From the sequence record DRR378314_778: 64,000 nucleotides of DNA, one strand, 5' to 3'. Shown here in pieces: positions 1-64,000 of the stretch. The translations under genes and the position numbers were made by a program. Numbering within the stretch: the stretch's first letter is position 1; each line of letters begins with the position of its first letter. The notes under the pieces are model-generated. The model was not told where the DNA came from. It was given only the letters and a program-made list of their open reading frames with translations, and searched no databases.

Positions 1-132
1 GCACTGCTTATTCTCGAGACCCATCATAACGACTAAAACTGCTATTGCAACTCATTCTTAACTGCAAAATAGAAAAAATAGATAATTTGAAGGTTTTTTA
101 TACTTAACTATTTGTTTTATAATAAGAAATAA

Positions 133-627
133 TTATTTCGACTTTAGGGTTTTTTGCCAGAAAAGGGCCTCTCCTGCTTCTGGATCAAGGCTGTAGGGGG
201 CAAATCCAAATTTCAAATACGCCTGCTTGGCAATCATATTTGCAGACAGAACTTCCAACGTCACTTTGCAGCAGCCTTTTTCTATCGCCAGTCTTTCCAC
301 TTCCGCTAACAGGAGCTGGGAGAGACCTGCGCCCCGAAATTGCGGCAGGATTGCGAGATCGTGAATATTGATGAGCGGGGCAGCCGCAAAGGTTGAAAAC
401 GCCTCAAAACAATTGGCCAGACCAGCAGCCTGCCCCTCGACAAAGGCGGCCAGAGTGAAGGCGTGAGGTAATTTCGAGAGTTTTTCAGCGAGTGTGTCGC
501 AGGTTTGTTTCGGCAAGGGCACCCCGCCGCCCATTGGATCGTTTGCATAGGCGTTTAACAGAGTGACTAGCAGTTTGGCGTCTTCTGGATCACTGTAATT
601 CAGGCGCCGGACGGTTATGGTGCTCAT
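133..627 (-). CDS. GNAT family N-acetyltransferase
   Basis: 164 aa; acetyl-CoA motif NIHDLAILPQFRGAGLSQ and C-terminal N..AK.AY.KFGF. Confidence 0.85.
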   Translation of the reverse strand: MSTITVRRLNYSDPEDAKLLVTLLNAYANDPMGGGVPLPKQTCDTLAEKLSKLPHAFTLAAFVEGQAAGLANCFEAFSTFAAAPLINIHDLAILPQFRGAGLSQLLLAEVERLAIEKGCCKVTLEVLSANMIAKQAYLKFGFAPYSLDPEAGEALFWQKTLKSK

Positions 628-639
628 TGGGATTACTTT

Positions 640-1317
640 TTAGCTGCGTTCAAATTGTTTGACGCCATCGTCAGTTCCGATCAGAACCAGATCCGCGTTA
701 TCGATGAAAAGACCATGTTCGACCACTCCTGGCATGGTGCTTAGCGTCAGCGCAAGTTCTTCCGGGTCGGCAATTTTTTCAAAGGCGCAATCAATAATCA
801 GGTTGTTTTCATCGGTGTAAAACAGATCGTTTGCCGATTTTCGCAATGAAGGCTGACAGCCCAGTGCCTCCATCTTTGGCAACAAGGCGCCAGCCGCGAA
901 AGGAATAACCTCAACCGGCAGTTTGAATTTGCCAAGTTGGTCCACCATTTTTTTGGTTTCGGCAATGACGATCATTTTATCAGAGAGAGAGGCGACAATC
1001 TTCTCGCGAAGATGGGCACCGCCGCCGCCTTTGATCAGACGCATTTGGGGATCGACTTCATCCGTACCATCAATGGTTAGATCAATGATCGTAACTTCAT
1101 CCAGGCCAACTACCTTGATCCCAAGCGCTCTTGCCTGCTCAGCCGTGGCTTCGGATGTGGGAACGGCAATGATATCCAGGCCGTCACTTACCAACTCACC
1201 CACAAGGTCAACCATCTTGGCAGCGGTCGAGCCTGTACCCAGCCCAACAACCATCCCGTTTTGAATATGCTTGACGGCTTCTTTGGCGGCGGCAAATTTT
1301 TGTTCGTCTTCTGTCAT
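640..1317 (-). CDS. rpiA: Ribose-5-phosphate isomerase A
   Basis: GLGTGST, DG(T)DEVD, LIKGGGGA, GVVEHGLF motifs. Confidence 0.97.
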   Translation of the reverse strand: MTEDEQKFAAAKEAVKHIQNGMVVGLGTGSTAAKMVDLVGELVSDGLDIIAVPTSEATAEQARALGIKVVGLDEVTIIDLTIDGTDEVDPQMRLIKGGGGAHLREKIVASLSDKMIVIAETKKMVDQLGKFKLPVEVIPFAAGALLPKMEALGCQPSLRKSANDLFYTDENNLIIDCAFEKIADPEELALTLSTMPGVVEHGLFIDNADLVLIGTDDGVKQFERS

Positions 1318-1332
1318 TTTACATTCCTAGTG

Positions 1333-2388
1333 TCAGGCTTTATGGCCGGCAAAGGGGGCGGGTTCAGCGTTCGGGTCCAGTGGCCACCGCGCACGGGCCG
1401 CCAGATCAAGAGGGCTGGTGTGCCCAAGTTTCAGATGTTCCAGCCCAGCCCAGGCAATCATCGCACCGTTATCAGTACACAGGGCAGGAGGGGGAACGGT
1501 CAGTTTTAGATTCTGGGTTTTTGCGAGTTCGTTCAGTTGTTGGCGTAACAATTGATTGGCGGCAACTCCGCCAGCCACGACCAAAGATTCTGCATTGGCA
1601 TAATCGGATTTATATATTTTTACCGCCTGTTTGACACGACTGATGAGCGCTTCGGTCGCGGCTTTTTGAAAACTGGCCGCCAGATCGGATTTATCCGCGG
1701 CTGTAACCGGATCTGGCAGTGATTTCAAGGCATGGCGAACAGCCGTTTTAAGGCCAGAAAAAGAAAAGTCGCAACCGGGCCTTCCCTTCATCGGGCGGGG
1801 CAGGGAAAAACGGTCCGCGTCTCCATTTCTTGCAGCTTTTTCAACGGCTGGGCCGCCCGGAAAACCAAGTCCTAGCATTTTTGCCGTTTTATCGAAGGCC
1901 TCGCCAACCGCATCGTCAATGGTTGTGCCCAAGCGCCGAAATTTACCGACCCCTTCGACGATCAGAATTTGCGAATGGCCGCCGGAAACCAGCAGAAGGA
2001 GATAAGGAAAGGCAATGGTATCAGTCATCCGAACGGTTAGGGCATGGCCCTCCAGATGGTTGACCCCGATCAAGGGAATGTCACAAACAGCACTGATGGA
2101 TTTTGCTGTCATCAAGCCGACAAGAACGCCGCCGATCAGGCCCGGGCCTGCTGTCGCGGCGACACCGTCCAGATCAGAAAAGCTAATCCCCGCCTGTTCG
2201 ATCGCTTGACGGGCCAGTTTGTCCATTTGGGTGACGTGGGCTCTGGCCGCAATTTCAGGAACCACGCCGCCAAAAGGGGCATGTTCTTCAATCTGTGACA
2301 AAACGACATTTGACAAGATGTCACCATCTGCCGTAACGACTGCGGCAGCAGTTTCATCGCAGCTACTTTCAAGACCGAGGACAATCAT
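1333..2388 (-). CDS. tsaD: tRNA N6-adenosine threonylcarbamoyltransferase
   Basis: [52 protein letters not shown]. Confidence 0.98.
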
Positions 2389-2454
2389 TTGAATTCTATG
2401 TGAATGCGGTGCAAATTGGCTAAGGCAGTATCACTGAATAGGGTAACCCGCAAT

Positions 2455-3396
2455 ATGTCGACCCAGAAAAAATTAAAAATCGGAACCCGGGGAAGTCCGC
2501 TTGCTCTCGCCCAGGCGTATGAGACCCGGGATCGATTGATCGCCGCATATCCAGACCGTCTTTCGGAAAAGGATATGGAAATTGTGGTTATTACGACCAT
2601 GGGGGATAAAATCCAGGACCGGGCCTTAAGCGAGGTTGGCGGTAAGGGTTTGTTCGTCAAAGAGATCGAAGAAGCTCTCTACCGGGGAGATATCGATATG
2701 GCGGTTCATTCCATGAAGGACATGGAAACTTCCCTGCCGGATGGTCTTGTTATTGACTGTATTCTGCCCCGGGAAGACCCCCGGGATGCGTTTATTTCGG
2801 CAACAGGTAAAACCCTTGATGAATTACCGCCCGGCTCTGTTGTTGGCACGGCCAGCTTGCGCCGGCAGGCACAGATTCTCAACCGCCGGCCGGATCTGGA
2901 CGTTTGTATTTTCCGGGGTGCTGTTGATACCCGGCTGCGCAAGCTCCGCGAAGGACAGGCCGATGCGACCCTGTTGGCCATGGCAGGGCTGAAGCGGCTC
3001 GAAAAGGAACATGTGATCACTCATATTCTTGAGAAAGAACAAATGTTGCCTGCCGTCGCGCAGGGGGCTATCGGCATTGAATGTCGTGCAGATGATTCGG
3101 GCTTGAGAGAAATGCTGGCGGAGATCAACGACCCGATCAGCCATCTTCGCATCAGTGCGGAGCGGGCGATGCTTACCATTTTGGATGGATCCTGCCGATC
3201 GCCCATTGCGGGCTATGCGGAAATCAACAAGGATAATCACCTGGTTTTGTGGGCCAGTCTTTTGTCCCCTGATGGAAAAGATCGTTTCGATGTGATGGGT
3301 GACTGCCCGTTGGATGAGGCTGTTTCTCTGGGGCAGGAGCTGGGCCATAAGCTTCGAAATATGGCCGGTCCGGATTTTGCCGCATTTCAGATTTAG
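2455..3396 (+). CDS. hemC: Hydroxymethylbilane synthase (porphobilinogen deaminase)
   Basis: IGTRGSPLALAQ, GGKGLFVKE, AVHSMKD, LDGSCRSPI; start placed at ATG 2455 (ORF open from 2404). Confidence 0.97.
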   Translation: MSTQKKLKIGTRGSPLALAQAYETRDRLIAAYPDRLSEKDMEIVVITTMGDKIQDRALSEVGGKGLFVKEIEEALYRGDIDMAVHSMKDMETSLPDGLVIDCILPREDPRDAFISATGKTLDELPPGSVVGTASLRRQAQILNRRPDLDVCIFRGAVDTRLRKLREGQADATLLAMAGLKRLEKEHVITHILEKEQMLPAVAQGAIGIECRADDSGLREMLAEINDPISHLRISAERAMLTILDGSCRSPIAGYAEINKDNHLVLWASLLSPDGKDRFDVMGDCPLDEAVSLGQELGHKLRNMAGPDFAAFQI

Positions 3397-3405
3397 TCAA
3401 TAGAC

Positions 3406-5577
3406 ATGCAGTTTTTGATCACCCGCCCCCTTTCTGTTTCCAAAACCCTGGCTGCCAAGCTGGAGGCAGAAGGCCATACGGTCATCTCTTCTCCGTTGCT
3501 GGAAATCCGTCCCTTTGCCAACAAACACCTGGATTTGGCCGGCGTCCAGGGTTTGATCGTGACCAGTATCAATGGCATGGATAATCTTTTGTCTTCGGTA
3601 CAAGACCGCAGTTTACCGGTTTATTGTGTGGGTGATAAAACGGCCCAGGCGGCGGTGTTAGGCGGATTTGAAACTGTGAAATCTGCTGATGGGAATGTGG
3701 AAGATCTGGCCCATCTTATTCAAGGGACGGTGGATCCGGCACAAGGCACCTTGTTGCATGTGGGTGGTAAACGGTTGGCCGGAGATCTGAAAGGCATGCT
3801 GGAGCAGGCTGGGTTTTCCTATCACCGTGAAATTTTATATGATGCAGCTAAAGTAGAAGGATTTACCCAGGAAGCCCTGGATGCATTCAGGCATGGTAAA
3901 TTGCAGGGAGTCTTGTTATTCTCGCCTTATACTGCAGAAGTATTTAGTGAGATTGTCGGTTCGGCAGATCTTAGATCCCAATTGGCACAGATGGATGCCT
4001 GGTGTTTAAGCGAGAATGTCGCTGATAAAATTGACACCCTTGGTTTTCATGGGATTCATATTGCCGATCAACCGAAGGAACAATCTCTACTGGATCTGAT
4101 CAACGAGAAAGTTGGTCAAAAGACCCGGATGCATGGAGACCGGGAGAAGGGGACTAGGGAGCACATCGTGTCAGACAAGTTGAATACCGGGGATCAAAAG
4201 CCAACCTCCAAAGAGGGTGCAGCCAAGCCAGCTTCTGGCTCGAAAGCAACATCCAAACCAGCGGTTCCAGCAAGCGAAACAAGTAAGTCTTCGTCGGGCA
4301 GCGCTCAGCAAAGTCGTGCCAATACCGCATCCTCAAAACCTGCATCCGGGACAGGTGGCTCGGCATCGAGCCCTAAGGGCCCAGCGCCAGCAAAAAAGTC
4401 CGGGCAGTCGAAACTGCTTTGGACAGGTTTGGCCGTGTTTTTCATCTTTTGTCTTGGAATGGCGGCCTGGCCAATTCTTTATCCCTCTGTGTCCGGTTAT
4501 CTACCGGAGGAAACCCAGGCTCTCCTTAGCGGCGGACAAAGTGGTATAAGTGATCGTGAGCAGGCGCTTGCAAATCGGGTGGCCGAGCTTGAAGAGAAAA
4601 TGGTGTCCCTGCAAAGCGGCGGAGATATGTCTCTGCCAGAGGATATCACGGCGACTTTGGCAGAAGTGCCCGCATTGAAGATGGAAGTGGAAAATCTGAA
4701 ATCCCGTTCATCGGAAGCACCTGATGCGTTGAATAATCGATTGGCTGATCTGGAGGCGGCGCAGCAGGATTTGAGCGCAGCGGTGAAAGGGATGCAGGAT
4801 AATATCGCCGCTATTTCACCCCTGCGCCCGGCAGAGGGCTCAGACAGTGCGGCGATTGCCCCTGCGGAGGCTGAGTTGATGGCAATTCGAAGCGCCCTTG
4901 AAAATCTTTCCGGTGAAATTCGCGCCGTGAAAGAGGATCAGGCCGCCTCTAGCACTGATGTAGAATCGCAAAAATCTCAATTGGAAACCCTATCTGCTGC
5001 TTTGCGCGAAACTGTAAAAGACACTCAGTCCAGTCAGGTGAATAGTGGGGATGCCCTGGCTCTGCTGGCGTTGGGTCAATTGCAGCGAAAAAGCCAGACG
5101 GCCCAACCCTTCGACGGTGCTTGGCAACAGGCGATGGCCGTGTTGCCCGAACAATTACAACCGGATTTGAGGCAGCTGTCTGACGTTGCGCAAAAAGGGG
5201 CGCCCACTTACCGAGAGCTGACGGATAGTTTTGGTCTGCTTGCAACGGATGCGGTTCAGGCGTCACGCCTTCCAGACAGCGAAACATGGTATGGCAAGAC
5301 CCTGCATAATCTGGCGTCTCTGGTGAAATTTCGCCGGGTAGACGGTGCTCTGGATGACAGCGTTGATGCGAAAGTTGCCAGCGCCGAAGCCGCGCTTTTG
5401 GACGGTGATCTGGGATCTGCGGTGAGTGCTGTGGAAGGTCTGGATGGGGAACCGGCAAAGGTCATGGCCCCCTGGCTTGCCGGGGCGAAGTCGCGATTGT
5501 TGATTGATACAAGTCTTGCCAATCTGATCAGCAAGGCTTCGACTGATGCCCTGGATAAAAGCAGCAGTGAAAACTAG
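3406..5577 (+). CDS. hemD: Uroporphyrinogen-III synthase fused to a mitofilin/Mic60-like (COG4223-type) membrane-anchored coiled-coil protein
   Basis: N-terminal ~235 aa HemD (LITRP, TSING, CVGDKTA, LLFSP); then S/K/P/A-rich linker, one TM helix, coiled coil and mitofilin-like C-terminus (LASLVKFRR..AEAALLDGDL..W..A..R). Confidence 0.85.
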   Translation: MQFLITRPLSVSKTLAAKLEAEGHTVISSPLLEIRPFANKHLDLAGVQGLIVTSINGMDNLLSSVQDRSLPVYCVGDKTAQAAVLGGFETVKSADGNVEDLAHLIQGTVDPAQGTLLHVGGKRLAGDLKGMLEQAGFSYHREILYDAAKVEGFTQEALDAFRHGKLQGVLLFSPYTAEVFSEIVGSADLRSQLAQMDAWCLSENVADKIDTLGFHGIHIADQPKEQSLLDLINEKVGQKTRMHGDREKGTREHIVSDKLNTGDQKPTSKEGAAKPASGSKATSKPAVPASETSKSSSGSAQQSRANTASSKPASGTGGSASSPKGPAPAKKSGQSKLLWTGLAVFFIFCLGMAAWPILYPSVSGYLPEETQALLSGGQSGISDREQALANRVAELEEKMVSLQSGGDMSLPEDITATLAEVPALKMEVENLKSRSSEAPDALNNRLADLEAAQQDLSAAVKGMQDNIAAISPLRPAEGSDSAAIAPAEAELMAIRSALENLSGEIRAVKEDQAASSTDVESQKSQLETLSAALRETVKDTQSSQVNSGDALALLALGQLQRKSQTAQPFDGAWQQAMAVLPEQLQPDLRQLSDVAQKGAPTYRELTDSFGLLATDAVQASRLPDSETWYGKTLHNLASLVKFRRVDGALDDSVDAKVASAEAALLDGDLGSAVSAVEGLDGEPAKVMAPWLAGAKSRLLIDTSLANLISKASTDALDKSSSEN

Positions 5578-5586
5578 GGTGAACAG

Positions 5587-6933
5587 ATGATTAGAGCGGT
5601 CTATTTATTCGTTATTATCGCCATTCTTGCTGTGGCAGGTGTGTGGCTGGCTGATAATCCTGGCGCCGTGACATTGCGGTGGGGGAATTATGTGTTTGAA
5701 ACCAGTATGGTTGTTCTGGTGGGGCTATCTGCTGTCTTCGCGCTTTTTCTTTCCTTACTTATTCTGATTTATCGCTGGATCCGCTCCAGCCCAGGTCGGA
5801 TCGGGGATGTTTTTGCAAGTCGCAAACGCAGTAAAGGTATGGACGCCATCAGTAATGGAATGGTGGCAATTGCCTCTGGCAATCCGGATGCGGCCCGCCG
5901 CGCCGCTATTGATGCTGAGAAACATCTAAAGGGAGAGCCGCTGACCCTTCTGTTGGCAGCACAGGCGGCAGAGCTCAACCGCGATGAACGGGCGACAGAG
6001 CTCTATTATAACCGAATGACCGAACAACCAGAGACAAAGCTGCTGGGGCTTCGGGGATTGGTGGCGCAGGCCAAGCGGAATGATAATCTGCAAGAAGCGT
6101 TGGAGTTGGTGAAACGCGCCGATCGGGCGAAGCCGGGCACGGAATGGGTCACGCAGGATCTGCTTTTTCTGCATATACAGCTTGGACAATATGAAGAAGC
6201 GTTGCAGGCATTGGATAGTCATGTCAAAGGCAAGGCGTCTCGCAATGCAGAATTCCTTCGGATGCGGGCAATTTTGACCTATGAAATGGCATTGGCGCAG
6301 ATTTCCGCAGGGAAAATTGACAGTGCGCGCCAATATCTGCAGCAGTCACGAAATGCAGATAAACATTTTGTGCCCGCCGCCGTGAAAGCTATTCAATTAG
6401 CTGAAGAAGATCGCAAGCGGGAAAAACTGATTTCAGCCATCTGGACGGAAACACCTCACCCGGAAGTGGTGGAGGCAATTCAGAAGCTGGTGCCGGTTGA
6501 AAGTGAAGGGGATTGGTTTGCCCGGGCGAAACGGCTCTTTGGACATGTTAGTCCGGGTCATCGCGATAGCCTGTTGGCCTTGGCCAAGGCCGCCTTGGCG
6601 GCTCGGGAGTGGGCAGAGGCACGCGCCTATCTTGAAAAACTGGTTGATCTTGACCCCACGGCAGAGGTTTACCGCCTTCTTGCAGATTTGGAGGAGCGAG
6701 CCAATGCAGACGCAGCGGCAGCCCGAAAATGGCTCCAGAAAAGTGCAGATGCAAAACCCGATCCAGCCTGGCACTGCAGTGGCTGCGGACGGCAGGAGGC
6801 GATGTGGCATGCGACCTGCCCGACATGCCATAAATTTGATGGGTATGTCTGGCGCTCGCTCGAGCGGGGGAAAACACCCGAACTGATCGAAGCCGAGGTG
6901 GTTACAGAACTTCCAACGCCTGTGACCACATAA
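5587..6933 (+). CDS. hemY: HemY N-terminal-domain TPR membrane protein (Orf52-like) with C-terminal CxxC-CxxC zinc ribbon
   Basis: Two N-terminal TM helices around WLADNPGAV, helical repeats, WHCSGCG...CPTC; canonical position after hemD/mic60. Confidence 0.85.
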   Translation: MIRAVYLFVIIAILAVAGVWLADNPGAVTLRWGNYVFETSMVVLVGLSAVFALFLSLLILIYRWIRSSPGRIGDVFASRKRSKGMDAISNGMVAIASGNPDAARRAAIDAEKHLKGEPLTLLLAAQAAELNRDERATELYYNRMTEQPETKLLGLRGLVAQAKRNDNLQEALELVKRADRAKPGTEWVTQDLLFLHIQLGQYEEALQALDSHVKGKASRNAEFLRMRAILTYEMALAQISAGKIDSARQYLQQSRNADKHFVPAAVKAIQLAEEDRKREKLISAIWTETPHPEVVEAIQKLVPVESEGDWFARAKRLFGHVSPGHRDSLLALAKAALAAREWAEARAYLEKLVDLDPTAEVYRLLADLEERANADAAAARKWLQKSADAKPDPAWHCSGCGRQEAMWHATCPTCHKFDGYVWRSLERGKTPELIEAEVVTELPTPVTT

Positions 6934-7008
6934 GAGAAAACTTCAAGGGAACCGCCGATCCAGATCTGCTTGTCAGATCAAATCGGCCGGGTTATATAGC
7001 CTTCATGT

Positions 7009-7084
7009 GCCGCTGTAGCTCAGCTGGTAGAGCACCGCATTCGTAATGCGTAGGTCGGAGGTTCAAATCCTCTCGGCGGCACCA
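7009..7084 (+). tRNA. tRNA-Thr(CGT)
   Basis: 76-nt cloverleaf GCCGCTG-TA-GCTC..GAGC-A-CCGCA-TTCGTAA-TGCGT-AGGTC-GGAGG-TTCAAAT-CCTCT-CGGCGGC-ACCA. Confidence 0.97.
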
Positions 7085-7286
7085 TTTTCCTGTAATATTT
7101 CAATAGCTTAGGTTGTCATTGCAGGGTCTTTGAAATGAGCCTGTTTAGACACTTGCCTTGCATATATCAAACTGAAGAGTCTAGGTGCATTATAAGGTAT
7201 TGTTATTACTGGGATATTTATGGAGAGAATCCGTAAAATTGATGCGTTGCTCTTGAGCAATGTTAGATATCTAGGATTTTGCTGTG

Positions 7287-7314
7287 GTAGGTTCAAATCC
7301 TACCCCCGCAAACA
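7287..7314 (+). repeat. 3' fragment of an initiator tRNA-Met (att-like scar)
   Basis: GTAGG-TTCAAAT-CCTAC-CCCCGCA-A(A)CA matches T-arm and 3' acceptor strand of tRNA-fMet; no 5' half upstream. Confidence 0.7.
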
Positions 7315-7504
7315 AAGGTCGAGAGAAATGATCTCAATAGAACTATTCTCGACCAAATACAAAAAGGCCCTAGCCTAAGGTGGGGCTCTTTTTATTGGGA
7401 GGGTGGGACTAGGAGGAATAGCTTGGAAAAGATCCTTGAAAACTAATCTTTGACACGGGCGTGGTCAGCGCGTAGTTCCAAAAAAATTCTACATGAAAAG
7501 AAAA

Positions 7505-7539
7505 ATAAACCCACCAACTCAACATGTTGGTGGGTTTAT
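7505..7539. terminator. Intrinsic terminator-like hairpin downstream of the minus-strand dehydrogenase
   Basis: 14-bp stem ATAAACCCACCAAC / GTTGGTGGGTTTAT, A-run on the left (T-run on minus strand). Confidence 0.75.
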
Positions 7540-7595
7540 ATATTATTAGTCCGCGAAGTTAATAGAAGGCCAAAAATGGTGACTTCAAAGTGAAT

Positions 7596-8675
7596 TTATA
7601 AGTTGGAGCCGCGTACGGCCTCACAGACGGCGTCGGTTACTTCCTTTGTTGTTGCAGTACCTCCAATATCAGGTGTCATTATCCCGGAGACACAGACAGC
7701 TTCAACGGCTTTCATCAGGCGATCTGCAGCCTTTGATTCCCCTAGATGGTCAAGCATCTGAGCAGCTGTCCAGAAGGTTGCCACCGGATTGGCGATTCCC
7801 TTGCCAGTGATGTCGAAGGCGGAACCATGGATCGGTTCGAACATAGAGGGAAAACGTCTTTCAGGGTCAATGTTGGCAGTGGGAGCAACACCGAGGCTGC
7901 CGGCCAGCGCACCGGCAAGGTCCGATAGGATGTCCGCATGGAGGTTAGTGGCGACAATCGTATCCAAGCTTTTAGGGTCTTTGATCATTCGGACGGTCAT
8001 TGCATCCACCAGCATTTTGTCCCATGTCACGTCTGTGAAGTCCTTGGAGACCTCAGCTGCAATTTCATCCCACATCACCATGCCGTGACGCTGTGCGTTT
8101 GACTTAGTGACAACGGTGAGCAATTTGCGAGGCCGGGATTGTGCCAACTTGAAGGCATAGCGCATGATCCGTGTTACGCCAACACGGGTGAATACAGCAA
8201 CCTCAGTGCCGACTTCTTCAGGCAGTCCCCGGTGGGCCCGGCCACCCATCCCAGCATATTCCCCTTCTGAATTCTCACGTACGATTACCCAGTCAAGATC
8301 ACCCGGCCCGACATCGGCAAGCGGAGCCTTGATGCCTGGCAAGATCTTGGTCGGTCGGACATTTGCATATTGGTCGAACCCTTGGCATATTGGCAGGCGC
8401 AAGCCCCAAAGCGTTACATGATCGGGTACATCTGGCGCCCCAACGGCCCCAAAGAAAATGGCATCAAAGTCTTTCAAAGTTTCAGTGCCGTCCTCGGGCA
8501 TCAATTTGCCGGTCTGTTTATATCGTTCTGAGCTCCAGTCGAATTCGGTGACATCAAAGGAGAAACCGCCGTCGCGAGTTGCAAGAGCTGTGAGTACCTG
8601 TAGGCCGGCGCGAATAACCTCGGGACCGATACCGTCAGCAGGAATGGATGCAATTTTGTAATTTTTCATGGTCAT
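7596..8675 (-). CDS. Tartrate dehydrogenase / D-malate dehydrogenase (decarboxylating)
   Basis: DGIGPEV, FGAVG.P.VPDHVTLWGL, RENSEGEY, TKSNAQ, SMFEPIHGSAFDI. Confidence 0.9.
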   Translation of the reverse strand: MTMKNYKIASIPADGIGPEVIRAGLQVLTALATRDGGFSFDVTEFDWSSERYKQTGKLMPEDGTETLKDFDAIFFGAVGAPDVPDHVTLWGLRLPICQGFDQYANVRPTKILPGIKAPLADVGPGDLDWVIVRENSEGEYAGMGGRAHRGLPEEVGTEVAVFTRVGVTRIMRYAFKLAQSRPRKLLTVVTKSNAQRHGMVMWDEIAAEVSKDFTDVTWDKMLVDAMTVRMIKDPKSLDTIVATNLHADILSDLAGALAGSLGVAPTANIDPERRFPSMFEPIHGSAFDITGKGIANPVATFWTAAQMLDHLGESKAADRLMKAVEAVCVSGIMTPDIGGTATTKEVTDAVCEAVRGSNL

Positions 8676-8700
8676 TTCCTAAGGTTGAACATGTGTCAGT

Positions 8701-8823
8701 TCACAGAGAACCGCGCGCAAAAGCGATCAGGTACCAGATGAGGAGAGCGACCCCAATGGCACCAGCAATCTCAGGCCAATAGCTGAATTCATAGACTTTA
8801 TGTTCTTCGTCATTCGTGTCCAT
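8701..8823 (-). CDS. 40-aa single-TM small protein (not in ORF track): MDTNDEEHKVYEFSYWPEIAGAIGVALLIWYLIAFARGSL
   Basis: Manual translation; GAGG Shine-Dalgarno just upstream; fills the gap between dctM and the dehydrogenase in the same orientation. Confidence 0.7.
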   Translation of the reverse strand: MDTNDEEHKVYEFSYWPEIAGAIGVALLIWYLIAFARGSL

Positions 8824-8837
8824 GGGTTACCTCGTCA

Positions 8838-10139
8838 TTAAGTCAGCCAGAGCGCGATCTGGGGGAAGGCCATAACCAGTGTTAGGCCGATGATTTGCAG
8901 TCCTATAAAGGGTAGGACGGCGAGAAATATTTCCTGCAGGGTAACGTCCTTCGGGGCGACCGACTTCAGGTAAAAGCATGCCGGTCCAAAAGGCGGAGAC
9001 AACATGTAGATTTGAATGTTCATTGCAAACAGGATACCAAACCAGACAGGATCGTAGCCAAGTTGAACCACCACTGGTGCAAAAACAGGAACAGTGATGA
9101 AGACAATGGCGATCCACTCCAGAAAGGTGCCGAGAATGAAGATAATCAACATCATGATGATGATGACCCCAATCGGTGCGATATCGAGAGCCGTGAGCAG
9201 GCCGCCGAGAAAACGTGTGCCACCCAAAATGTTATAGATGCCCACGAGGCTAACGGCGCCAACGATCAACCATAGGATCGAACCGGTCGTCAGCGTTGTC
9301 GCCCAAAGCGCTTCACGAATGCCCTTAAAGGATAATTCCCGTCGGGAAGTAGCAACGATCAGGGCGCCAATCGCGCCAATGGCTGCCGATTCTGTCACAG
9401 TGGCAATACCGCCATAGATAGATCCCAAAACTCCGAAAATTAACAAGAAGGGCAGGATTAAGCCCTTGAGATGGGTAAGTCGCTGCAAGAACGGCATGCG
9501 TGCTTCGGGTGTATCGAACACCGGACCCATAGCCGGATTCAGTCGTACCCTGATCAATACGTAGGTTATATAGAGGGAGGCTAGCAGGAAACCGGGCAGA
9601 ATACCTGCCGTAAATAGATCCTTGACCGAGACGTTTGCCTCTGCTCCGTAGACGATAAGGACAATGCTGGGGGGGATCAGGGTCGCCAGCGAACCTGATG
9701 CGCAGAGAACACCAATCGATAGTTTTCGATCGTAGCCGAGGCGGAAAAGCTGAGGCAGGGCGATCAGACCGAGCAGGACAATCTCGCCCCCGACGATGCC
9801 GGACATTGCGGCCAAAATGACAGCGACAAGACAGGTCTGTACCGCGACACCACCGCGCATCTGTCCGCCGAGAATGGCCATTGAATTAAAGAGTTCCTTC
9901 GCGACCCCCGAACGTTCCATGATATTGGCCATGAAAACGAAGAAGGGTACGGCTATCAAAGCCTGTTTATCCATGGTCTTGGTGACCGCCGAGGTGACCA
10001 AAATAAATCCGTTTGTCCCGAACGCGATATACGCGGTTGTCACCGAAATTAGTAACGTTGAGGCACCAAGCGGCACCCCGATTGCCATCAGGGTAAACAG
10101 GGCAACAACGATGGCGAGAGTGATGAGTTCTATGCCCAT
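8838..10139 (-). CDS. dctM: TRAP transporter large permease
   Basis: 433 aa hydrophobic; AVPFFVFMA, LIPPSI, SPPFG. Confidence 0.93.
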   Translation of the reverse strand: MGIELITLAIVVALFTLMAIGVPLGASTLLISVTTAYIAFGTNGFILVTSAVTKTMDKQALIAVPFFVFMANIMERSGVAKELFNSMAILGGQMRGGVAVQTCLVAVILAAMSGIVGGEIVLLGLIALPQLFRLGYDRKLSIGVLCASGSLATLIPPSIVLIVYGAEANVSVKDLFTAGILPGFLLASLYITYVLIRVRLNPAMGPVFDTPEARMPFLQRLTHLKGLILPFLLIFGVLGSIYGGIATVTESAAIGAIGALIVATSRRELSFKGIREALWATTLTTGSILWLIVGAVSLVGIYNILGGTRFLGGLLTALDIAPIGVIIIMMLIIFILGTFLEWIAIVFITVPVFAPVVVQLGYDPVWFGILFAMNIQIYMLSPPFGPACFYLKSVAPKDVTLQEIFLAVLPFIGLQIIGLTLVMAFPQIALWLT

Positions 10140-10651
10140 TATTCAACACCTAGCTCTGTTGGGGGGGATAGCTTCTGTGAGGGCGTAAGGAAGTTGGCGA
10201 TTAGTTGTAGAAGATACAAACCTGCAGCGATCACGAAGGCCGTCTTGATATAGGTCGGGGAAGGCGGGTCAAAGGCGCTACCGGTGGTCTGCGGTGCTTG
10301 GAGCACTTTGACCATAGGCCCCCACAACATGATGATCAATCCGGCAACTCCGACAATTGAAATTAGGATCGCCATTTTTCGGAGGCGGTTCCATGTTGCT
10401 GTGCCGACAACCAGTTCCAGTGTCGTGACAGTGATGTGCCGCCGTTGCTGCGTAACAGCGCCGACACAGAATAGCCAGGCGGTTGCGACCAGCATCATGA
10501 TGGTCTCTGATGTCCAGGATGTCGGCATTCCAAGCGCATAACGCATGAACACCTCGTAGACAGACAAAGCGATGGCTGCGACGTAAAATATACCGCAAGC
10601 CTTGCCCAGAAAGACGCTGAGCTTGCCCACGAATTCAACAAATTGTTGCAT
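10139..10651 (-). CDS. dctQ: TRAP transporter small permease
   Basis: 170 aa, 4 TM, YEVFMRY..PTSW, HI.V; between dctP and dctM. Confidence 0.9.
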   Translation of the reverse strand: MQQFVEFVGKLSVFLGKACGIFYVAAIALSVYEVFMRYALGMPTSWTSETIMMLVATAWLFCVGAVTQQRRHITVTTLELVVGTATWNRLRKMAILISIVGVAGLIIMLWGPMVKVLQAPQTTGSAFDPPSPTYIKTAFVIAAGLYLLQLIANFLTPSQKLSPPTELGVE

Positions 10652-10708
10652 GGCTAAAATCTCGAAAGGGGGCTGCTGGCAGGGTGGATCCTACCAGCAG
10701 AGGTACGT

Positions 10709-11728
10709 TTATTGAAGAAGCCCGATGGATTTCATGAAGGCATAATGTGAATCTAGAGCTGCCCGGGCTGCAGGAGACTTTTCTGCAGTTTCCTCCCATG
10801 CCTCCTTGGCGATGGCGCGAAACTTGTCACGCTCTGCCTGTGGCCAGTCGACAATCGTAATGTCACCACCAGCCATGTCTTTGGCAACCTGGGCCTTATC
10901 CTGCAGGTCAAGTTGACGGCGGACGTCGTTATAGGCGGCATAGAACCACGTTTCAAGAACAGTCTGCTGGTTTTCTGTTAAGCTGTCCCAGACGCCTTTG
11001 TTGATGGTGAACTGGCGAACCGCCATCGAATGGATGCCCGGGTACAGCGGAAACTTAGCAATCTGATGAAAGCCACTGGTTGAATTATTGATATAGGCCG
11101 ACGCATCTGCCGCGTCGATCACACCTTTTTCGAGTGATGTGAACACGTCACTAAGGGACATTGATACGGGGGCAGCACCAGCTTTTTTAAAAACCGTCGC
11201 AGCAAGGCCAGAGGGCGAGCGGACTTTTACGCCATTCAGGTCATCAACGCCGTTGATCCGGACCTTGGCAACTAGGGCCTCCTTGGCGGCCGCGCCGCAA
11301 CCGACAACATGAATTGCATTGGGCATTATGTCGTCCCAAAGCGCTTGCAGGGCATCCCGGCCGCCACCGTGCTGGCAGTAGGTTTGCACCTGGTCAACCG
11401 AATCGTAACCGGCAATCAGGTCACCGAGAATAGCAAAGGCCGGATCGCGTCCCGTGAAATAGGAAACAGCTGTCAGATCACCGGTTAGGACGCCGGCCAT
11501 AACTGCTTCGGGGGTCTCTTTGCGGTCAACAATGGCATTGATCGGAAAGAATTCAGCCGATAATTCGCCACCTGACATGGCCTTGAGGCGCTTCCCCCAT
11601 TCGTTGGCAATGTAGGTGTATTCAAACGCACCAGATTGTGTTGATGTTTGAAGTTTTATGACAGTTTCTGCACTAGCCGACGCGATGCTAAAGGCCACCG
11701 CTGCAATTGTCGCAAGTGTTAGTTTCAT
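10709..11728 (-). CDS. dctP: TRAP transporter substrate-binding protein
   Basis: Signal peptide; DLNGVKVR, DVFTSLEKGVIDAA. Confidence 0.92.
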   Translation of the reverse strand: MKLTLATIAAVAFSIASASAETVIKLQTSTQSGAFEYTYIANEWGKRLKAMSGGELSAEFFPINAIVDRKETPEAVMAGVLTGDLTAVSYFTGRDPAFAILGDLIAGYDSVDQVQTYCQHGGGRDALQALWDDIMPNAIHVVGCGAAAKEALVAKVRINGVDDLNGVKVRSPSGLAATVFKKAGAAPVSMSLSDVFTSLEKGVIDAADASAYINNSTSGFHQIAKFPLYPGIHSMAVRQFTINKGVWDSLTENQQTVLETWFYAAYNDVRRQLDLQDKAQVAKDMAGGDITIVDWPQAERDKFRAIAKEAWEETAEKSPAARAALDSHYAFMKSIGLLQ

Positions 11729-11885
11729 GTTTTCCTCCTCTCCTGTTAGGACTTATCTGGAACGACCATTTGTGCAAAGATCGATTTGTATTGACTTTTA
11801 ATGCCCTAGTTAATGTCGGCATTATTTGCTAAAGATGGTGTGAGAGTCAATGTACATTTTATTTTTGAAGAAAGGGGACAGCCGA

Positions 11886-12548
11886 ATGGCGAACTCGACT
11901 CGGGCAGATGATGCCTATCAGGTTCTAAAAGGTGAAATCCGATTAAACAGGATGCCTCCGGGCTATCAGGCACCGGAGCCGGAACTCGCATCTCGACTTG
12001 GTGTAAGCCGAACGACCATTCGTGAGGCGCTTATCCGGCTGGAGGCTGAAGGCCTAGTTGAGTTAATTCCTCGGCGTGGTATGCGCGTATTACCATTGCG
12101 TGCTGATGACATGGAGGAAATATACGAGATTCTGATGTCGTTGGAACCCGATGCAGCTGCGCGCCTAGCGGCGCGGAAACCTACGGATAAAGAGTTATAT
12201 CCGATGAAAAAAGCGGCCGAGGATATGGAGGCGGCACTCGCAGGCGAGGATTTGGATGCTTGGGCGGAAGCAGATGATCGGTTTCATCTTGCACTGTTAA
12301 GCCTACATGGTAATCGGCGTCTCATGGGTTTTATCGCGGCGCTAAATGATCAAATACACCGTGCACGTATGGTGACGCTTCGATTTCGGCAAGCTCCGCA
12401 CAAATCCAATGAAGAACATCGGGAAATCTTGGCATGTCTTAGGAAAGGAGATTCTGAAGCTGCCCGTCGCGCCTTTCTCGTGCACCGGCAACGGGCTGCA
12501 AGCGAACTGGTTGGCATCCTAGTGAAATCAGGCCTTGGTCAGCTTTAA
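11886..12548 (+). CDS. GntR family (FCD) transcriptional regulator
   Basis: ELASRLGVSRTTIREAL.RLEAEGLV wHTH; FCD motifs DDRFH, EH; GGGG RBS before ATG 11886. Confidence 0.92.
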   Translation: MANSTRADDAYQVLKGEIRLNRMPPGYQAPEPELASRLGVSRTTIREALIRLEAEGLVELIPRRGMRVLPLRADDMEEIYEILMSLEPDAAARLAARKPTDKELYPMKKAAEDMEAALAGEDLDAWAEADDRFHLALLSLHGNRRLMGFIAALNDQIHRARMVTLRFRQAPHKSNEEHREILACLRKGDSEAARRAFLVHRQRAASELVGILVKSGLGQL

Positions 12549-12751
12549 GAACATACATTAAATAATGAAGGTAACAGAGGGGCATAGATGTTTTGAACGA
12601 AGCTCCTTCGGCATGTATTCCTCGTGCGGTAATTAGTGAACATAGAACCCTAGACCATCGTTGCTTTTGTGCCCCCGCAACTATTTTATTTGCTGTGTAT
12701 TCCCGAATTAAATTACGCACTACGCCATTTTCTGGTGGGGAATTTTTTAAT

Positions 12752-13633
12752 TCAAGGCCAAGCGGCGAATGTTTTGGGCGGGATCTGTTCTTGCTTTTTG
12801 GTTCTGAATTGCCCCGGGGAAAGGCCCATGTGCTTTCGAAAAAAACGGTTGAAGTATGCTGCGTCTTTAAAACCCAACTTATAGGCAATTTCTGAAATCT
12901 GCTGGGATGAAGTTAGAAGTTGCATTTCCGCTTCCTGGACAAGTTTGCGGTGGATTTCTGCAAGAGGGGATCTGCCTGTCGCTCTTTGAACTGCCGATGT
13001 TAAGCGATCCTTGGTCACGCCGATATGGTCAGCATAAGCAGCAACAGTCCAATGGTCTGTCAGGTGCAGTTCAACCAGGGAAATAAAATTTTGGAAGATG
13101 GATCTTGGAATAGCTGTTGAGCGTTTCATCTCTGTCGCGCTCGCCCGCCAGATCTGTATGAGAAGGAGGGTGAGGTTATACCTAACAATGTCCTGGGTCC
13201 CCGGGGCATTCGTGTAGAGCTCTTCGTGGATTGTGTCTGTGAGGATTTGAAGTTGTTTGGTAGTTGTCTTGGGATCCGGTTTTTTGATAATGGGGTCAGC
13301 CAGTGCGGCTCTCACATCAACTCCGAGAGCGCCGGAGGGAAGCGAGATGCCCAGTTGTAGTTCGGGGATACTGACAACCATACCCCGTGTCCCCGCCTTG
13401 ATCGCTACTTTGGAGGAGATGCCTTGCGGCACCCACACAAAGGCTGGAGCCTGAATATCTGTGTCCGTGTTTCCCATTTGCAGGGTTGCCGCCCCGGCGA
13501 GCAGTAGAAACAGATGGGACCGCCCACCCCGAAGGACGTATTCGGTTTGCGTTAAACTGCTTTGTAGGCTCTCAGCTTCGACATTTTCCCAAATAGGAGT
13601 TGAGGGTCTGTTTTGTGCCGTCATTTTAAGCAA
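12752..13633 (-). CDS. AraC family transcriptional regulator
   Basis: C-terminal ISEIAYKLGFKDAAYFNRFFRKHMGLSP. Confidence 0.92.
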   Translation of the reverse strand: MLKMTAQNRPSTPIWENVEAESLQSSLTQTEYVLRGGRSHLFLLLAGAATLQMGNTDTDIQAPAFVWVPQGISSKVAIKAGTRGMVVSIPELQLGISLPSGALGVDVRAALADPIIKKPDPKTTTKQLQILTDTIHEELYTNAPGTQDIVRYNLTLLLIQIWRASATEMKRSTAIPRSIFQNFISLVELHLTDHWTVAAYADHIGVTKDRLTSAVQRATGRSPLAEIHRKLVQEAEMQLLTSSQQISEIAYKLGFKDAAYFNRFFRKHMGLSPGQFRTKKQEQIPPKTFAAWP

Positions 13634-13792
13634 CCCATATCAACTTTTCCTCCTGTTGTTCCTCAAAAGTACAATTTTTTCTTCAATTAGTCTATTTTTA
13701 AGGCTGGCTTCCTTCTCTACCTTATTTATTACCTAAAAACGATATGCCTTGGCAGCGCCTTTGCTGGAATAAGGCAACTTTGGGAGGGAAAA

Positions 13793-15019
13793 ATGACAGA
13801 CAGACGGAGAATTCTGCGGACCGCTGTGTTCGCGGCAGCTGCTTTCACTGCAGCGACAACCTTAATCCCAGGACAAGCGAGCGCGAGCGCGGATACAGTC
13901 AGAATTGGCTATGCGGTTTCTAAAACAGGTCCCAATTCCGCGGGAGCCGGCATTACGACAATCCCTAACTATGTTTTGTGGGTGAAAGATGTGAATGAAG
14001 CTGGTGGCTTAAAGCTGCCAGATGGCAGCCGGAGAATGATTGAGGTTATTGAGTATGATGATCGATCATCTTCCGAAGAGGCTGTGCGCGCTGTTGAACG
14101 TCTGGCGGTACAGGATAAGGTGGACTTTATTTTACCGCCGTGGGGAACAGGATTTAATCTGGCCATTGCACCTTTAATGGATAAGTTTGGTTATCCGCAG
14201 CTGGCAGTCACTGCTGTGACGGATATGGCACCAAAATTCGTACAAAGGTGGAAAAAAAGCTTCTGGTTCCTTGGGGGTGGCAGTGACTATTCCGAAGCAT
14301 TAGCCGAAATTCTCGGATCTACGCATAAGTCGGGCAAGATCAATAATAAAGTTGCAGTTGTGTCCGTTGCCGATGGTTTTGGCATAGACTTGATCAAGTC
14401 GGCACGTCCAGCCTTCAAGGAGGCGGGTCTGGAGCTGGTGTTTGACAAGACGTACCCGCTGGGAACAAAGGATTTTAACTCCCTGCTGACAGAAGCAAAA
14501 TCGTCAGGTGCGGACGCTTTTGTTGCGTTCTCCTATCCACCCGGTACATTCGGAATGGCTAAGCAGTCCAAGGTTTTGGGGTTCAATCCAAAGGTCATGT
14601 ATCTGGGGGTTGGTGTGGGCTTTCCAGTCTTTACAAAAATTATGGGGCCTGATGTTGACGGTGTAATGAGCCTTGGAGGCATTGATCCGAAAAGCCAGAA
14701 CTTTAAGGATTACGCTGCCCGGCATGCGGCTGCGACTACAAACTCTCCTGATTTCTGGGCCAGTAGTGTGACCTATGCAAGTCTTCAGACACTGCAGCAG
14801 GCAATTGAGCGGGTCGGTTTGGACCGAGAGGCAGTTGCCAAGGAAATCTCAACTGGCGAGTTTGATACGATCCTTGGAAAGATCAAGCTGGAGGACAATC
14901 AGCTCCGTAAGCTTTGGTGGACCGGTCAGTGGCAGAACGGAGTTTTTGCGGCGATTTCCCCGAGTTCTAGGGATGGAGCGTCATCAGTCGTCATTCCAAA
15001 GCCGGAATGGTCTCAGTAA
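13793..15019 (+). CDS. Liv-type (HAAT) ABC substrate-binding protein, possibly for aromatic compounds
   Basis: Export signal, IGYAVSKTG, EYDDRS; heads livHMGF-like operon. Confidence 0.85.
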   Translation: MTDRRRILRTAVFAAAAFTAATTLIPGQASASADTVRIGYAVSKTGPNSAGAGITTIPNYVLWVKDVNEAGGLKLPDGSRRMIEVIEYDDRSSSEEAVRAVERLAVQDKVDFILPPWGTGFNLAIAPLMDKFGYPQLAVTAVTDMAPKFVQRWKKSFWFLGGGSDYSEALAEILGSTHKSGKINNKVAVVSVADGFGIDLIKSARPAFKEAGLELVFDKTYPLGTKDFNSLLTEAKSSGADAFVAFSYPPGTFGMAKQSKVLGFNPKVMYLGVGVGFPVFTKIMGPDVDGVMSLGGIDPKSQNFKDYAARHAAATTNSPDFWASSVTYASLQTLQQAIERVGLDREAVAKEISTGEFDTILGKIKLEDNQLRKLWWTGQWQNGVFAAISPSSRDGASSVVIPKPEWSQ

Positions 15020-15047
15020 GTCCATCAGCTTTTAAAGGTCGCAAAAT

Positions 15048-15920
15048 ATGCTGACAACCTCTCTCGTTATCGGGTTGGTTCTGGGAGGAACCTACGCTTT
15101 GGCCGCGCTTGGCCTGACTATGCAATATGGCGTCTCCCGTATTATGAACCTAGCCTATGGGGAATTTGTAATTGTCGCTGCTTTTGCGACCTTTGTTCTG
15201 GTTTCAACACTGGATCTTGACCCGTTATTCAGTCTGTTGCTGGTAGGGCCCGCCGCTTTTGTTGTTTCTTACCTGGTTTATTCAGTGCTGATGGCACCAC
15301 TGGTTAAACGATCCCAAAAAGGCGGAAGCCTTGAGATCGACTCTATTCTGGTTACGTTCGGTCTCCTGTTTTTAATTCAGGGAATACTCCTCGTTATTTT
15401 CGGGGCGGATTTCCAGAGCTACAGCTATTTGAATGTTGGAGTGGAATTATTTGGTGTCACGATCGCTGCTAATCAGGTTCTGGCTTTCGGTCTGGCAACT
15501 TTTCTTGGAATAGGCCTTTTCCTTCTGATCCGATTTACCAGATGGGGATTGATTTTGCGGGCAGTTGCGCAAAGACCAGACAACGCTCCACTGGTTGCGA
15601 TCAATGTGGACCGTGTTGCACAGCTTGCCTTCGCTTTTGGAGGCATGCTTGCAGCACAAGCGGGTGTCGTCATTTCCATGTTCCAAACATTCACGGCGAC
15701 GTCAGGTGTTGTTTTCACCATGAAGGCCCTGATTGTTGTGATCATGGGAGGTGTTGGCAATTTCCTGGGGGCACTGTTGGCTGGTCTCATACTTGGTCTT
15801 GTTGAGGCCTTCGTATCTGCATATCTGGATCCGGGACTGACACTGGCTTCCACTTATCTGATCTTTCTGGTTCTTCTGTTATGGCGGCCGCAAGGGTTGT
15901 TCGGGAAAAGTGTGAGTTAA
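15048..15920 (+). CDS. Liv-type ABC permease (LivH-like)
   Basis: GLTMQYGVSRIMNLAYGEF, MGGVGN, RPQGLFG. Confidence 0.9.
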   Translation: MLTTSLVIGLVLGGTYALAALGLTMQYGVSRIMNLAYGEFVIVAAFATFVLVSTLDLDPLFSLLLVGPAAFVVSYLVYSVLMAPLVKRSQKGGSLEIDSILVTFGLLFLIQGILLVIFGADFQSYSYLNVGVELFGVTIAANQVLAFGLATFLGIGLFLLIRFTRWGLILRAVAQRPDNAPLVAINVDRVAQLAFAFGGMLAAQAGVVISMFQTFTATSGVVFTMKALIVVIMGGVGNFLGALLAGLILGLVEAFVSAYLDPGLTLASTYLIFLVLLLWRPQGLFGKSVS

Positions 15921-16838
15921 ATGAATAAGAGTATGAAGTTTGGCCTCTTCGGTGGAGTGGTAGGGCTATTGGCATTTGCCCCCCTTGTTTTCGAGGATTA
16001 CGGCCTCGGATTGATGATTGGGATTGTCAGCTACGCTATTCTTGCCCAGGCATGGTCTCTCTTTTCAGGGCCGACCCGCTATATCTCTCTGGCGACTGTG
16101 GCTTTCTACGGTGTTGGTGCTTATGTGGTTGCGGTCCTTAATGAGGACATGGCCTATGCCCTGATCCTGCTGATTGCAGTTGGAATAGGGCTCGTAATGT
16201 CACTGGCTGTTGGTATTGCGACTTTGCGACTCGCGGGTGTCTATTTTGTTATTTTTTCCTTTGGTCTCGCGGAATTGGTTCGACAGCTGATTACCTGGTA
16301 TGAGGTGAATGTTACCGGCACCCTGGGTCGGTATATCTTCTTGCCATTTGAGTCGCAGCATATTTACTGGATGTTATTAGCCTTGGCTGCAATTACCTTT
16401 GGGATAGCCTGGTGGATCAGAAATAGCCGAACCGGTATGGCACTTCGCGTCATTGGTGAGGACGAGGTTGTTGCTTCCCATGTGGGGATCAACATTACCC
16501 GAACCAAGCTACTTCTTTTCGCGATCAGTGCCTCCATCATGACATTGGTGGGAGCAATTCAGGCACCCCGTTGGGTTTATATTGAGCCCAGTATTGTATT
16601 TAATCCGACAGTGTCCTTTCTAACTGTGATCATGGCCTTGCTGGGTGGTCCGCATCGGTTGTTAGGGCCCATATTTGGCGTGATACCCCTGTTTCTGTTG
16701 TTTGAGTGGTTATCAGCCAATTTCCCAAATCATTATTCTATACTTCTGGGCGCAGTCTTTATTCTGATTGTGTTTCTGCTACCGAAAGGTGTTCTGGAAT
16801 TTGTCGATCGCTTTCGGTTGGGAGGGGCAGCAAAATGA
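15921..16838 (+). CDS. Liv-type ABC permease (LivM-like)
   Basis: LRLAGVYF, SRTGMALRVIGEDE, LPKG. Confidence 0.9.
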   Translation: MNKSMKFGLFGGVVGLLAFAPLVFEDYGLGLMIGIVSYAILAQAWSLFSGPTRYISLATVAFYGVGAYVVAVLNEDMAYALILLIAVGIGLVMSLAVGIATLRLAGVYFVIFSFGLAELVRQLITWYEVNVTGTLGRYIFLPFESQHIYWMLLALAAITFGIAWWIRNSRTGMALRVIGEDEVVASHVGINITRTKLLLFAISASIMTLVGAIQAPRWVYIEPSIVFNPTVSFLTVIMALLGGPHRLLGPIFGVIPLFLLFEWLSANFPNHYSILLGAVFILIVFLLPKGVLEFVDRFRLGGAAK

Positions 16839-17566
16839 CCTTGCTTCTAGAAACACAGAATTTAACAAAGCGCTTTGGTGGCCTTACAGCGGTTAGAGAT
16901 GTGAACTTCACACTCTCTTCTGGCGAGGTTGTTGGCCTTTTAGGACCGAACGGGTCAGGGAAAACAACTTTGCTGAATATGATTTCGGGTGCCCATCGGG
17001 CGACTTCAGGTCAGGTTATCTTTGAGGGTCATCCGATCCAGAAATTGCGACCTGATCAAATTTCAAAACAGGGAATTGCGAGGACGTTTCAACTGGTGAA
17101 GGTGTTGCCGACCATGTCAGTGCTGGAAAACACGGTTTGCGGACTTGCTTTTGGGCAGGACCGAAAATGGGGCGGCGAGGCGGAACAAAGCGCCATGGAA
17201 AAACTTCACCTGGTAGGTCTTGCAGATAGAGCAGGACAACCCGCGGCCACCTTGACATACATTGACAGCAAACGGTTGGAACTGGCGCGAGCGCTAGCGG
17301 CAGACCCACATCTTCTATTACTTGATGAATGGCTGTCAGGCTTGACACCGGAGGAGCTTCAGGACGGTATCCAGTTGATCAAGTCTGTCCGTGATGCGGG
17401 GACAAGCATTTTAATCGTTGAACATATTATGAGCGCCATCCGTGAACTTTGCCCGCGTTGCATCGTTATGAATGCTGGGGAGAAAATTGCGGATGGGCTG
17501 ACGGGCGAAGTCTTACAGCAACAGTATGTCATAGAAGCCTATCTGGGAGCGCCGCACCATGCTTAG
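16835..17566 (+). CDS. Liv-type ABC ATPase (LivG-like)
   Basis: FGGLTAV, GPNGSGKT, RTFQ, LLLDE, EAYLG; start overlaps previous stop. Confidence 0.92.
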   Translation: MTLLLETQNLTKRFGGLTAVRDVNFTLSSGEVVGLLGPNGSGKTTLLNMISGAHRATSGQVIFEGHPIQKLRPDQISKQGIARTFQLVKVLPTMSVLENTVCGLAFGQDRKWGGEAEQSAMEKLHLVGLADRAGQPAATLTYIDSKRLELARALAADPHLLLLDEWLSGLTPEELQDGIQLIKSVRDAGTSILIVEHIMSAIRELCPRCIVMNAGEKIADGLTGEVLQQQYVIEAYLGAPHHA

Positions 17567-18272
17567 TCTTTTTGATCTATCCCTGAGCTACGGAAAACAT
17601 CTTGCCTTAGACAAGGTGTCGTTAGACTTGGCCGCAGGGGAGACCGTTGTGATCCTCGGCGCGAATGGGGCTGGGAAGAGCTCGCTATTAAAAGCAATGT
17701 CTGGATTGGAAAGTTATTCTGATACTGCGCGGATAACTTTTGAAGGGATCGATATTGCAAAGATGGCAGCTCACAAGCGTGTTGATCTTGGATTATCCCT
17801 AGTACCGGAGGGACGGGGACTATTCCCTGCCTTAACCGTGGAAGACAACCTGCTACTGGGAGCGAATACGCGTAATGGCCGTTCTCGCGAAAAGGAGAAC
17901 AAGGCCTATGTTTTTGATCTGTTCCCGAAATTGAAGGTACGGGCAAACCAGTTAGTCGGCACTATGTCGGGGGGTGAGCAGCAAATGGTTGCAATAGCCC
18001 GCGCATTGATGTCTGCGCCAAAGTTGCTGATGCTGGATGAACCCAGTCTGGGCCTGGCTCCAATTGTCGTCAGCGAGTTGTTCGAAACATTGAAATCAAT
18101 TCGAGCGTCCGGTGTTTCCATGCTGATTGTTGAACAAAATGTTCAGGCGAGCCTCGGGATTGCTGATCGGGGCTACGTCATGGAAACAGGCCACATTATT
18201 GGAGAAGGTAGTGCTCTGGACCTTCTTTCCGATCCGAATTTACAAGAAGCCTATCTTGGAACCTCCGCTTAA
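17559..18272 (+). CDS. Liv-type ABC ATPase (LivF-like)
   Basis: GANGAGKS, VPEGR, MSGGEQQM, LDEPSLGLAP. Confidence 0.92.
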   Translation: MLSLFDLSLSYGKHLALDKVSLDLAAGETVVILGANGAGKSSLLKAMSGLESYSDTARITFEGIDIAKMAAHKRVDLGLSLVPEGRGLFPALTVEDNLLLGANTRNGRSREKENKAYVFDLFPKLKVRANQLVGTMSGGEQQMVAIARALMSAPKLLMLDEPSLGLAPIVVSELFETLKSIRASGVSMLIVEQNVQASLGIADRGYVMETGHIIGEGSALDLLSDPNLQEAYLGTSA

Positions 18273-18288
18273 ATCTAGTCAGGAAGAA

Positions 18289-19743
18289 ATGATGAAAAAC
18301 GTTGATCTTTTAATTAATGGCTCCACTCAGGAAGCAGCAGGCGGCGCGTTTTTTGAACGTCAAAATCCCATTACTGGTGAGGTTGCAAGCCGGGCCGCGG
18401 CTGCTACAGTCGAAGACGCGTTAAAAGCTGCCGACGCGGCAGCCATGGCCTTTCCCGAATGGGCAAAAACATCTCCGAAAGGACGCCGGGAAGTGTTGTT
18501 AAATGCTGCAGAGGCTTTGAAGTCCAGGTCGGATAGGATTGTCGAGGCTATGGCAGATGAAATTGGCGCGACAACAGCCTGGGCCATGTTTAATGTGGGA
18601 TTGGCAACGGATATGTTGGTAGAAGCGGCGGCTATGACAACCCAGATATCGGGAGAGCTTATTCCGTCCAACCGACCGGGAAGCCTAGCAATGGCGGTTC
18701 GCCAGCCGGTTGGGGTGGTTCTTTCAATCGCCCCCTGGAATGCACCGGTTATTCTTGGAGTGAGATCAATTGCCATGCCGCTAGCTTGCGGAAATAGCGT
18801 AGTGATGAAAACCTCTGAAATCTGTCCAAATACGCATATGCAGATCCTGGAGGCCCTGACGGAAGGTGGACTTCCTAAAGGTGTTTTGAACGGCATTTCC
18901 AACGCACCGGAGACAGCTTCAGAAATTGTTGAGGCGCTGATTGCCCACCGGGCTGTCCGGCGGATCAATTTCACCGGCTCAACACGGATTGGGAAGCTCA
19001 TAGCGGAAACCGCGGGTCGTCACTTGAAACCTGCATTGTTGGAGCTTGGGGGTAAGGCACCGGCGGTTATTCTAAACGATGCAGATCTTGATCATGCTGT
19101 TGCTGCAGTTGCTTTCGGCGCCTATATGAATCAGGGTCAGATTTGTATGTCGACCGAGCGGGTGATTGTGGATGAGGCTGTTGCGGATCCATTCGTGGAA
19201 AAACTGACTGAAAAGGTTCGCACCCTAAAGGCTGGTGATCCACGGGAGGGGAAAACGCCCCTTGGATCTGTAGTTGATAAAACTGCCGCACAAAGGATCC
19301 AGGAGCTTATCTCGGACGCTGTCGACAAAGGAGCCGTTTTACTCGCTGGCGGTGTTGTCGATGGGACCATTATTGGCGCGACCTTACTGGATCGGGTATC
19401 GCCGTCCATGAGGATCTATCGTGAGGAAACTTTTGGACCGGTCGCTTGTATTTACAGGGCTGGTAGTGTTGATGAGGCTGTTCGTATCGCCAATGATACG
19501 GAATATGGTCTTTCTGCCTCTGTCTTTGGACAAAATACCATGCGGGCGATGTCCGTGGCTCAGAGGATCGAAAGCGGCATTTGTCACATCAATGGTCCCA
19601 CAGTGCATGATGAGGCCCAAATGCCATTTGGTGGAATGAAAGAGTCTGGTTATGGCCGGTTCGGCGGTAAAGCCGGGATTGATCAGTTTACGGAACTTCG
19701 GTGGATGACCATTCAGGATGGTCCGCTCCAATTTCCGATCTGA
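18289..19743 (+). CDS. Aromatic aldehyde dehydrogenase (vanillin/salicylaldehyde dehydrogenase-like)
   Basis: APWNAPVILGVR, FTGST, LELGGK, NQGQICMSTER, HINGPTVHDEAQMPFGG. Confidence 0.85.
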   Translation: MMKNVDLLINGSTQEAAGGAFFERQNPITGEVASRAAAATVEDALKAADAAAMAFPEWAKTSPKGRREVLLNAAEALKSRSDRIVEAMADEIGATTAWAMFNVGLATDMLVEAAAMTTQISGELIPSNRPGSLAMAVRQPVGVVLSIAPWNAPVILGVRSIAMPLACGNSVVMKTSEICPNTHMQILEALTEGGLPKGVLNGISNAPETASEIVEALIAHRAVRRINFTGSTRIGKLIAETAGRHLKPALLELGGKAPAVILNDADLDHAVAAVAFGAYMNQGQICMSTERVIVDEAVADPFVEKLTEKVRTLKAGDPREGKTPLGSVVDKTAAQRIQELISDAVDKGAVLLAGGVVDGTIIGATLLDRVSPSMRIYREETFGPVACIYRAGSVDEAVRIANDTEYGLSASVFGQNTMRAMSVAQRIESGICHINGPTVHDEAQMPFGGMKESGYGRFGGKAGIDQFTELRWMTIQDGPLQFPI

Positions 19744-19901
19744 CTGTTTTCAGAAAACTAAGGTCACAATTCCAAAAGCCATTACGCCAGTGAAAACTGG
19801 CCAGCCTAAGGACTGTTTAAACCACCAGTTGCCAGAACGCCAATAGCTGTCGAGATCCAAGCAACTGTGGTCAGTGAATAGGGAATTAGGGAGACACCAA
19901 A

Positions 19902-20047
19902 CAATTCTATGAGCGACTCATAAAAGCCGGCAAGCCACCGAAACTTGCATTTACAGCAATCATGCGGAAGCTAATCTTACTTGCAAACACGCTTGTAAAA
20001 CAGAACCGAGAATGGACACCAAAAAGAACTTGATTAAGACGGATACT
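19902..20047 (+). pseudogene. IS110-family transposase C-terminal remnant plus element end
   Basis: Manual translation QFYERLIKAGKPPKLAFTAIMRKLILLANTLVKQNREW..* resembles the IS110 tail; followed by AAGACGGATACT. Confidence 0.75.
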
Positions 20048-20223
20048 ATTCAGTCCCTGTACGGACTTTACGAGCTCTCTTGGAACACTGTTCAGATGTT
20101 TGTTGCGTGTCCCAAACCAGTGCTTCATGTTTTCGGATCTCCGCCGACCAGCATATGCAGGGCGCGATAGCAGCGGACAAAGAGAAGAGCCAGCTCCCCA
20201 GCCTTGGTTGCAGGATCAATACC

Positions 20224-20355
20224 GCGATTGAGTGTCTTAAGGCCGCTCTAGAAACGCGCAAAGCATCGCCAGCTAGTCTAGCGAACGCAGCGGAAAATTA
20301 TGGCGCTGGCAAACTGATGCGCCCCTATCTGGAGGCGCTGACATCCAATGGCTAA
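20224..20355 (+). pseudogene. AbiEi-like (type IV TA antitoxin) C-terminal remnant
   Basis: AIECLKAALETRKASP...MRPYLEAL, overlapping the AbiEii-like start. Confidence 0.7.
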
Positions 20356-20510
20356 ACAGCCGACAGATATAGCTGCATCGGTTCGGCAGCGCTTGCTGAA
20401 CCTAGCGCGCGAAGAGCAGCGTGTTTTTGAAGTCGTTCTCGTCGCTTTCGGTTTGGAGAGATTGATCTATCGCCTCTCCGTTTCTGATTACCGGGAGCGG
20501 TTTGTTTTTT
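20348..20510 (+). pseudogene. AbiEii-like nucleotidyltransferase toxin, N-terminal remnant
   Basis: AASVRQRLLNLAR..LERLIYRLSVS.YRERFV; breaks off just before the expected LKGG motif. Confidence 0.8.
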
Positions 20511-20528
20511 TAAGACAAGTCCAAAGTG

Positions 20529-20689
20529 ATCTTCAACATCTCGATAGCTCAGTGTAAATCGGGTGTAAAGCCAGACAGCATGTTGAATTAGTAGAGGTGG
20601 AAAGCGATGCCGGGAATAGGAGATCTTTTGCATCAAACGAGATTAGATCATCACAAATTTTCTCGCGGCTGAGTTAATGTGACAACGCC
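20529..20689 (-). mobile_element. IS6-family left end and transposase N-terminal remnant
   Basis: ISYSRHRFPPLLIQHAVWLYTRFTLSYRDVED; IR-like GGCGTTGTCACATTAA at 20689-20674. Confidence 0.8.
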
Positions 20690-21240
20690 ATCTCCACAAG
20701 CCAAATGGCTGCGGCTTTTGCATCTTGGGCGGGATTGTCCGTATTTCCAAGATGAGCAGATACAATTGCGCCCTCTTTTAAAAGTAGTAATTGTCGCGCA
20801 AGACCTACAGGGTTCGCAAATCCAGCTTTCTTTGCCAGTTCTACCATATGTCTCTCAAGCATACGTTTGTGATCGGCTGACTGTTGATGAATAGGGTGGC
20901 TGGTGTCCTGATATTCAGATGACGCCTTTACAAACATGCATCCCTTAAACCCGGCCTCATCAAACCATTCTTCCAACGCATCAAACATGGCGATCAATTG
21001 TTGCTTCGGTGTAACGGCCAACTCTTCCATGCGGCGTATCAGCCAGTTCCGGAACTGTTCATCCCGCAGACGCAGTACGGCAATAATCAAATCCTCTTTG
21101 GTTCGAAAATGCTTATACATTGACGTCTTCGAAATTCCAGTCTGACCAACAAGCATGTCCATGCCAGTCGCATGAAATCCATTTCGATAAAACACTTCCA
21201 GCGCCTTTTGAACGAGTTCGTTTCGCTTACTTGGTCTCAT
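20674..21240 (-). CDS. TetR/AcrR family regulator (NemR/ComR-like, GCMF motif)
   Basis: FYRNGFHATGMD..GISKTSMYKHFRTKEDL; GCMFVKA. Confidence 0.92.
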   Translation of the reverse strand: MRPSKRNELVQKALEVFYRNGFHATGMDMLVGQTGISKTSMYKHFRTKEDLIIAVLRLRDEQFRNWLIRRMEELAVTPKQQLIAMFDALEEWFDEAGFKGCMFVKASSEYQDTSHPIHQQSADHKRMLERHMVELAKKAGFANPVGLARQLLLLKEGAIVSAHLGNTDNPAQDAKAAAIWLVEMALSH

Positions 21241-21256
21241 TTAATGCTCCAATATT

Positions 21257-21437
21257 TACTGATCTGTACATATATGGTTTTGGATGTAATAGCTAGAACA
21301 TAATTTTTTATCTTTTAAAATCAGCGATTTATTTATCTTTATTAGCAGCTTCAAAGCCTAATCCCAAAAATACTGCTTGACTAAGAGTACTGAACAGTAC
21401 ACTTATAGAAACGCAACATGTACCGATCAGTAAATGT
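21257..21437. promoter_or_regulatory. Three putative TetR operators
   Basis: TACTGATCTGTA 21257-21268, GTACTGAACAGTAC 21387-21400 (right after TTGACT), TACCGATCAGTA 21421-21432. Confidence 0.7.
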
Positions 21438-21473
21438 GCAATGATTTACACTAGAACTAGGATGGAGATTAAA

Positions 21474-21716
21474 ATGAAGACCCGATTGAAATTCACTTTT
21501 GGAAAAGAAATCCGTGCCCGTATTTTTACTCCTGCAACCTTAGCCCAAAATGCTGTTTCAACTGCCAATGACAGGGCTCATGCAGAGGGTAGTAACATAC
21601 CTGGTCCTAGCTTTGACGGATATGAACCCGTCATGATTAATTTTGGCATGATCGCAAGCCATGTTGCCGACACCCAGACTACCGTCGCCGCAATCAAGGC
21701 CGCAGCGATTAAATAG
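21474..21716 (+). CDS. Hypothetical 80-aa protein
   Basis: GGAG RBS before ATG 21474; first ORF after operators; no recognised motif. Confidence 0.5.
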   Translation: MKTRLKFTFGKEIRARIFTPATLAQNAVSTANDRAHAEGSNIPGPSFDGYEPVMINFGMIASHVADTQTTVAAIKAAAIK

Positions 21717-21835
21717 TCCCTTTTCTGCGCCGTTTAGTCTCCCTCTAGTTCCGGCGCAAATATCTCCGATTATCCAGGTTCCCCTTCTGGTGGTCGGAGA
21801 CACCCCTTAACCCTTTTATCTAAAGGAATAATTCC

Positions 21836-22402
21836 ATGACACAGTTCACCACACACACAATTGACACGGCCCCCGAAGCGTCAAAACCGCTTTTACAGGT
21901 CGCCAAACACACCTATTCTTTCGTGCCAAACCTGCTCGGCACCATGGCCAGCGCCCCCTCGCTTCTTGAAGGCTATATGGCTCTAGCTGGCATTTTTGAC
22001 ACAACAGCCCTGTCCGAGGCCGAACGTCAAATAATACTAATGACAAACAATCGCCTGAATGACTGCACCTATTGTATGGCCGCTCACACGACTATTTCTC
22101 AAATGGCTGGCGTTCCAGCGGACGTTATTGAGGGGTTGCGAAACAATACACCACTTGCCAACCCCAAGCTTGAAGCACTGCGTATATTTGCCGCCATCGT
22201 GAATGAAAAACGTGGGTGGCCCTCCGAAAGTGAGATCGAGCAATTTCTCACTGCAGGTTATACCAAGCAAACCGTTCTAGAGGTTATCCTTGGTACCAGC
22301 CTTAAAGTCATGTCGAATTACACCAATCATATCGCACAAACAGAATTGGACGATGCCTTCACTCCGAATAAATGGACTGATAGCCGTAAAAATGCTGCCT
22401 AA
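21836..22402 (+). CDS. Carboxymuconolactone decarboxylase / AhpD-like protein
   Basis: FVPNL, N.CTYCMAAH, KVMSNYTNH; AAGGA RBS. Confidence 0.88.
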   Translation: MTQFTTHTIDTAPEASKPLLQVAKHTYSFVPNLLGTMASAPSLLEGYMALAGIFDTTALSEAERQIILMTNNRLNDCTYCMAAHTTISQMAGVPADVIEGLRNNTPLANPKLEALRIFAAIVNEKRGWPSESEIEQFLTAGYTKQTVLEVILGTSLKVMSNYTNHIAQTELDDAFTPNKWTDSRKNAA

Positions 22403-22410
22403 ACCAGAGC

Positions 22411-22436
22411 CAGGATCCGCCGCCGTGCGGATCCTG
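22411..22436 (+). other. Intra-operon hairpin
   Basis: 10-bp perfect stem CAGGATCCGC / GCGGATCCTG, no U-tract. Confidence 0.55.
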
Positions 22437-22474
22437 ATCAACACACCCCACCCTTAAAACTGTTGGAGACCCCC

Positions 22475-22939
22475 ATGACCCGACCCCCACTACCCCCCTT
22501 CACCGAAGAGACTGCACATCAGAAAGTTCGAGCGGCTGAAGATGGCTGGAACACACGTGACCCAGCTAAAATCGCAGCCGCATACACCGAAGATAGCCAA
22601 TGGCGAAATCGATCAGAATTTGTCACCGGGCGTGCTGAGATTGAGGCATTGCTAGTCCGCAAATGGCAACGTGAACTGGACTACAGATTGATCAAAGAGC
22701 TTTGGGCATTTACCGGAAATCGCATTGCTGTCCGGTTTGCTTATGAGTGGCGTGATCACAAAAACAATTGGTTTCGGTCCTATGGCAATGAAAATTGGGA
22801 ATTTCGAACCGATGGACTTATGCAGCGCCGAATAGCCAGTATCAATGATTTGCTAATTAGCGAGTCTGATCGAAAATTTTTCTGGCCTCTTGGGCGTAGA
22901 CCTGATCATCACGCCGGTCTTTCGGCTCTTGGTTTGTAA
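22475..22939 (+). CDS. DUF1348 (SnoaL/NTF2-like) protein
   Basis: [39 protein letters not shown]. Confidence 0.92.
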
Positions 22940-23106
22940 GGGGATTATAGACGAGAATACGCGAGTGAGGTTTAAGGTCTGCATAATACATAGCTAAAAA
23001 TGATGGTTTCAAACTCCCGCAATCAAATAATGATCTCAATATCAATACACTACAAAAACGCCTCGGACCAAAAAATCCGAGGCTTTTGTTGTCCTTCATT
23101 ACATTC

Positions 23107-23772
23107 CTAGGAAGAGGCCAGTTTCAGGACCAGCTCCTCTGCCGCTTTGTGGGCGTTTGCAACAGAGTCTCTATGCCGATCGTCATTAAACTCCTGATAT
23201 TCTGAATTGATCTCGTAGAATGTTTCAACCCCCAAATAATGGCTCAAAGTCTTTACGTGAGGGCCTAAGTGGTTCATTTTTTCGCGGATACCACCAATTC
23301 CGAAACCAAACTCACCACTAGAAGTTATCAACACTAGTGTTTTGCCCGACATAATAGGTTCTAGAGGAAAATCCCCACGAGCTAAATCAAAGGAGAATGT
23401 TTTGTGGATGCGGATCACTTGATCAAACCAGGCCTTCAACGCAGCAGGCATACCATAATTGTACATGGAGGATGACATGACAATGATGTTAGCCTGTTCT
23501 ACTTCACTGATTAATGTATCTGATAAGGAAAGCAAGTCTTTCTGGTCGTCAGTTCTGGCGTTTTCTGGCGTAAAAACAGCAGAAATCCAGTCTTGACTGA
23601 TAAAGTCAGGGGGGGTGACACCCACATCTCTATAGATGATTTTATCTTCATTGTTAATTGTGCGCCATTTATTTATAAATGTGGCAGCGATTGATTTTGA
23701 TATTGAGTTATATGCTGGTATTGAATTGGTTGTTTTTCTTGCGCTAGCATCAATATAAAGCAAATTTTTCAT
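23107..23772 (-). CDS. azoR: FMN-dependent NADH-azoreductase
   Basis: LLYIDASAR, MYNYGMPAALKAWFDQV. Confidence 0.85.
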   Translation of the reverse strand: MKNLLYIDASARKTTNSIPAYNSISKSIAATFINKWRTINNEDKIIYRDVGVTPPDFISQDWISAVFTPENARTDDQKDLLSLSDTLISEVEQANIIVMSSSMYNYGMPAALKAWFDQVIRIHKTFSFDLARGDFPLEPIMSGKTLVLITSSGEFGFGIGGIREKMNHLGPHVKTLSHYLGVETFYEINSEYQEFNDDRHRDSVANAHKAAEELVLKLASS

Positions 23773-23892
23773 CTTATATCCTTTCAAGAAATCAGTTGAT
23801 CATTGAAAGAAATATGGTAGTTGGAAGGGTGTTTGACGAATGATGGATTCTCAATTATAGATGATATTTAATCATCTATTGTGAGGTGCTTA

Positions 23893-24795
23893 ATGTATTC
23901 GAAGCTACCATCGCTAAATGTTCTAAGAACTTTTGATGCTGCTGCAAGACTGAAAAGTTTCAAAAAGGCAGCTGAAGAGTTGCATGTGACACCAACGGCG
24001 GTCTCTCACCAAATCAAGGCATTGGAGGAGGGACTGGGGACTCGTTTGTTTGAGCGCCAGACCCGGGCTGTCAAGCTCACCAGAGACGGAGAATTACTTT
24101 CAGATACGACTTTTAACGTCTTTCGGCAGCTAAGCGACACCGTCAACGATATCGTTGGCTCGAAAGAGATGCTGACGATTAGTACAACATCTTCTTTTGC
24201 CTCCATGTGGTTGGTGCCAAACCTCGATAAGTTTTACAAGGCAAATCCTGGTATTGATGTTTCCATTCAAACTGGAGAGCAGAAAATTGATGTTATGCGG
24301 GACCGTCGCATTGATCTTGCGATCAGCTATGGGCAGTACGATCCCGCGGAACCTCACGCTTCAAAACTAGTCACTGAAAAATTTGGAATGTACGCGACGC
24401 CGACATATCTTGCTAAAATCACGAACCTAAATGATGCTCAACTTCTAGAAACAGAGTGGGTGAATAAATCATTGCCATCTATTGCCTGGGAAACGCTTAT
24501 CAATCAATACGGACACCCGGAAATTCAACCTGACTACACTGTAAGGCGGTTCGACCAAGAACATCACGTCATTCAAGCCGCTCTGGCAGGTCAGGGTATT
24601 GCCCTTGTAAGTTCTATTCTGGTCAGAAACGCTCTGAAAGAACAATGGCTTGTTCCGTTCTCCAGCAATTTCTTGCAGGATGAAATTATAGGTTTAACAT
24701 ATTACCTTGTCGTGCCCCCCCACAATCAACGCAACAAAAACGTCGTGGCTCTTACTAAATGGTTGTCTTCAGAAATTCAGAAGAGCCTCTCCTGA
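23893..24795 (+). CDS. LysR family regulator (GcvA-like)
   Basis: LPSLNVLRTFDAAARLKSFKKAAEELHVTPTAVSHQIKALE. Confidence 0.93.
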   Translation: MYSKLPSLNVLRTFDAAARLKSFKKAAEELHVTPTAVSHQIKALEEGLGTRLFERQTRAVKLTRDGELLSDTTFNVFRQLSDTVNDIVGSKEMLTISTTSSFASMWLVPNLDKFYKANPGIDVSIQTGEQKIDVMRDRRIDLAISYGQYDPAEPHASKLVTEKFGMYATPTYLAKITNLNDAQLLETEWVNKSLPSIAWETLINQYGHPEIQPDYTVRRFDQEHHVIQAALAGQGIALVSSILVRNALKEQWLVPFSSNFLQDEIIGLTYYLVVPPHNQRNKNVVALTKWLSSEIQKSLS

Positions 24796-25206
24796 TCGAT
24801 GTTTGGGATTTTTGAGATGAGCCTGATTGCTCGGGGAACATTTGAGAAATGATAGTCGGTATTTCTACTTGGGGTCGCCAGTGTTGCAAAATCCTAACCG
24901 CTGAAAATGACAACATATAGCTAACTATTTGTCTGTTTTTGGGACAAAGCAGACCGGTTCTTTTTTGTGAGTAATTCCATATTTGAAAGTTTTGCAGAAG
25001 TAAAAGGCAGTTTACTGGCCTATTTGACTGATATCGTTCGGGGTTGGAAAGCCTTTGAAACCGCTTTATTACCCAGAATATAAATTAATCAATAGCTTAG
25101 ACTCGAACTTCAAAGCACCCTCAAACGACTAAATTTGCCAAATCTTTTCAAAAACAGGGGTCATGGATTTACTCAGGATAAAGCCCCCTTTGTTGAGTTC
25201 GTCAGT

Positions 25207-25593
25207 TTATAAGTTGAGAACTGTGCCGTTTAGAATAAGGGTCGCTGTCGCCGGGTTGCAGGCGAGAGGAATATTATAGAGTGTGGACAGACGGACCAGT
25301 GCTTTGACATCTACGTCATGAGGTTGCGCGGTTAACGGATCCTGAAAAAAGATCAGCATGTCCAGTTTTTCTTCGCATATCATAGCGCCCAGCTGCTGGT
25401 CTCCGCCCAATGGTCCAGATTTTAATTTTGTAATTTTGAGTTCTTTATGGGCCGCCGTCAATATTTTCCAAGTGGTACCCGTTGCATAAAATTCATGGGT
25501 TTTTAGTGCATTTTTATGTTGGGCAACCCAATCAGATAAAGCCTGCTTTTGAGCGTCATGGGCGACAAGTCCGATATTGAGTTTCATCATCAT
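25207..25593 (-). CDS. mgsA: Methylglyoxal synthase
   Basis: LVAHD, ATGTT, SGPLGGDQQLG, DPL..QPHDVDVKAL.R, ACNPATA. Confidence 0.93.
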   Translation of the reverse strand: MMMKLNIGLVAHDAQKQALSDWVAQHKNALKTHEFYATGTTWKILTAAHKELKITKLKSGPLGGDQQLGAMICEEKLDMLIFFQDPLTAQPHDVDVKALVRLSTLYNIPLACNPATATLILNGTVLNL

Positions 25594-25607
25594 CTCTAGG
25601 ATGCGCC

Positions 25608-25898
25608 CTATGGTTCAAGCCGATTGAAAAACTGAACTTTTTTATCGACAACCCAAGGCGATACCATCTGGTCAAAAGCAAGAAAATGGGGTGAGTGCAA
25701 ATGGAGGTCAAATGCGTCCATGTCTGAATACAGCTCGTATAAAAGGAAATGTACGGGAGTATCCGAAAGTTGACACACATCAAAATAGTGGCAGCCTTCT
25801 TCTTGCGCCAAACTGCGCCTCGCCTGCTCGATCATGGCATCGTGAAACTGACTGACTTTCTCAGGCATTATCTTAAATTCAACGACAACAGCTAACAT
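25608..25898 (-). CDS. ABM-domain protein (putative quinol monooxygenase / LsrG-like)
   Basis: EEGC..FDV, FLLYELY, AFDLHLHSPHF. Confidence 0.85.
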   Translation of the reverse strand: MLAVVVEFKIMPEKVSQFHDAMIEQARRSLAQEEGCHYFDVCQLSDTPVHFLLYELYSDMDAFDLHLHSPHFLAFDQMVSPWVVDKKVQFFNRLEP

Positions 25899-25906
25899 TG
25901 GAGTTC

Positions 25907-26581
25907 CTATTTTTCGGATGGGGTATTGAATTGTTTTGCGGTGCCATAACCTTTATTGAATTTTACTAGCGCTTCTTCCATTTCATCTTTGGATAGCTCA
26001 ACAGCACCTCCAACCATCAATGTCCGCCAGTAAACTTCACACAAAGTTTCAACTTCTTCTGCCATGGATAATGCCTGGGCAAGTGAGCCGCCAACTGCAA
26101 TCTGACCATGATTTGCCAGCAAACATGCTTTACGGTCCTTCAAGGCCTCGACCGCCACATTGGATAGCTCTTGAGTTGCGAAAGTCCTGTATGGCGCGCA
26201 GCGGATATTGTCGCCACCCACAACACCGATCATATAGTGGATCGGTGGAACGTCCTTGTTCATACAGGAAATTGTCATGACTGCCTTGCCATGAGTATGG
26301 ACAATCGCGTCGACATCACTTCTGACTTTATAGATATCTTCGTGAAAGCGCCACTCGCTTGAGGGTTTTCTAAGCCCGTTCAGGCTATTGGCGGGACCAT
26401 CAAATTGTTTCAGCACGATATCTTCGATGGAAATATCTTCGTAAGGAATGCCCGAGGGCGTAATTAAATACCCGTTTTCCATACGGACCGATGCATTACC
26501 GGACGTGCCCTGATTTATCCCTTTGGCGTTCATGGCGCACACAGTTTCAATAAGTCTACGTCGTAATGAATTATTGGTCAT
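25907..26581 (-). CDS. Class II aldolase/adducin family, FucA-like
   Basis: NQGTSGNASVR, ITPSG, KPSSEWRFH, VHTH, IHYMIG, LLANHG. Confidence 0.88.
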   Translation of the reverse strand: MTNNSLRRRLIETVCAMNAKGINQGTSGNASVRMENGYLITPSGIPYEDISIEDIVLKQFDGPANSLNGLRKPSSEWRFHEDIYKVRSDVDAIVHTHGKAVMTISCMNKDVPPIHYMIGVVGGDNIRCAPYRTFATQELSNVAVEALKDRKACLLANHGQIAVGGSLAQALSMAEEVETLCEVYWRTLMVGGAVELSKDEMEEALVKFNKGYGTAKQFNTPSEK

Positions 26582-26594
26582 AGCTCCCCTCAAT

Positions 26595-27866
26595 TTACAG
26601 GCTGTTTAACTGTGAAAATGCTCTGATGAAGAAATCTGCGGCACCAAAATTTCCAGACTTCAAAGCAAGTGCCTTGGGCTTTTTCTCTTGAGAAACTGTC
26701 CAAGGGACGCCGGGGTCAATTTGAGGGCCAATTTGAAGTGCTTTGACATTAAGGGCGTTAATTACAGCTCCGGAAGTCTCGCCGCCAGCGACAACTAGGC
26801 GATTAAAATTTTGATCACTCAACGCCAGAGCAATCTCTCCCATGGTTTTTTCGATGAGCGTTCCCATTTCTATCTTACCAAGCGCTGATTGGGCCTGCCC
26901 AACTTCTGTTGTGGCGGCAGAAGAGTATATTAAAACAGGCTTTGTAGGGTCTCCTTGGCGAATGGCAAAATTGATTGCTTCTTCAGCGACGGGTTTCCCA
27001 GCCGCAATATCAGTCGCATTTATTTTAAAATGGGGAACTTCATTTTGGGCATATGCAACCTGTTTCAGTGTTTGTTCTGAACAGCTGCCAGACAGAATAA
27101 CGCTACGCCCGGTTGGGGGGTGAAAATCTTCTTGGGCCGGCCGCATTTTCAGCAAACCCTTGGACATGAAGTTCGCCGGAATTCCCTGTGCAACGGCAGA
27201 GCCACCGGTAATCAGACGGATGTTCTCGCAGGCCGTTCCAAGATACTGTAAATGATCATCTGTTACAGCGTCCGGGATAAAGATGGTGGGTGTACCCTTG
27301 CTCACTTGCGCGAAGGCTGTACTGATCGCCCGGTGCCCTTTATCAACAACTTCAAAGTAAATATTTTTAATTTTTGACCGACTCTGCGTGGATAGAACAC
27401 GGGACAGATTTGAATCAGTCATCGGGGTCAGTGGATGTGTCCGAAGTGAGGACTCAGATAGAGGCTGATCGTGAACAAACAGATTGCCTTGATAGACTGT
27501 TCTGCCATTTTCGGGAAATGCGGGGCAAGCGATTGTAAACTGACAATTGAGTTCCTGCATCAGCGCATCAGTTACTGGACCGATATTCCCCTCTGCAGTG
27601 GAGTCGAATGTGGAACAGTATTTGAAGAAAAACTGTTTCGCTCCGGCTTTTTGAAGCCAGTAACAACAGTCTAAGGATTGACGAACTGCGTCTTTGGCGG
27701 GAATTGTTCGTGATTTAAGTGCAATGACAACAGCATCTACGTCAGGTACCGCTGTTGTATGGTCCGGGACTCCAACAATTTGTACAGTGCGCATTCCTTC
27801 CCGAACAAGGATCATTGCAAGGTCTGTTGCCCCGGTTAAGTCATCTGCAATACAGCCAAGTAACAT
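26595..27866 (-). CDS. otnK: Four-carbon acid sugar kinase (DUF1537), OtnK-like
   Basis: LGCIADDLTGATD, KYCSTFDST..GNIG, HPLTPMTD, SGSCS, AGGETSG, LKSGNFG. Confidence 0.88.
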   Translation of the reverse strand: MLLGCIADDLTGATDLAMILVREGMRTVQIVGVPDHTTAVPDVDAVVIALKSRTIPAKDAVRQSLDCCYWLQKAGAKQFFFKYCSTFDSTAEGNIGPVTDALMQELNCQFTIACPAFPENGRTVYQGNLFVHDQPLSESSLRTHPLTPMTDSNLSRVLSTQSRSKIKNIYFEVVDKGHRAISTAFAQVSKGTPTIFIPDAVTDDHLQYLGTACENIRLITGGSAVAQGIPANFMSKGLLKMRPAQEDFHPPTGRSVILSGSCSEQTLKQVAYAQNEVPHFKINATDIAAGKPVAEEAINFAIRQGDPTKPVLIYSSAATTEVGQAQSALGKIEMGTLIEKTMGEIALALSDQNFNRLVVAGGETSGAVINALNVKALQIGPQIDPGVPWTVSQEKKPKALALKSGNFGAADFFIRAFSQLNSL

Positions 27867-27869
27867 GGG

Positions 27870-28982
27870 TTATGCTCCACCTGAGCTTTTAACAAGTTTT
27901 ATAACTTCTTCGGTGACTGCTTTTGTGCCCATGTCGCCACCAAACTCCATGGGGCGAAGCCGATTTTCTTCAAACCCTCTGTCAACAGCTTCTTCTATAC
28001 GCAGTGCAGCCTGAGACAGTGCTTCATAACCGCTTTTGTCCGCAAGGTAATCCAGTAGTAAAGAGGCACTGAGAATTGCAGCAAGCGGGTTGGCCTTATC
28101 CTGCCCCATTATGTCCGGTGCACTCCCATGTGCAGGCTGGAAAAGTGCATGCTCATTGCCTATTTCACCGCAGGCAGCCATTCCCATTCCGCCAACGAGG
28201 CCCCCAGCAAGGTCTGACAAAATATCGCCAAACATATTTTCCGTAACCAGTACGTCAAATTCCCAGGGTTTACGGATGAAATCTAGAGCCTGAGCATCGA
28301 CATAGTTAAAGCCATACTCAATGTCCGGGTTCATGGCTGCGCGCTCTTTGAATATTTTCCGAAAAAAGGCCATGGAGCGAAAAACGTTTGCTTTATCTAC
28401 GCATGTGACATGTCCTCGCTGATTTCGTAGCTTTCGTTTTCTTGCTAGATTAAAGGCAAAATCATGTAACTTTTCGGTTGTTTTTCGGGTAATGCGGAGC
28501 GTGTCCTGAACTTCATCATTGTTGGCAATTCCCGGACGGTTGTGAGCAGCGGCAGAATAAAATAACCCTTCCGTTGATTCTCGAAGAATTATCAGATTAA
28601 TGTTATCGGCTTTCGGGTCTGCCAATCGCCGTGGTATGTTTGCGTAGGCTTTTATTGGGCGGATCCCGGCATAGAGCTGAAAGTTTTCCCGAAATCTCAG
28701 ATGTGGTGAGATCTCGGTCCCATCGGGATACCGGATGGAGGGGTGACCAATAGCACCAAGGAAAATGGCATCGGCCTCTGAAATCCTTACTTCACCGCCG
28801 GGTTCGACATCGTGACCGGTTTCTTTAAATAATTTGGCTCCAGCCTGTATCTCGTCAAACGATAAGGAGAATCCGCCGATAGAATTTTCCACTTCTGTTA
28901 AGACAGCCATAGCAGATTCCGTAACATCAATACCAATCCCGTCGCCTTTGATGGTAGCTATGTTAAAAGAAGGAATTCCCAT
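27870..28982 (-). CDS. Isocitrate/isopropylmalate (beta-decarboxylating) dehydrogenase family protein
   Basis: GDGIG, LRESTEG, VDKANV, ENMFGDILSDL, QPAHGSAPDI. Confidence 0.9.
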   Translation of the reverse strand: MGIPSFNIATIKGDGIGIDVTESAMAVLTEVENSIGGFSLSFDEIQAGAKLFKETGHDVEPGGEVRISEADAIFLGAIGHPSIRYPDGTEISPHLRFRENFQLYAGIRPIKAYANIPRRLADPKADNINLIILRESTEGLFYSAAAHNRPGIANNDEVQDTLRITRKTTEKLHDFAFNLARKRKLRNQRGHVTCVDKANVFRSMAFFRKIFKERAAMNPDIEYGFNYVDAQALDFIRKPWEFDVLVTENMFGDILSDLAGGLVGGMGMAACGEIGNEHALFQPAHGSAPDIMGQDKANPLAAILSASLLLDYLADKSGYEALSQAALRIEEAVDRGFEENRLRPMEFGGDMGTKAVTEEVIKLVKSSGGA

Positions 28983-29061
28983 AAAAATCAATCCTGTAAG
29001 GTGCTAGCCCGGCGGGCTGAATGTGGTAATTTTTTTCTATTTATGATGTATTTTTGGAATT

Positions 29062-29093
29062 TGTCAATGCATACATTAAAAAATGTATTGACA
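29062..29093. promoter_or_regulatory. Inverted repeat with back-to-back TTGACA boxes (divergent promoters / putative GntR site)
   Basis: TGTCAATGCAT-N10-ATGTATTGACA. Confidence 0.6.
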
Positions 29094-29199
29094 TATGCGT
29101 TACCGAATATAGTTTGTTCGTGTGTTGAGTTGATACCTAATTAGAAGCCGGATTATTTCAAAAAACGGCGAATAACTCGCCACTTTATGGGAGGAAAAA

Positions 29200-30222
29200 A
29201 TGTTAAAGAATGTGATGAAGTTTTCGTCTGGGGCGGCTTTGGCCGTCACTTTGATTGCAGGGGTTTTTTCTCTGACACCTGAAGCATATGCACAAAAGAT
29301 CCTTAAATTTAGCCATACGGATAATCCCGGTGGTTCTCGTCAGGCCGCTGCTGAGGTATTTGCTGAAAAAGTGGAGGAATACACAGCAGGTCGATACAAA
29401 ATCCGTATTTTTCCGGCCGGGCAGCTGGCAAATGATCCAAAAGCCATTGAACAGTTGCAGCTGGGTGGCGTGGATTTCACTGTATCTGCGACCGGAAGTT
29501 ATGCGACCCATTTACCAAGTCTGAATCTAACGGCAATGCCATTCCTTGTAGACACCTATGAGCAAGGGTGGGAATTCTACGATAATTCAGAATGGTTGAA
29601 GGGTGAGTTTGCAAAACTGCCATCCAAAGGATTCCGAGTACTTTCAACATGGGAAGCCGGGTTCAGGAGTTTTACGACCGACATGGAATTGAAATCTCCA
29701 GAAGATGCCAAAGGTCGTAAGATGCGTGTTTATCCAAATGATATGATCCGCTGGACGATGGAAGCGATTGGCTTTCAAACAGTCGTTATGCCCATTACGG
29801 ATGTATATCTTTCGATCCAGCAGGGGGTTGTAAACGGGCAGGAAAACCCGGTTGATACAATCAAATCCCTTCGCTTTTATGAAGTTGCACCATATCTCAC
29901 ATTGACGCGTCACGTTTATAGCCCGCTTCCACTGACGGTATCAGAAAAAACCTGGCAGGATTTTTCCCCGGAAGATCAGGCAGCGGTGATGAAAGCGGCT
30001 AAAGAAGCGAGTGAATTCAGCCGTAATTTGGTGCGCGATTCTGTAAATAGCCAGCTTGATGAGATGAAAGCGGCTGGCGCGAAAATCTCCTATCCAAATG
30101 TAGGGCCGTTCCGTGATGCAGTTGCTTCTGTTTATGGTAAAGCAAAAGGAATTTACGGTGACGAAGTCGCAAAGGTTTTAGATGACGCTGCAGGCATTAG
30201 AGAAAAACTCCCAGCGAAATAG
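29200..30222 (+). CDS. dctP: TRAP transporter substrate-binding protein
   Basis: Signal peptide; FPAGQL, GFRSF, GRKMRV, QQGVVNGQENP. Confidence 0.93.
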   Translation: MLKNVMKFSSGAALAVTLIAGVFSLTPEAYAQKILKFSHTDNPGGSRQAAAEVFAEKVEEYTAGRYKIRIFPAGQLANDPKAIEQLQLGGVDFTVSATGSYATHLPSLNLTAMPFLVDTYEQGWEFYDNSEWLKGEFAKLPSKGFRVLSTWEAGFRSFTTDMELKSPEDAKGRKMRVYPNDMIRWTMEAIGFQTVVMPITDVYLSIQQGVVNGQENPVDTIKSLRFYEVAPYLTLTRHVYSPLPLTVSEKTWQDFSPEDQAAVMKAAKEASEFSRNLVRDSVNSQLDEMKAAGAKISYPNVGPFRDAVASVYGKAKGIYGDEVAKVLDDAAGIREKLPAK

Positions 30223-30237
30223 GTTTGTTAGTTGCTG

Positions 30238-30269
30238 AGCATCCATTCTCGTTGAATGGGTGCTTTTTT
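30238..30269 (+). terminator. Hairpin + T-tract after dctP
   Basis: AGCATCCATTC / GAATGGGTGCT followed by TTTTT. Confidence 0.7.
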
Positions 30270-30294
30270 ACCTAAGTGGTGGGAGTACTTCTAA

Positions 30295-30840
30295 ATGGAT
30301 TACCGCAATTCGTATCCATTGATCCTGATGCTCATAAGCAAGATGATTGATATCATCCTTGCTACGGCCGGTGTCGTTGTTTTGTTTCTGATATTTACCA
30401 ATGCCGTATTAAGGGGAGCAGCAGGGTTTGACCTTGCCTGGTCACTGGAGGTGACGGCATTTCTATTGCTTTGGCTAACTTTTTTAGGTTGTGCTGCTGC
30501 TGCAGCGCGAGGGGCACATATGCGGGTGACGGAAGTTGTCGCATATTGTGTACCCGATCGGCTTAAGCCTGCTCTGGAACTTCTCATAAATATTATCATT
30601 TTTGTGTTGTTGCTGAGCTTGATCCAGCAGGGCTTTAATATTGCGCAACATACTTGGGCGCAAAAAACCACAGTGCTCTACTGGCCGGTCGGTCTTCTGT
30701 ATGTGTCGATGCCCGTTGGGATGGCCTTCACATTACTTTTTCACCTTTACAATATGTATTTGGATATTCGCCAAGTTTTCAAAGGCCACGACATACGGCT
30801 TCAGCAAGCGGATGATCAGGGTTGGGAGGATTTTGAATGA
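30295..30840 (+). CDS. dctQ: TRAP transporter small permease
   Basis: 4 TM, WSLE..LLLWLTFLG..HM. Confidence 0.9.
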   Translation: MDYRNSYPLILMLISKMIDIILATAGVVVLFLIFTNAVLRGAAGFDLAWSLEVTAFLLLWLTFLGCAAAAARGAHMRVTEVVAYCVPDRLKPALELLINIIIFVLLLSLIQQGFNIAQHTWAQKTTVLYWPVGLLYVSMPVGMAFTLLFHLYNMYLDIRQVFKGHDIRLQQADDQGWEDFE

Positions 30841-32120
30841 TCCTGTTATTCATATGTGCGGTATTTCTTGTCGCGATTATACTGGGCGTACCGTTGGTGT
30901 GGGCAATTCTCTTGACCGCAGTACTCCCAATTTTTGTTTTTGACCTTGGCTATCCGTTGCAAGCGGTTTATCTGAATTTTATTGGGGGGGTAGAGCCGAA
31001 CCATTTCATTGCTATTCCGCTATTTATTGTTGCTGGTGAGTTGATGGGGCGCGGCGGTGTCGGTCAGCGAATTATTAATTTTGCCAAAGCCGCGTTTGGC
31101 TTTTTGCCCGGTGGTCTTGGGTTTGTTGTTGTCGGAGCCTCTATGTTATTTGGTGGAATTTCGGGCTCTGCAATTGCGGATTCCGCGGCGATCGGCTCGG
31201 TAATGATCCCCAATATGGCAAAGCAGGGATATAAAAAAGCGTTTGCGGGTGGACTGGTGGCAGCTGCCGGAACAATTGGGATTATTATTCCGCCGTCGAT
31301 CCCGATGCTGATTTATGGCTTTGTCGGTAATGTATCTGTGGCCGATTTGTTTTTGGCCGGGGTTGTACCGGGACTGATCTTCGGTGCACTCTTTATGGCA
31401 GTCTGTTACTATGTCGGGAAGAAAACAGGCTGTGACCCGGGGGGCGTTCGGACAAGCCCGGCGGAACTGTGGCGGGCGTTTATCGCTTCTGGCCCAGCGT
31501 TGCTAATGCCTGTCCTGATCTTGGGTGGTATATTTGGCGGGATCGTAACGCCAACTGAAGCAGCGGCTGTTGCCGTGGTCTATGGGTTCTTGGTCACTGT
31601 TTTGATCTACCGGGACTTCCGGCTTTCACAAATTCCAAAACTGTTTGTGGATTCTTTTGTCACGAGTGCCATTGTAATGGTCGTAATCGGAGCGACAAGT
31701 GTCCTCGGTTGGCTGATTACACTTGAGCAACTGCCGCAAATTCTTGTCGAATTTGTCCAGTCAGTCTCTTCAAACCAATTGACGTTTTTATTGCTTGTAA
31801 ATGTCGTAATGTTGATCTTGGGGCTCGTTTTGGATCCGGTGCCGGCAATTCTGCTGACGGCGCCATTATTCATCCCAATGGCTATGAGTTTTGGTGTTGA
31901 TCCTATCCATTTAGGGGTGATTATGACATGTAATGTTGCGGTCGGGTTGTTTACCCCACCTGTTGGGGCCACACTGTATGTAGCGTCTCGAATATCCAAT
32001 GTGGGGGTGATTTCTATCGCACGGGCCATGGCACCTTTGTATCTCGCCGCGATTACAGCATTGTTATTGGTGACCTATTTCCCGGTTATCTCCATGTCGA
32101 TGGTTCATTTGTTCAGGTAG
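30837..32120 (+). CDS. dctM: TRAP transporter large permease
   Basis: AIPLFIVAGELM, ISGSAIAD, IIPPSIP, TPTEAA, TPPVG. Confidence 0.95.
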   Translation: MILLFICAVFLVAIILGVPLVWAILLTAVLPIFVFDLGYPLQAVYLNFIGGVEPNHFIAIPLFIVAGELMGRGGVGQRIINFAKAAFGFLPGGLGFVVVGASMLFGGISGSAIADSAAIGSVMIPNMAKQGYKKAFAGGLVAAAGTIGIIIPPSIPMLIYGFVGNVSVADLFLAGVVPGLIFGALFMAVCYYVGKKTGCDPGGVRTSPAELWRAFIASGPALLMPVLILGGIFGGIVTPTEAAAVAVVYGFLVTVLIYRDFRLSQIPKLFVDSFVTSAIVMVVIGATSVLGWLITLEQLPQILVEFVQSVSSNQLTFLLLVNVVMLILGLVLDPVPAILLTAPLFIPMAMSFGVDPIHLGVIMTCNVAVGLFTPPVGATLYVASRISNVGVISIARAMAPLYLAAITALLLVTYFPVISMSMVHLFR

Positions 32121-33107
32121 GTGAGTGAGATGATAGACCTTGATACGATCCAACGAGTGGGGACAGGGCTCAACCGGCCAGAGTGTGTTCTCGCGACGCA
32201 GAACGGGCGCCTTTATACCGCAGACTGGCGTGGTGGTGTTGCTGTGACGGAGCCTACAGGGGAAAGTTGGCTCTGGGCGCCACAGAATCCAAAGATTGCG
32301 CTTAAAGCCAATGGGATTGCCTTGTTGCCGGATCATTCCGTTCTGTTGGCCCATCTTGGAGACCAGGATGGTGGAGTGTATCAGATAACGGAAGACCGGG
32401 ACTTGGTCCCGTTTTGTCTGGAAGCGGACGGTATGGCACTGCCACCCTCAAATTATGTTCATCTAGATAAGCGTGGTCGCGTCTGGATCACAGTGAGTAC
32501 ACGTCAAATTCCCCGTGCAGCGGGCTATACCAAAGATGTTTCAGATGGGTTCATTATCCTTGTTTCTGATGGGACGTCCCGCATTGTTGCCGATAATCTT
32601 GGATACACAAATGAATGTCTGGTCCATCCTGATGGAACTCGTCTGTTTGTAAACGAAACATTTGCAAGGCGGCTGACCAGTTTTGAGATCACCGCCAGTG
32701 GTGATCTCGTCAACCGCAAAGTTGTCGCCGAATTTGGCCATGGTATATTCCCGGATGGTTTGGTTTTTGATGTTGAGGGGTGCATCTGGGTAACCTCCAT
32801 TGTAAGCAACCGGGTTATCCGAATATCGGAAAACGGTGAGCAACAGGTTGTAGTTGAAGATTGTGAGGTGGCGCATCTTGACTGGGTAGAGGAAGCCTTT
32901 CAGGCTGGGCAGATGGGGCGACCGCACCTGGATAATACGCCCAGCCGGGTTTTGAAAAATGTGTCCAGTCTGGCATTCGGCGGGGCTGATTTAAAGACAG
33001 GCTACCTTGGATGTTTGCTGGACGATTGTGTCTATCAGTTTAGGGCGCCGGTGGCCGGATTGCCACAGGTTCATTGGCAATTTAAGGGGCCCAGAAGAAA
33101 TGGATAA
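32121..33107 (+). CDS. SMP-30/gluconolactonase family protein
   Basis: RPECV, YTNE, FPDG..FD.EG.IW, SSLAFGG.DL. Confidence 0.85.
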   Translation: MSEMIDLDTIQRVGTGLNRPECVLATQNGRLYTADWRGGVAVTEPTGESWLWAPQNPKIALKANGIALLPDHSVLLAHLGDQDGGVYQITEDRDLVPFCLEADGMALPPSNYVHLDKRGRVWITVSTRQIPRAAGYTKDVSDGFIILVSDGTSRIVADNLGYTNECLVHPDGTRLFVNETFARRLTSFEITASGDLVNRKVVAEFGHGIFPDGLVFDVEGCIWVTSIVSNRVIRISENGEQQVVVEDCEVAHLDWVEEAFQAGQMGRPHLDNTPSRVLKNVSSLAFGGADLKTGYLGCLLDDCVYQFRAPVAGLPQVHWQFKGPRRNG

Positions 33108-34137
33108 GTTACGTGTTGCAACTGTTGGAACCGGATATTTCAGTCGATTTCAATACGCTGCCTGGAAGCGAATTGAAGAGGTTGAACTCGTAGCTGTTTG
33201 CAATCGCACCGCTAAAACAGCCCAAGAAGTCGCGAAAACTTATAAAATTCCCGAGATTTTCGAAGATTTTGGTCAAATGCTGGACCAAAGTAAACCGGAT
33301 CTTGTCGATGTGATTACGCCACCAGAAACCCATATGCACTTTGTTGAAGAGGCAGTAAGGCGTGGAATTCCCGTAATTTGCCAAAAACCGTTTACCCCGT
33401 CGCTGCAAGAAGCCGAAGCACTTGTTCAGTTTATTGGCGATCACAAAGGCAAAGTGATCATTCATGAGAATTTTCGTTTTCAGCCTTGGTATGGAAAGAT
33501 CCGTGATTTGCTGCGGGAAGATTTGCTGGGTCAATTGTATGAAATCACATTTGCTTTACGTCCGGGCGACGGGCAGGGGCCGGAAGCTTATTTGGACAGG
33601 CAGCCCTACTTTCAACAGATGGAACGTTTCCTCGTTTATGAAACGGCGGTTCATCTGATTGATGTATTTCGCTACCTGTTTGGTGAGGTTTCGTCAATTT
33701 ATGCAGACTTGAGACGGGTAAACCCGTCCATTTCGGGCGAGGATGCCGGCCTAATACTGTTCAATTTTATCAGTGGTGCTCGTGGTGTGTTCGACGGTAA
33801 TCGTCTGAGCGATCATGCGGCAAAAAATTGTCGCCTGACGATGGGTGAATTGAAGATTGAAGGGGCAAAGGGAACGCTCACTCTTAACGGGGACGGAGAA
33901 ATCTTTCATCGTAAATTTAGTGAAATTACAAAGCGTAAAGTAAATTATGATTGGCAGAATGTGGATTTTGGGGGTGATTGTGTCTTTCGTTTTCAAAAAC
34001 ACGTTGTTGATCATTTTACAAAGGGTGCTCCCTTGATGAATATGGCACAGGATTATCTTGCCAATATCCAGATCGCGGACGCAGCTTATCGGTCAAGTGG
34101 CAAAGGTCGGAAGTTAAGTCTTGTCACTCCCGAATGA
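33100..34137 (+). CDS. Gfo/Idh/MocA family sugar dehydrogenase
   Basis: VGTGYFS, ITPPETH, CQKP, HENFRFQPWY. Confidence 0.9.
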   Translation: MDKLRVATVGTGYFSRFQYAAWKRIEEVELVAVCNRTAKTAQEVAKTYKIPEIFEDFGQMLDQSKPDLVDVITPPETHMHFVEEAVRRGIPVICQKPFTPSLQEAEALVQFIGDHKGKVIIHENFRFQPWYGKIRDLLREDLLGQLYEITFALRPGDGQGPEAYLDRQPYFQQMERFLVYETAVHLIDVFRYLFGEVSSIYADLRRVNPSISGEDAGLILFNFISGARGVFDGNRLSDHAAKNCRLTMGELKIEGAKGTLTLNGDGEIFHRKFSEITKRKVNYDWQNVDFGGDCVFRFQKHVVDHFTKGAPLMNMAQDYLANIQIADAAYRSSGKGRKLSLVTPE

Positions 34138-34190
34138 ATTGTTGATTTGAAGCTATGACTCGGTAAAAGTGAGAGGTAGGGAGGACGTAT

Positions 34191-34889
34191 TTGGTGGCGA
34201 CACTTACCAGACAGACGAAAAACCGGGCTCAAAAGGTTCCGATAGCCGAACAGGCCTATCAGGAACTGAAGAAGCGAATAATGGAGAATGATCTTCCCGC
34301 TGGTGACCAGCTTATGGAAGGGGAAGTCGCTGAATTGTTAAATATCAGTCGGACGCCTGCGCGAGAGGCAATGGTGAAGCTCGAAGCGGATGGCCTTGTC
34401 GAAGTGCGACCAAGGCATGGTATGAAGGTCAAAGCTATTTCTGTGACGGATATGCAGGAAATTTATGCGGTTCTGACAGGTCTGGAGTCTACCGCAGCGT
34501 GGCAGGCTGCAAAAGGACCAAGGCACCCGAAAGACCTACAGAAATTGCGAGATTGCGTGGTGCAAATGGATCAGTCATTGTCTGAGGAGGATCTGAAAGG
34601 CTGGGCTGAAGCTGACAAGGCTTTCCATCGCCAACTGGTTGCCATGAGTGGAAATTCCCGCTTGATTGAACTTGTTGATCGTTACATTGATCAGTCGCAT
34701 CGGGTCAGGATGATGACTTTACGATTGCGTCCAATGCCAACTCAATCAAACACCGATCATGCAGACGTTGTTGCCGCCATTGAAAACGGGGACGCCGATA
34801 GCGCCCGACGTATCCACCGCATCCATCGGGAAAAGGCCGGCCAGCTACTGGTGGAATTACTCGAAAGTCACGGCCTAAATCGCCTGTGA
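34191..34889 (+). CDS. GntR family (FCD) transcriptional regulator
   Basis: SRTPAREAM..LEADGLV, DKAFH; clearly similar to 11886-12548. Confidence 0.92.
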   Translation: MVATLTRQTKNRAQKVPIAEQAYQELKKRIMENDLPAGDQLMEGEVAELLNISRTPAREAMVKLEADGLVEVRPRHGMKVKAISVTDMQEIYAVLTGLESTAAWQAAKGPRHPKDLQKLRDCVVQMDQSLSEEDLKGWAEADKAFHRQLVAMSGNSRLIELVDRYIDQSHRVRMMTLRLRPMPTQSNTDHADVVAAIENGDADSARRIHRIHREKAGQLLVELLESHGLNRL

Positions 34890-35139
34890 ACGGGTCTGGA
34901 TTAAGTGATCTGGAAGAGAACATAAAGATGGTTTGCTGCTGAATCGCAAGTTTCGATTTCGACAGGTTTTGGCATCTTTGACAGTAATTGTGTCTAACTT
35001 ATCATTTAACTAGCTGAATTTGTTTTTTTCAAAACACTGCGCGTCTTTTATGCGCTACACGAACTTACAGGGGAATTAAGGTAGCTAGGCTGCAAAGGTC
35101 CCGACTATTTAGTCGGGGTACCCGCTTCTAGCTAAAATT

Positions 35140-35652
35140 CTAAAAATTTCTCTGTTCTTTGTAAGCTCTGTGATCGCGGTAGATTTTGACATTTTGAGCA
35201 GAAGTTTTCAAAAAAATCAGATAATCTAAAGACCATGAACCCGGACCTTGACGCATGATTGCTAGTGAGAGAGCCATCCAGCCGAGATGGGTCGACAAAA
35301 AAGCGTCGGGATAGACAAAGATCTGTATCACCATGGTCATGATCAGCAGACCGGCTGCAGCAAATCGTGTGCAAAACCCGATCAATAGCATCAACGGCAG
35401 GATATGCTCTGCATATGTTGCAAGTGGTACTAGTAAATCAGCTGAGAAAAACGGTAAGTTATACTCTTCTTCAAACAGGTAATAGGTGCTGTCGCTGATG
35501 GTCAGGAGATCCGTGACCTTCGTGCGGGCAGACACCCAGAATATACCGGCAAGCCCAAGGCGCAGGGACAGTTTGACCAGACTGTCTGGTATTCTGGACA
35601 TCAGTGCAATAGTGCTGGTGGTGTTCGTGTAGATAAAACTGGTGGTTTGCAT
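35140..35652 (-). CDS. DoxX family membrane protein (BufD-like)
   Basis: LFEEEY.LP, AEHILP, TRFAA, IQIFVYP, GPGSWSLD; alternative start at 35601. Confidence 0.88.
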   Translation of the reverse strand: MQTTSFIYTNTTSTIALMSRIPDSLVKLSLRLGLAGIFWVSARTKVTDLLTISDSTYYLFEEEYNLPFFSADLLVPLATYAEHILPLMLLIGFCTRFAAAGLLIMTMVIQIFVYPDAFLSTHLGWMALSLAIMRQGPGSWSLDYLIFLKTSAQNVKIYRDHRAYKEQRNF

Positions 35653-36392
35653 GTTGTTAACTCTCCGTTTTTTGGGCCGTCAATGCTCAGAAAACCCAAG
35701 TTTAAGTATTTGACAAAAGTCTCAATCATTAAGGTAGCCTGTTGTTCATCATCGCTTTTCTGAATGTGATTGATGAAAGGCATGCGATCTTGGATTAGGC
35801 TGAGACAATCGTGCTCCTGATCCGGAATAATGAGCTGATGGAGGTCGCCATTTGCAGGCCAGATCGCAACAGTCTCTCCTATCCAGTGGGGCACCGGATC
35901 AGGCACTTCTCGCTGATGGTGTGTCCATATGGTGCCCACAGGATAAGATGACTTGAGCAGGGTCGCGCCAGGTGTGCATCTTATAGGGAGGTGGAGTGCC
36001 TGAAGAATGTCATCCTCAGTTGAAATGAGGCGGAATGGCAAAGCGCCACTACCTTGGGCGTTAGATCTGGCCCACTCTAGTCGCGCCATGTCGGCCAGGT
36101 ACGGAACCTGGCGAGCGGGTTCGAAATTGTCCAGAAAATTGGAAAAATCCCCTCCATACTCCGTTAATAGGGGGGAGGTTGGTGGAAATTGCGTTGCATA
36201 TTCCGTTGCAAGGGCGCCAAAAAAGTCCGATCCCACCAGTTTTTTTGCCACAGGAAATACATCGCTGAGCACATCAATTAGCTGCGAGAAATAGTTGCTG
36301 CGATAAACATCAAACCTGCTTCCCGTGTTGAGAATATCACGAGGAAGGCTAGCTTGTGCGTCCCTTATGGCATTGGCAAAGGCTTTTATCAT
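35601..36392 (-). CDS. DUF2063 / HvfC-BufC-type MNIO partner protein
   Basis: RFDVYR.N, FP...LVG.DFF, P.SP.L.EYG..F, PYLADMARLEW. Confidence 0.88.
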   Translation of the reverse strand: MIKAFANAIRDAQASLPRDILNTGSRFDVYRSNYFSQLIDVLSDVFPVAKKLVGSDFFGALATEYATQFPPTSPLLTEYGGDFSNFLDNFEPARQVPYLADMARLEWARSNAQGSGALPFRLISTEDDILQALHLPIRCTPGATLLKSSYPVGTIWTHHQREVPDPVPHWIGETVAIWPANGDLHQLIIPDQEHDCLSLIQDRMPFINHIQKSDDEQQATLMIETFVKYLNLGFLSIDGPKNGELTTCKPPVLSTRTPPALLH

Positions 36393-37282
36393 AGGGATTG
36401 CTCCCGCGCCGAAGTAATTAAAAGCCGGGCATGGGCGACTTCCTGAAGAAGGGTATCTAACGGCGGGACATTGTTATCGCGCTCGATCAATGTGGGGCGT
36501 GGGCCAATCTTTGAGAGAACATCGCAATATAGTGACCAGACTGCCTCATCGACTTCCATGCCATGGGTGTCTACAAAGAATGGGTTACCATTGTCATCTT
36601 CAGACGGTTCATGACCGGCCAGATGGATTTCACCGACGGTCTGAAGGGGGATGCGTGAAAGCCAGTCAGCTGTCTGCCAGCCATGGTTTTGGGTGGAAAC
36701 ATAGAGATTATTGACATCGAGAAGGAGACCACAGGACGTGAGATGGACAAGTTCGGCTATAAAGTCGGCTTCAAACAGGGTATCGGACCGAAACCTGACA
36801 TAGTTAGCCGGATTTTCAATCAGTATGCGCCTGCCGAGGAACTGCTGAACCCGGTCGATACGATTGGCCAGATGACGCAAGTTTTGTTTGTTATAGGGGA
36901 TCGGCAGCAGATCGTTGAAATAGACGCCCTTGTGGCTTGACCAGGCGATATGTTCAGAAAAACTGGCCGGCTGAATTGTATCGACCAGATATTTCAGACG
37001 TTCAAGATGATCTTGATTGAGGGGGTCCTCACCGCCGAGGGATAGGGCAACACCGTGAATGGAAATGGGCCAAGTCTTCGAGATGTCCTTAAGGAGCTCA
37101 AGGCGCGGGCCATTATCCATAAAGTTTTCAGCATGGATTTCTACAAAATTAATAGAACCGGGATTGGCTTGAAGCTCAGAGAGGTGTTCTCGCTTCAAAC
37201 CAACCCCGACACCAAGGGGCAGCCTCGACCAGTCGGTGGGGGCGGGGTTTAGGTAACCGGTATTCGAAGGCATGCCGACCAT
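36389..37282 (-). CDS. bufB: DUF692 multinuclear non-heme iron oxidase (bufferin maturase-like)
   Basis: EIHAENF, HGVALSLG, SEHIAW, DLLP, IENP, LLLDVNN, EIHLAGH, DTH, IERD. Confidence 0.92.
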   Translation of the reverse strand: MVGMPSNTGYLNPAPTDWSRLPLGVGVGLKREHLSELQANPGSINFVEIHAENFMDNGPRLELLKDISKTWPISIHGVALSLGGEDPLNQDHLERLKYLVDTIQPASFSEHIAWSSHKGVYFNDLLPIPYNKQNLRHLANRIDRVQQFLGRRILIENPANYVRFRSDTLFEADFIAELVHLTSCGLLLDVNNLYVSTQNHGWQTADWLSRIPLQTVGEIHLAGHEPSEDDNGNPFFVDTHGMEVDEAVWSLYCDVLSKIGPRPTLIERDNNVPPLDTLLQEVAHARLLITSAREQSL

Positions 37283-37284
37283 GG

Positions 37285-37581
37285 TTATTTACCTACTGCC
37301 TTATACTCCTTAAGCTGGCCGAAGCCTGTTGGGGAGCTTGGGGATTCAATAGTTGTGCAAGTTCCTTTCGGGACTAACTTCCAGGCGTTACTCTGATAAT
37401 CCTTTTTGGAACTGCCTGCGCAAGACGTGCCGGGCCCGGCTGCACAATCGTTGTAGCCAGCTAATGAAATGCCAAAACACTTCTCTTTTGGCTCTCGCGC
37501 CTCTGCAGGGTCAGCGGCTAGAAGGCCGCCAGCGACTGTGGCGAGGGCTGCAGAAATAACGGCCGTTTTTTTGATGGACAT
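37285..37581 (-). CDS. bufA1: DUF2282 bufferin-type precursor peptide
   Basis: Sec signal then EKCFG...[14 protein letters not shown]...W..VPKGTC (4 Cys). Confidence 0.92.
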
Positions 37582-37659
37582 GCTTATATCCTTTCAATTT
37601 CTTAAGCTTGAGTGGGAGCGGCCGATCTAAAAAGATCGGTCCGCAGCGGTCATCGGGTG

Positions 37660-38169
37660 TTAATTCAGCGATGCAGGAGTCAGGTGCCTGAGATCTGGCC
37701 AGATTTCATTGGCCTGCTCAATGTTACCTTCAAGGTTGCGTTGCCAGGCGACAGACACATCTTTGTTGACGTTGAGATAGAGCTTACCGTCGACGATCTT
37801 CCAGACATTTGGATCACCGTCCAGCTTCTTACCAAGCGCTACACCCATCGCACAGAAGCCTCCAAACTGAGGAAGGTAGCGGTCAGGATTGGCGATAAAT
37901 GTTTTCATGTTCTCGGCGCTGGAAAAATGATAGATGCCGCCGGTGTGCTGGACAGCAAATTTTTTGATTCCTTTTTCAGGGGCGCCGGATGTGAAGTAGG
38001 CAACCGGATCATAGCCGTGCAAAGCTAGGAATTGTTCATCCGTATTAACGGCCGATGTAGCGTTGTCCACGACAGCATAGGTCGGGGTGCTGAGGGTGAT
38101 GGTGGTTGCTGCCAGGGTCAGACCGATTGCAGTCAGCACAGAACGTCTAGTCAGTTTACTCATTTTCAT
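37660..38169 (-). CDS. Exported YHS-domain protein
   Basis: TRRSVL signal; GYDPVAYF, F.ANP..YLPQFGGFCA, IVDGKLYLN. Confidence 0.9.
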   Translation of the reverse strand: MKMSKLTRRSVLTAIGLTLAATTITLSTPTYAVVDNATSAVNTDEQFLALHGYDPVAYFTSGAPEKGIKKFAVQHTGGIYHFSSAENMKTFIANPDRYLPQFGGFCAMGVALGKKLDGDPNVWKIVDGKLYLNVNKDVSVAWQRNLEGNIEQANEIWPDLRHLTPASLN

Positions 38170-38321
38170 ATCTCCAATTTCAAAAATCAGTTTCAGGGTC
38201 TGCAGCTAACGTCTGCTGTTTCGTCCATACGTCGGATGAAATCCCGCTTTCCAACTGTCGATAGTCACAGCCAAAACATCGAACCGGGCTTCCCAATCTT
38301 GTCGGACATCAACACAACATT

Positions 38322-38367
38322 AACCGATCAGTAAATGTTAGGTAATATTTATTAACTGATCTGTCAA
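38322..38367. promoter_or_regulatory. Two putative TetR operators, same motif as 21257-21437
   Basis: ACCGATCAGTAAATGT 38323-38338 identical to 21422-21437; ACTGATCTGT 38355-38364 overlapping a minus-strand TTGACA. Confidence 0.7.
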
Positions 38368-38512
38368 TGTAAAATTAAAAAAAATAGGAGAATTACGGTT
38401 TTTATATAGAGGATATTGCAAAAATTTGCTGAATACTGCACAATTGAAAAAGGCGAAAAAATTTGGATCATAAACCATTCTGTAATGGTTTTGATGAAAG
38501 GAATGCAAGTTT

Positions 38513-39082
38513 ATGAGTGCTTCCAAGCGAGATGAGTTGGTCCAGAGGGCATTAAAAACCTTCTACCAGGGCGGTTTCCACGCCATTGGTATGGACAAGC
38601 TTGCCAAGGAGACAGGGGTTTCTAAGACAGCTATCTACAAACACTTCAGAACTAAAGAAGAGTTGATACTCGCGACACTAAGATTGCGGGATGAGCAGTT
38701 TCGAAACTGGTTGATGCGCCGGGTGATCGAATTGGAAAAAGAGCCAAAAGCCCGGTTGTTGGCAATTTTTGATGCCTTGGGAGAGTGGTTTCAAGAGTCG
38801 GAATTCAGAAGTTGTATGTTTATCAAAGCGTCTTCGGAATACCAGGATCGCACAAGTCCGATTCATTCTACATCAGCAGAGCACAAAAGGCTGCTACTGA
38901 AATATTTTACTGAACTGGCGACAGAGGCAGGGGCAAATGACCCGGGCCGGCTAGCCTGTGACCTTCTTATTGTGAAGGAGGGGGCGATTGTTCTCGCGCA
39001 CCTGTTCGCACCAGAAAAACTCGCCAAAGATGCCAGACGCACAGCTGAACGAATTATTGAGGCCGAGTTCGTGACCAAATGA
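38513..39082 (+). CDS. TetR/AcrR family regulator, paralog of 20674-21240
   Basis: SKRDELVQ, YKHFRTKEEL..LRLRDEQFRNWL, CMFIKASSEYQD. Confidence 0.92.
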   Translation: MSASKRDELVQRALKTFYQGGFHAIGMDKLAKETGVSKTAIYKHFRTKEELILATLRLRDEQFRNWLMRRVIELEKEPKARLLAIFDALGEWFQESEFRSCMFIKASSEYQDRTSPIHSTSAEHKRLLLKYFTELATEAGANDPGRLACDLLIVKEGAIVLAHLFAPEKLAKDARRTAERIIEAEFVTK

Positions 39083-39110
39083 TCTGTTAAATAGGGGCCT
39101 ATTCTTGTAC

Positions 39111-40022
39111 TCAGATGAAGTCCACGGTTCTAAAATGTCGCTCAATCAGTTTGGTGAAGAGATGAGAGGCTTTGTCCAGATTTTGGTGGGCAGATACGAT
39201 TGTTCCCACAGAATAGTCTTTTAGATGGTTATCTTGAAACGGAATAAAGCGGACTTCCTTGGTGTCCACCTCGGATAAAAATCCGATTTTGGTATAGATA
39301 CCGATTCCGATGCCTGAGAGGATCGCCTGCTTGGCCATGATGTGAGAGTTGGTGTAGAAAATTGTCGACAGTGGCGTCTTAAGCAGATCGATTTCCTGAT
39401 CAATAAAAGATGATTTTCTCCGGGCATCCAGTGTTCTAACTTGCTGGAAAGGGATACAGTCTTCAATGTTCACAAAATCTCTGTCAGCTAGGGGATGATT
39501 TGGCGAGACTAGCAGACCCATGGGAGCAGGGACTTCTGCCAGGATCCGAAGTTCAGGATGAAAATCGTTAATCTGGTTGGTAAAGCTCAAGCCGATATCA
39601 GTCTCACCGCGGGCAATATGCTCATTTATCTCACCTGGACCCAGTGTTTCCACCGAAAAGGAAACTCCTGGATATTCTTGAGAAAATTCCTTCAATACTT
39701 TAGGGAGGAAATCAAAAACCATTGAGTCGATGGCGGCGATTTTTACGTGACCGGTCTTTAACTCCCGAATGTCATCAATCTCGGCCCGTGCCTGATTAAA
39801 ATAGTACAGGGTCTTGCGACAATGTTCGACAATTACCTTGCCTGCGGGTGTTAATTCGACCCCGTCCGGAACCCGGTCAAATAGCCGCATTCCAAATTCT
39901 TCTTCCAGCTTGAGAATCTGCCTGTTTATGGCTGAGGACGCTACGTTTAAGACCTTCGCAGCCTTTCGAATTGATCCCTGCCTAGCGACTTCATCTACGT
40001 ACCTTATGGACGGATGGTGCAT
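39111..40022 (-). CDS. LysR family regulator
   Basis: GSIRKAAKVLNVASSAINRQILKLEEE. Confidence 0.93.
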   Translation of the reverse strand: MHHPSIRYVDEVARQGSIRKAAKVLNVASSAINRQILKLEEEFGMRLFDRVPDGVELTPAGKVIVEHCRKTLYYFNQARAEIDDIRELKTGHVKIAAIDSMVFDFLPKVLKEFSQEYPGVSFSVETLGPGEINEHIARGETDIGLSFTNQINDFHPELRILAEVPAPMGLLVSPNHPLADRDFVNIEDCIPFQQVRTLDARRKSSFIDQEIDLLKTPLSTIFYTNSHIMAKQAILSGIGIGIYTKIGFLSEVDTKEVRFIPFQDNHLKDYSVGTIVSAHQNLDKASHLFTKLIERHFRTVDFI

Positions 40023-40207
40023 TTTGAATAATTATTCCAATAAGTTAGTTGCGATGCCATTTCGGCATCAACATAGACTAATTTCTCTTCTTATGGCAGC
40101 ATACTTCTGCTGCTAAAGTCAATCCATAAGAAAGATAAGGTCGAAGCAGATCGCTATGTGGGAGAAACTAATTAAGTTTGCATCAAACAAATAAAGGGGA
40201 TTTTTAG

Positions 40208-41251
40208 ATGTCAACGAAACATATAATAAATATAGGACGGAGAGGCTTTGTAAAGGGACTTGGGGCGACAGCTGGATTTGCAGCTGCTGGGACAGTTCTT
40301 GGATTTTCACGATCTGTGCATGCCGATACTTTTGACGTGAATATGCAACTTGGCTGGATTGCTTCAAACGGTCAATTGGGTGAGGTCGCTGCCGATCACC
40401 TTGGCTATTATAAAGATGAAGGCCTATCCCTGAAAATTACACCTGGTGGGCCAAATGTGGATGGAATTGCTTCTGTGGCTTCTGGGCGGGCCCAGGTTGG
40501 ACAGCTTTCTTCCAGTCCTTCATTGATGTTGGCGCGTTCTGCCGGAATTCCGATTAAGTGTGTTGCAGCTGGCTATCAGCAACATCCATTCACCTATTTC
40601 TCCCTCAAGAAAAACCCGATTAATTCGCCTAAAGACATGGTCGGTAAAACAATCGGAACTCAGGGTACAGCAAGGATTCTGCTGCGGGCGATGCTTGCAA
40701 AACATGGCATTTCCTATGATGACGTGAATGTTGTGGTCATGGGGGGAGATATGGGGCCATTGATGAATGGCCAGGTGGATGCGGTAACTGGATGGCAGTC
40801 CAATATCAACGCGCTCAATATTCTGGGTGACCAACGTGTCGACATGCGGCTTTGGGATACCGGTATTCAGCTTTATGCGAACCCATTTTATGTGACTGAC
40901 GAAACGCTGCAAAAACATTCAGAGAAAGTTGAAGGCTTCATCCGGGCAACTGCAAAAGGTTGGGGTTGGGTTCATGCCAACCCGCAAAAAGCAGTTGAGC
41001 TTCTGGTGGAGCGGTATCCAAACATGAAACTGGAATCTGAGCGGCAAGCAGTCGACATTATATTGCGCTACGTTTTTAATGAAGAAACAAAGGCTGCCGG
41101 TTGGGGGACCATGACATCCGCAAACTGGGAAGCTCAAATCGAAACATACGAAAGCTTGGATCAGTTCAAGGGGGATGTCCCCAAATTGAGCGATGTCATG
41201 ACGCTTGACATTTTGGAGGCCACAAAAGCCAGTCGTCCAAAGTTAGGTTGA
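40208..41251 (+). CDS. ABC substrate-binding protein, NMT1/THI5-like, Tat-exported
   Basis: GRRGFVKG Tat motif; [16 protein letters not shown]. Confidence 0.87.
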
Positions 41252-41255
41252 TCCA

Positions 41256-42068
41256 ATGCGAAGTGAACTTGCTGTCGATATACCAAGCCCTGTGCCAGAT
41301 GAAACTGCTTATGCGGCGCATTTAACGGATGCTTGTGTCAAGTTTGGGGACTTTATTGCCCTCGATAAGATTAATCTGTCCGTGGAGGATGGAACCTTTA
41401 TGACCATATTGGGTCCATCCGGATGCGGTAAATCCACTTTGTTGAGGCTGATATCTGATCTTATCCCCATTGCTGGTGGGGATGTTCGGATTTTTGGGAG
41501 AACTCCAACGGAAGCAAGATTACCTCGTGAGTTTTCATTTGTTTTCCAGGATGCAACCCTGTTGCCCTGGAGAACAGCCATAGAAAATGTAAGGCTTCCT
41601 TTGGAGATGGGCGTTCGCAAAGATCGTCCGCTTCATCTCAGTGAGAGAAGCCCTGAAGAGTTGTTAGAGCTGGTAGGGTTGAAAGGGCGTGAAGATGCTT
41701 TGCCTCATGAACTTTCCGGTGGCATGCGTCAAAGGGTAGCGATTGCACGTGCCTTGGTTTGTAAGCCGCGTTTGCTGTTGATGGATGAACCGTTTGGTGC
41801 TCTCGATGAAATTACGCGGGATCATTTGAACGAACAAATCCTGAATATCTGGAAAGAAACCGGCGTGACAATTTTGTTTGTCACTCATTCCATTCCAGAA
41901 GCAATTTTCTTGGGTCAGAAATGCCTCATGCTAAGTGCGCACCCCGGACGTGTGATGGAAGTGGTAGATGTTGATTTGCCCCACCCCAGAAAGCTGGCCG
42001 TGCGAGAGACCAAGGAATTCGTAGATATCGCCGCCCACTTACGCGGCTTGTTGGAGGCAGCGCAATGA
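41256..42068 (+). CDS. ABC ATPase (TauB/SsuB-type)
   Basis: [34 protein letters not shown]. Confidence 0.93.
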
Positions 42069-42877
42069 CAAACGCAGTCGAAGGCAAGGTAGGTTTGGAT
42101 ACATCAAAAATCATCATCCGCTTGCTCGGAATGAAATATGTTCCGCCCATGCTGGCAGCAATTGGGCTGATTGTCTTGTGGGAGTTGGGGGTCAAGATTT
42201 TTGGTGTTCCAACGTATATCGCACCTGCACCAAGTGATATAGGCACGGTACTGGTCACTGACATTGACATACTGATGACCAATTTCTGGCCAACGCTTTT
42301 TGAGAGTTTGCTGGGCTTCGTGTTTGGGAATTTGTTTGGGATATTGGCCGCGATTGTCTTTGTCCACTTCAAGAGGTTGGATGCGGCTTTCTTTCCATTG
42401 GCGGTTTTCGTCAATACAATCCCCATTTTAGCAATCGCGCCAATACTGGTGCTAATCTTTGGGAATGGATTGACGGCAAAAGTCATTATCGCATCCTTGA
42501 TCTGCTTCTTTCCAACCTTGGTGAATATGGTGCGCGGATTGCAGGCTGTTAATCCTCAAATGCTGGAATTGGCGCGAATTCTTTCCGCCTCAAAACCGGA
42601 GGTGTTCTGGATGATGCGCCTTCAGATGTCTTTGCCTTATCTGTTTTCTGCTCTCAAGATCGCCTCAACGACCTGTGTTATCGGCGCTATTGTCGGCGAA
42701 TGGGTAGGTGCGGATGTGGGGCTTGGGGCGTTGATTATTGACGCCACCTTCAACTTCAGGGCTCCGCTCTTGTACGCCACGGTGTTTGTGTCCTCTGGCC
42801 TTGCAGTGGTGCTGTTTTCCACCGTCACAATTGCAGAGAAAGTGTTGATCAAATGGAAGCCTGAGCAGGCAGTTTGA
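42065..42877 (+). CDS. ABC permease (TauC/SsuC-type)
   Basis: [19 protein letters not shown]. Confidence 0.92.
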
Positions 42878-42943
42878 ATAAAAAACAAGCGTATTAATTA
42901 AATCTAAATTGAGCTTCTAACGACTCAAGTTAAGGAGATAGCT

Positions 42944-44305
42944 GTGTCTAATTTCGATAGAAAAAGCATTACAGAAATGACCCGTGAGGTACCGGTTGTT
43001 GCCCAATCAGATGTCGTTGTCGTGGGTGGTGGACCTGCTGGATTTACTGCTGCTGTGTCAGCAGCCCGAAATGGTTGCTCGGTCACTCTGCTGGAGAGAT
43101 ATCATCATCTTGGCGGGATGGCTTCTGGCGGTATGGTGTTGGTTCTAGACGACATGGTCAACGGTATGGAAGTGACCGTTAAAGGAATTGTGGATGAGCT
43201 CGTGGCCAATATGGCGCGTGAAAATGGCGCTGTTTTTCCACCGCCTGAGGATTATGGTTCCAGTGAAGAGCTATGGCAGAAATGGTCTCGCTGGGGCGTT
43301 CATAATTTTCACCTTCCGACACATCCACAACCGATTATTCATGCGGTCGCTTTTGATCCGGATGCTTGGAAACGAGCCTCCTTGCAGATGGTCAAGGAAG
43401 CCAATATCAACTTGCGCCTGCATAGCTGGTTTGCGGACACTATTGTCGAGGATGGCAAGGTTAAAGGTGTAGTTGCGCAGACGAAAACCGGTCGGCAGGC
43501 GATCCTAGGCGATGTGATTGTTGATGCTACCGGTGATCTTGATGTGGCGGCAGGCGGTGGCGCTGAATTCCAGACAGGTCAATATATCGTGACCACCGTA
43601 TTCCGGATTGCGAATGTGGATACGGATGAAGCAGAAAGATTCCGCTTCGAACACCCCAAAGAATATAACAAGCTCGATCGAGAGGCCCGCCGGATTATTG
43701 GCGGAGCCTGGGAAATGTGGTGGCTTAAAACACCGATCCCTGGCGTTGTGTGGTGCAACTGCCCGCACATGCCTGGCTACGATGGCATCTCAGTTGAAGA
43801 CAATACGCGGGCCGAATATGAAGGCCGCCGCCGTATGATGGCCCTCTTTGACTACGCCAAAAAGAACCTGCCAGGCTTCCAGAATTCCAGTATGTTGGGA
43901 GCGGCAGAGCAGTTGGGTATTCGGCAGACCCGGATGCTCAAGGGCGAGTATGTGGTGACCAAAGAGGATGTCACCAGCCGTCGTCATTTTGCCGATACTG
44001 TCTGTCGTGGCCGTGATTATTACACGCCATATCGGGCTTTGTTGCCGAAAAACTTGGACGGACTGATTGTTGCTGGCCGTCACTATTCAGCTGAGCCGGA
44101 AGCCCAAAAAATGTCTAGGGAAATCCCGCCTTGCATGGTGCAGGGAGAGGCAGCAGGCATAGCGGCCTCTTTGGCCTTGAACGGTAATATTTCCCTTCGG
44201 GATGTGGATCCAAAAGCTATTCAAAAACAAATGCGGGTCCAGGGTGCGGATCCTGGAGATGTGCCTTCAGACAACGCGTTGGTTGAAACCTTGGCGGCCG
44301 AATAA
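42944..44305 (+). CDS. FAD-dependent oxidoreductase of unknown substrate
   Basis: DVVVVGGGPAG, LGGMASGG, DATGDLDVA, GIRQTR, PYRALLP, GEAAG. Confidence 0.88.
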   Translation: MSNFDRKSITEMTREVPVVAQSDVVVVGGGPAGFTAAVSAARNGCSVTLLERYHHLGGMASGGMVLVLDDMVNGMEVTVKGIVDELVANMARENGAVFPPPEDYGSSEELWQKWSRWGVHNFHLPTHPQPIIHAVAFDPDAWKRASLQMVKEANINLRLHSWFADTIVEDGKVKGVVAQTKTGRQAILGDVIVDATGDLDVAAGGGAEFQTGQYIVTTVFRIANVDTDEAERFRFEHPKEYNKLDREARRIIGGAWEMWWLKTPIPGVVWCNCPHMPGYDGISVEDNTRAEYEGRRRMMALFDYAKKNLPGFQNSSMLGAAEQLGIRQTRMLKGEYVVTKEDVTSRRHFADTVCRGRDYYTPYRALLPKNLDGLIVAGRHYSAEPEAQKMSREIPPCMVQGEAAGIAASLALNGNISLRDVDPKAIQKQMRVQGADPGDVPSDNALVETLAAE

Positions 44306-44330
44306 AGTAATTTGAGAGAGAGTATCAAAA

Positions 44331-45485
44331 ATGACCAAGACAAGAGACTTGCCCCTTGATGGGATCCGGGTCGTGGACTTTACCCAAGTCATGCTTGGCC
44401 CCTGTGCCACTCAGGCATTGGCAGATTTTGGGGCGGATGTGATTAAGGTCGAACGGCCAGGAACGGGCGAGCTGTCGCGTAATGTGTTTGGCGGGAAGAA
44501 TGAGAAAGATCTGAACAATCCGATTTTTTATAGTCTGAACCGAAACAAACGGTCGATCACTCTGGATACCCGTAGTGATGAAGATAAAGATCTTGTCTAT
44601 GAACTGGTGAAGCAATCGGATGTGGTGGTCAATAACTTCCGACCAGGTGTTATGGACCGTATGGGTTTTGGCTATGAAAAACTGAAAGAAATTAATCCTC
44701 AGATTATCTTTGCATCGGGTTCCGGTTTTGGTCAGAGCGGTCCATATGTGCATAAAGGCGGACAGGATGTGTTAGCGCAGGCCATGACCGGCGTGATGGA
44801 ACGCCGTGCGGATCCATCTATTCCCCGGTCAATTTATCCGACGGCCCTTTGTGACTACACAGCGGGTATGCATCTGGTTCAGGGAATTTTGGCAGCCCTG
44901 CTTAATCGTCACAAAACCGGCGAAGGGCAGGAAGTATCTGTCTCCCTATACAATTCCATGCTCGCAATGCAGATGCAGGAAGCTTCCTACTGGGCATTTG
45001 AACATGCAGATCTGAACTGGGCCGCACTTCCTCTGACAGGCGTGTTTGATACGACTGATGGGGCGGTGGTTCTGGTAGGGGCGTTCAAAATGAACCCACT
45101 ACAAGACATCAGTACCGCTCTGGAATTAGGGGAAGATTTGTCGGAGAGGTACCCTGATCTTGAGACTCAGATTACCAATAAGGACTATCTGCAAGCACGA
45201 TTCAGGAAGGCGTTTGCCTCCAGTACCACAGCTTACTGGATATCTCGTTTGGAAGAGCAGGATCTCTTATGTGCGCCTGTAAAATCCTTGGACGAAGCTT
45301 TGGAGGATCCACAGACAATTCATAATAAAATGGTGACCTCCATGGACCACCCCCTGCATGGGAAGATCAAGGTGATCTCTTCGCCCATCCAGTTTTCAGG
45401 AACGCCGTTTCAGGTCTATCGTCCAGCCCCGACCCTTGGTCAGCACAATGCAGAGATCCGGGCAGAGTTTGGGGGCCTGAAATGA
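44331..45485 (+). CDS. Class III CoA transferase (CaiB/BaiF)
   Basis: PLDGIRVVD, GADVIKVE, NRNKRS, NNFRPG, AP.LGQH. Confidence 0.93.
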   Translation: MTKTRDLPLDGIRVVDFTQVMLGPCATQALADFGADVIKVERPGTGELSRNVFGGKNEKDLNNPIFYSLNRNKRSITLDTRSDEDKDLVYELVKQSDVVVNNFRPGVMDRMGFGYEKLKEINPQIIFASGSGFGQSGPYVHKGGQDVLAQAMTGVMERRADPSIPRSIYPTALCDYTAGMHLVQGILAALLNRHKTGEGQEVSVSLYNSMLAMQMQEASYWAFEHADLNWAALPLTGVFDTTDGAVVLVGAFKMNPLQDISTALELGEDLSERYPDLETQITNKDYLQARFRKAFASSTTAYWISRLEEQDLLCAPVKSLDEALEDPQTIHNKMVTSMDHPLHGKIKVISSPIQFSGTPFQVYRPAPTLGQHNAEIRAEFGGLK

Positions 45486-46258
45486 CAGTCACGCTGGAGA
45501 AGAAAGACCAAGTCGCCTATGTCACCATTCGCCGACCAGAGCGAATGAATGCGATAGATAGTGCAGCTGAAGCTGCCTTGGAGCAAATCTGGACGGATAT
45601 TGAAGGCGATGACAGTCTGCGGTGCGTGGTGATCACCGGCGAGGGCGAAAAAGCGTTCTGTGCCGGTGCAGATATGAAATCTGGCAGCGAAGTCAGCGGT
45701 GTTGAGTATTGGGCCCGCTCGCAAACCAATGGGTTTGGGGGGCTGGCCTATCGCGATAGCCTGTCCATTCCCATAATTGCGCGGGTCAACGGATTTGCCC
45801 TTGGCGGTGGATTTGAGATGCTGATGGGCTGCGACATTATTATTGCAGTGGATTATGCAAAATTTGGCTTACCTGAAGCCAAGGTTGGCCGCCTCCCTCT
45901 GGAAGGAGGAATGGTGCTGTTGCAGCGATTAATCCCTCAGAAAATTGCCCTTGGGATTATGTTGTCCGGCCGCAATTTGCTGGCTCAGGATGCCAAGCAT
46001 TATGGGTTTGTGAATGAGGTTGTGCCTTACGATCAGTTGGATGCAACTGTAGATCAGTGGATTACCGATATCAAATCCTGCGCGCCGCTTTCCATTAAGG
46101 CGATCAAGGATACGGTCCAGAAAACGGCGCATCTGATGCCGAAAGAGGCGCAAGCACTTCGCACACCAGCCTTGATCAAGGCCCTTCAATCCAAAGATTC
46201 CGAAGAAGGCGTGAAAGCTTTTGTTGAAAAACGCACTCCTCAGTGGACTGGGACCTAA
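45482..46258 (+). CDS. Enoyl-CoA hydratase / crotonase family protein
   Basis: AFCAGAD, NGFALGGGFE, FGLPE, EGVKAFVEKR. Confidence 0.93.
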   Translation: MTVTLEKKDQVAYVTIRRPERMNAIDSAAEAALEQIWTDIEGDDSLRCVVITGEGEKAFCAGADMKSGSEVSGVEYWARSQTNGFGGLAYRDSLSIPIIARVNGFALGGGFEMLMGCDIIIAVDYAKFGLPEAKVGRLPLEGGMVLLQRLIPQKIALGIMLSGRNLLAQDAKHYGFVNEVVPYDQLDATVDQWITDIKSCAPLSIKAIKDTVQKTAHLMPKEAQALRTPALIKALQSKDSEEGVKAFVEKRTPQWTGT

Positions 46259-46274
46259 GAGAGGAGTTTATATA

Positions 46275-46607
46275 ATGACATATGTAATTACAGCGCCTTG
46301 TGTAGATGTCAAAGATGGTGAGTGTACCAACGTATGCCCTGTTGATTGCATATATGAAGGGGGACGGATGTTCTATATTCATCCGGGTGAGTGCGTGGCT
46401 TGCGGCCTTTGTGAGTCAGTCTGCCCGGTGGATGCGATCCGTAAAATCGCTTTCGTGGAGCCAGAGGAGGAATCCTATGTTCTCGCCAATGAGGAATATT
46501 TCTCCGATCAAGTGACAGGGCTCGGTCTGGCTGGTGGATGGAATGCTACAACAACGACCATACTCGACCATCCGTTGATCACTGCACTTCCGCCCCAGAA
46601 AACTTAA
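46275..46607 (+). CDS. 7Fe (FdxA-type) ferredoxin
   Basis: MTYVITAPCVDVKD..C...CPVDCIY..ECVACGLCESVCP; GAGGAG RBS. Confidence 0.92.
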   Translation: MTYVITAPCVDVKDGECTNVCPVDCIYEGGRMFYIHPGECVACGLCESVCPVDAIRKIAFVEPEEESYVLANEEYFSDQVTGLGLAGGWNATTTTILDHPLITALPPQKT

Positions 46608-46630
46608 CTTATAATTTCGGAGATTTTCTG

Positions 46631-47530
46631 TTGGAAAAACAACCGTTAAGCGGTGTGATCGCCGCCATTCCAACTCCTGTTGATGAGGCAGGGAACCTGC
46701 ATTTGGAACATTTCATTTCGCATGCGAAATGGGTGCTTGCCAATGGATGCAATGGTTTAAATGTGCTCGGTACAACCGGGGAAGCGAATTCACTATCGGT
46801 GGAGGCGCGACTGATGATAATGGAGGCTGCCGCACAGCATCTGGACACATCAGATTTGATGGTGGGGACCGGTACACCAGATTTTGAGACGGCAGAACTG
46901 TTGACCCGTCATGCTGCAGATCTTGGATTTGCGGGGGCTTTGATCCTGCCGCCCTACTACTACAAACCGGTATCGGATGAAGCACTTTACGACTGGTTTA
47001 CCCGTTTGGTGAGAGTAATTTCGAAAACGGATATCAAACTGTATCTGTATAATTTCCCGGTCATGACTGGGATTAAATACTCGGTTGACCTGCTAGTTCG
47101 ACTGGCAGCTGATTTTCCGGGGCGAATTTGCGGGATCAAGGATTCGTCCGGAGATCTTGAATATTGTCAGGAGATCGTAAAGAGAATTCCGGGCTTCGCC
47201 GTATTTCCCAGCAGTGAGACAACCCTACCCACCGCGCAAACAGAAGGTTATGCCGGTTGCATTTCAGCTACCGTGAACTTGACAGCACCCCTATCGCAGA
47301 TAGCCTGGCAAAATCAGGATGCCGAGAAAGCTCTGATGTTGACAGATAAACTCAATCAGTTGCGGACCAGTATATCGGCAACGCCTCTGGTTCCCTCCAT
47401 CAAATATCTTTTGTCATTGCAGTATGGAACGGCAGATTGGCGCCCGGTTCTCCCTCCATTGCAACCCCTGCAGGCGATAGCTATTGAAAAATTGGCAGCT
47501 GTTTTCGAGCAGCTAAAAACTCAAGCTTAA
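46631..47530 (+). CDS. DHDPS/NAL family lyase or dehydratase
   Basis: LGTTGE, PPYYYK, LYNFP, GIKDSSG; TTG start after GGAG. Confidence 0.88.
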   Translation: MEKQPLSGVIAAIPTPVDEAGNLHLEHFISHAKWVLANGCNGLNVLGTTGEANSLSVEARLMIMEAAAQHLDTSDLMVGTGTPDFETAELLTRHAADLGFAGALILPPYYYKPVSDEALYDWFTRLVRVISKTDIKLYLYNFPVMTGIKYSVDLLVRLAADFPGRICGIKDSSGDLEYCQEIVKRIPGFAVFPSSETTLPTAQTEGYAGCISATVNLTAPLSQIAWQNQDAEKALMLTDKLNQLRTSISATPLVPSIKYLLSLQYGTADWRPVLPPLQPLQAIAIEKLAAVFEQLKTQA

Positions 47531-47555
47531 ATTTAGTGAAGAAACGGACGATCAA

Positions 47556-48992
47556 ATGGAAGTGAAAGCAAACCTTATTGGTGGGAAATGGGTCACCGGA
47601 AAAACGACACAGAAAAACATTAATCCATCTGATATTTCAGATGTGATTGGAATATATGCTCAGGGCTCCGCGGATGATGTTTCTGCTGCGGCCGAAGCCG
47701 CTAAAAAAGCACAAGGTACCTGGGCAAATCTGGATGCGCAAAGCCGTCATGATATTCTGGATAAGACCGGGAATACCATCCTCGCCCGTAAAGAAGAGCT
47801 TGGTAGATTGCTGGCCCGTGAAGAAGGTAAGATCTTGCCTGAAGCCATTGGCGAAACTATTCGAGCTGGCAATGTTTTCAAGTTTTTTGCCGGTGAGTGT
47901 CTTCGTAACACTGGAGATCTTGTTGAGGCCGTCCGTCCCGGAATAGGCATTGAAGTTACCCGGGAACCTGTTGGTATTGTCGGTCTGATCACTCCTTGGA
48001 ACTTTCCTATTGCGATACCTGCCTGGAAGATAGCGCCTGCTCTCGCGTTCGGAAATATCGTGATTTGCAAACCGGCTGATTTGACGCCTGGATGTGCCCA
48101 TGCAATAGCCGAGATTTTAATGGAAAGTGGACTACCAGAAGGGGTTTTCAATCTAATTATGGGTCGTGGTTCGGTAGTGGGTGAGGCGATGCTGGATCAT
48201 CCGGATATAAATGCAATTTCTTTTACAGGATCTGTGAATACAGGTCGTCATGTCGCAGAGAAATGCTTGCAGGGCATGAAGAAGGTCCAGCTTGAAATGG
48301 GGGGCAAGAATCCAACTGTTGTCCTTGATGATGCGGATTTGGATGTTGCGGTTTCCAGCTGTCTAAACAGTGCTTTTTTCTCCACGGGACAACGCTGTAC
48401 GGCTTCGTCCCGTTTTATTGTGCAGGAAGGGATTTATGATGCGTTTGTTAGTCGTCTGACTGAACAGATGCAGGCCTTGAAGGTAGGCCAGGCCCTTTCA
48501 GCAGATAGCCAAATCGGCCCGGTTGTGGATGAGCGGCAACTATTATCCAATCTGAAATATGTGGACCTGGCGAAAGAAGAGGGGGCAACAGTTGTCGGTG
48601 GGGAGCGTGTTGAAGCATCTACTGAGGGATACTTCCAGCGGCCAGCCTTGTTCGCAAATACCAGCAATAACATGCGGATCAATCAGGAGGAAATTTTTGG
48701 ACCCTGTGCCAGCGTCATTAAGGTCAAAGATTTTGAAGAAGCGGTGACCGTTGCCAATGATACAGAATTCGGACTGTCCGCCGGGATTTGCACGCAAAGC
48801 CTGAAGTATGCCGCTGAGTTCAAGAAACGGGCTCAGGCAGGTCTTGTAATGGTGAATTTACCGACTGCGGGGATTGATTATCATGTACCCTTTGGTGGCC
48901 GAAAGGGATCCAGCTATGGGCCACGAGAACAAGGAAGTTATGCCAAAGAATTCTACACAATTGTGAAAACCAGTTACATCTCCGTTGGCTGA
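47556..48992 (+). CDS. Aldehyde dehydrogenase, alpha-ketoglutaric semialdehyde dehydrogenase-like
   Basis: TPWNFPIAIPAWK, QLEMGGKN, STGQRCTAS, DYHVPFGG.K.SSYGPREQG. Confidence 0.85.
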   Translation: MEVKANLIGGKWVTGKTTQKNINPSDISDVIGIYAQGSADDVSAAAEAAKKAQGTWANLDAQSRHDILDKTGNTILARKEELGRLLAREEGKILPEAIGETIRAGNVFKFFAGECLRNTGDLVEAVRPGIGIEVTREPVGIVGLITPWNFPIAIPAWKIAPALAFGNIVICKPADLTPGCAHAIAEILMESGLPEGVFNLIMGRGSVVGEAMLDHPDINAISFTGSVNTGRHVAEKCLQGMKKVQLEMGGKNPTVVLDDADLDVAVSSCLNSAFFSTGQRCTASSRFIVQEGIYDAFVSRLTEQMQALKVGQALSADSQIGPVVDERQLLSNLKYVDLAKEEGATVVGGERVEASTEGYFQRPALFANTSNNMRINQEEIFGPCASVIKVKDFEEAVTVANDTEFGLSAGICTQSLKYAAEFKKRAQAGLVMVNLPTAGIDYHVPFGGRKGSSYGPREQGSYAKEFYTIVKTSYISVG

Positions 48993-49008
48993 TTGAGTTG
49001 GGAAGATC

Positions 49009-49479
49009 ATGACTTTACCGGACACAATACCTTTGAAATGGCGCCGACGGTTCATGGAGCTGGCAACCCACATTTCAGAATGGACAGAGGATAGGGATTT
49101 TAAGGTTGGTGCCGTCATTGTAGGCACCAATAACGAAATCAGATCAACAGGTTATAATGGTCTTCCTCGCAAGGTCAAGGCAAACGATGGAACACGCTTT
49201 GACCGCAAAACCGGAGAGAAATTTTTCTGGTTTGAGCACGCTGAGAGGAACGCCATTTATAACGCAGCCTATTTTGGTGCCTCTCTTGCCGGGTGTAACC
49301 TCTATGTAAATAGGTTCCCTTGCGCTGACTGCGCACGCGCGATTATTCAGAGCGGGATCACAGGCGTTTGCGCACCGCCTAAACCAAGCCAAGATGGGGC
49401 GCTGGATCATAGTTTTGACGTGTCGGAAACCCTCCTGAAAGAGGCAGGAATTGATCTCTTTGTCTTTGGGATAGACTAA
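49009..49479 (+). CDS. dCMP deaminase-like zinc deaminase
   Basis: VGAVIV, TGYNG, HAERNAI, PCADC. Confidence 0.88.
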   Translation: MTLPDTIPLKWRRRFMELATHISEWTEDRDFKVGAVIVGTNNEIRSTGYNGLPRKVKANDGTRFDRKTGEKFFWFEHAERNAIYNAAYFGASLAGCNLYVNRFPCADCARAIIQSGITGVCAPPKPSQDGALDHSFDVSETLLKEAGIDLFVFGID

Positions 49480-49677
49480 TCAACTGTTCGGCTTTGATCA
49501 GCTGTCTAGTAAAAGTCAGGTCGGGTTTAGAACGCCAATTATCTTCCCTGTAAGAATGAGGACAATGTCATCATAGGGTCTACCGTTCTTAGACAATTTT
49601 TCCTTTAAAATGGGAAAGTTTGGACCACTATTTGATTTTTAGACACTCTAACCTATTGAAATAATTGATATCCGTTT

Positions 49678-49725
49678 GCATTCGTAATGCGTAGGTCGCG
49701 TGTTCGAGTCACGCCAGCGGCACCA
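49678..49725 (+). repeat. 3' half of tRNA-Thr(CGT) (attR or tandem-island junction)
   Basis: GCA-TTCGTAA-TGCGT-AGGTC-GCGTG-TTCGAGT-CACGC-CAGCGGC-ACCA with no 5' half. Confidence 0.9.
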
Positions 49726-49993
49726 TTAAATCTGCGACTTAGTGAGTATCTGCGGGCTTGATGATTGGTTTTTTTAGACCTTCTTTGTCTAATTTTTTCG
49801 TCAAAAAGTTTAACCTCAATCCTCGTACTAGGGAACGATGCCACTTTTGAGGGAGAATTTTCGCAAACACGAAGCGTTGCTCTATGGCGCAGTATAGCAT
49901 CTATTGGATGGATAGATTTGTATAAAAGTAGATATGAACTTACCCGCTCCGAGTTTTGAGAAGGCACCCGGAGTGGGTGTTGTTTTCAACAGT

Positions 49994-51001
49994 TTAATTT
50001 TTTGGCGCTTTGAGATCAGTTTTCAAGAACTCATTGGTATAAGCGTCTTGAACTTTGAACGGTTTTTCGAGAGAGAAATACTTCTCTACTAGGGCGTAAC
50101 TAGTCTCTAACTCTTCAGGCTCGAAATATCCGAGAGCTTTTGTTCTTGTTGCCTCGGTAGACATCAATTCTTCAACGCGACCCCATTGATCAATTTGGGC
50201 TTCTTCATCCAAGCCACTGACATTTTTCAACAAGGAGGCGATGCAGGGTTTGTGATCTTGAGCGCATGCTGCAAACGCTTTTTGGGTGACGGCCACAAAT
50301 TTAGCGACAGTTTTTTTGTTGGAGGCAAGATAGTCTGCATTCGCGAAAATCGTATTTCCGTAGGGGTTCACGCCGACATCACGCCAGGCAACGAAACCCA
50401 TGTCATCGCCTAAATTCTTCAGCTTTAAGTCATGGCCGTTATAAAAATCGCTCATAATATCAATCCGATTAGCCATGAGGCTTGGCATTTTTGCTTGGGG
50501 AGCAATATTGACAAATTTCACAGAATTTACATCAATGCCGACAGCTTTGGCGAAAGCTGGCCACATAACGCGGGCCGCATCACTTGGAGGATTGCCGATC
50601 GTGTGGCCAGGAAAATCTTTTGGCCCGTTGATTGCGCTTGCACTTTTGCGCCAATAAAACCCCTGAGGAGAATTAGCGTAAACGGCCATGACACCAACAA
50701 GGCCCGCTCCTTTGCCACGGGCAATAAAGGCTGTTGGAAGATCAGCGACTCCGAGTTGAGCTTGACCCAAACCGATCCGTTGTGATGAGGCTGCGGAGCC
50801 TTTCGCAGATTCAATCGTTAAGTCAATTCCAGCATCTGAATACCAGCCTTGGTCTCGAGCGTAATAGTATGGTGAGTGGTCAGCAGTTGGAAACCAATTC
50901 AAAGAAAACATAACTTTTTCTTCTGCTTGAACGCTGCCTAGACTTGTCAATCCTGCGAACGAAATCGCCGCAAGGGATGTGACTAATTTTTTTATTCGCA
51001 T
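49994..51001 (-). CDS. ABC substrate-binding protein, NMT1/THI5-like
   Basis: Signal peptide; LNWFP..DH.PYYYA..GWY..AGID. Confidence 0.87.
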   Translation of the reverse strand: MRIKKLVTSLAAISFAGLTSLGSVQAEEKVMFSLNWFPTADHSPYYYARDQGWYSDAGIDLTIESAKGSAASSQRIGLGQAQLGVADLPTAFIARGKGAGLVGVMAVYANSPQGFYWRKSASAINGPKDFPGHTIGNPPSDAARVMWPAFAKAVGIDVNSVKFVNIAPQAKMPSLMANRIDIMSDFYNGHDLKLKNLGDDMGFVAWRDVGVNPYGNTIFANADYLASNKKTVAKFVAVTQKAFAACAQDHKPCIASLLKNVSGLDEEAQIDQWGRVEELMSTEATRTKALGYFEPEELETSYALVEKYFSLEKPFKVQDAYTNEFLKTDLKAPKN

Positions 51002-51105
51002 TGAATCTTCCCTGTTTTGCTAGTATCAAAATCCCAATCGAGAGGTCGTAAAGTGTGGTTTAGGATTACAACGCTAATTACTAATTTTAGAACTGTCAAT
51101 AGTAT

Positions 51106-51117
51106 CCAACTAGTTGG
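51106..51117. promoter_or_regulatory. Putative TetR operator
   Basis: Perfect palindrome CCAACTAGTTGG; near copy at 51828-51839. Confidence 0.65.
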
Positions 51118-51125
51118 TTGATAAA

Positions 51126-51779
51126 ATGAAGCAAGACTCATCAAAGCAGAAAAAACGCGGTGGTCGCCGGAAAAAATCCGCTAATAACGATACACGACAA
51201 ACGTTACTTGAAGTGGCGAGAGTAGAATTCGCCGCACATGGCCTCGAAGGTGCAAGAGTAGATCGGATCGCGAAAAAATCTGAAGTGAACAAGCAGCTTG
51301 TTTATCATTATTTTGGAAGTAAGGATGACCTGTATACTGCCGTTCTGGAAGAAGCCTATCACGATATTCGCGAAAAAGAGAGTGCGTTGGATCTCAGTGA
51401 TTTGCCCGCGAAAGATGCTATGCGAAATCTCATCGAATTTTCGTTTGATTACCTTGATGAGAACCGTGATTTTGTTGCGCTCGTAACGGACGAAAATACC
51501 CATCAGGGCGAGCATTTAAATGGCTCGCAGATGTTGGAGCCAATGAACAGGCCTATACTTGATTTAATCAAGCAAACACTGGATCGAGGGGACTTTAAGG
51601 TGGGGCTTGATCCTCTTCAAGTGTATGTGTCTGTAGCGGCCTTATCATTTTTTTATTTTTCTAACGCGTATACGTTGTCTAGGATATTTGGGCGGGACTT
51701 GCTTGCCCCTGCCGCGGTTGCCGAAAGAAAGAGGCATGTTGTGGACTTTGTAATGGCGTCGATTAAAAAAGAAACTTAA
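51126..51779 (+). CDS. TetR family regulator (RutR/NicS-like)
   Basis: EFAAHGLEGARVDRIA..NKQLVYHYFGSKDDLY; FFYFSNAYTLS. Confidence 0.92.
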   Translation: MKQDSSKQKKRGGRRKKSANNDTRQTLLEVARVEFAAHGLEGARVDRIAKKSEVNKQLVYHYFGSKDDLYTAVLEEAYHDIREKESALDLSDLPAKDAMRNLIEFSFDYLDENRDFVALVTDENTHQGEHLNGSQMLEPMNRPILDLIKQTLDRGDFKVGLDPLQVYVSVAALSFFYFSNAYTLSRIFGRDLLAPAAVAERKRHVVDFVMASIKKET

Positions 51780-51794
51780 AATATACTCTGTCTA

Positions 51795-51841
51795 TTGACA
51801 GGGACGTGAGTGTTATTTAATAATCAACCAAATAGTTGGTT
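51795..51841 (+). promoter_or_regulatory. Sigma70-type promoter followed by TetR operator-like inverted repeat
   Basis: TTGACA 51795-51800, AT-rich -10 region, AACCAA-ATAG-TTGGTT 51826-51841. Confidence 0.65.
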
Positions 51842-51857
51842 AATACGGAAAACGTTC

Positions 51858-52676
51858 ATGGCGATAGATGAAAACGACCCAGCACCGCTAAAAAATGTTG
51901 CTAGCTTCAGCGCAAAGATTAGAGAGTTCTCTCCCGCTTTGGTGCCCATTATTGTATCGCATCTAAGTATTTTAGTTCTTTGGCACGTTGTGGTGTCGTA
52001 TGCAGATATACCGGCGTATGTTTTGCCCTCTCCTTACGCAACAATTCAAACGTTGTTTTCTGAAAATTACGATTGGACCCTAAATACATTAGTCTCCGCC
52101 GCCGAAATTTATGGTGGTTATGTTCTTGCCGTTCTTTTTGGAATCGGAATGGCGCTTGTTTTCTATTGGTTTAATTGGTTCAGTGTTCTCGCGCTCCCTC
52201 TGTTTGTAACATTCAGTATGGTGCCAAAAATAGCTTTAGGACCGCTGTTTGTTGTCTGGTTTAGCTATGGAATTGCGACCAACATATTTATCGCATTTAT
52301 CATTTCGTTTTTTCCGATGCTATTGACCACGCTGCGCGGCCTACGTGAAATCGAACCTGAAATGTTAGAGCTGGTCCGTGCGTTGAAGGCAACGCGGTGG
52401 CAAATATTTATCAAGATACAGCTTCCCAATTCTCTTCCCTATATTTTCTCGGGCATGAAAGTCAGCAGCATTCTGGCGGTGGCTGGTGCCATTGTCGGCG
52501 AATTTATTGCTTCAGAAAATGGCCTGGGCTATCTGATGATTCAGGTGCAGGCCGTTCTCGATACAGCGGCTATGTTCATGGCCGTCGCTCTTTTGAGCCT
52601 TGTGGGTGTGAGCTTATATCTGATCATCATTGGGCTCGAGCGTATTTTTGTCGTCAAAGATTCAAGATTAGATTGA
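51858..52676 (+). CDS. ABC permease (TauC/SsuC-type)
   Basis: LPSP, VPKIALGP, GAIVGEF..GLGY. Confidence 0.92.
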   Translation: MAIDENDPAPLKNVASFSAKIREFSPALVPIIVSHLSILVLWHVVVSYADIPAYVLPSPYATIQTLFSENYDWTLNTLVSAAEIYGGYVLAVLFGIGMALVFYWFNWFSVLALPLFVTFSMVPKIALGPLFVVWFSYGIATNIFIAFIISFFPMLLTTLRGLREIEPEMLELVRALKATRWQIFIKIQLPNSLPYIFSGMKVSSILAVAGAIVGEFIASENGLGYLMIQVQAVLDTAAMFMAVALLSLVGVSLYLIIIGLERIFVVKDSRLD

Positions 52677-52686
52677 GGGGCGTTCC

Positions 52687-54114
52687 GTGCAAGATCCGCT
52701 ATACACTCTGAACGCTGATCAACTTTTTCAGGGTTTTAAAAATAAAGATTTTACGCCTAGCGAAGTCGCGCTTTCTTGTTTGGATCGCATTGAAAATTAC
52801 AATTCTGTCATTAACGCGTTCTGCCATCTCGATAAAGACGCCACACTAGACCTAGCAGCACAATCAGATATCAGATGGCATCATCAGGCACCGTTGAGTG
52901 CTCTGGATGGGGTGCCTGTTTCCATCAAAGATTTACTACTGACAAAAAACTGGCCGACGTTGAGGGGCTCAAAAACGGCCTCGGCAACTGGCAATTGGAC
53001 GGAAGATAGTCCCCCAGTTGCCCGATTGAGAGCTGCGGGTGCTGTGTTTCTGGGTAAGACGGCAACGCCAGAGTTCGCTTGGAAAGGTGTAACAGATAGC
53101 CCTCTTTGCGGCACAACACGCAATCCCTGGAATACAGATTTCACGCCAGGTGGAAGCAGTGGGGGCGCCAGTGCAGCGGTTGCATCTGGGATGGGCCCTA
53201 TTGCATTAGGTACAGACGCAGGGGGCTCATTGAGAATCCCGGCTGCGATGTGTGGTCTTTTCACAATTAAGCCGACGGGCGGGCGGGTGCCGAGTCATCC
53301 CCCAACGCCTTATGGCAGCTTCGCAGCCAGTGGCCCGATAAGTTGGCGTGTTAAAGATGCCGCCTCTTTTCTAGATATCATTGCCAAACCCGATGCTCGA
53401 GATTGGTCTGCGTTGCCTTTGTCATCTGATCATTTCGTTGACTCAATATCGCGACCATTTAAGCCACTTCGCATCGGATGGTCTGAAGATTTAGGTTTTG
53501 TAAAACCTCAGGCTGGAATTATATCGCGCGCGGAAAAAGCGATTGCATGTCTTCAGGAGTTGGGTCACCAAGTTGAAAGAGTTGATCGCCCATTTGAAGA
53601 TCCAACAGAGATCTATGAGGATCTTCGCGAAGGTATGACGGTCTCCGCTTTTGCACGAATGAGTGACGTACAGTTGTCGCAGATGGATCCGGGATTGGTT
53701 GCGCATATCATCCATAGCCGAAAGAATGCGACACTAGAAAAATATTTATTAGCCCAGTCTAAACGATCTGAGATTGGCCGCCAGATGAATGAGTTTCATG
53801 AACAGTATGATCTATTGCTCACACCGGCTCTGGCGACAAAAACATTTAAGGTGGGAACAGATGGTCCTGATGGCTTGCCATCCAGCCGTGACTGGTCTCC
53901 CTATACGTTCCCCTTCAATTTGACAAAACAACCAGCGGTAACCCTGCCGTGCGGTTTTGATGAAAACGGTCATCCCGTGGCAGTACAGCTTGTCGGGCCC
54001 TTATATTGCGAAGCTTTGTTGTTACAGATTTCTCACCAATTTGAAGCCGCGTATCCGTGGGTGCGCGACCCTTTAACACCTACTTTAAACTCCAAAACCA
54101 GCGAACTGAGATAA
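52687..54114 (+). CDS. Amidase-signature family enzyme
   Basis: GVPVSIKD, TPGGSSGG, LGTDAGGSLRIPA. Confidence 0.93.
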   Translation: MQDPLYTLNADQLFQGFKNKDFTPSEVALSCLDRIENYNSVINAFCHLDKDATLDLAAQSDIRWHHQAPLSALDGVPVSIKDLLLTKNWPTLRGSKTASATGNWTEDSPPVARLRAAGAVFLGKTATPEFAWKGVTDSPLCGTTRNPWNTDFTPGGSSGGASAAVASGMGPIALGTDAGGSLRIPAAMCGLFTIKPTGGRVPSHPPTPYGSFAASGPISWRVKDAASFLDIIAKPDARDWSALPLSSDHFVDSISRPFKPLRIGWSEDLGFVKPQAGIISRAEKAIACLQELGHQVERVDRPFEDPTEIYEDLREGMTVSAFARMSDVQLSQMDPGLVAHIIHSRKNATLEKYLLAQSKRSEIGRQMNEFHEQYDLLLTPALATKTFKVGTDGPDGLPSSRDWSPYTFPFNLTKQPAVTLPCGFDENGHPVAVQLVGPLYCEALLLQISHQFEAAYPWVRDPLTPTLNSKTSELR

Positions 54115-54115
54115 T

Positions 54116-55159
54116 ATGGGACAGCATAAAACTACTCAAAATTTGCCCAATCTGATTTCAAACCTCGAAGAATTGGAAGAAATTTTATCTCGTCCAAGTC
54201 CTGAATTAATTTCAGAGCTGTCGGCGTTAGATGGTGATATTTTAATTCTGGGGGCCGGTGGGAAAATTGGCCCATCATTGGCTCGGATGGCAAAGCGCGC
54301 TTGCCCGGATAAAAATGTGACGGCAGTCGCCCGGTTTTCAAATCCTGATTTACTCGCCCAATTCTCAAAAGACGGAATTGAAACTGTCAAAGCGGATCTA
54401 ATGGATGCTCAGGCGATCAAGGATCTACCCGACGCCAAGAATGTACTGTTCCTTGCCGGCCAGAAATTTGGCTCTTCTGATACCCAGTCTTTCACTTGGG
54501 CCATGAACAGTTTTATGCCCGGCCTCATTGCTCAGCGGTATTCAAAGAGCCGAATAGTCGCGTATTCAACAGGCTGTGTATATCCGTTTGTTCCGATCGG
54601 TTCAGGTGGTGCAACTGAAGATTTGGCACCAAATCCCCCCGGTGAATATGCAATGTCTTGTGTGGGAAGAGAGCGGATCTTCGAATATTATTCGCAGCAA
54701 CATGGAACGCCAGGCCGCCTTTTTCGCCTCAATTATGCGATCGATCTTCGATATGGTGTTCTCGTTGATATTGCTCAAAAAATTCTGAACGATGAGGTCA
54801 TCGATGTGACGATGGGACATGCCAATGTCATTTGGCAAGGTGACGCCAATAGTCTTGCGCTCCGTTGTTTGGCGCAGGCAACCACTCCCACAAGCCCAAT
54901 TAATGTTAGTGGACCAGAGACAATTTCCATCCGTTGGCTTGCCGAAAAACTTGCGCAACGGTTTAATAAAAAGGTTCAAATTACGGGCGTCGAAGCCAAT
55001 CAAGCCTGGCTCACGAATACCGCGCAGGCCAACAAAATATTCGGATACCCGAATGTACCATTGGAATTGATCGTGGATTGGGTCGCGGATTGGCTTGAGC
55101 GTGGTAATGAAGTCCATGGCAAACCGACTAAGTTTGAGGTCCGCGATGGAAACTATTGA
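54116..55159 (+). CDS. NAD-dependent epimerase/dehydratase family protein
   Basis: LGAGGKIG, STGCVY, YAMSC.GRE, RLNYAIDLRYGV. Confidence 0.85.
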   Translation: MGQHKTTQNLPNLISNLEELEEILSRPSPELISELSALDGDILILGAGGKIGPSLARMAKRACPDKNVTAVARFSNPDLLAQFSKDGIETVKADLMDAQAIKDLPDAKNVLFLAGQKFGSSDTQSFTWAMNSFMPGLIAQRYSKSRIVAYSTGCVYPFVPIGSGGATEDLAPNPPGEYAMSCVGRERIFEYYSQQHGTPGRLFRLNYAIDLRYGVLVDIAQKILNDEVIDVTMGHANVIWQGDANSLALRCLAQATTPTSPINVSGPETISIRWLAEKLAQRFNKKVQITGVEANQAWLTNTAQANKIFGYPNVPLELIVDWVADWLERGNEVHGKPTKFEVRDGNY

Positions 55160-56000
55160 AAATCTAGGTTTGTTTCAGAAAGGACTAAAGTCGAGCGATA
55201 TTCCCGGCGCTATGGCGCTGGTCCGTGAAGCCGGTTGGAACCAAGTTCCAGCGGATTGGGAATGGATGTGCGCGGTTGGTGATGCCATCGTCTTGAAAGA
55301 TGCAGATGGACGGATCGTTGCGAGTGCTCTTGCACTTCCCTATGGGCTTGAATTTGGCTGGATCAGTATGGTTCTTGTCTCCAAAGACATGCGCCGTAAG
55401 GGGTTAGCGACCTTTCTTTTAGATGATCGTATTTCTTGGCTTAAAAGCAGGAACCTTACTCCCATTCTTGATGCGACGGCAGACGGAGAGAAGGTTTATA
55501 GAAATATCGGTTTTGAAGGTGACCTGACGTTTACCCGATGGCAGGGAATTGGCGTTCAATCTGGCGCTATGGCAACTCAAATTCGCCAGGTCGACTCCTC
55601 TGATTACGAGGAGATTTACAAGTTGGACGCTGAATGTTTTTGCGCTGATAGAAGAAGCCTCATATCGAATTTGATAGAACGTGAAAAGAGCGCCGCTCTT
55701 GTTTGTGAGACTGTTGAACGCGGGTTTGCGATTGTTCGGCAGGGATCAAACGCAACACAGATTGGTCCCTTAGTCGCCTCAGATCAGTCGGATGCAATAG
55801 CATTAATCGAGGCAGCGCTAGTTCAGTGCGATGGGCCGGTATTTTTCGATTTACTTGATCAACGTGTCAGCATTGCCAACCATATAACGGCTCTGGGTTT
55901 TGAAAAGCAACGAAGCTTTAAGCGAATGAGTTTGGGGAAGGCCCCACTTTTCTCAGATCATGGGACCTCCTTCATCGTTGCCGGCCCAGAATACGGATAG
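55146..56000 (+). CDS. Two-domain GNAT family acetyltransferase
   Basis: GWNQ, WISMVLV...RRKGLA, LDAT..G..VY...GF, IGPLVA, GPEYG. Confidence 0.87.
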   Translation: METIENLGLFQKGLKSSDIPGAMALVREAGWNQVPADWEWMCAVGDAIVLKDADGRIVASALALPYGLEFGWISMVLVSKDMRRKGLATFLLDDRISWLKSRNLTPILDATADGEKVYRNIGFEGDLTFTRWQGIGVQSGAMATQIRQVDSSDYEEIYKLDAECFCADRRSLISNLIEREKSAALVCETVERGFAIVRQGSNATQIGPLVASDQSDAIALIEAALVQCDGPVFFDLLDQRVSIANHITALGFEKQRSFKRMSLGKAPLFSDHGTSFIVAGPEYG

Positions 56001-56009
56001 GAATATAAG

Positions 56010-57065
56010 ATGCATTGGACTGAAATTCCAAATCCACTGATGGATAAATTTCGCGACGGTATTGTAATTCCAGCACAACCGTTGGCATTAAACAGTGCTC
56101 GCCAGTTTGATCCAGTTCGCCAACGAGCCCTAACTCGCTATTACATGGACGCGGGCTCTGGTGGGTTGGCTGTGGGTGTTCATACGACACAATTTGCCAT
56201 TCGTGATGTGGGACTTTACCAACCTGTTTTGGAAACAGCAGCGGCGGTTGTTGATGACTGGTGTGGTTCGCCTAAATTTCTGATAGCGGGTGTGGCTGGT
56301 CGGACAAAGCAAGCTATAGAGGAAGCAAAGACTGCAAAACTTTTGGGGTATCGAGCCGTTTTGGTGAGTATGGCCGCTCTTAACAATAGTAGTGAAGCTG
56401 AGTTAATAGAGCATTGCACCGCTATATCAAAAGTCATTCCAATAATTGGTTTCTACCTTCAGAAAGCTGTAGGTGGGCGTGATCTCAGCCGTCAATTTTG
56501 GAGAGATTTTGCAGAGATTGAGAATGTCATTGGCATTAAAATGGCTCCCTTTAACCGCTACGCAACGTTGGATGTTATCCGCGGAGTTGTTGAAGCGAAA
56601 GCCGAAAAGCGGATCACTCTATATACTGGCAATGACGATCACATTGTCCTCGACCTGGTATCGACACACGAGATTTTACGCGGCGATCAAAAAGTTACCA
56701 TGCGAATAGCAGGCGGTTTGCTAGGCCACTGGAGTGTCTGGACAAGTAGTGCTGTCAAAACGTTAGAAATGTGTAAGGACGCCAAGAAAAATAATAACAT
56801 TTCCGCGGAATTAATGAGCTTGGACAGTGCAGTAACAGATTGTAATTCGGTTGTTTTCGATGTGGTGAATAATTTTCAGGGCGTAATTGCGGGTTGCCAT
56901 GAAATCCTACGGCGACAAGGATTGCTGGAAGGCCGCTGGTGTTTGGACGAGACGGAAGATTTAGGGCCTGGACAAGCAGACGAAATCGACCGGATTTACC
57001 GCGAATATCCGCAATTGAATGACGATGATTTTGTTTCAAAAAATCTACACAGATGGCTTTCTTAG
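56010..57065 (+). CDS. DHDPS-like family protein (atypical GVHTTQF type)
   Basis: [41 protein letters not shown]. Confidence 0.83.
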
Positions 57066-57079
57066 GTGGGGATATAATT

Positions 57080-57871
57080 ATGCAAGTGACACAAGAGACA
57101 TCGACCAACGAAGCCATGATCAAACTCGAAGGCGTAAAGAAGACCTATGTCAGCCGCGAGGGGTCTCATCATATTGCGGTGAGCGATGCGACGATGACTG
57201 TCAATGCGGGCGATTTGGTTTCACTCGTTGGCCCCTCTGGTTGTGGCAAAACGACGTTATTGAAAATTCTCGCCGATCTGCATGATGCAGATGAGGGGAC
57301 AGTTGATATCGGATCACAGGAAAGCCCGTTTGTTCCCGGACGAGATGTCGGCATGGTCTTTCAGCAATCGCTCCTACTCAAATGGCGAAAAATTATTGAT
57401 AATGTAATGTTGCCAGCAGAGATTTTGGGGTTGCCAAAAAAACAGTCTCGCGAGCGGGCACAATATCTTATCGATATGGTCGGCTTATCCGGATATGAAA
57501 AAAAGTACCCGTATGAATTATCTGGGGGGATGCAACAACGCGTGGCGATTGCACGCTCACTTGTTCATGACCCTAAACTGGTTCTCATGGATGAGCCGTT
57601 CGGTGCGCTGGATGCGATGACCCGTGAGAAAATGAATCTAGAGCTTCTCAATATCTGGGAAGCCTCGGGAAAAACAATTATTTTTGTAACTCATTCCATT
57701 CAGGAAGCGGTGTTTTTAGGCTCTCATTGTGCTGTGCTGACTTCAGGACCGGCCAGAATGGCAGACTATTTTAAAATTGATCTGCCTTATCCTCGGACGC
57801 TTGATTTAAAAGTAACGGAACCATTTGGGGACTATACGAAGCACATTTATCGATTGCTTGGCATGGCGTAG
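57080..57871 (+). CDS. ABC ATPase (TauB/SsuB-type)
   Basis: [30 protein letters not shown]. Confidence 0.93.
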
Positions 57872-58227
57872 TTTTTTTGTACTCCGTCAAATGTTGGACA
57901 GTGACTGATCACACGTCTCAAAGTGTTTTTGGGGACACCAAAATCTTTTAGACATTTCAGTATTTGCTTGGTTCGACGAAACCTTCGAAACTTTGTTTAC
58001 TCAGCAACGCTTGCTGTTTCGCTGTTGCTGGGTGGTTTAGCTCGACATTTTTAGCATCACTTAAGGTTATATCACCAGAAGACACTTTGTCACTTAGTCA
58101 ATGTGACAGCGCGGTTCTACTGGATGCTAGATGCGGATCTTTTTCCATCCGATTATTCGGCTGTTCTCAGGTGATAATGGGATTTATGCTTCTAACCGAT
58201 TGGACTGGTGAAATGGGAGGTTCGTTC

Positions 58228-59019
58228 GTGAAGCTGAAGAAGGATAACTGGGGCCGTCAAGCCCGTATCGGCATGTTCGTCGTCGGTAGTGAAGCCGTAC
58301 CGGAAGCAGAATGGTGGGCGATGCTTCCCCCCGATGTTTCAGTTCATGCTGCCCGTGTTACCGCTGCCACACCCTGGGCGCACTGGCGAGAGAACCGGAC
58401 GGCGGTCGAGCTCGCGGACGATTTATCACGTGGCGCCGAACAATTTGCCACCATGAATTTGTCTGTTTGCGTAATTGGCCACAGTTCGAGCAGTTTCCTT
58501 GGAGGAAAAGGGTGGGACGAGGCGGTTGCTAGAAAGCTCTCAGAAATGCTTGATGAAAAGATGTCCGTAACCACGAATGGGCTCGATATGCTTGCTGCAT
58601 TGCATACCATGAACGTTGAGCGGCCATTTCTTGTATTACCTGCCTGGTTCAATGATAAAACAGTCGAGGCCGCTCTTCTTTATTACAAGGATCACGGCGT
58701 TGAACCTGTGGGCCACCTTCGCTACGATCCGGGACCAAGATGGCGAGATGTGCAGCCAAGTGACATGTATCCGCAAGGCGCCGGGTTCGATCAGGAAGTC
58801 GAGCCCCTCTATATGCAGATTAGGGCGGCTTGTCCGGACGCGGCTGATGGCGTTCTGCTTGCAGGAACGGGGCTTCGGTGTGTGGCTATATTGGACAGTT
58901 TAGAAAAAAACTTGCAGCGTCCCGTTATATCGGCAAATCAAGCCAGTCTTTGGCATAGTTTGACGCTGGCCGGGGCTCCCTCTTTAATCTCAGGGTATGG
59001 AAGTTTACTGGAAAGGTGA
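58228..59019 (+). CDS. Maleate isomerase / arylmalonate decarboxylase (Asp/Glu racemase superfamily)-like protein
   Basis: WG..ARIG..V.....PEAE, VHAAR, PVISANQASLW; GGGAGG RBS before GTG 58228. Confidence 0.8.
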   Translation: MKLKKDNWGRQARIGMFVVGSEAVPEAEWWAMLPPDVSVHAARVTAATPWAHWRENRTAVELADDLSRGAEQFATMNLSVCVIGHSSSSFLGGKGWDEAVARKLSEMLDEKMSVTTNGLDMLAALHTMNVERPFLVLPAWFNDKTVEAALLYYKDHGVEPVGHLRYDPGPRWRDVQPSDMYPQGAGFDQEVEPLYMQIRAACPDAADGVLLAGTGLRCVAILDSLEKNLQRPVISANQASLWHSLTLAGAPSLISGYGSLLER

Positions 59020-59226
59020 CTGACAGCTTATGGATGCAAGTCGACGTTGAGCCGTATTTATGAATAATGTCTGCTCGGACTTGTCCCTGACGTCAGCGCT
59101 TAGGGATAAGACCAGGGTGCTTTGCTTAGGTAGGATTTTCAGGTGGGTTTTTACTTGTCTAATAGGTGTGACGACTACCCATATCCTGCCATTTCCGGAT
59201 TTCGTTTTACTGAAAGGATAGTCTTT

Positions 59227-59679
59227 GTGGATTTAAAATCAGGGAAATTAATGGAGATATATCTGCTGGAGGTTGTCGCGAAGGGGCGAGTGGAGCTTAT
59301 TGATCAGTTGGCTCAACCGGATATGGTTGATGAAGCCAATCAGGCATTTGGCGGGCCTCCGGGAGCTCAGGGGCTTGTCGCTCATGTGACTGGATTTCGA
59401 CGCAGTATATCTGACCTGAATATAACAATTGACCGGATTGTATCTGGTCAAGATGAGGTGATGGCCCGTTGGTCGTTCACGGGAAAACATGTCGGTCCAT
59501 GGCTCGGTCAGCCGCCAACTGCCCAAGAGATTTCAGCGACTGTCTTTAGCTTCTTCGATCTAGCGGGCGGGCGGATCTGCTATTACAGGCTTTGGCTGCA
59601 TGCACTGTTTGACAAACCGCTTGTGTTTGATAGTTCTCAATCTTTTCAGGGCGATGCAAAAAAGGTACCCGTCAGTTAA
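59227..59679 (+). CDS. SnoaL-like ester cyclase family protein
   Basis: DL.ITID, V.ARWSFTGKHVGPWLGQPPT. Confidence 0.8.
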   Translation: MDLKSGKLMEIYLLEVVAKGRVELIDQLAQPDMVDEANQAFGGPPGAQGLVAHVTGFRRSISDLNITIDRIVSGQDEVMARWSFTGKHVGPWLGQPPTAQEISATVFSFFDLAGGRICYYRLWLHALFDKPLVFDSSQSFQGDAKKVPVS

Positions 59680-59792
59680 AAATGATTGAAACCTTAGGTT
59701 TAGGAGATTGATAATGGTCACGAAACGGTTCGTTTTGATACCGAAATGACAAAAATGAACAGGGTCAAAGTTACCAATAACACAAACTTAGG

Positions 59793-60533
59793 TTAAGTTT
59801 GCAAAAGCTTTTTTTTCTCATTCCAGAGTACAATACTGGATAAGCAATTCGTGTAATAGGCCCCGGTATCAATTCCAATCCGGTTATCTAGAAGCTCAGC
59901 AGTTTCGCTAATGGTGTGGCCGTGCACAATTACTTTTTCGTACAATGTCTGTTCATGAATGAAACCTTTGCGGATCCACATTAAATCATGTTCGTCCTGA
60001 TTTTCCAGAGGGCGTGAAGGATTTATGCCAGCATGTACGAAGAAATAATCTCCGCAAATATATTGGCATGGCAGGTTGCGTATGAAATTTACATGCGTTT
60101 CAGGAGTTAATGAGGCGAGTTCGTTTGCCGCCTTTTGTCTTGCGTTTTTATCATGCTTATCAAAATTGATGTCTACGTCATAGCTTTTGAGGGTATCAAG
60201 CCCACCCCAATCCAGCCAAGCAGGGTCATTTTCCGGGTTATCAAGAAATTCCAGAAACCGCTGTTCGTGATTTCCCCTCAAGCAAATAATTTCGAAATCC
60301 GGTAAGGTAAGATTTTTCAGATAATCAATAACAGCCTTACTATCGGGGCCGCGATCAACATAATCTCCCAGAAAAATTAATTTGAACTGGCATTGTTCAC
60401 TATTTTCACTGTCATGTTGAATTTTAGAAATCAAGTTTTTCAGGAGATCTATCCGGCCATGAATATCACCAACCGAATAAATTCGAATATCTTCGACGAT
60501 ACGTGCTTCTTCAAGAGAAACCAGCTTGCTCAC
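59793..60533 (-). CDS. Metallophosphoesterase, PphA-like Ser/Thr phosphatase
   Basis: GDIHG, GDYVDRG, GNHE, HAG, HGH, IDTG. Confidence 0.93.
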   Translation of the reverse strand: MSKLVSLEEARIVEDIRIYSVGDIHGRIDLLKNLISKIQHDSENSEQCQFKLIFLGDYVDRGPDSKAVIDYLKNLTLPDFEIICLRGNHEQRFLEFLDNPENDPAWLDWGGLDTLKSYDVDINFDKHDKNARQKAANELASLTPETHVNFIRNLPCQYICGDYFFVHAGINPSRPLENQDEHDLMWIRKGFIHEQTLYEKVIVHGHTISETAELLDNRIGIDTGAYYTNCLSSIVLWNEKKKLLQT

Positions 60534-60550
60534 GTGTGATTGGCCTATCT

Positions 60551-61879
60551 TTAAAAATATCCGTTATTGGTATTGGTTGGGGTTTTATGAAACTTGCCGT
60601 CCTTCATAATAGCTTTGATTTTGCTGTGATCCTGAAGAATGCGAATATCCCGTAATGGATTGCCATCGACTAATATTAAGTCAGCGAGATAACCTTCTTT
60701 GATCATACCGAGTTCATGGCCCATTTCCATTATCTGTCCGCCATATTTGGTGCCGGCTTGTATGGCCTCCATCGGTGTGAAATCGAGCATATCGACAAAA
60801 TATTCGAAATCGCGTGCGTTGGTCCCTAATGGAGTCCATGCAAATCCATAGTCGCCACCAATTAAAACGCGTATCCCCCGTTTGTGCATTTCTTTCATGG
60901 AGACGATGGCGTGTTCCAGCTCCCGTTCATAGGCAATGGCCATTGGATCGCCCGGTTTAATCCCCCATTCTGCGGCGTTTCGGGCGGTTCGGATGAGCCA
61001 GCCCAGACCCGGTGCCACAATATGTTTGTCTTTGTTGGCTTCCAGCATATCCAGGGACTCGGTGTCTGTGAAAGATGCGTGATAGATGAAATCGATGCCA
61101 TATTTGACGCATTGCTTCAGTGAATCGGCCGAGCGCGCATGAGCGGCCATTGTTTTTCCGCGGCGGCGTGCTTCCCGGACAGCCATTTCAACTTCTTCGT
61201 CGGACATTTGGGTGACCTCTGCAGGCATTCCGGCGATCTCTTCACCCGATAAATTGAGTTTGATTGTATCCACGCCCCATTTAATCAGCCGGCGCACTTC
61301 CCGGCGCACTTCTTCCGGCCCGGAAACCACGATACCGAGATTTAACCCCTCATCCTGAATATGCGGAAGAGTGGCGTCCCCCAATCCCCCAAGTACTGTG
61401 ATCTCAGGTCCTGCTGCTGTATAGCGTGGTCCTGGAAAACGGCCAGAATTAATGGCATCACGCGTTACAACATCAAGACGTGGCTTGGCAGCAGCGGCAC
61501 CGCGGCCAGAAGTAAACCCCGCATCTAGAACTTTTTGCGCCATTTCTATGCAGCTGATCGCATGCTCTTCGATCGGCATCATTTGGATTGGATTTATACC
61601 TGGTGCGTTATTCCAACTTAAATGAAGGTGCGCGTCAATCATCCCCGGCATCAGCGTCATGCCTTTTCCATCAATACGATGATCACTGTCGCTGCTCCAG
61701 TTCATTCCGGTTCCAGAGGTGATGGATTTTATGCGGTTTTCACTAACAGTTACCTCTCCTTTAAAAGGTTCAGCGCCTGTTGCATCCAGGATTTGGACAT
61801 TAGTGAAGGTGATATCTTTGCTCACGTTTGACGAGCTACTGGACCCGCTCCATCCACTATAAATATTATCAGACATCAC
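60551..61879 (-). CDS. Metal-dependent amidohydrolase family protein
   Basis: PGMIDAHLH, AAHA, IYH, GGDYG, ADLILVDGNP. Confidence 0.9.
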   Translation of the reverse strand: MMSDNIYSGWSGSSSSSNVSKDITFTNVQILDATGAEPFKGEVTVSENRIKSITSGTGMNWSSDSDHRIDGKGMTLMPGMIDAHLHLSWNNAPGINPIQMMPIEEHAISCIEMAQKVLDAGFTSGRGAAAAKPRLDVVTRDAINSGRFPGPRYTAAGPEITVLGGLGDATLPHIQDEGLNLGIVVSGPEEVRREVRRLIKWGVDTIKLNLSGEEIAGMPAEVTQMSDEEVEMAVREARRRGKTMAAHARSADSLKQCVKYGIDFIYHASFTDTESLDMLEANKDKHIVAPGLGWLIRTARNAAEWGIKPGDPMAIAYERELEHAIVSMKEMHKRGIRVLIGGDYGFAWTPLGTNARDFEYFVDMLDFTPMEAIQAGTKYGGQIMEMGHELGMIKEGYLADLILVDGNPLRDIRILQDHSKIKAIMKDGKFHKTPTNTNNGYF

Positions 61880-61895
61880 TTTCCCTCCGGCAGCA

Positions 61896-62678
61896 TTAGT
61901 TTGCTATTTTTTCTAGATGGTTTTTTAAAATAGTTTCGGCCTCAATGGGCGTCTCGATCATCGACCAGTGCCCGCAATCCTTAAGGATATGCAGGTTAGA
62001 ACCCCTGATTTCAGCATGTAGTTGCTTGGCCATAGTCACCGGCGTTACAGGATCATCTTGTCCAACGATTAACGTGGTTGGACATGTAATATCACCAACG
62101 GGCGCAGGCTTTGCTTCACTTAGGGCCAGGCAGTGTAGCGCATAAAATTCAGGTTTTTGGCGCATAAGGCTCTCCCGAACAAATGCCTTCGTTACTGGAT
62201 TTGAGGTTTTACTTTTGTTGAACAGACTGGCGTTGGAAACCGCTTCTGCGATCCCTGCCATGCCATTGATGCGGGCATCTTCCGCCCGTTCCCGTAACCC
62301 TTGGCGAGCAGCAACTGGTGGCTCTAGCATCGGACCGAAAAGGACTAGGCTTTCAACTATTTTTGGGTGTGATGCAGCTAAATACTGTAAAACCAGTGTT
62401 CCCATAGAATGACCGACAAAATGCGCCTTTGTCAGACCCGCAACCTGCATCATATCTAATAGACTAAGTGCGAGTGAATTAATGTCTATTCCGGATTTTG
62501 AACCGGACCGACCAGCACCCGGTAAATCGGGACGATAAACCGAATAACTCTCCCGTACAGACATCAGGGTTTCAAAACTGTTAGACGATCCCCCCAATCC
62601 ATGGACCATCACAATTGGCGGGCCACTTCCGGCGGATTCCATAACTACACTGCCAAGGCGAAGATCTGTCATCTTCAA
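61896..62678 (-). CDS. Alpha/beta fold hydrolase
   Basis: HGLGG, DLPGAG, GHSMG, GH. Confidence 0.92.
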   Translation of the reverse strand: MKMTDLRLGSVVMESAGSGPPIVMVHGLGGSSNSFETLMSVRESYSVYRPDLPGAGRSGSKSGIDINSLALSLLDMMQVAGLTKAHFVGHSMGTLVLQYLAASHPKIVESLVLFGPMLEPPVAARQGLRERAEDARINGMAGIAEAVSNASLFNKSKTSNPVTKAFVRESLMRQKPEFYALHCLALSEAKPAPVGDITCPTTLIVGQDDPVTPVTMAKQLHAEIRGSNLHILKDCGHWSMIETPIEAETILKNHLEKIAN

Positions 62679-63541
62679 TAGGACTCCACCCGGTTCTCAA
62701 GGATGCCAATTCCTTCGATTTCGATTTTGACAGTATCTCCGGGCACTAAGTATTTGGGAGGCTTGAACCCGATACCGACGCCCGCGGGTGTCCCGGTGGC
62801 AATCACGTCACCGGCTTGTAAGGTGATGCCATTTGACGCTGCAGCAATGATGTCTGGTACATCGAATATCAAAAGCCCGGTATTTGAATCCTGCCTCAGT
62901 TCTTCATTGATCCAGCATTTTACATTGGTGTTTGCCAGGTCAATCTCATCAGCAGTGACAGCCCATGGTCCCATTGGGCAAAATGTATCCTGTGATTTAC
63001 CGATGAGCCACTGACTATGGACGCCTTGCAGATCCCGAGCTGTTACGTCGTTGACAACGGTATAACCCCACACATGATCCATGGCGTCTTCTTTAGAGAT
63101 GTTGCGGCCAGATTTTCCGATGATCACCATAAGTTCGGCCTCATAATCGACCGCTGTACTTACGGATGCATCGATCTTGATTGCATCACCCGTCGGGATG
63201 ACGGTTTCTGGAAGCTTTGAGAAGATAATAGGTGCTTTTGGGACCGTACCTGCGGCGGCGGAACTATCAAATCCAGAGTCGGAAAACTCCTTCGCATGTT
63301 CATGATAGTTTTTCCCAACACAAAAGATGTTGCGTGAAGGACGGGGAACAGGGGCGAGTAATTTTACGGAACTTAAATCATATACGTCGCCGGTCTTTTC
63401 AGGTTGATGACCTATTAAGCTAACAACTCCTTGCGGATCTTGGCTTCCGCCAGGCCATTTTAGTTTTTCGATGCTGTTGTCAGCGATATTGACGGATCCG
63501 AGGTAACGGTGATTGTTATGTTCAAATGTTGCGTATTTCAT
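62675..63541 (-). CDS. Fumarylacetoacetate hydrolase family protein
   Basis: CVGKNY, DYEAEL, NDVTARD, GDVIATGTPAGVG. Confidence 0.93.
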   Translation of the reverse strand: MKYATFEHNNHRYLGSVNIADNSIEKLKWPGGSQDPQGVVSLIGHQPEKTGDVYDLSSVKLLAPVPRPSRNIFCVGKNYHEHAKEFSDSGFDSSAAAGTVPKAPIIFSKLPETVIPTGDAIKIDASVSTAVDYEAELMVIIGKSGRNISKEDAMDHVWGYTVVNDVTARDLQGVHSQWLIGKSQDTFCPMGPWAVTADEIDLANTNVKCWINEELRQDSNTGLLIFDVPDIIAAASNGITLQAGDVIATGTPAGVGIGFKPPKYLVPGDTVKIEIEGIGILENRVESY

Positions 63542-63546
63542 AAGCC

Positions 63547-64000
63547 TTAACCCTGGTGTTCTGGAATCAAAATGGTTGACCCTGTGGTTTGTCTGGATTC
63601 GATTGCCTGATGCGCCAATACTGCATCCTGCAAGGCAAATTGGTTGCTGATATCAATAGACACATGGCCCTGACGAATTGCTGAAAATAGCCGTTCTGCA
63701 GACGTCAATATTTTTTGGCGCGTATCTGTGTAGTGACTGTAATTCGGCCGGGACAGAGTTACTGACTTAGCGGCGAGCGAGCCGATGTCCCAAGGACCAA
63801 TATCACCCGATGCCTGCCCGAAACTGACAATGTGCCCACAGGGCTTTAAAGCCGCTATAGAATGTGGAAAACTATCTTTTCCAACAGCATCAAAAATATA
63901 ATCGACGCCAGCCCCGTTTGTAATTTTGAGAACCTGTTCTTCAAGGCTCTCTGGCCCGGGAAGAACGACGTGATGAGCCCCAGCCTCACGGGCTTGACGC
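63547..64000 (-). CDS. qor: Quinone oxidoreductase (zeta-crystallin/MDR family), 5' end beyond window
   Basis: Manual translation: GVDYIFDAVGKDSF, VSFGQASG, AHQAIESRQTTGSTILIP*. Confidence 0.85.
   Translation of the reverse strand, partial: RQAREAGAHHVVLPGPESLEEQVLKITNGAGVDYIFDAVGKDSFPHSIAALKPCGHIVSFGQASGDIGPWDIGSLAAKSVTLSRPNYSHYTDTRQKILTSAERLFSAIRQGHVSIDISNQFALQDAVLAHQAIESRQTTGSTILIPEHQG

Follow-up and report, generated by a model that had tools for sequence, protein, structure and literature searches.

What compound is degraded by an operon that joins a THI5-like ABC importer to enzymes of CoA, flavin and ferredoxin chemistry? This question is raised by positions 39,111 to 49,479 of the window, by which is meant the whole stretch of 64,000 nucleotides analysed (sequence record DRR378314_778). 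One LysR gene here faces ten close-set co-oriented genes, 11 in total, encoding in order a binding protein, an ATPase, a permease, an FAD-dependent oxidoreductase (FADox), a CoA-transferase, a crotonase, a ferredoxin, a DHDPS-family enzyme, an aldehyde dehydrogenase (ALDH) and a dCMP-deaminase-like enzyme. All genes named in the original prediction were found at their coordinates and on their strands, and their families were matched in Pfam. The operon it described stands; its count of nine genes does not, as the three ABC genes had been taken as one. Spacing within the run is -4 to 66 bases (the ATPase and permease genes share 4 bases) and 16-25 bases around the three distal genes. The locus is a genuine operon, conserved widely among bacteria, and its route matches no pathway in the databases and literature searched. 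That it forms one uncharacterised CoA-dependent catabolic unit for a nitrogen-containing acid is, on balance, probable.

Features of the operon in the window, with the Pfam or sequence evidence for each.
Feature	Position	Strand	Evidence
LysR-family regulator	39111..40022	-	HTH_1 66.6 bits, LysR_substrate 101.8 bits (Pfam)
Divergent control region	40023..40207	.	perfect 9-nt inverted repeat inside
Tat-signalled periplasmic binding protein, NMT1/THI5 family	40208..41251	+	Pfam NMT1 187.7 bits
ABC transporter ATPase	41256..42068	+	Pfam ABC_tran 112 bits
ABC transporter permease	42065..42877	+	Pfam BPD_transp_1 106 bits
FADox, PF12831 FAD-dependent oxidoreductase, cluster hallmark gene	42944..44305	+	FAD_oxidored 289.5 bits
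Class III CoA-transferase	44331..45485	+	Pfam CoA_transf_3 368.9 bits, full length
Crotonase-family enoyl-CoA hydratase	45482..46258	+	Pfam ECH_1 196.7 bits
7Fe ferredoxin (3Fe-4S + 4Fe-4S), FdxA type	46275..46607	+	Pfam Fer4 44 bits
DHDPS/NAL-family Schiff-base enzyme, accessory	46631..47530	+	Pfam DHDPS 157.7 bits
ALDH nearest 2,5-dioxopentanoate (KGSA) dehydrogenases, accessory	47556..48992	+	Pfam Aldedh 531.5 bits
CDA-fold dCMP-deaminase-like zinc deaminase, accessory	49009..49479	+	dCMP_cyt_deam_1 76.7 bits

Two starts were assigned from the sequence. The ferredoxin most likely begins at 46275 and not at the 46221 ORF start, since the alignments with the NCBIfam FdxA models begin only at residue 19 of the longer ORF and the orthologues begin MTYVI. 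The DHDPS-like gene most likely begins at TTG 46631 and not at ATG 46538, because GGAG lies eight bases before the former and the latter would overlap the ferredoxin gene by 70 bases.

The conservation of the operon was analysed by genome-neighbourhood comparison around FADox relatives (70-96% identical, Alpha- and Gammaproteobacteria). The gene order is kept in 80 loci of these two classes, and the genes are co-conserved as one unit, as the original prediction had treated them. The arrangement, recurring in many genera, is far above chance. The CoA-transferase is present at 77 of the 80 loci; of the three loci without it, L030 has the gene 9 kb downstream, and the other two are on contigs that break off early. 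Crotonase and ferredoxin occur in all 68 complete loci, that is, those with at least 6.5 kb downstream. The distal genes are found less regularly in the same 68 (DHDPS-like 50, ALDH 38, dCMP-deaminase-like 40), in all eight possible combinations, and ten loci lack all of them. The core is made up of FADox, CoA-transferase, crotonase and ferredoxin, and the last three genes are accessory.

The regulator falls below every NCBIfam equivalog cut-off. A LysR gene occupies the same position in 59 of the 68 loci with at least 5.5 kb upstream, and a second LysR type does so in six more. The divergent region carries a perfect inverted repeat with 9-nt arms at 40088-40132, TTCTTATGG N27 CCATAAGAA, which we infer to be a candidate LysR operator. 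At 40060-40031 there is a promoter-like site for lysR, of a kind that shows no enrichment over shuffled sequences. At the N-terminus of the binding protein, a twin-arginine motif (GRRGFVKG) is followed by an AxA-like site ending HA, in line with the Tat export predicted originally. Its best solved relatives are 4nmy and the FAMP-binding protein ThiY (3ix1, E 2.9e-20). The models nearest to the ATPase in NCBIfam are nitrate, taurine and SaoA ATPases, every one under its cut-off. Among 61 loci the importer is of the ABC type in 54 and a D-galactonate-type anion MFS in seven, a replacement which points to an organic anion as the substrate.

Sources that list the FADox relatives give only 'FAD-dependent oxidoreductase' or 'hypothetical protein', never a function. 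C271, C354 and C397 are invariant (79/79) and C273 nearly so (78/79). The structure model is mediocre (pLDDT 66), and its only matches are generic two-domain flavoproteins (TM 0.33-0.44), monooxygenases among them; on this model FADox may have an oxygenase or a dehydrogenase role. The fold matches also include FixC and structures like geranylgeranyl reductase. Geranylgeranyl reductase of archaea, which shares this broad fold class and is likewise a flavoprotein, works with an adjacent ferredoxin.

The 7Fe cysteine pattern of the operon's ferredoxin (C9, C17, C21, C40, C43, C46, C50) is the same in all 17 orthologues aligned. In NCBIfam it scores 119.2 bits with FdxA_Actino (cut-off 125) as against 76.6 with FdxA_Protbact. 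The modelled FADox-ferredoxin complex scored 0.61, and the best of three controls 0.00. Of 157 solved complexes 116 reached the mark for this score, as did 2 of 215 mismatched pairs; these counts are only rough as own alignments were used. The runs share at least 42% of contacts with a partner pLDDT of at least 83, and they place the 4Fe-4S loop of the ferredoxin (residues 38-49) on two invariant stretches of FADox, 246-258 and 273-277. The model supports the ferredoxin as a predicted binding partner of FADox. Two loci, L101 and the actinobacterial L092, lack the ferredoxin. With a potential near -10 mV, the enoyl-CoA/acyl-CoA couple is unable to reduce a low-potential ferredoxin; with a ferredoxin as partner, reduction by FADox is thus favoured over dehydrogenation.

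The nearest relatives of the CoA-transferase are formyl-CoA/oxalate, mesaconate and glutarate transferases and SUGCT, all under their cut-offs. As these enzymes act on dicarboxylates, a dicarboxylate substrate is favoured. Asp175 is invariant (77/77) and is the candidate catalytic aspartate, whose role we take to be that in the Frc family, the position having been set without an Frc alignment. Likewise, E112 and E132 of the crotonase (invariant, 76/76) presumably are the motif positions of the catalytic glutamate pair. Candidate catalytic residues are invariant across all five enzymes.

In the DHDPS-like enzyme K201 is invariant (52/52), and where DapA has Arg138, 48 of the 52 sequences have Met and the other 4 Leu. 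Judged by the residues given in bioRxiv 10.1101/505230, the pyruvate-binding Lys, Tyr and Thr are kept and the DapA arginine is lost. Its best solved relative, 3b4u, is uncharacterised. Assignment as DapA was rejected (128.9 bits with the dapA model, cut-off 206). The ALDH, with Cys281 invariant (40/40), scores 530.4 bits with GucD (cut-off 770) and 518.4 with DioxValDh (cut-off 750), the next model giving 426. To the lower Weimberg route named in the original prediction there is a resemblance. Membership in that route is not supported, as the ALDH lies under both KGSA cut-offs and the DHDPS-like enzyme reaches 56-68 bits against KdgD cut-offs of 278-374.

These same enzymes could be read as a carnitine-like, beta-oxidation-type module, which appears unlikely. 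After activation of the acid, FADox would oxidise the acyl-CoA to the enoyl-CoA and pass electrons to the ferredoxin, the crotonase would form the 3-hydroxyacyl-CoA, and the DHDPS-like enzyme would be a class I aldolase. If the acid were a 2-oxo or 2-amino dicarboxylate of six carbons (2-oxoadipate or 2-aminoadipate type), C4 of the 2-oxo acid would carry the beta-hydroxyl, and cleavage would give pyruvate and an aldehyde at the malonate-semialdehyde level, the latter passing to the ALDH. The retained pair of putative catalytic glutamates of a true hydratase, the dicarboxylate type of the CoA-transferase and the pyruvate-binding residues kept without the DapA arginine all agree with this, and the actinobacterial and mycobacterial versions have an SDR in place of the proteobacterial ALDH, which fits an aldehyde either reduced or oxidised. 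However, ferredoxin is a poor thermodynamic acceptor for acyl-CoA dehydrogenation, and the operon has no acyl-CoA dehydrogenase or ETF. The scores with CaiB (118 bits, cut-off 413) and CaiD (175, cut-off 500) are far under, the closest models for the ALDH are KGSA dehydrogenases and not malonate-semialdehyde dehydrogenases (530 bits, as against 296 for MMSDH), and the module explains neither the ThiY-like binding protein nor the recurrence of deaminases.

The terminal deaminase matches 7fh4 over its full length (E 4.9e-23), and H77, E79, C105 and C108 are invariant (42/42). The protein 7fh4 is described in bioRxiv 10.1101/2024.12.05.627091 as the dCMP/dCTP deaminase of PBCV-1. Deamination had been predicted as a step of the pathway. 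As a fixed step it is not sustained, the gene being accessory and no copy lying elsewhere in four tested genomes with a deaminase-free operon. The predicted link to deamination of an amino-heterocycle or nucleoside is strengthened, in that three unrelated deaminase families lie at the operon end in different lineages. These are TRZ/ATZ amidohydrolases (L008 and L099; convergent in L098; further amidohydrolases in L028 and L068), adenosine-deaminase-like enzymes (L008, L022, L024) and cytidine deaminase. The actinobacterial L092 has cytidine and adenosine deaminases inside the operon; against their own equivalog cut-offs the adenosine deaminase scores 240.6 (216.6) and the cytidine deaminase 119 bits (131), and both could be ordinary nucleoside genes merely adjoining.

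Such neighbours would suit a route for a nucleoside- or DNA-derived acid, e.g. a (deoxy)nucleoside 5'-carboxylate or a deoxyribose-derived acid. Activation with CoA would permit beta-elimination in the sugar with release of the base, the five-carbon remainder would pass through 2,5-dioxopentanoate to 2-oxoglutarate, and the deaminases would work on the cytosine or adenine part. The kinship of the terminal deaminase to dCMP/dCTP deaminases, the ALDH closest to KGSA dehydrogenases and the L092 genes speak for it, as do gammaproteobacterial versions that adjoin adenosine-deaminase-like genes, a purine nucleoside permease, a xanthine/uracil permease and 5'-nucleotidases. Still, it is very unlikely. 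The flavoprotein-ferredoxin pair has no clear role in it, the 5'-nucleotidase neighbours all come from one family (Woeseiaceae) and count as one observation, and ten loci lack all three accessory genes. Such acids have no abundant natural source that we are aware of, and NMT1-type proteins are not known to bind nucleosides.

The independent gain and loss of the distal genes would also agree with there being no single pathway, but a unit of transporter and core genes beside which a separate DHDPS/ALDH pair and a housekeeping dCMP deaminase merely happen to lie. Deaminase relatives at 38-51% identity do occur in 17 FADox-negative Alphaproteobacteria and are probably ordinary dCMP deaminases. This arrangement is scarcely probable, as order and strand are repeated across orders and classes, the distal gaps in the window are short, and other lineages put unrelated deaminases at the same position. 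Moreover, close copies of the deaminase are confined to the operon, those of at least 62% identity occur only in FADox-positive genomes (three of nine positives among 301 Alphaproteobacteria), and the core-only genome G005 has no close DHDPS-like orthologue elsewhere, the best match being 29% identical.

The explanation we prefer, with about an even chance of being right, is a substrate-inducible operon that obtains carbon and nitrogen from an imported anionic, N-containing (hetero)cyclic carboxylic acid, probably a dicarboxylate. The LysR protein would switch on the divergent operon, and the ABC importer with its Tat-exported, ThiY/THI5-like binding protein would take up the acid, a task that falls to the anion-type MFS in some lineages. 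The class III CoA-transferase would form the acyl-CoA, with CoA probably drawn from the last pathway thioester or succinyl-CoA. Low-potential electrons would pass from the 7Fe ferredoxin to the PF12831 flavoprotein, which would reduce a C=C bond of the acyl-CoA, either in the ring or conjugated. Hydration of the beta carbon by the crotonase would, beside a ring nitrogen, open the ring. The resulting 2-oxo or 2-imino acid would be handled by the DHDPS-like Schiff-base enzyme as an imine-hydrolysing deaminase or a dehydratase, and the KGSA-dehydrogenase-like ALDH would convert the aldehyde end to 2-oxoglutarate. As this last reaction would return the reducing equivalents, the route would be net hydrolytic and independent of oxygen. 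The terminal deaminase would be optional, admitting amino-substituted forms of the substrate or salvaging the nitrogen of a cytosine- or adenine-like moiety after its release. The ten loci without accessory genes indicate that the DHDPS-like, ALDH and deaminase steps are not obligatory.

Given a CoA-dependent unit for a nitrogen-containing acid, this reductive ring opening is a tentative reading, somewhat doubtful in itself. A worked example can be written in which each enzyme is used once: dipicolinate + 2[H] + 2 H2O -> 2,5-dioxopentanoate + glycine. The deaminase is given no role in this example. Dipicolinate specifically is quite unlikely to be the substrate.

The original prediction had recognised no pathway here, and none was found in NCBIfam, Pfam, a PDB sequence search, the ESM Atlas or full-text literature, outside which most subscription journals lie. 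No operon enzyme reaches a curated equivalog cut-off (NCBIfam, June 2026 release), and family libraries, Atlas clusters and full-text literature gave no function for the operon. A GlnR-dependent cluster of Mycolicibacterium smegmatis is apparently homologous, judged by annotation order and a related actinobacterial locus. In Table 1 of PMC4222082, its genes msmeg_1151-1153 and 1155-1157 are 3.7-4.4 fold higher in the nitrogen-starved wild type than in the glnR mutant.

That the pathway has already been characterised and was missed is highly improbable, as the NCBIfam equivalogs name none of the enzymes and named FADox relatives carry generic labels. The homarine operon homABCDER shows that marine pathways of such a kind are now being solved, but its make-up differs from that of this operon. 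Among solved relatives the binding protein is closest to ThiY, a pyrimidine binder, and the Pyr4H2C deaminase of hydroxyproline catabolism serves as the model for the imine-hydrolysing role proposed for the DHDPS-like enzyme.

The run has the gene order, by Pfam assignment, NMT1/THI5 binding protein, ABC ATPase, permease, PF12831 FAD-dependent oxidoreductase (FADox, the hallmark gene of the cluster), full-length class III CoA-transferase, crotonase, small ferredoxin, DHDPS-family protein, aldehyde dehydrogenase (ALDH) and dCMP/cytidine-deaminase-fold protein. The binding protein bears a twin-arginine motif at its N-terminus. Spacing between the genes ranges from a 4-base overlap to a 66-base gap, and the G+C content is even throughout the region. 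In the divergent control region lies an inverted repeat with two perfect 9-nt arms set 27 nt apart. Two Sneathiella MAGs encode a FADox protein 95-96% identical to that of the window.

Coordinates of the operon, its neighbours and related features (positions in the window unless a fetched locus is named)
Feature	Coordinates	Strand	Remark
LysR gene	39111-40022	-	divergent from ten-gene run
Ten co-oriented genes	40208-49479	+	Pfam assignments
FADox gene	42944-44305	+	
Ferredoxin gene start	46275		most likely start
DHDPS-like gene start	46631		most likely start; TTG with GGAG ahead of it
Second cluster with NMT1-type binding protein	49994-59019		directly downstream of the operon
MbnB/TglH/ChrH-family gene set	35140-37581	-	
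Sugar-acid-type cluster	25207-34889		
Free-standing ALDH region, locus L103 (G010:C60)	5268-13999		Woeseiaceae MAG
Divergent ALDH-like gene, locus L043	13981-15549		
Divergent ALDH-like gene, locus L092	3660-5327		

Three other gene sets surround the operon. The downstream cluster encodes an NMT1-type binding protein (on the minus strand), a TetR regulator, an ABC permease, an amidase, an epimerase-like protein, a GNAT protein, a weak DHDPS-like protein, an ABC ATPase and an arylmalonate-decarboxylase/Asp-Glu-racemase-like protein. The MbnB/TglH/ChrH-family gene is accompanied by DUF2063, DUF2282 and DoxX genes, a widespread DUF692-type set. The sugar-acid-type cluster holds a TRAP transporter, two Iso_dh (tartrate-dehydrogenase-like) genes, a four-carbon acid-sugar-kinase-like protein (SBD_N/NBD_C), a class II aldolase, an SMP-30 lactonase-like protein, a GFO/IDH oxidoreductase and a GntR regulator; we take it to resemble threonate/erythronate-type catabolism.

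To follow the operon in other organisms, a scan with one genome per species was carried out, which gave 289 pattern matches, 185 of them encoding a FADox relative. The best 80 of these 185 were kept with up to 10 kb of flank on each side, and gene presence was scored by BLASTP of the window proteins against all reading frames. The 68 loci with at least 6.5 kb downstream served as denominators for crotonase, ferredoxin and the accessory genes. The CoA-transferase was found in 77/80 loci; of the three loci without a match, L030 carries it at a distance of 9 kb downstream, and L063 and L066 lie on contigs that break off too soon. Crotonase and ferredoxin were each present in 68/68 loci, the DHDPS-like gene in 50/68, the ALDH in 38/68 and the deaminase in 40/68. 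All eight combinations of these last three were seen: all three genes in 27 loci, none in 10, DHDPS only in 10, DHDPS with ALDH in 7, DHDPS with deaminase in 6, deaminase only in 4, ALDH with deaminase in 3 and ALDH only in 1. The DHDPS-like and ALDH genes thus occur together in 34/68 loci, as an optional pair.

Neighbourhood conservation, proposed as a check in the original prediction, was borne out, since the genes are co-conserved in one order throughout these 80 loci (the best 80 of 185): divergent LysR, transporter, FADox, CoA-transferase, crotonase, ferredoxin, and then the optional DHDPS-like, ALDH and deaminase genes. An ABC importer is present in 54 of the 61 loci complete on both sides. 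An MFS protein nearest to D-galactonate-type anion symporters replaces it in the other 7/61, all gammaproteobacterial. Putative catalytic residues are invariant among the orthologues of crotonase, CoA-transferase, DHDPS-like protein, ALDH and deaminase, and in FADox four cysteines are fully or almost fully conserved. From gene presence, constant order and conserved residues we conclude that FADox, CoA-transferase, crotonase and ferredoxin form a single selected unit (the core), to which the three distal genes are tied as accessories. The variable distal genes could be read as a chance juxtaposition of separate units, an explanation made most improbable by the order kept from locus to locus.

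The proteins for import and CoA chemistry belong to well-defined families. The binding protein has the NMT1 fold (Pfam, 187.7 bits), and its best solved relative, the pyrimidine-binding ThiY (3ix1), scores only 76 bits; members of this family also bind sulfonates, taurine and nitrate. The CoA-transferase covers the CoA_transf_3 model in full (positions 1-366/366, 368.9 bits) and is nearest to transferases for small dicarboxylates. Its Asp175, invariant in 77/77 orthologues, is a candidate active-site residue, the catalytic role being one we carry over from the Frc family. In the crotonase, E112 and E132 are invariant (76/76) and are taken by motif (GGGxE and GxPE) to be the catalytic glutamate pair; on these residues the enzyme would be a true hydratase.

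Searches of NCBIfam, Pfam and PDB sequences, and the names of 240 listed relatives, gave no function for FADox or for the gene set, and the ESM Atlas returned only unnamed 'FAD-dependent oxidoreductase' clusters for FADox. The PDB sequence searches yielded no characterised close relative of the flavoprotein, CoA-transferase, crotonase, ALDH, DHDPS-like enzyme or binding protein. With the exception of two M. smegmatis transcriptome papers, full-text searches of a literature that covers few subscription journals found no paper with this gene set. The claim that the operon matches no recognised pathway is upheld in that no homologs were found mapping to a characterised one in NCBIfam, Pfam, PDB, the ESM Atlas or this literature. 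A known pathway missed by the searches would be favoured by the thin coverage of subscription journals; given the agreement of the database results it seems very unlikely.

The ferredoxin has the 7Fe (FdxA) pattern Cx7Cx3CP ... Cx2Cx2Cx3CP, in which C9, C17, C21, C40, C43, C46 and C50 are invariant in 17/17 orthologues. It scores 119.2 bits with the FdxA_Actino model, just under the cut-off of 125, and 77 bits with the proteobacterial FdxA model. The gene is missing from the alphaproteobacterial locus L101 and from L092, an actinobacterial locus in which no ferredoxin gene lies within 20 kb. The actinobacterial-type score, taken together with the actinobacterial locus that has no ferredoxin, suggests that the proteobacterial operon brings along a redox partner which Actinobacteria already have as a housekeeping protein. 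The score and the two loci lacking the gene may also be vestiges of a transfer in which the unit and its redox partner moved jointly.

Complex prediction gave a score of 0.61 for FADox with the ferredoxin and 0.00 for the best of 3 controls. The score mark was reached by 116/157 solved complexes and 2/215 mismatched pairs, counts that are only rough because our own alignments were used. Contacts agreed between runs by at least 42%, with a partner pLDDT of at least 83. In the predicted contact, the 4Fe-4S loop of the ferredoxin lies on the invariant FADox segments 246-258 and 273-277, beside Cys271 and Cys273. The prediction supports binding of the ferredoxin to FADox. The AF2 model of FADox alone is mediocre (pLDDT 66), and Foldseek against the PDB found only generic flavoproteins, including geranylgeranyl reductase (GGR)-like proteins (ranks 2 and 29), FixC (7koe_C) and flavin monooxygenases. 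The best NCBIfam match of FADox is the GGR superfamily (40.5 bits), the sequence similarity being limited to the FAD-binding region.

Because its potential makes a 7Fe ferredoxin a poor acceptor for acyl-CoA dehydrogenation, FADox is more likely to be a reductase of a conjugated or aromatic acyl-CoA. The alternative is a carnitine-type oxidative module feeding a class I aldolase. The conserved glutamate pair of the crotonase, the dicarboxylate-type CoA-transferase and the DHDPS-like enzyme would agree with such a module, the potential of the ferredoxin speaks against it, and we consider it unlikely.

Among the accessory proteins, the DHDPS-like protein (Pfam DHDPS, 157.7 bits) has the Schiff-base lysine and the Tyr/Thr triad, K201, Y171, (S/T)79-T80 and Y141 each being kept in 52/52 orthologues. 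It scores below the DapA model (TIGR00674, 128.9 vs 206 bits). At the position of the aspartate-semialdehyde-binding arginine, which we take to be Arg138 in E. coli DapA numbering, Met is found in 48/52 and Leu in 4/52 orthologues. By its lysine and triad the protein is a pyruvate-type Schiff-base enzyme, and because of this replacement it is not DapA. The structure closest to it, 3b4u, is likewise described as being without the DapA arginine (bioRxiv 10.1101/505230). The protein also falls short of the KdgD cut-offs (TIGR03249, 56.3 vs 374 bits; PRK03620, 68.2 vs 278). In a core-only genome no close DHDPS-like orthologue was found elsewhere, the best match being 29% identical.

The assignment of the ALDH as KGSA (2,5-dioxopentanoate)-dehydrogenase-like held only in part. 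The two KGSA-dehydrogenase equivalogs, GucD and DioxValDh, are still its best NCBIfam models (next model, 426 bits), but both cut-offs are missed (530.4 vs 770 and 518.4 vs 750 bits, respectively). The catalytic cysteine, Cys281 in FSTGQRCTA, is kept in 40/40 orthologues. Free-standing ALDH orthologues of 58-63% identity exist outside the operon. In two genomes whose operon lacks the ALDH, the context of one free-standing copy is uninformative, and the other copy has an Ldh_2-family gene, an M19 peptidase and a BCCT transporter as neighbours, a context that is at most a weak hint at imino-acid metabolism. This neighbourhood is seen in the Woeseiaceae MAG locus L103, where the free-standing ALDH (58% identical) stands with an Ldh_2-family dehydrogenase, LysR, an M19 dipeptidase-like protein and a BCCT transporter. 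Separately, a divergent protein of ~520 residues that resembles an ALDH (Pfam Aldedh, no more than 141-155 bits; loci L043, L009, L002 and L092) is encoded beside the operon in one Halomonas genome, one actinobacterial genome and MAGs of Amphritea and Sneathiella, and could be another of its accessory enzymes.

The deaminase aligns over its full length with the entry for the chlorovirus PBCV-1 dCMP/dCTP deaminase (7fh4). It keeps the motifs HAE, PCxxC and GYNG, with H77, E79, C105, C108, G48, N50 and G51 invariant in 42/42 orthologues, and misses the dCMP-deaminase equivalog (ComEB TIGR02571, 55.1 vs cut-off 219 bits). In the first five genomes examined, its orthologue was seen only where the operon carries one. 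It is absent from one Paracoccus versutus, one Denitrobaculum, one Halomonas and one Woeseiaceae genome, all with operons without a deaminase. In a sample of 301 alphaproteobacterial species, a FADox orthologue was present in 9, and deaminase copies of at least 62% identity were found in 3 genomes, all among these 9. Relatives at 38-51% identity occur in 17 FADox-negative genomes of the same sample, mostly small ones; they are presumably ordinary dCMP deaminases. Since close copies are confined to FADox-positive genomes and distant ones lie elsewhere, the operon deaminase is a recruited branch of the dCMP-deaminase family.

Other lineages carry variants of the unit. In Gammaproteobacteria, a TRZ/ATZ-family amidohydrolase (L008) or other amidohydrolases (L028, L068, L030) stand behind or beside the MFS gene, as do genes for long adenosine-deaminase-like proteins in L008, L022 and L024. 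Upstream lie a purine nucleoside permease and a xanthine/uracil permease in L024 and a 5'-nucleotidase in Woeseiaceae loci. In Alphaproteobacteria, a subclade further removed from the window (FADox 57-63% identical) has the core alone, except for L099, with a TRZ/ATZ hydrolase at the operon's end, and L098, where this gene is convergent. The actinobacterial L092 (FADox 58% identical) has an HTH-cupin regulator, ABC importer, FADox, CoA-transferase, crotonase and a weak DHDPS-like gene; next come genes for a cytidine deaminase, an adenosine deaminase above its equivalog cut-off, an MFS protein and an SDR. FADox relatives 64-67% identical to the L092 copy occur widely in Streptomyces and elsewhere in the Actinobacteria, always under the bare name 'FAD-dependent oxidoreductase'. 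An alphaproteobacterial-type operon, with FADox and deaminase 71-72% identical to those of the window, was also seen in a MAG labelled Solirubrobacteraceae (Actinomycetota; L039, G006); it is either a recent transfer or a binning error.

Across lineages, the unit thus ends repeatedly in hydrolytic deaminases, of three unrelated folds, and this recurrence is the strongest indication that a nucleobase or an amino-substituted heteroaromatic ring takes part. The permeases and the nucleotidase would be compatible with a nucleoside-derived acid as the substrate. The 5'-nucleotidase neighbours all come from one family, NMT1-type binding proteins are not known to bind nucleosides, the flavoprotein-ferredoxin pair would have no clear role, and such a substrate is considered distinctly unlikely.

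An apparent relative of the operon in M. smegmatis has expression data. The genes msmeg_1151, 1152, 1153, 1155, 1156 and 1157 are 3.7-4.4 fold higher in N-starved wild type than in a glnR deletion (PMC4222082, Table 1). There they are annotated, in this order, as DNA-binding protein, citrate-proton symporter, FAD-dependent oxidoreductase, carnitinyl-CoA dehydratase, dihydrodipicolinate synthetase and SDR. In a zinc study, msmeg_1155 and 1156 are merely listed among regulated genes (PMC7174638). The annotated order in msmeg_1151-1158 (regulator, acid symporter, oxidoreductase, dehydratase, synthetase, SDR) is like that of the window operon, and the cluster shares short words with FADox (3/180) and CoA-transferase (8/180). 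It differs in having an MFS and not an ABC importer, an SDR and not an ALDH, and no ferredoxin or deaminase among the genes listed. By annotation order and shared words this cluster is a fitting lead, pointing to a nitrogen-yielding substrate, and its GlnR-dependent expression, as published, suggests a role in nitrogen scavenging.

By sequence, the enzyme set amounts to an anion importer, a dicarboxylate-type CoA-transferase, a hydratase, a Schiff-base enzyme, a KGSA-dehydrogenase-like ALDH and a zinc deaminase. The set would suit import and CoA-dependent breakdown of an N-heterocyclic, probably dicarboxylic, acid. FADox would reduce the conjugated or aromatic acyl-CoA, and hydration at the beta carbon next to the ring nitrogen would open the ring. 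The DHDPS-like enzyme would then take the 2-oxo or 2-imino acid end, a step with a precedent in the DHDPS-family Pyr4H2C deaminase of hydroxyproline catabolism, and 2-oxoglutarate would be formed last, by the ALDH.

On paper the scheme is matched exactly by dipicolinate, which is the main small molecule in the spores of bacteria: dipicolinate + 2[H] + 2 H2O would give 2,5-dioxopentanoate + glycine, and the ALDH would return two reducing equivalents. According to an old report by Kobayashi and Arima from 1962, dipicolinate-oxidising bacteria are said to yield 2-oxoglutarate and 3-hydroxydipicolinate. We nevertheless think it unlikely to be the substrate, because the example gives the deaminase no role. 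Pyrrole-2-carboxylate was rejected since, by paper stoichiometry, two hydrations suffice to reach 2,5-dioxopentanoate and the conserved flavoprotein-ferredoxin pair would have no role. Thiamine pyrimidine carboxylate was set aside as too scarce to support growth. Also set aside, as misfits to the enzyme set or as already known pathways, were gamma-butyrobetaine/carnitine, ectoine, orotate, beta-alanine, glutarate, picolinate (known pic route) and deoxyribonate (known oxidative routes).

As a tentative possibility, aerobic and denitrifying Proteobacteria and Actinobacteria may carry a small O2-independent 'benzoyl-CoA-like' route for N-heteroaromatic acids. A PF12831 flavoenzyme of a new kind, fed by a dedicated 7Fe ferredoxin, would dearomatise the heteroaroyl-CoA, and the crotonase would hydrate and open the ring; the substrate could be dipicolinate, split hydrolytically to 2-oxoglutarate and glycine. 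The cluster also occurs in sediment Gammaproteobacteria, e.g. Woeseiaceae, and with the 9/301 alphaproteobacterial species and FADox relatives in many Streptomyces it is common. Solving the operon would annotate thousands of genes and give a first function to a large PF12831 branch and to the flavoprotein-ferredoxin pair. It would probably reveal recycling of a widespread N-containing organic acid in soils, sediments and the sea, perhaps also where oxygen is absent.

The E. coli carnitine system consists of caiTABCDE with fixABCX. As in that system, a class III CoA-transferase and a crotonase would act on a transported N-containing acid as its CoA ester, with the redox step via a flavoprotein and a ferredoxin-like protein (FixC/FixX there, FADox and ferredoxin here). 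The operon differs in its scores with the CaiB (117.9 vs 413 bits) and CaiD (174.6 vs 500) models, in the transporter family and in the added DHDPS-like enzyme, ALDH and deaminase; by Pfam, no CaiA-type acyl-CoA dehydrogenase or ETF is found among its genes.

In the lower routes for hydroxyproline, pentonate and glucarate, a DHDPS-family deaminase or dehydratase (LhpC, L-KDA dehydratase, KdgD) is followed by 2,5-dioxopentanoate dehydrogenase. The operon likewise has a DHDPS-family Schiff-base gene directly upstream of an ALDH nearest to KGSA dehydrogenases, and this distal pair resembles the two closing reactions of the hydroxyproline or pentonate route. Unlike in those routes, the pair is optional, the cut-offs are missed and the upstream chemistry would proceed via CoA esters.

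CoA-thioester routes for aromatics are known in the anaerobic benzoyl-CoA pathway and the aerobic Box and Paa pathways. The operon would share with them thioester activation, a ferredoxin-linked ring redox enzyme, a crotonase-family hydratase or ring opener and then an ALDH, but only the crotonase and ALDH superfamilies are homologous. It also differs in having a CoA-transferase in place of a ligase, a single PF12831 redox flavoprotein and a likely N-heterocyclic substrate. Flavoenzymes that reduce C=C with a ferredoxin donor have precedents in archaeal GGR, which has an adjacent ferredoxin, and in the ferredoxin-dependent 6-hydroxynicotinate reductase from Eubacterium barkeri; the latter acts on an N-heteroaromatic acid, but, unlike the acyl-CoA proposed here, the substrates of both are not CoA esters.

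Homarine, a marine N-heterocyclic acid, is degraded by the recently solved and widely conserved homABCDER operon, ending in glutamate-family metabolites (PMC13236597). By its published description, homABCDER encodes flavin-binding HomA and HomB, peptidase-like HomC, ALDH-like HomD and a glycine-betaine-type transporter, and is without the CoA-transferase, crotonase and ferredoxin found here (PMC13236597). On this difference in gene make-up, identity with the homarine operon was rejected.

The operon would work like the CaiB/CaiD system and the CoA-thioester aromatic routes. Because every curated equivalog cut-off tested was missed, it is a member of none of the carnitine, aromatic-thioester and hydroxyproline/pentonate systems, and is best described as a catabolic operon that depends on CoA and in which the flavoprotein-ferredoxin step is new.
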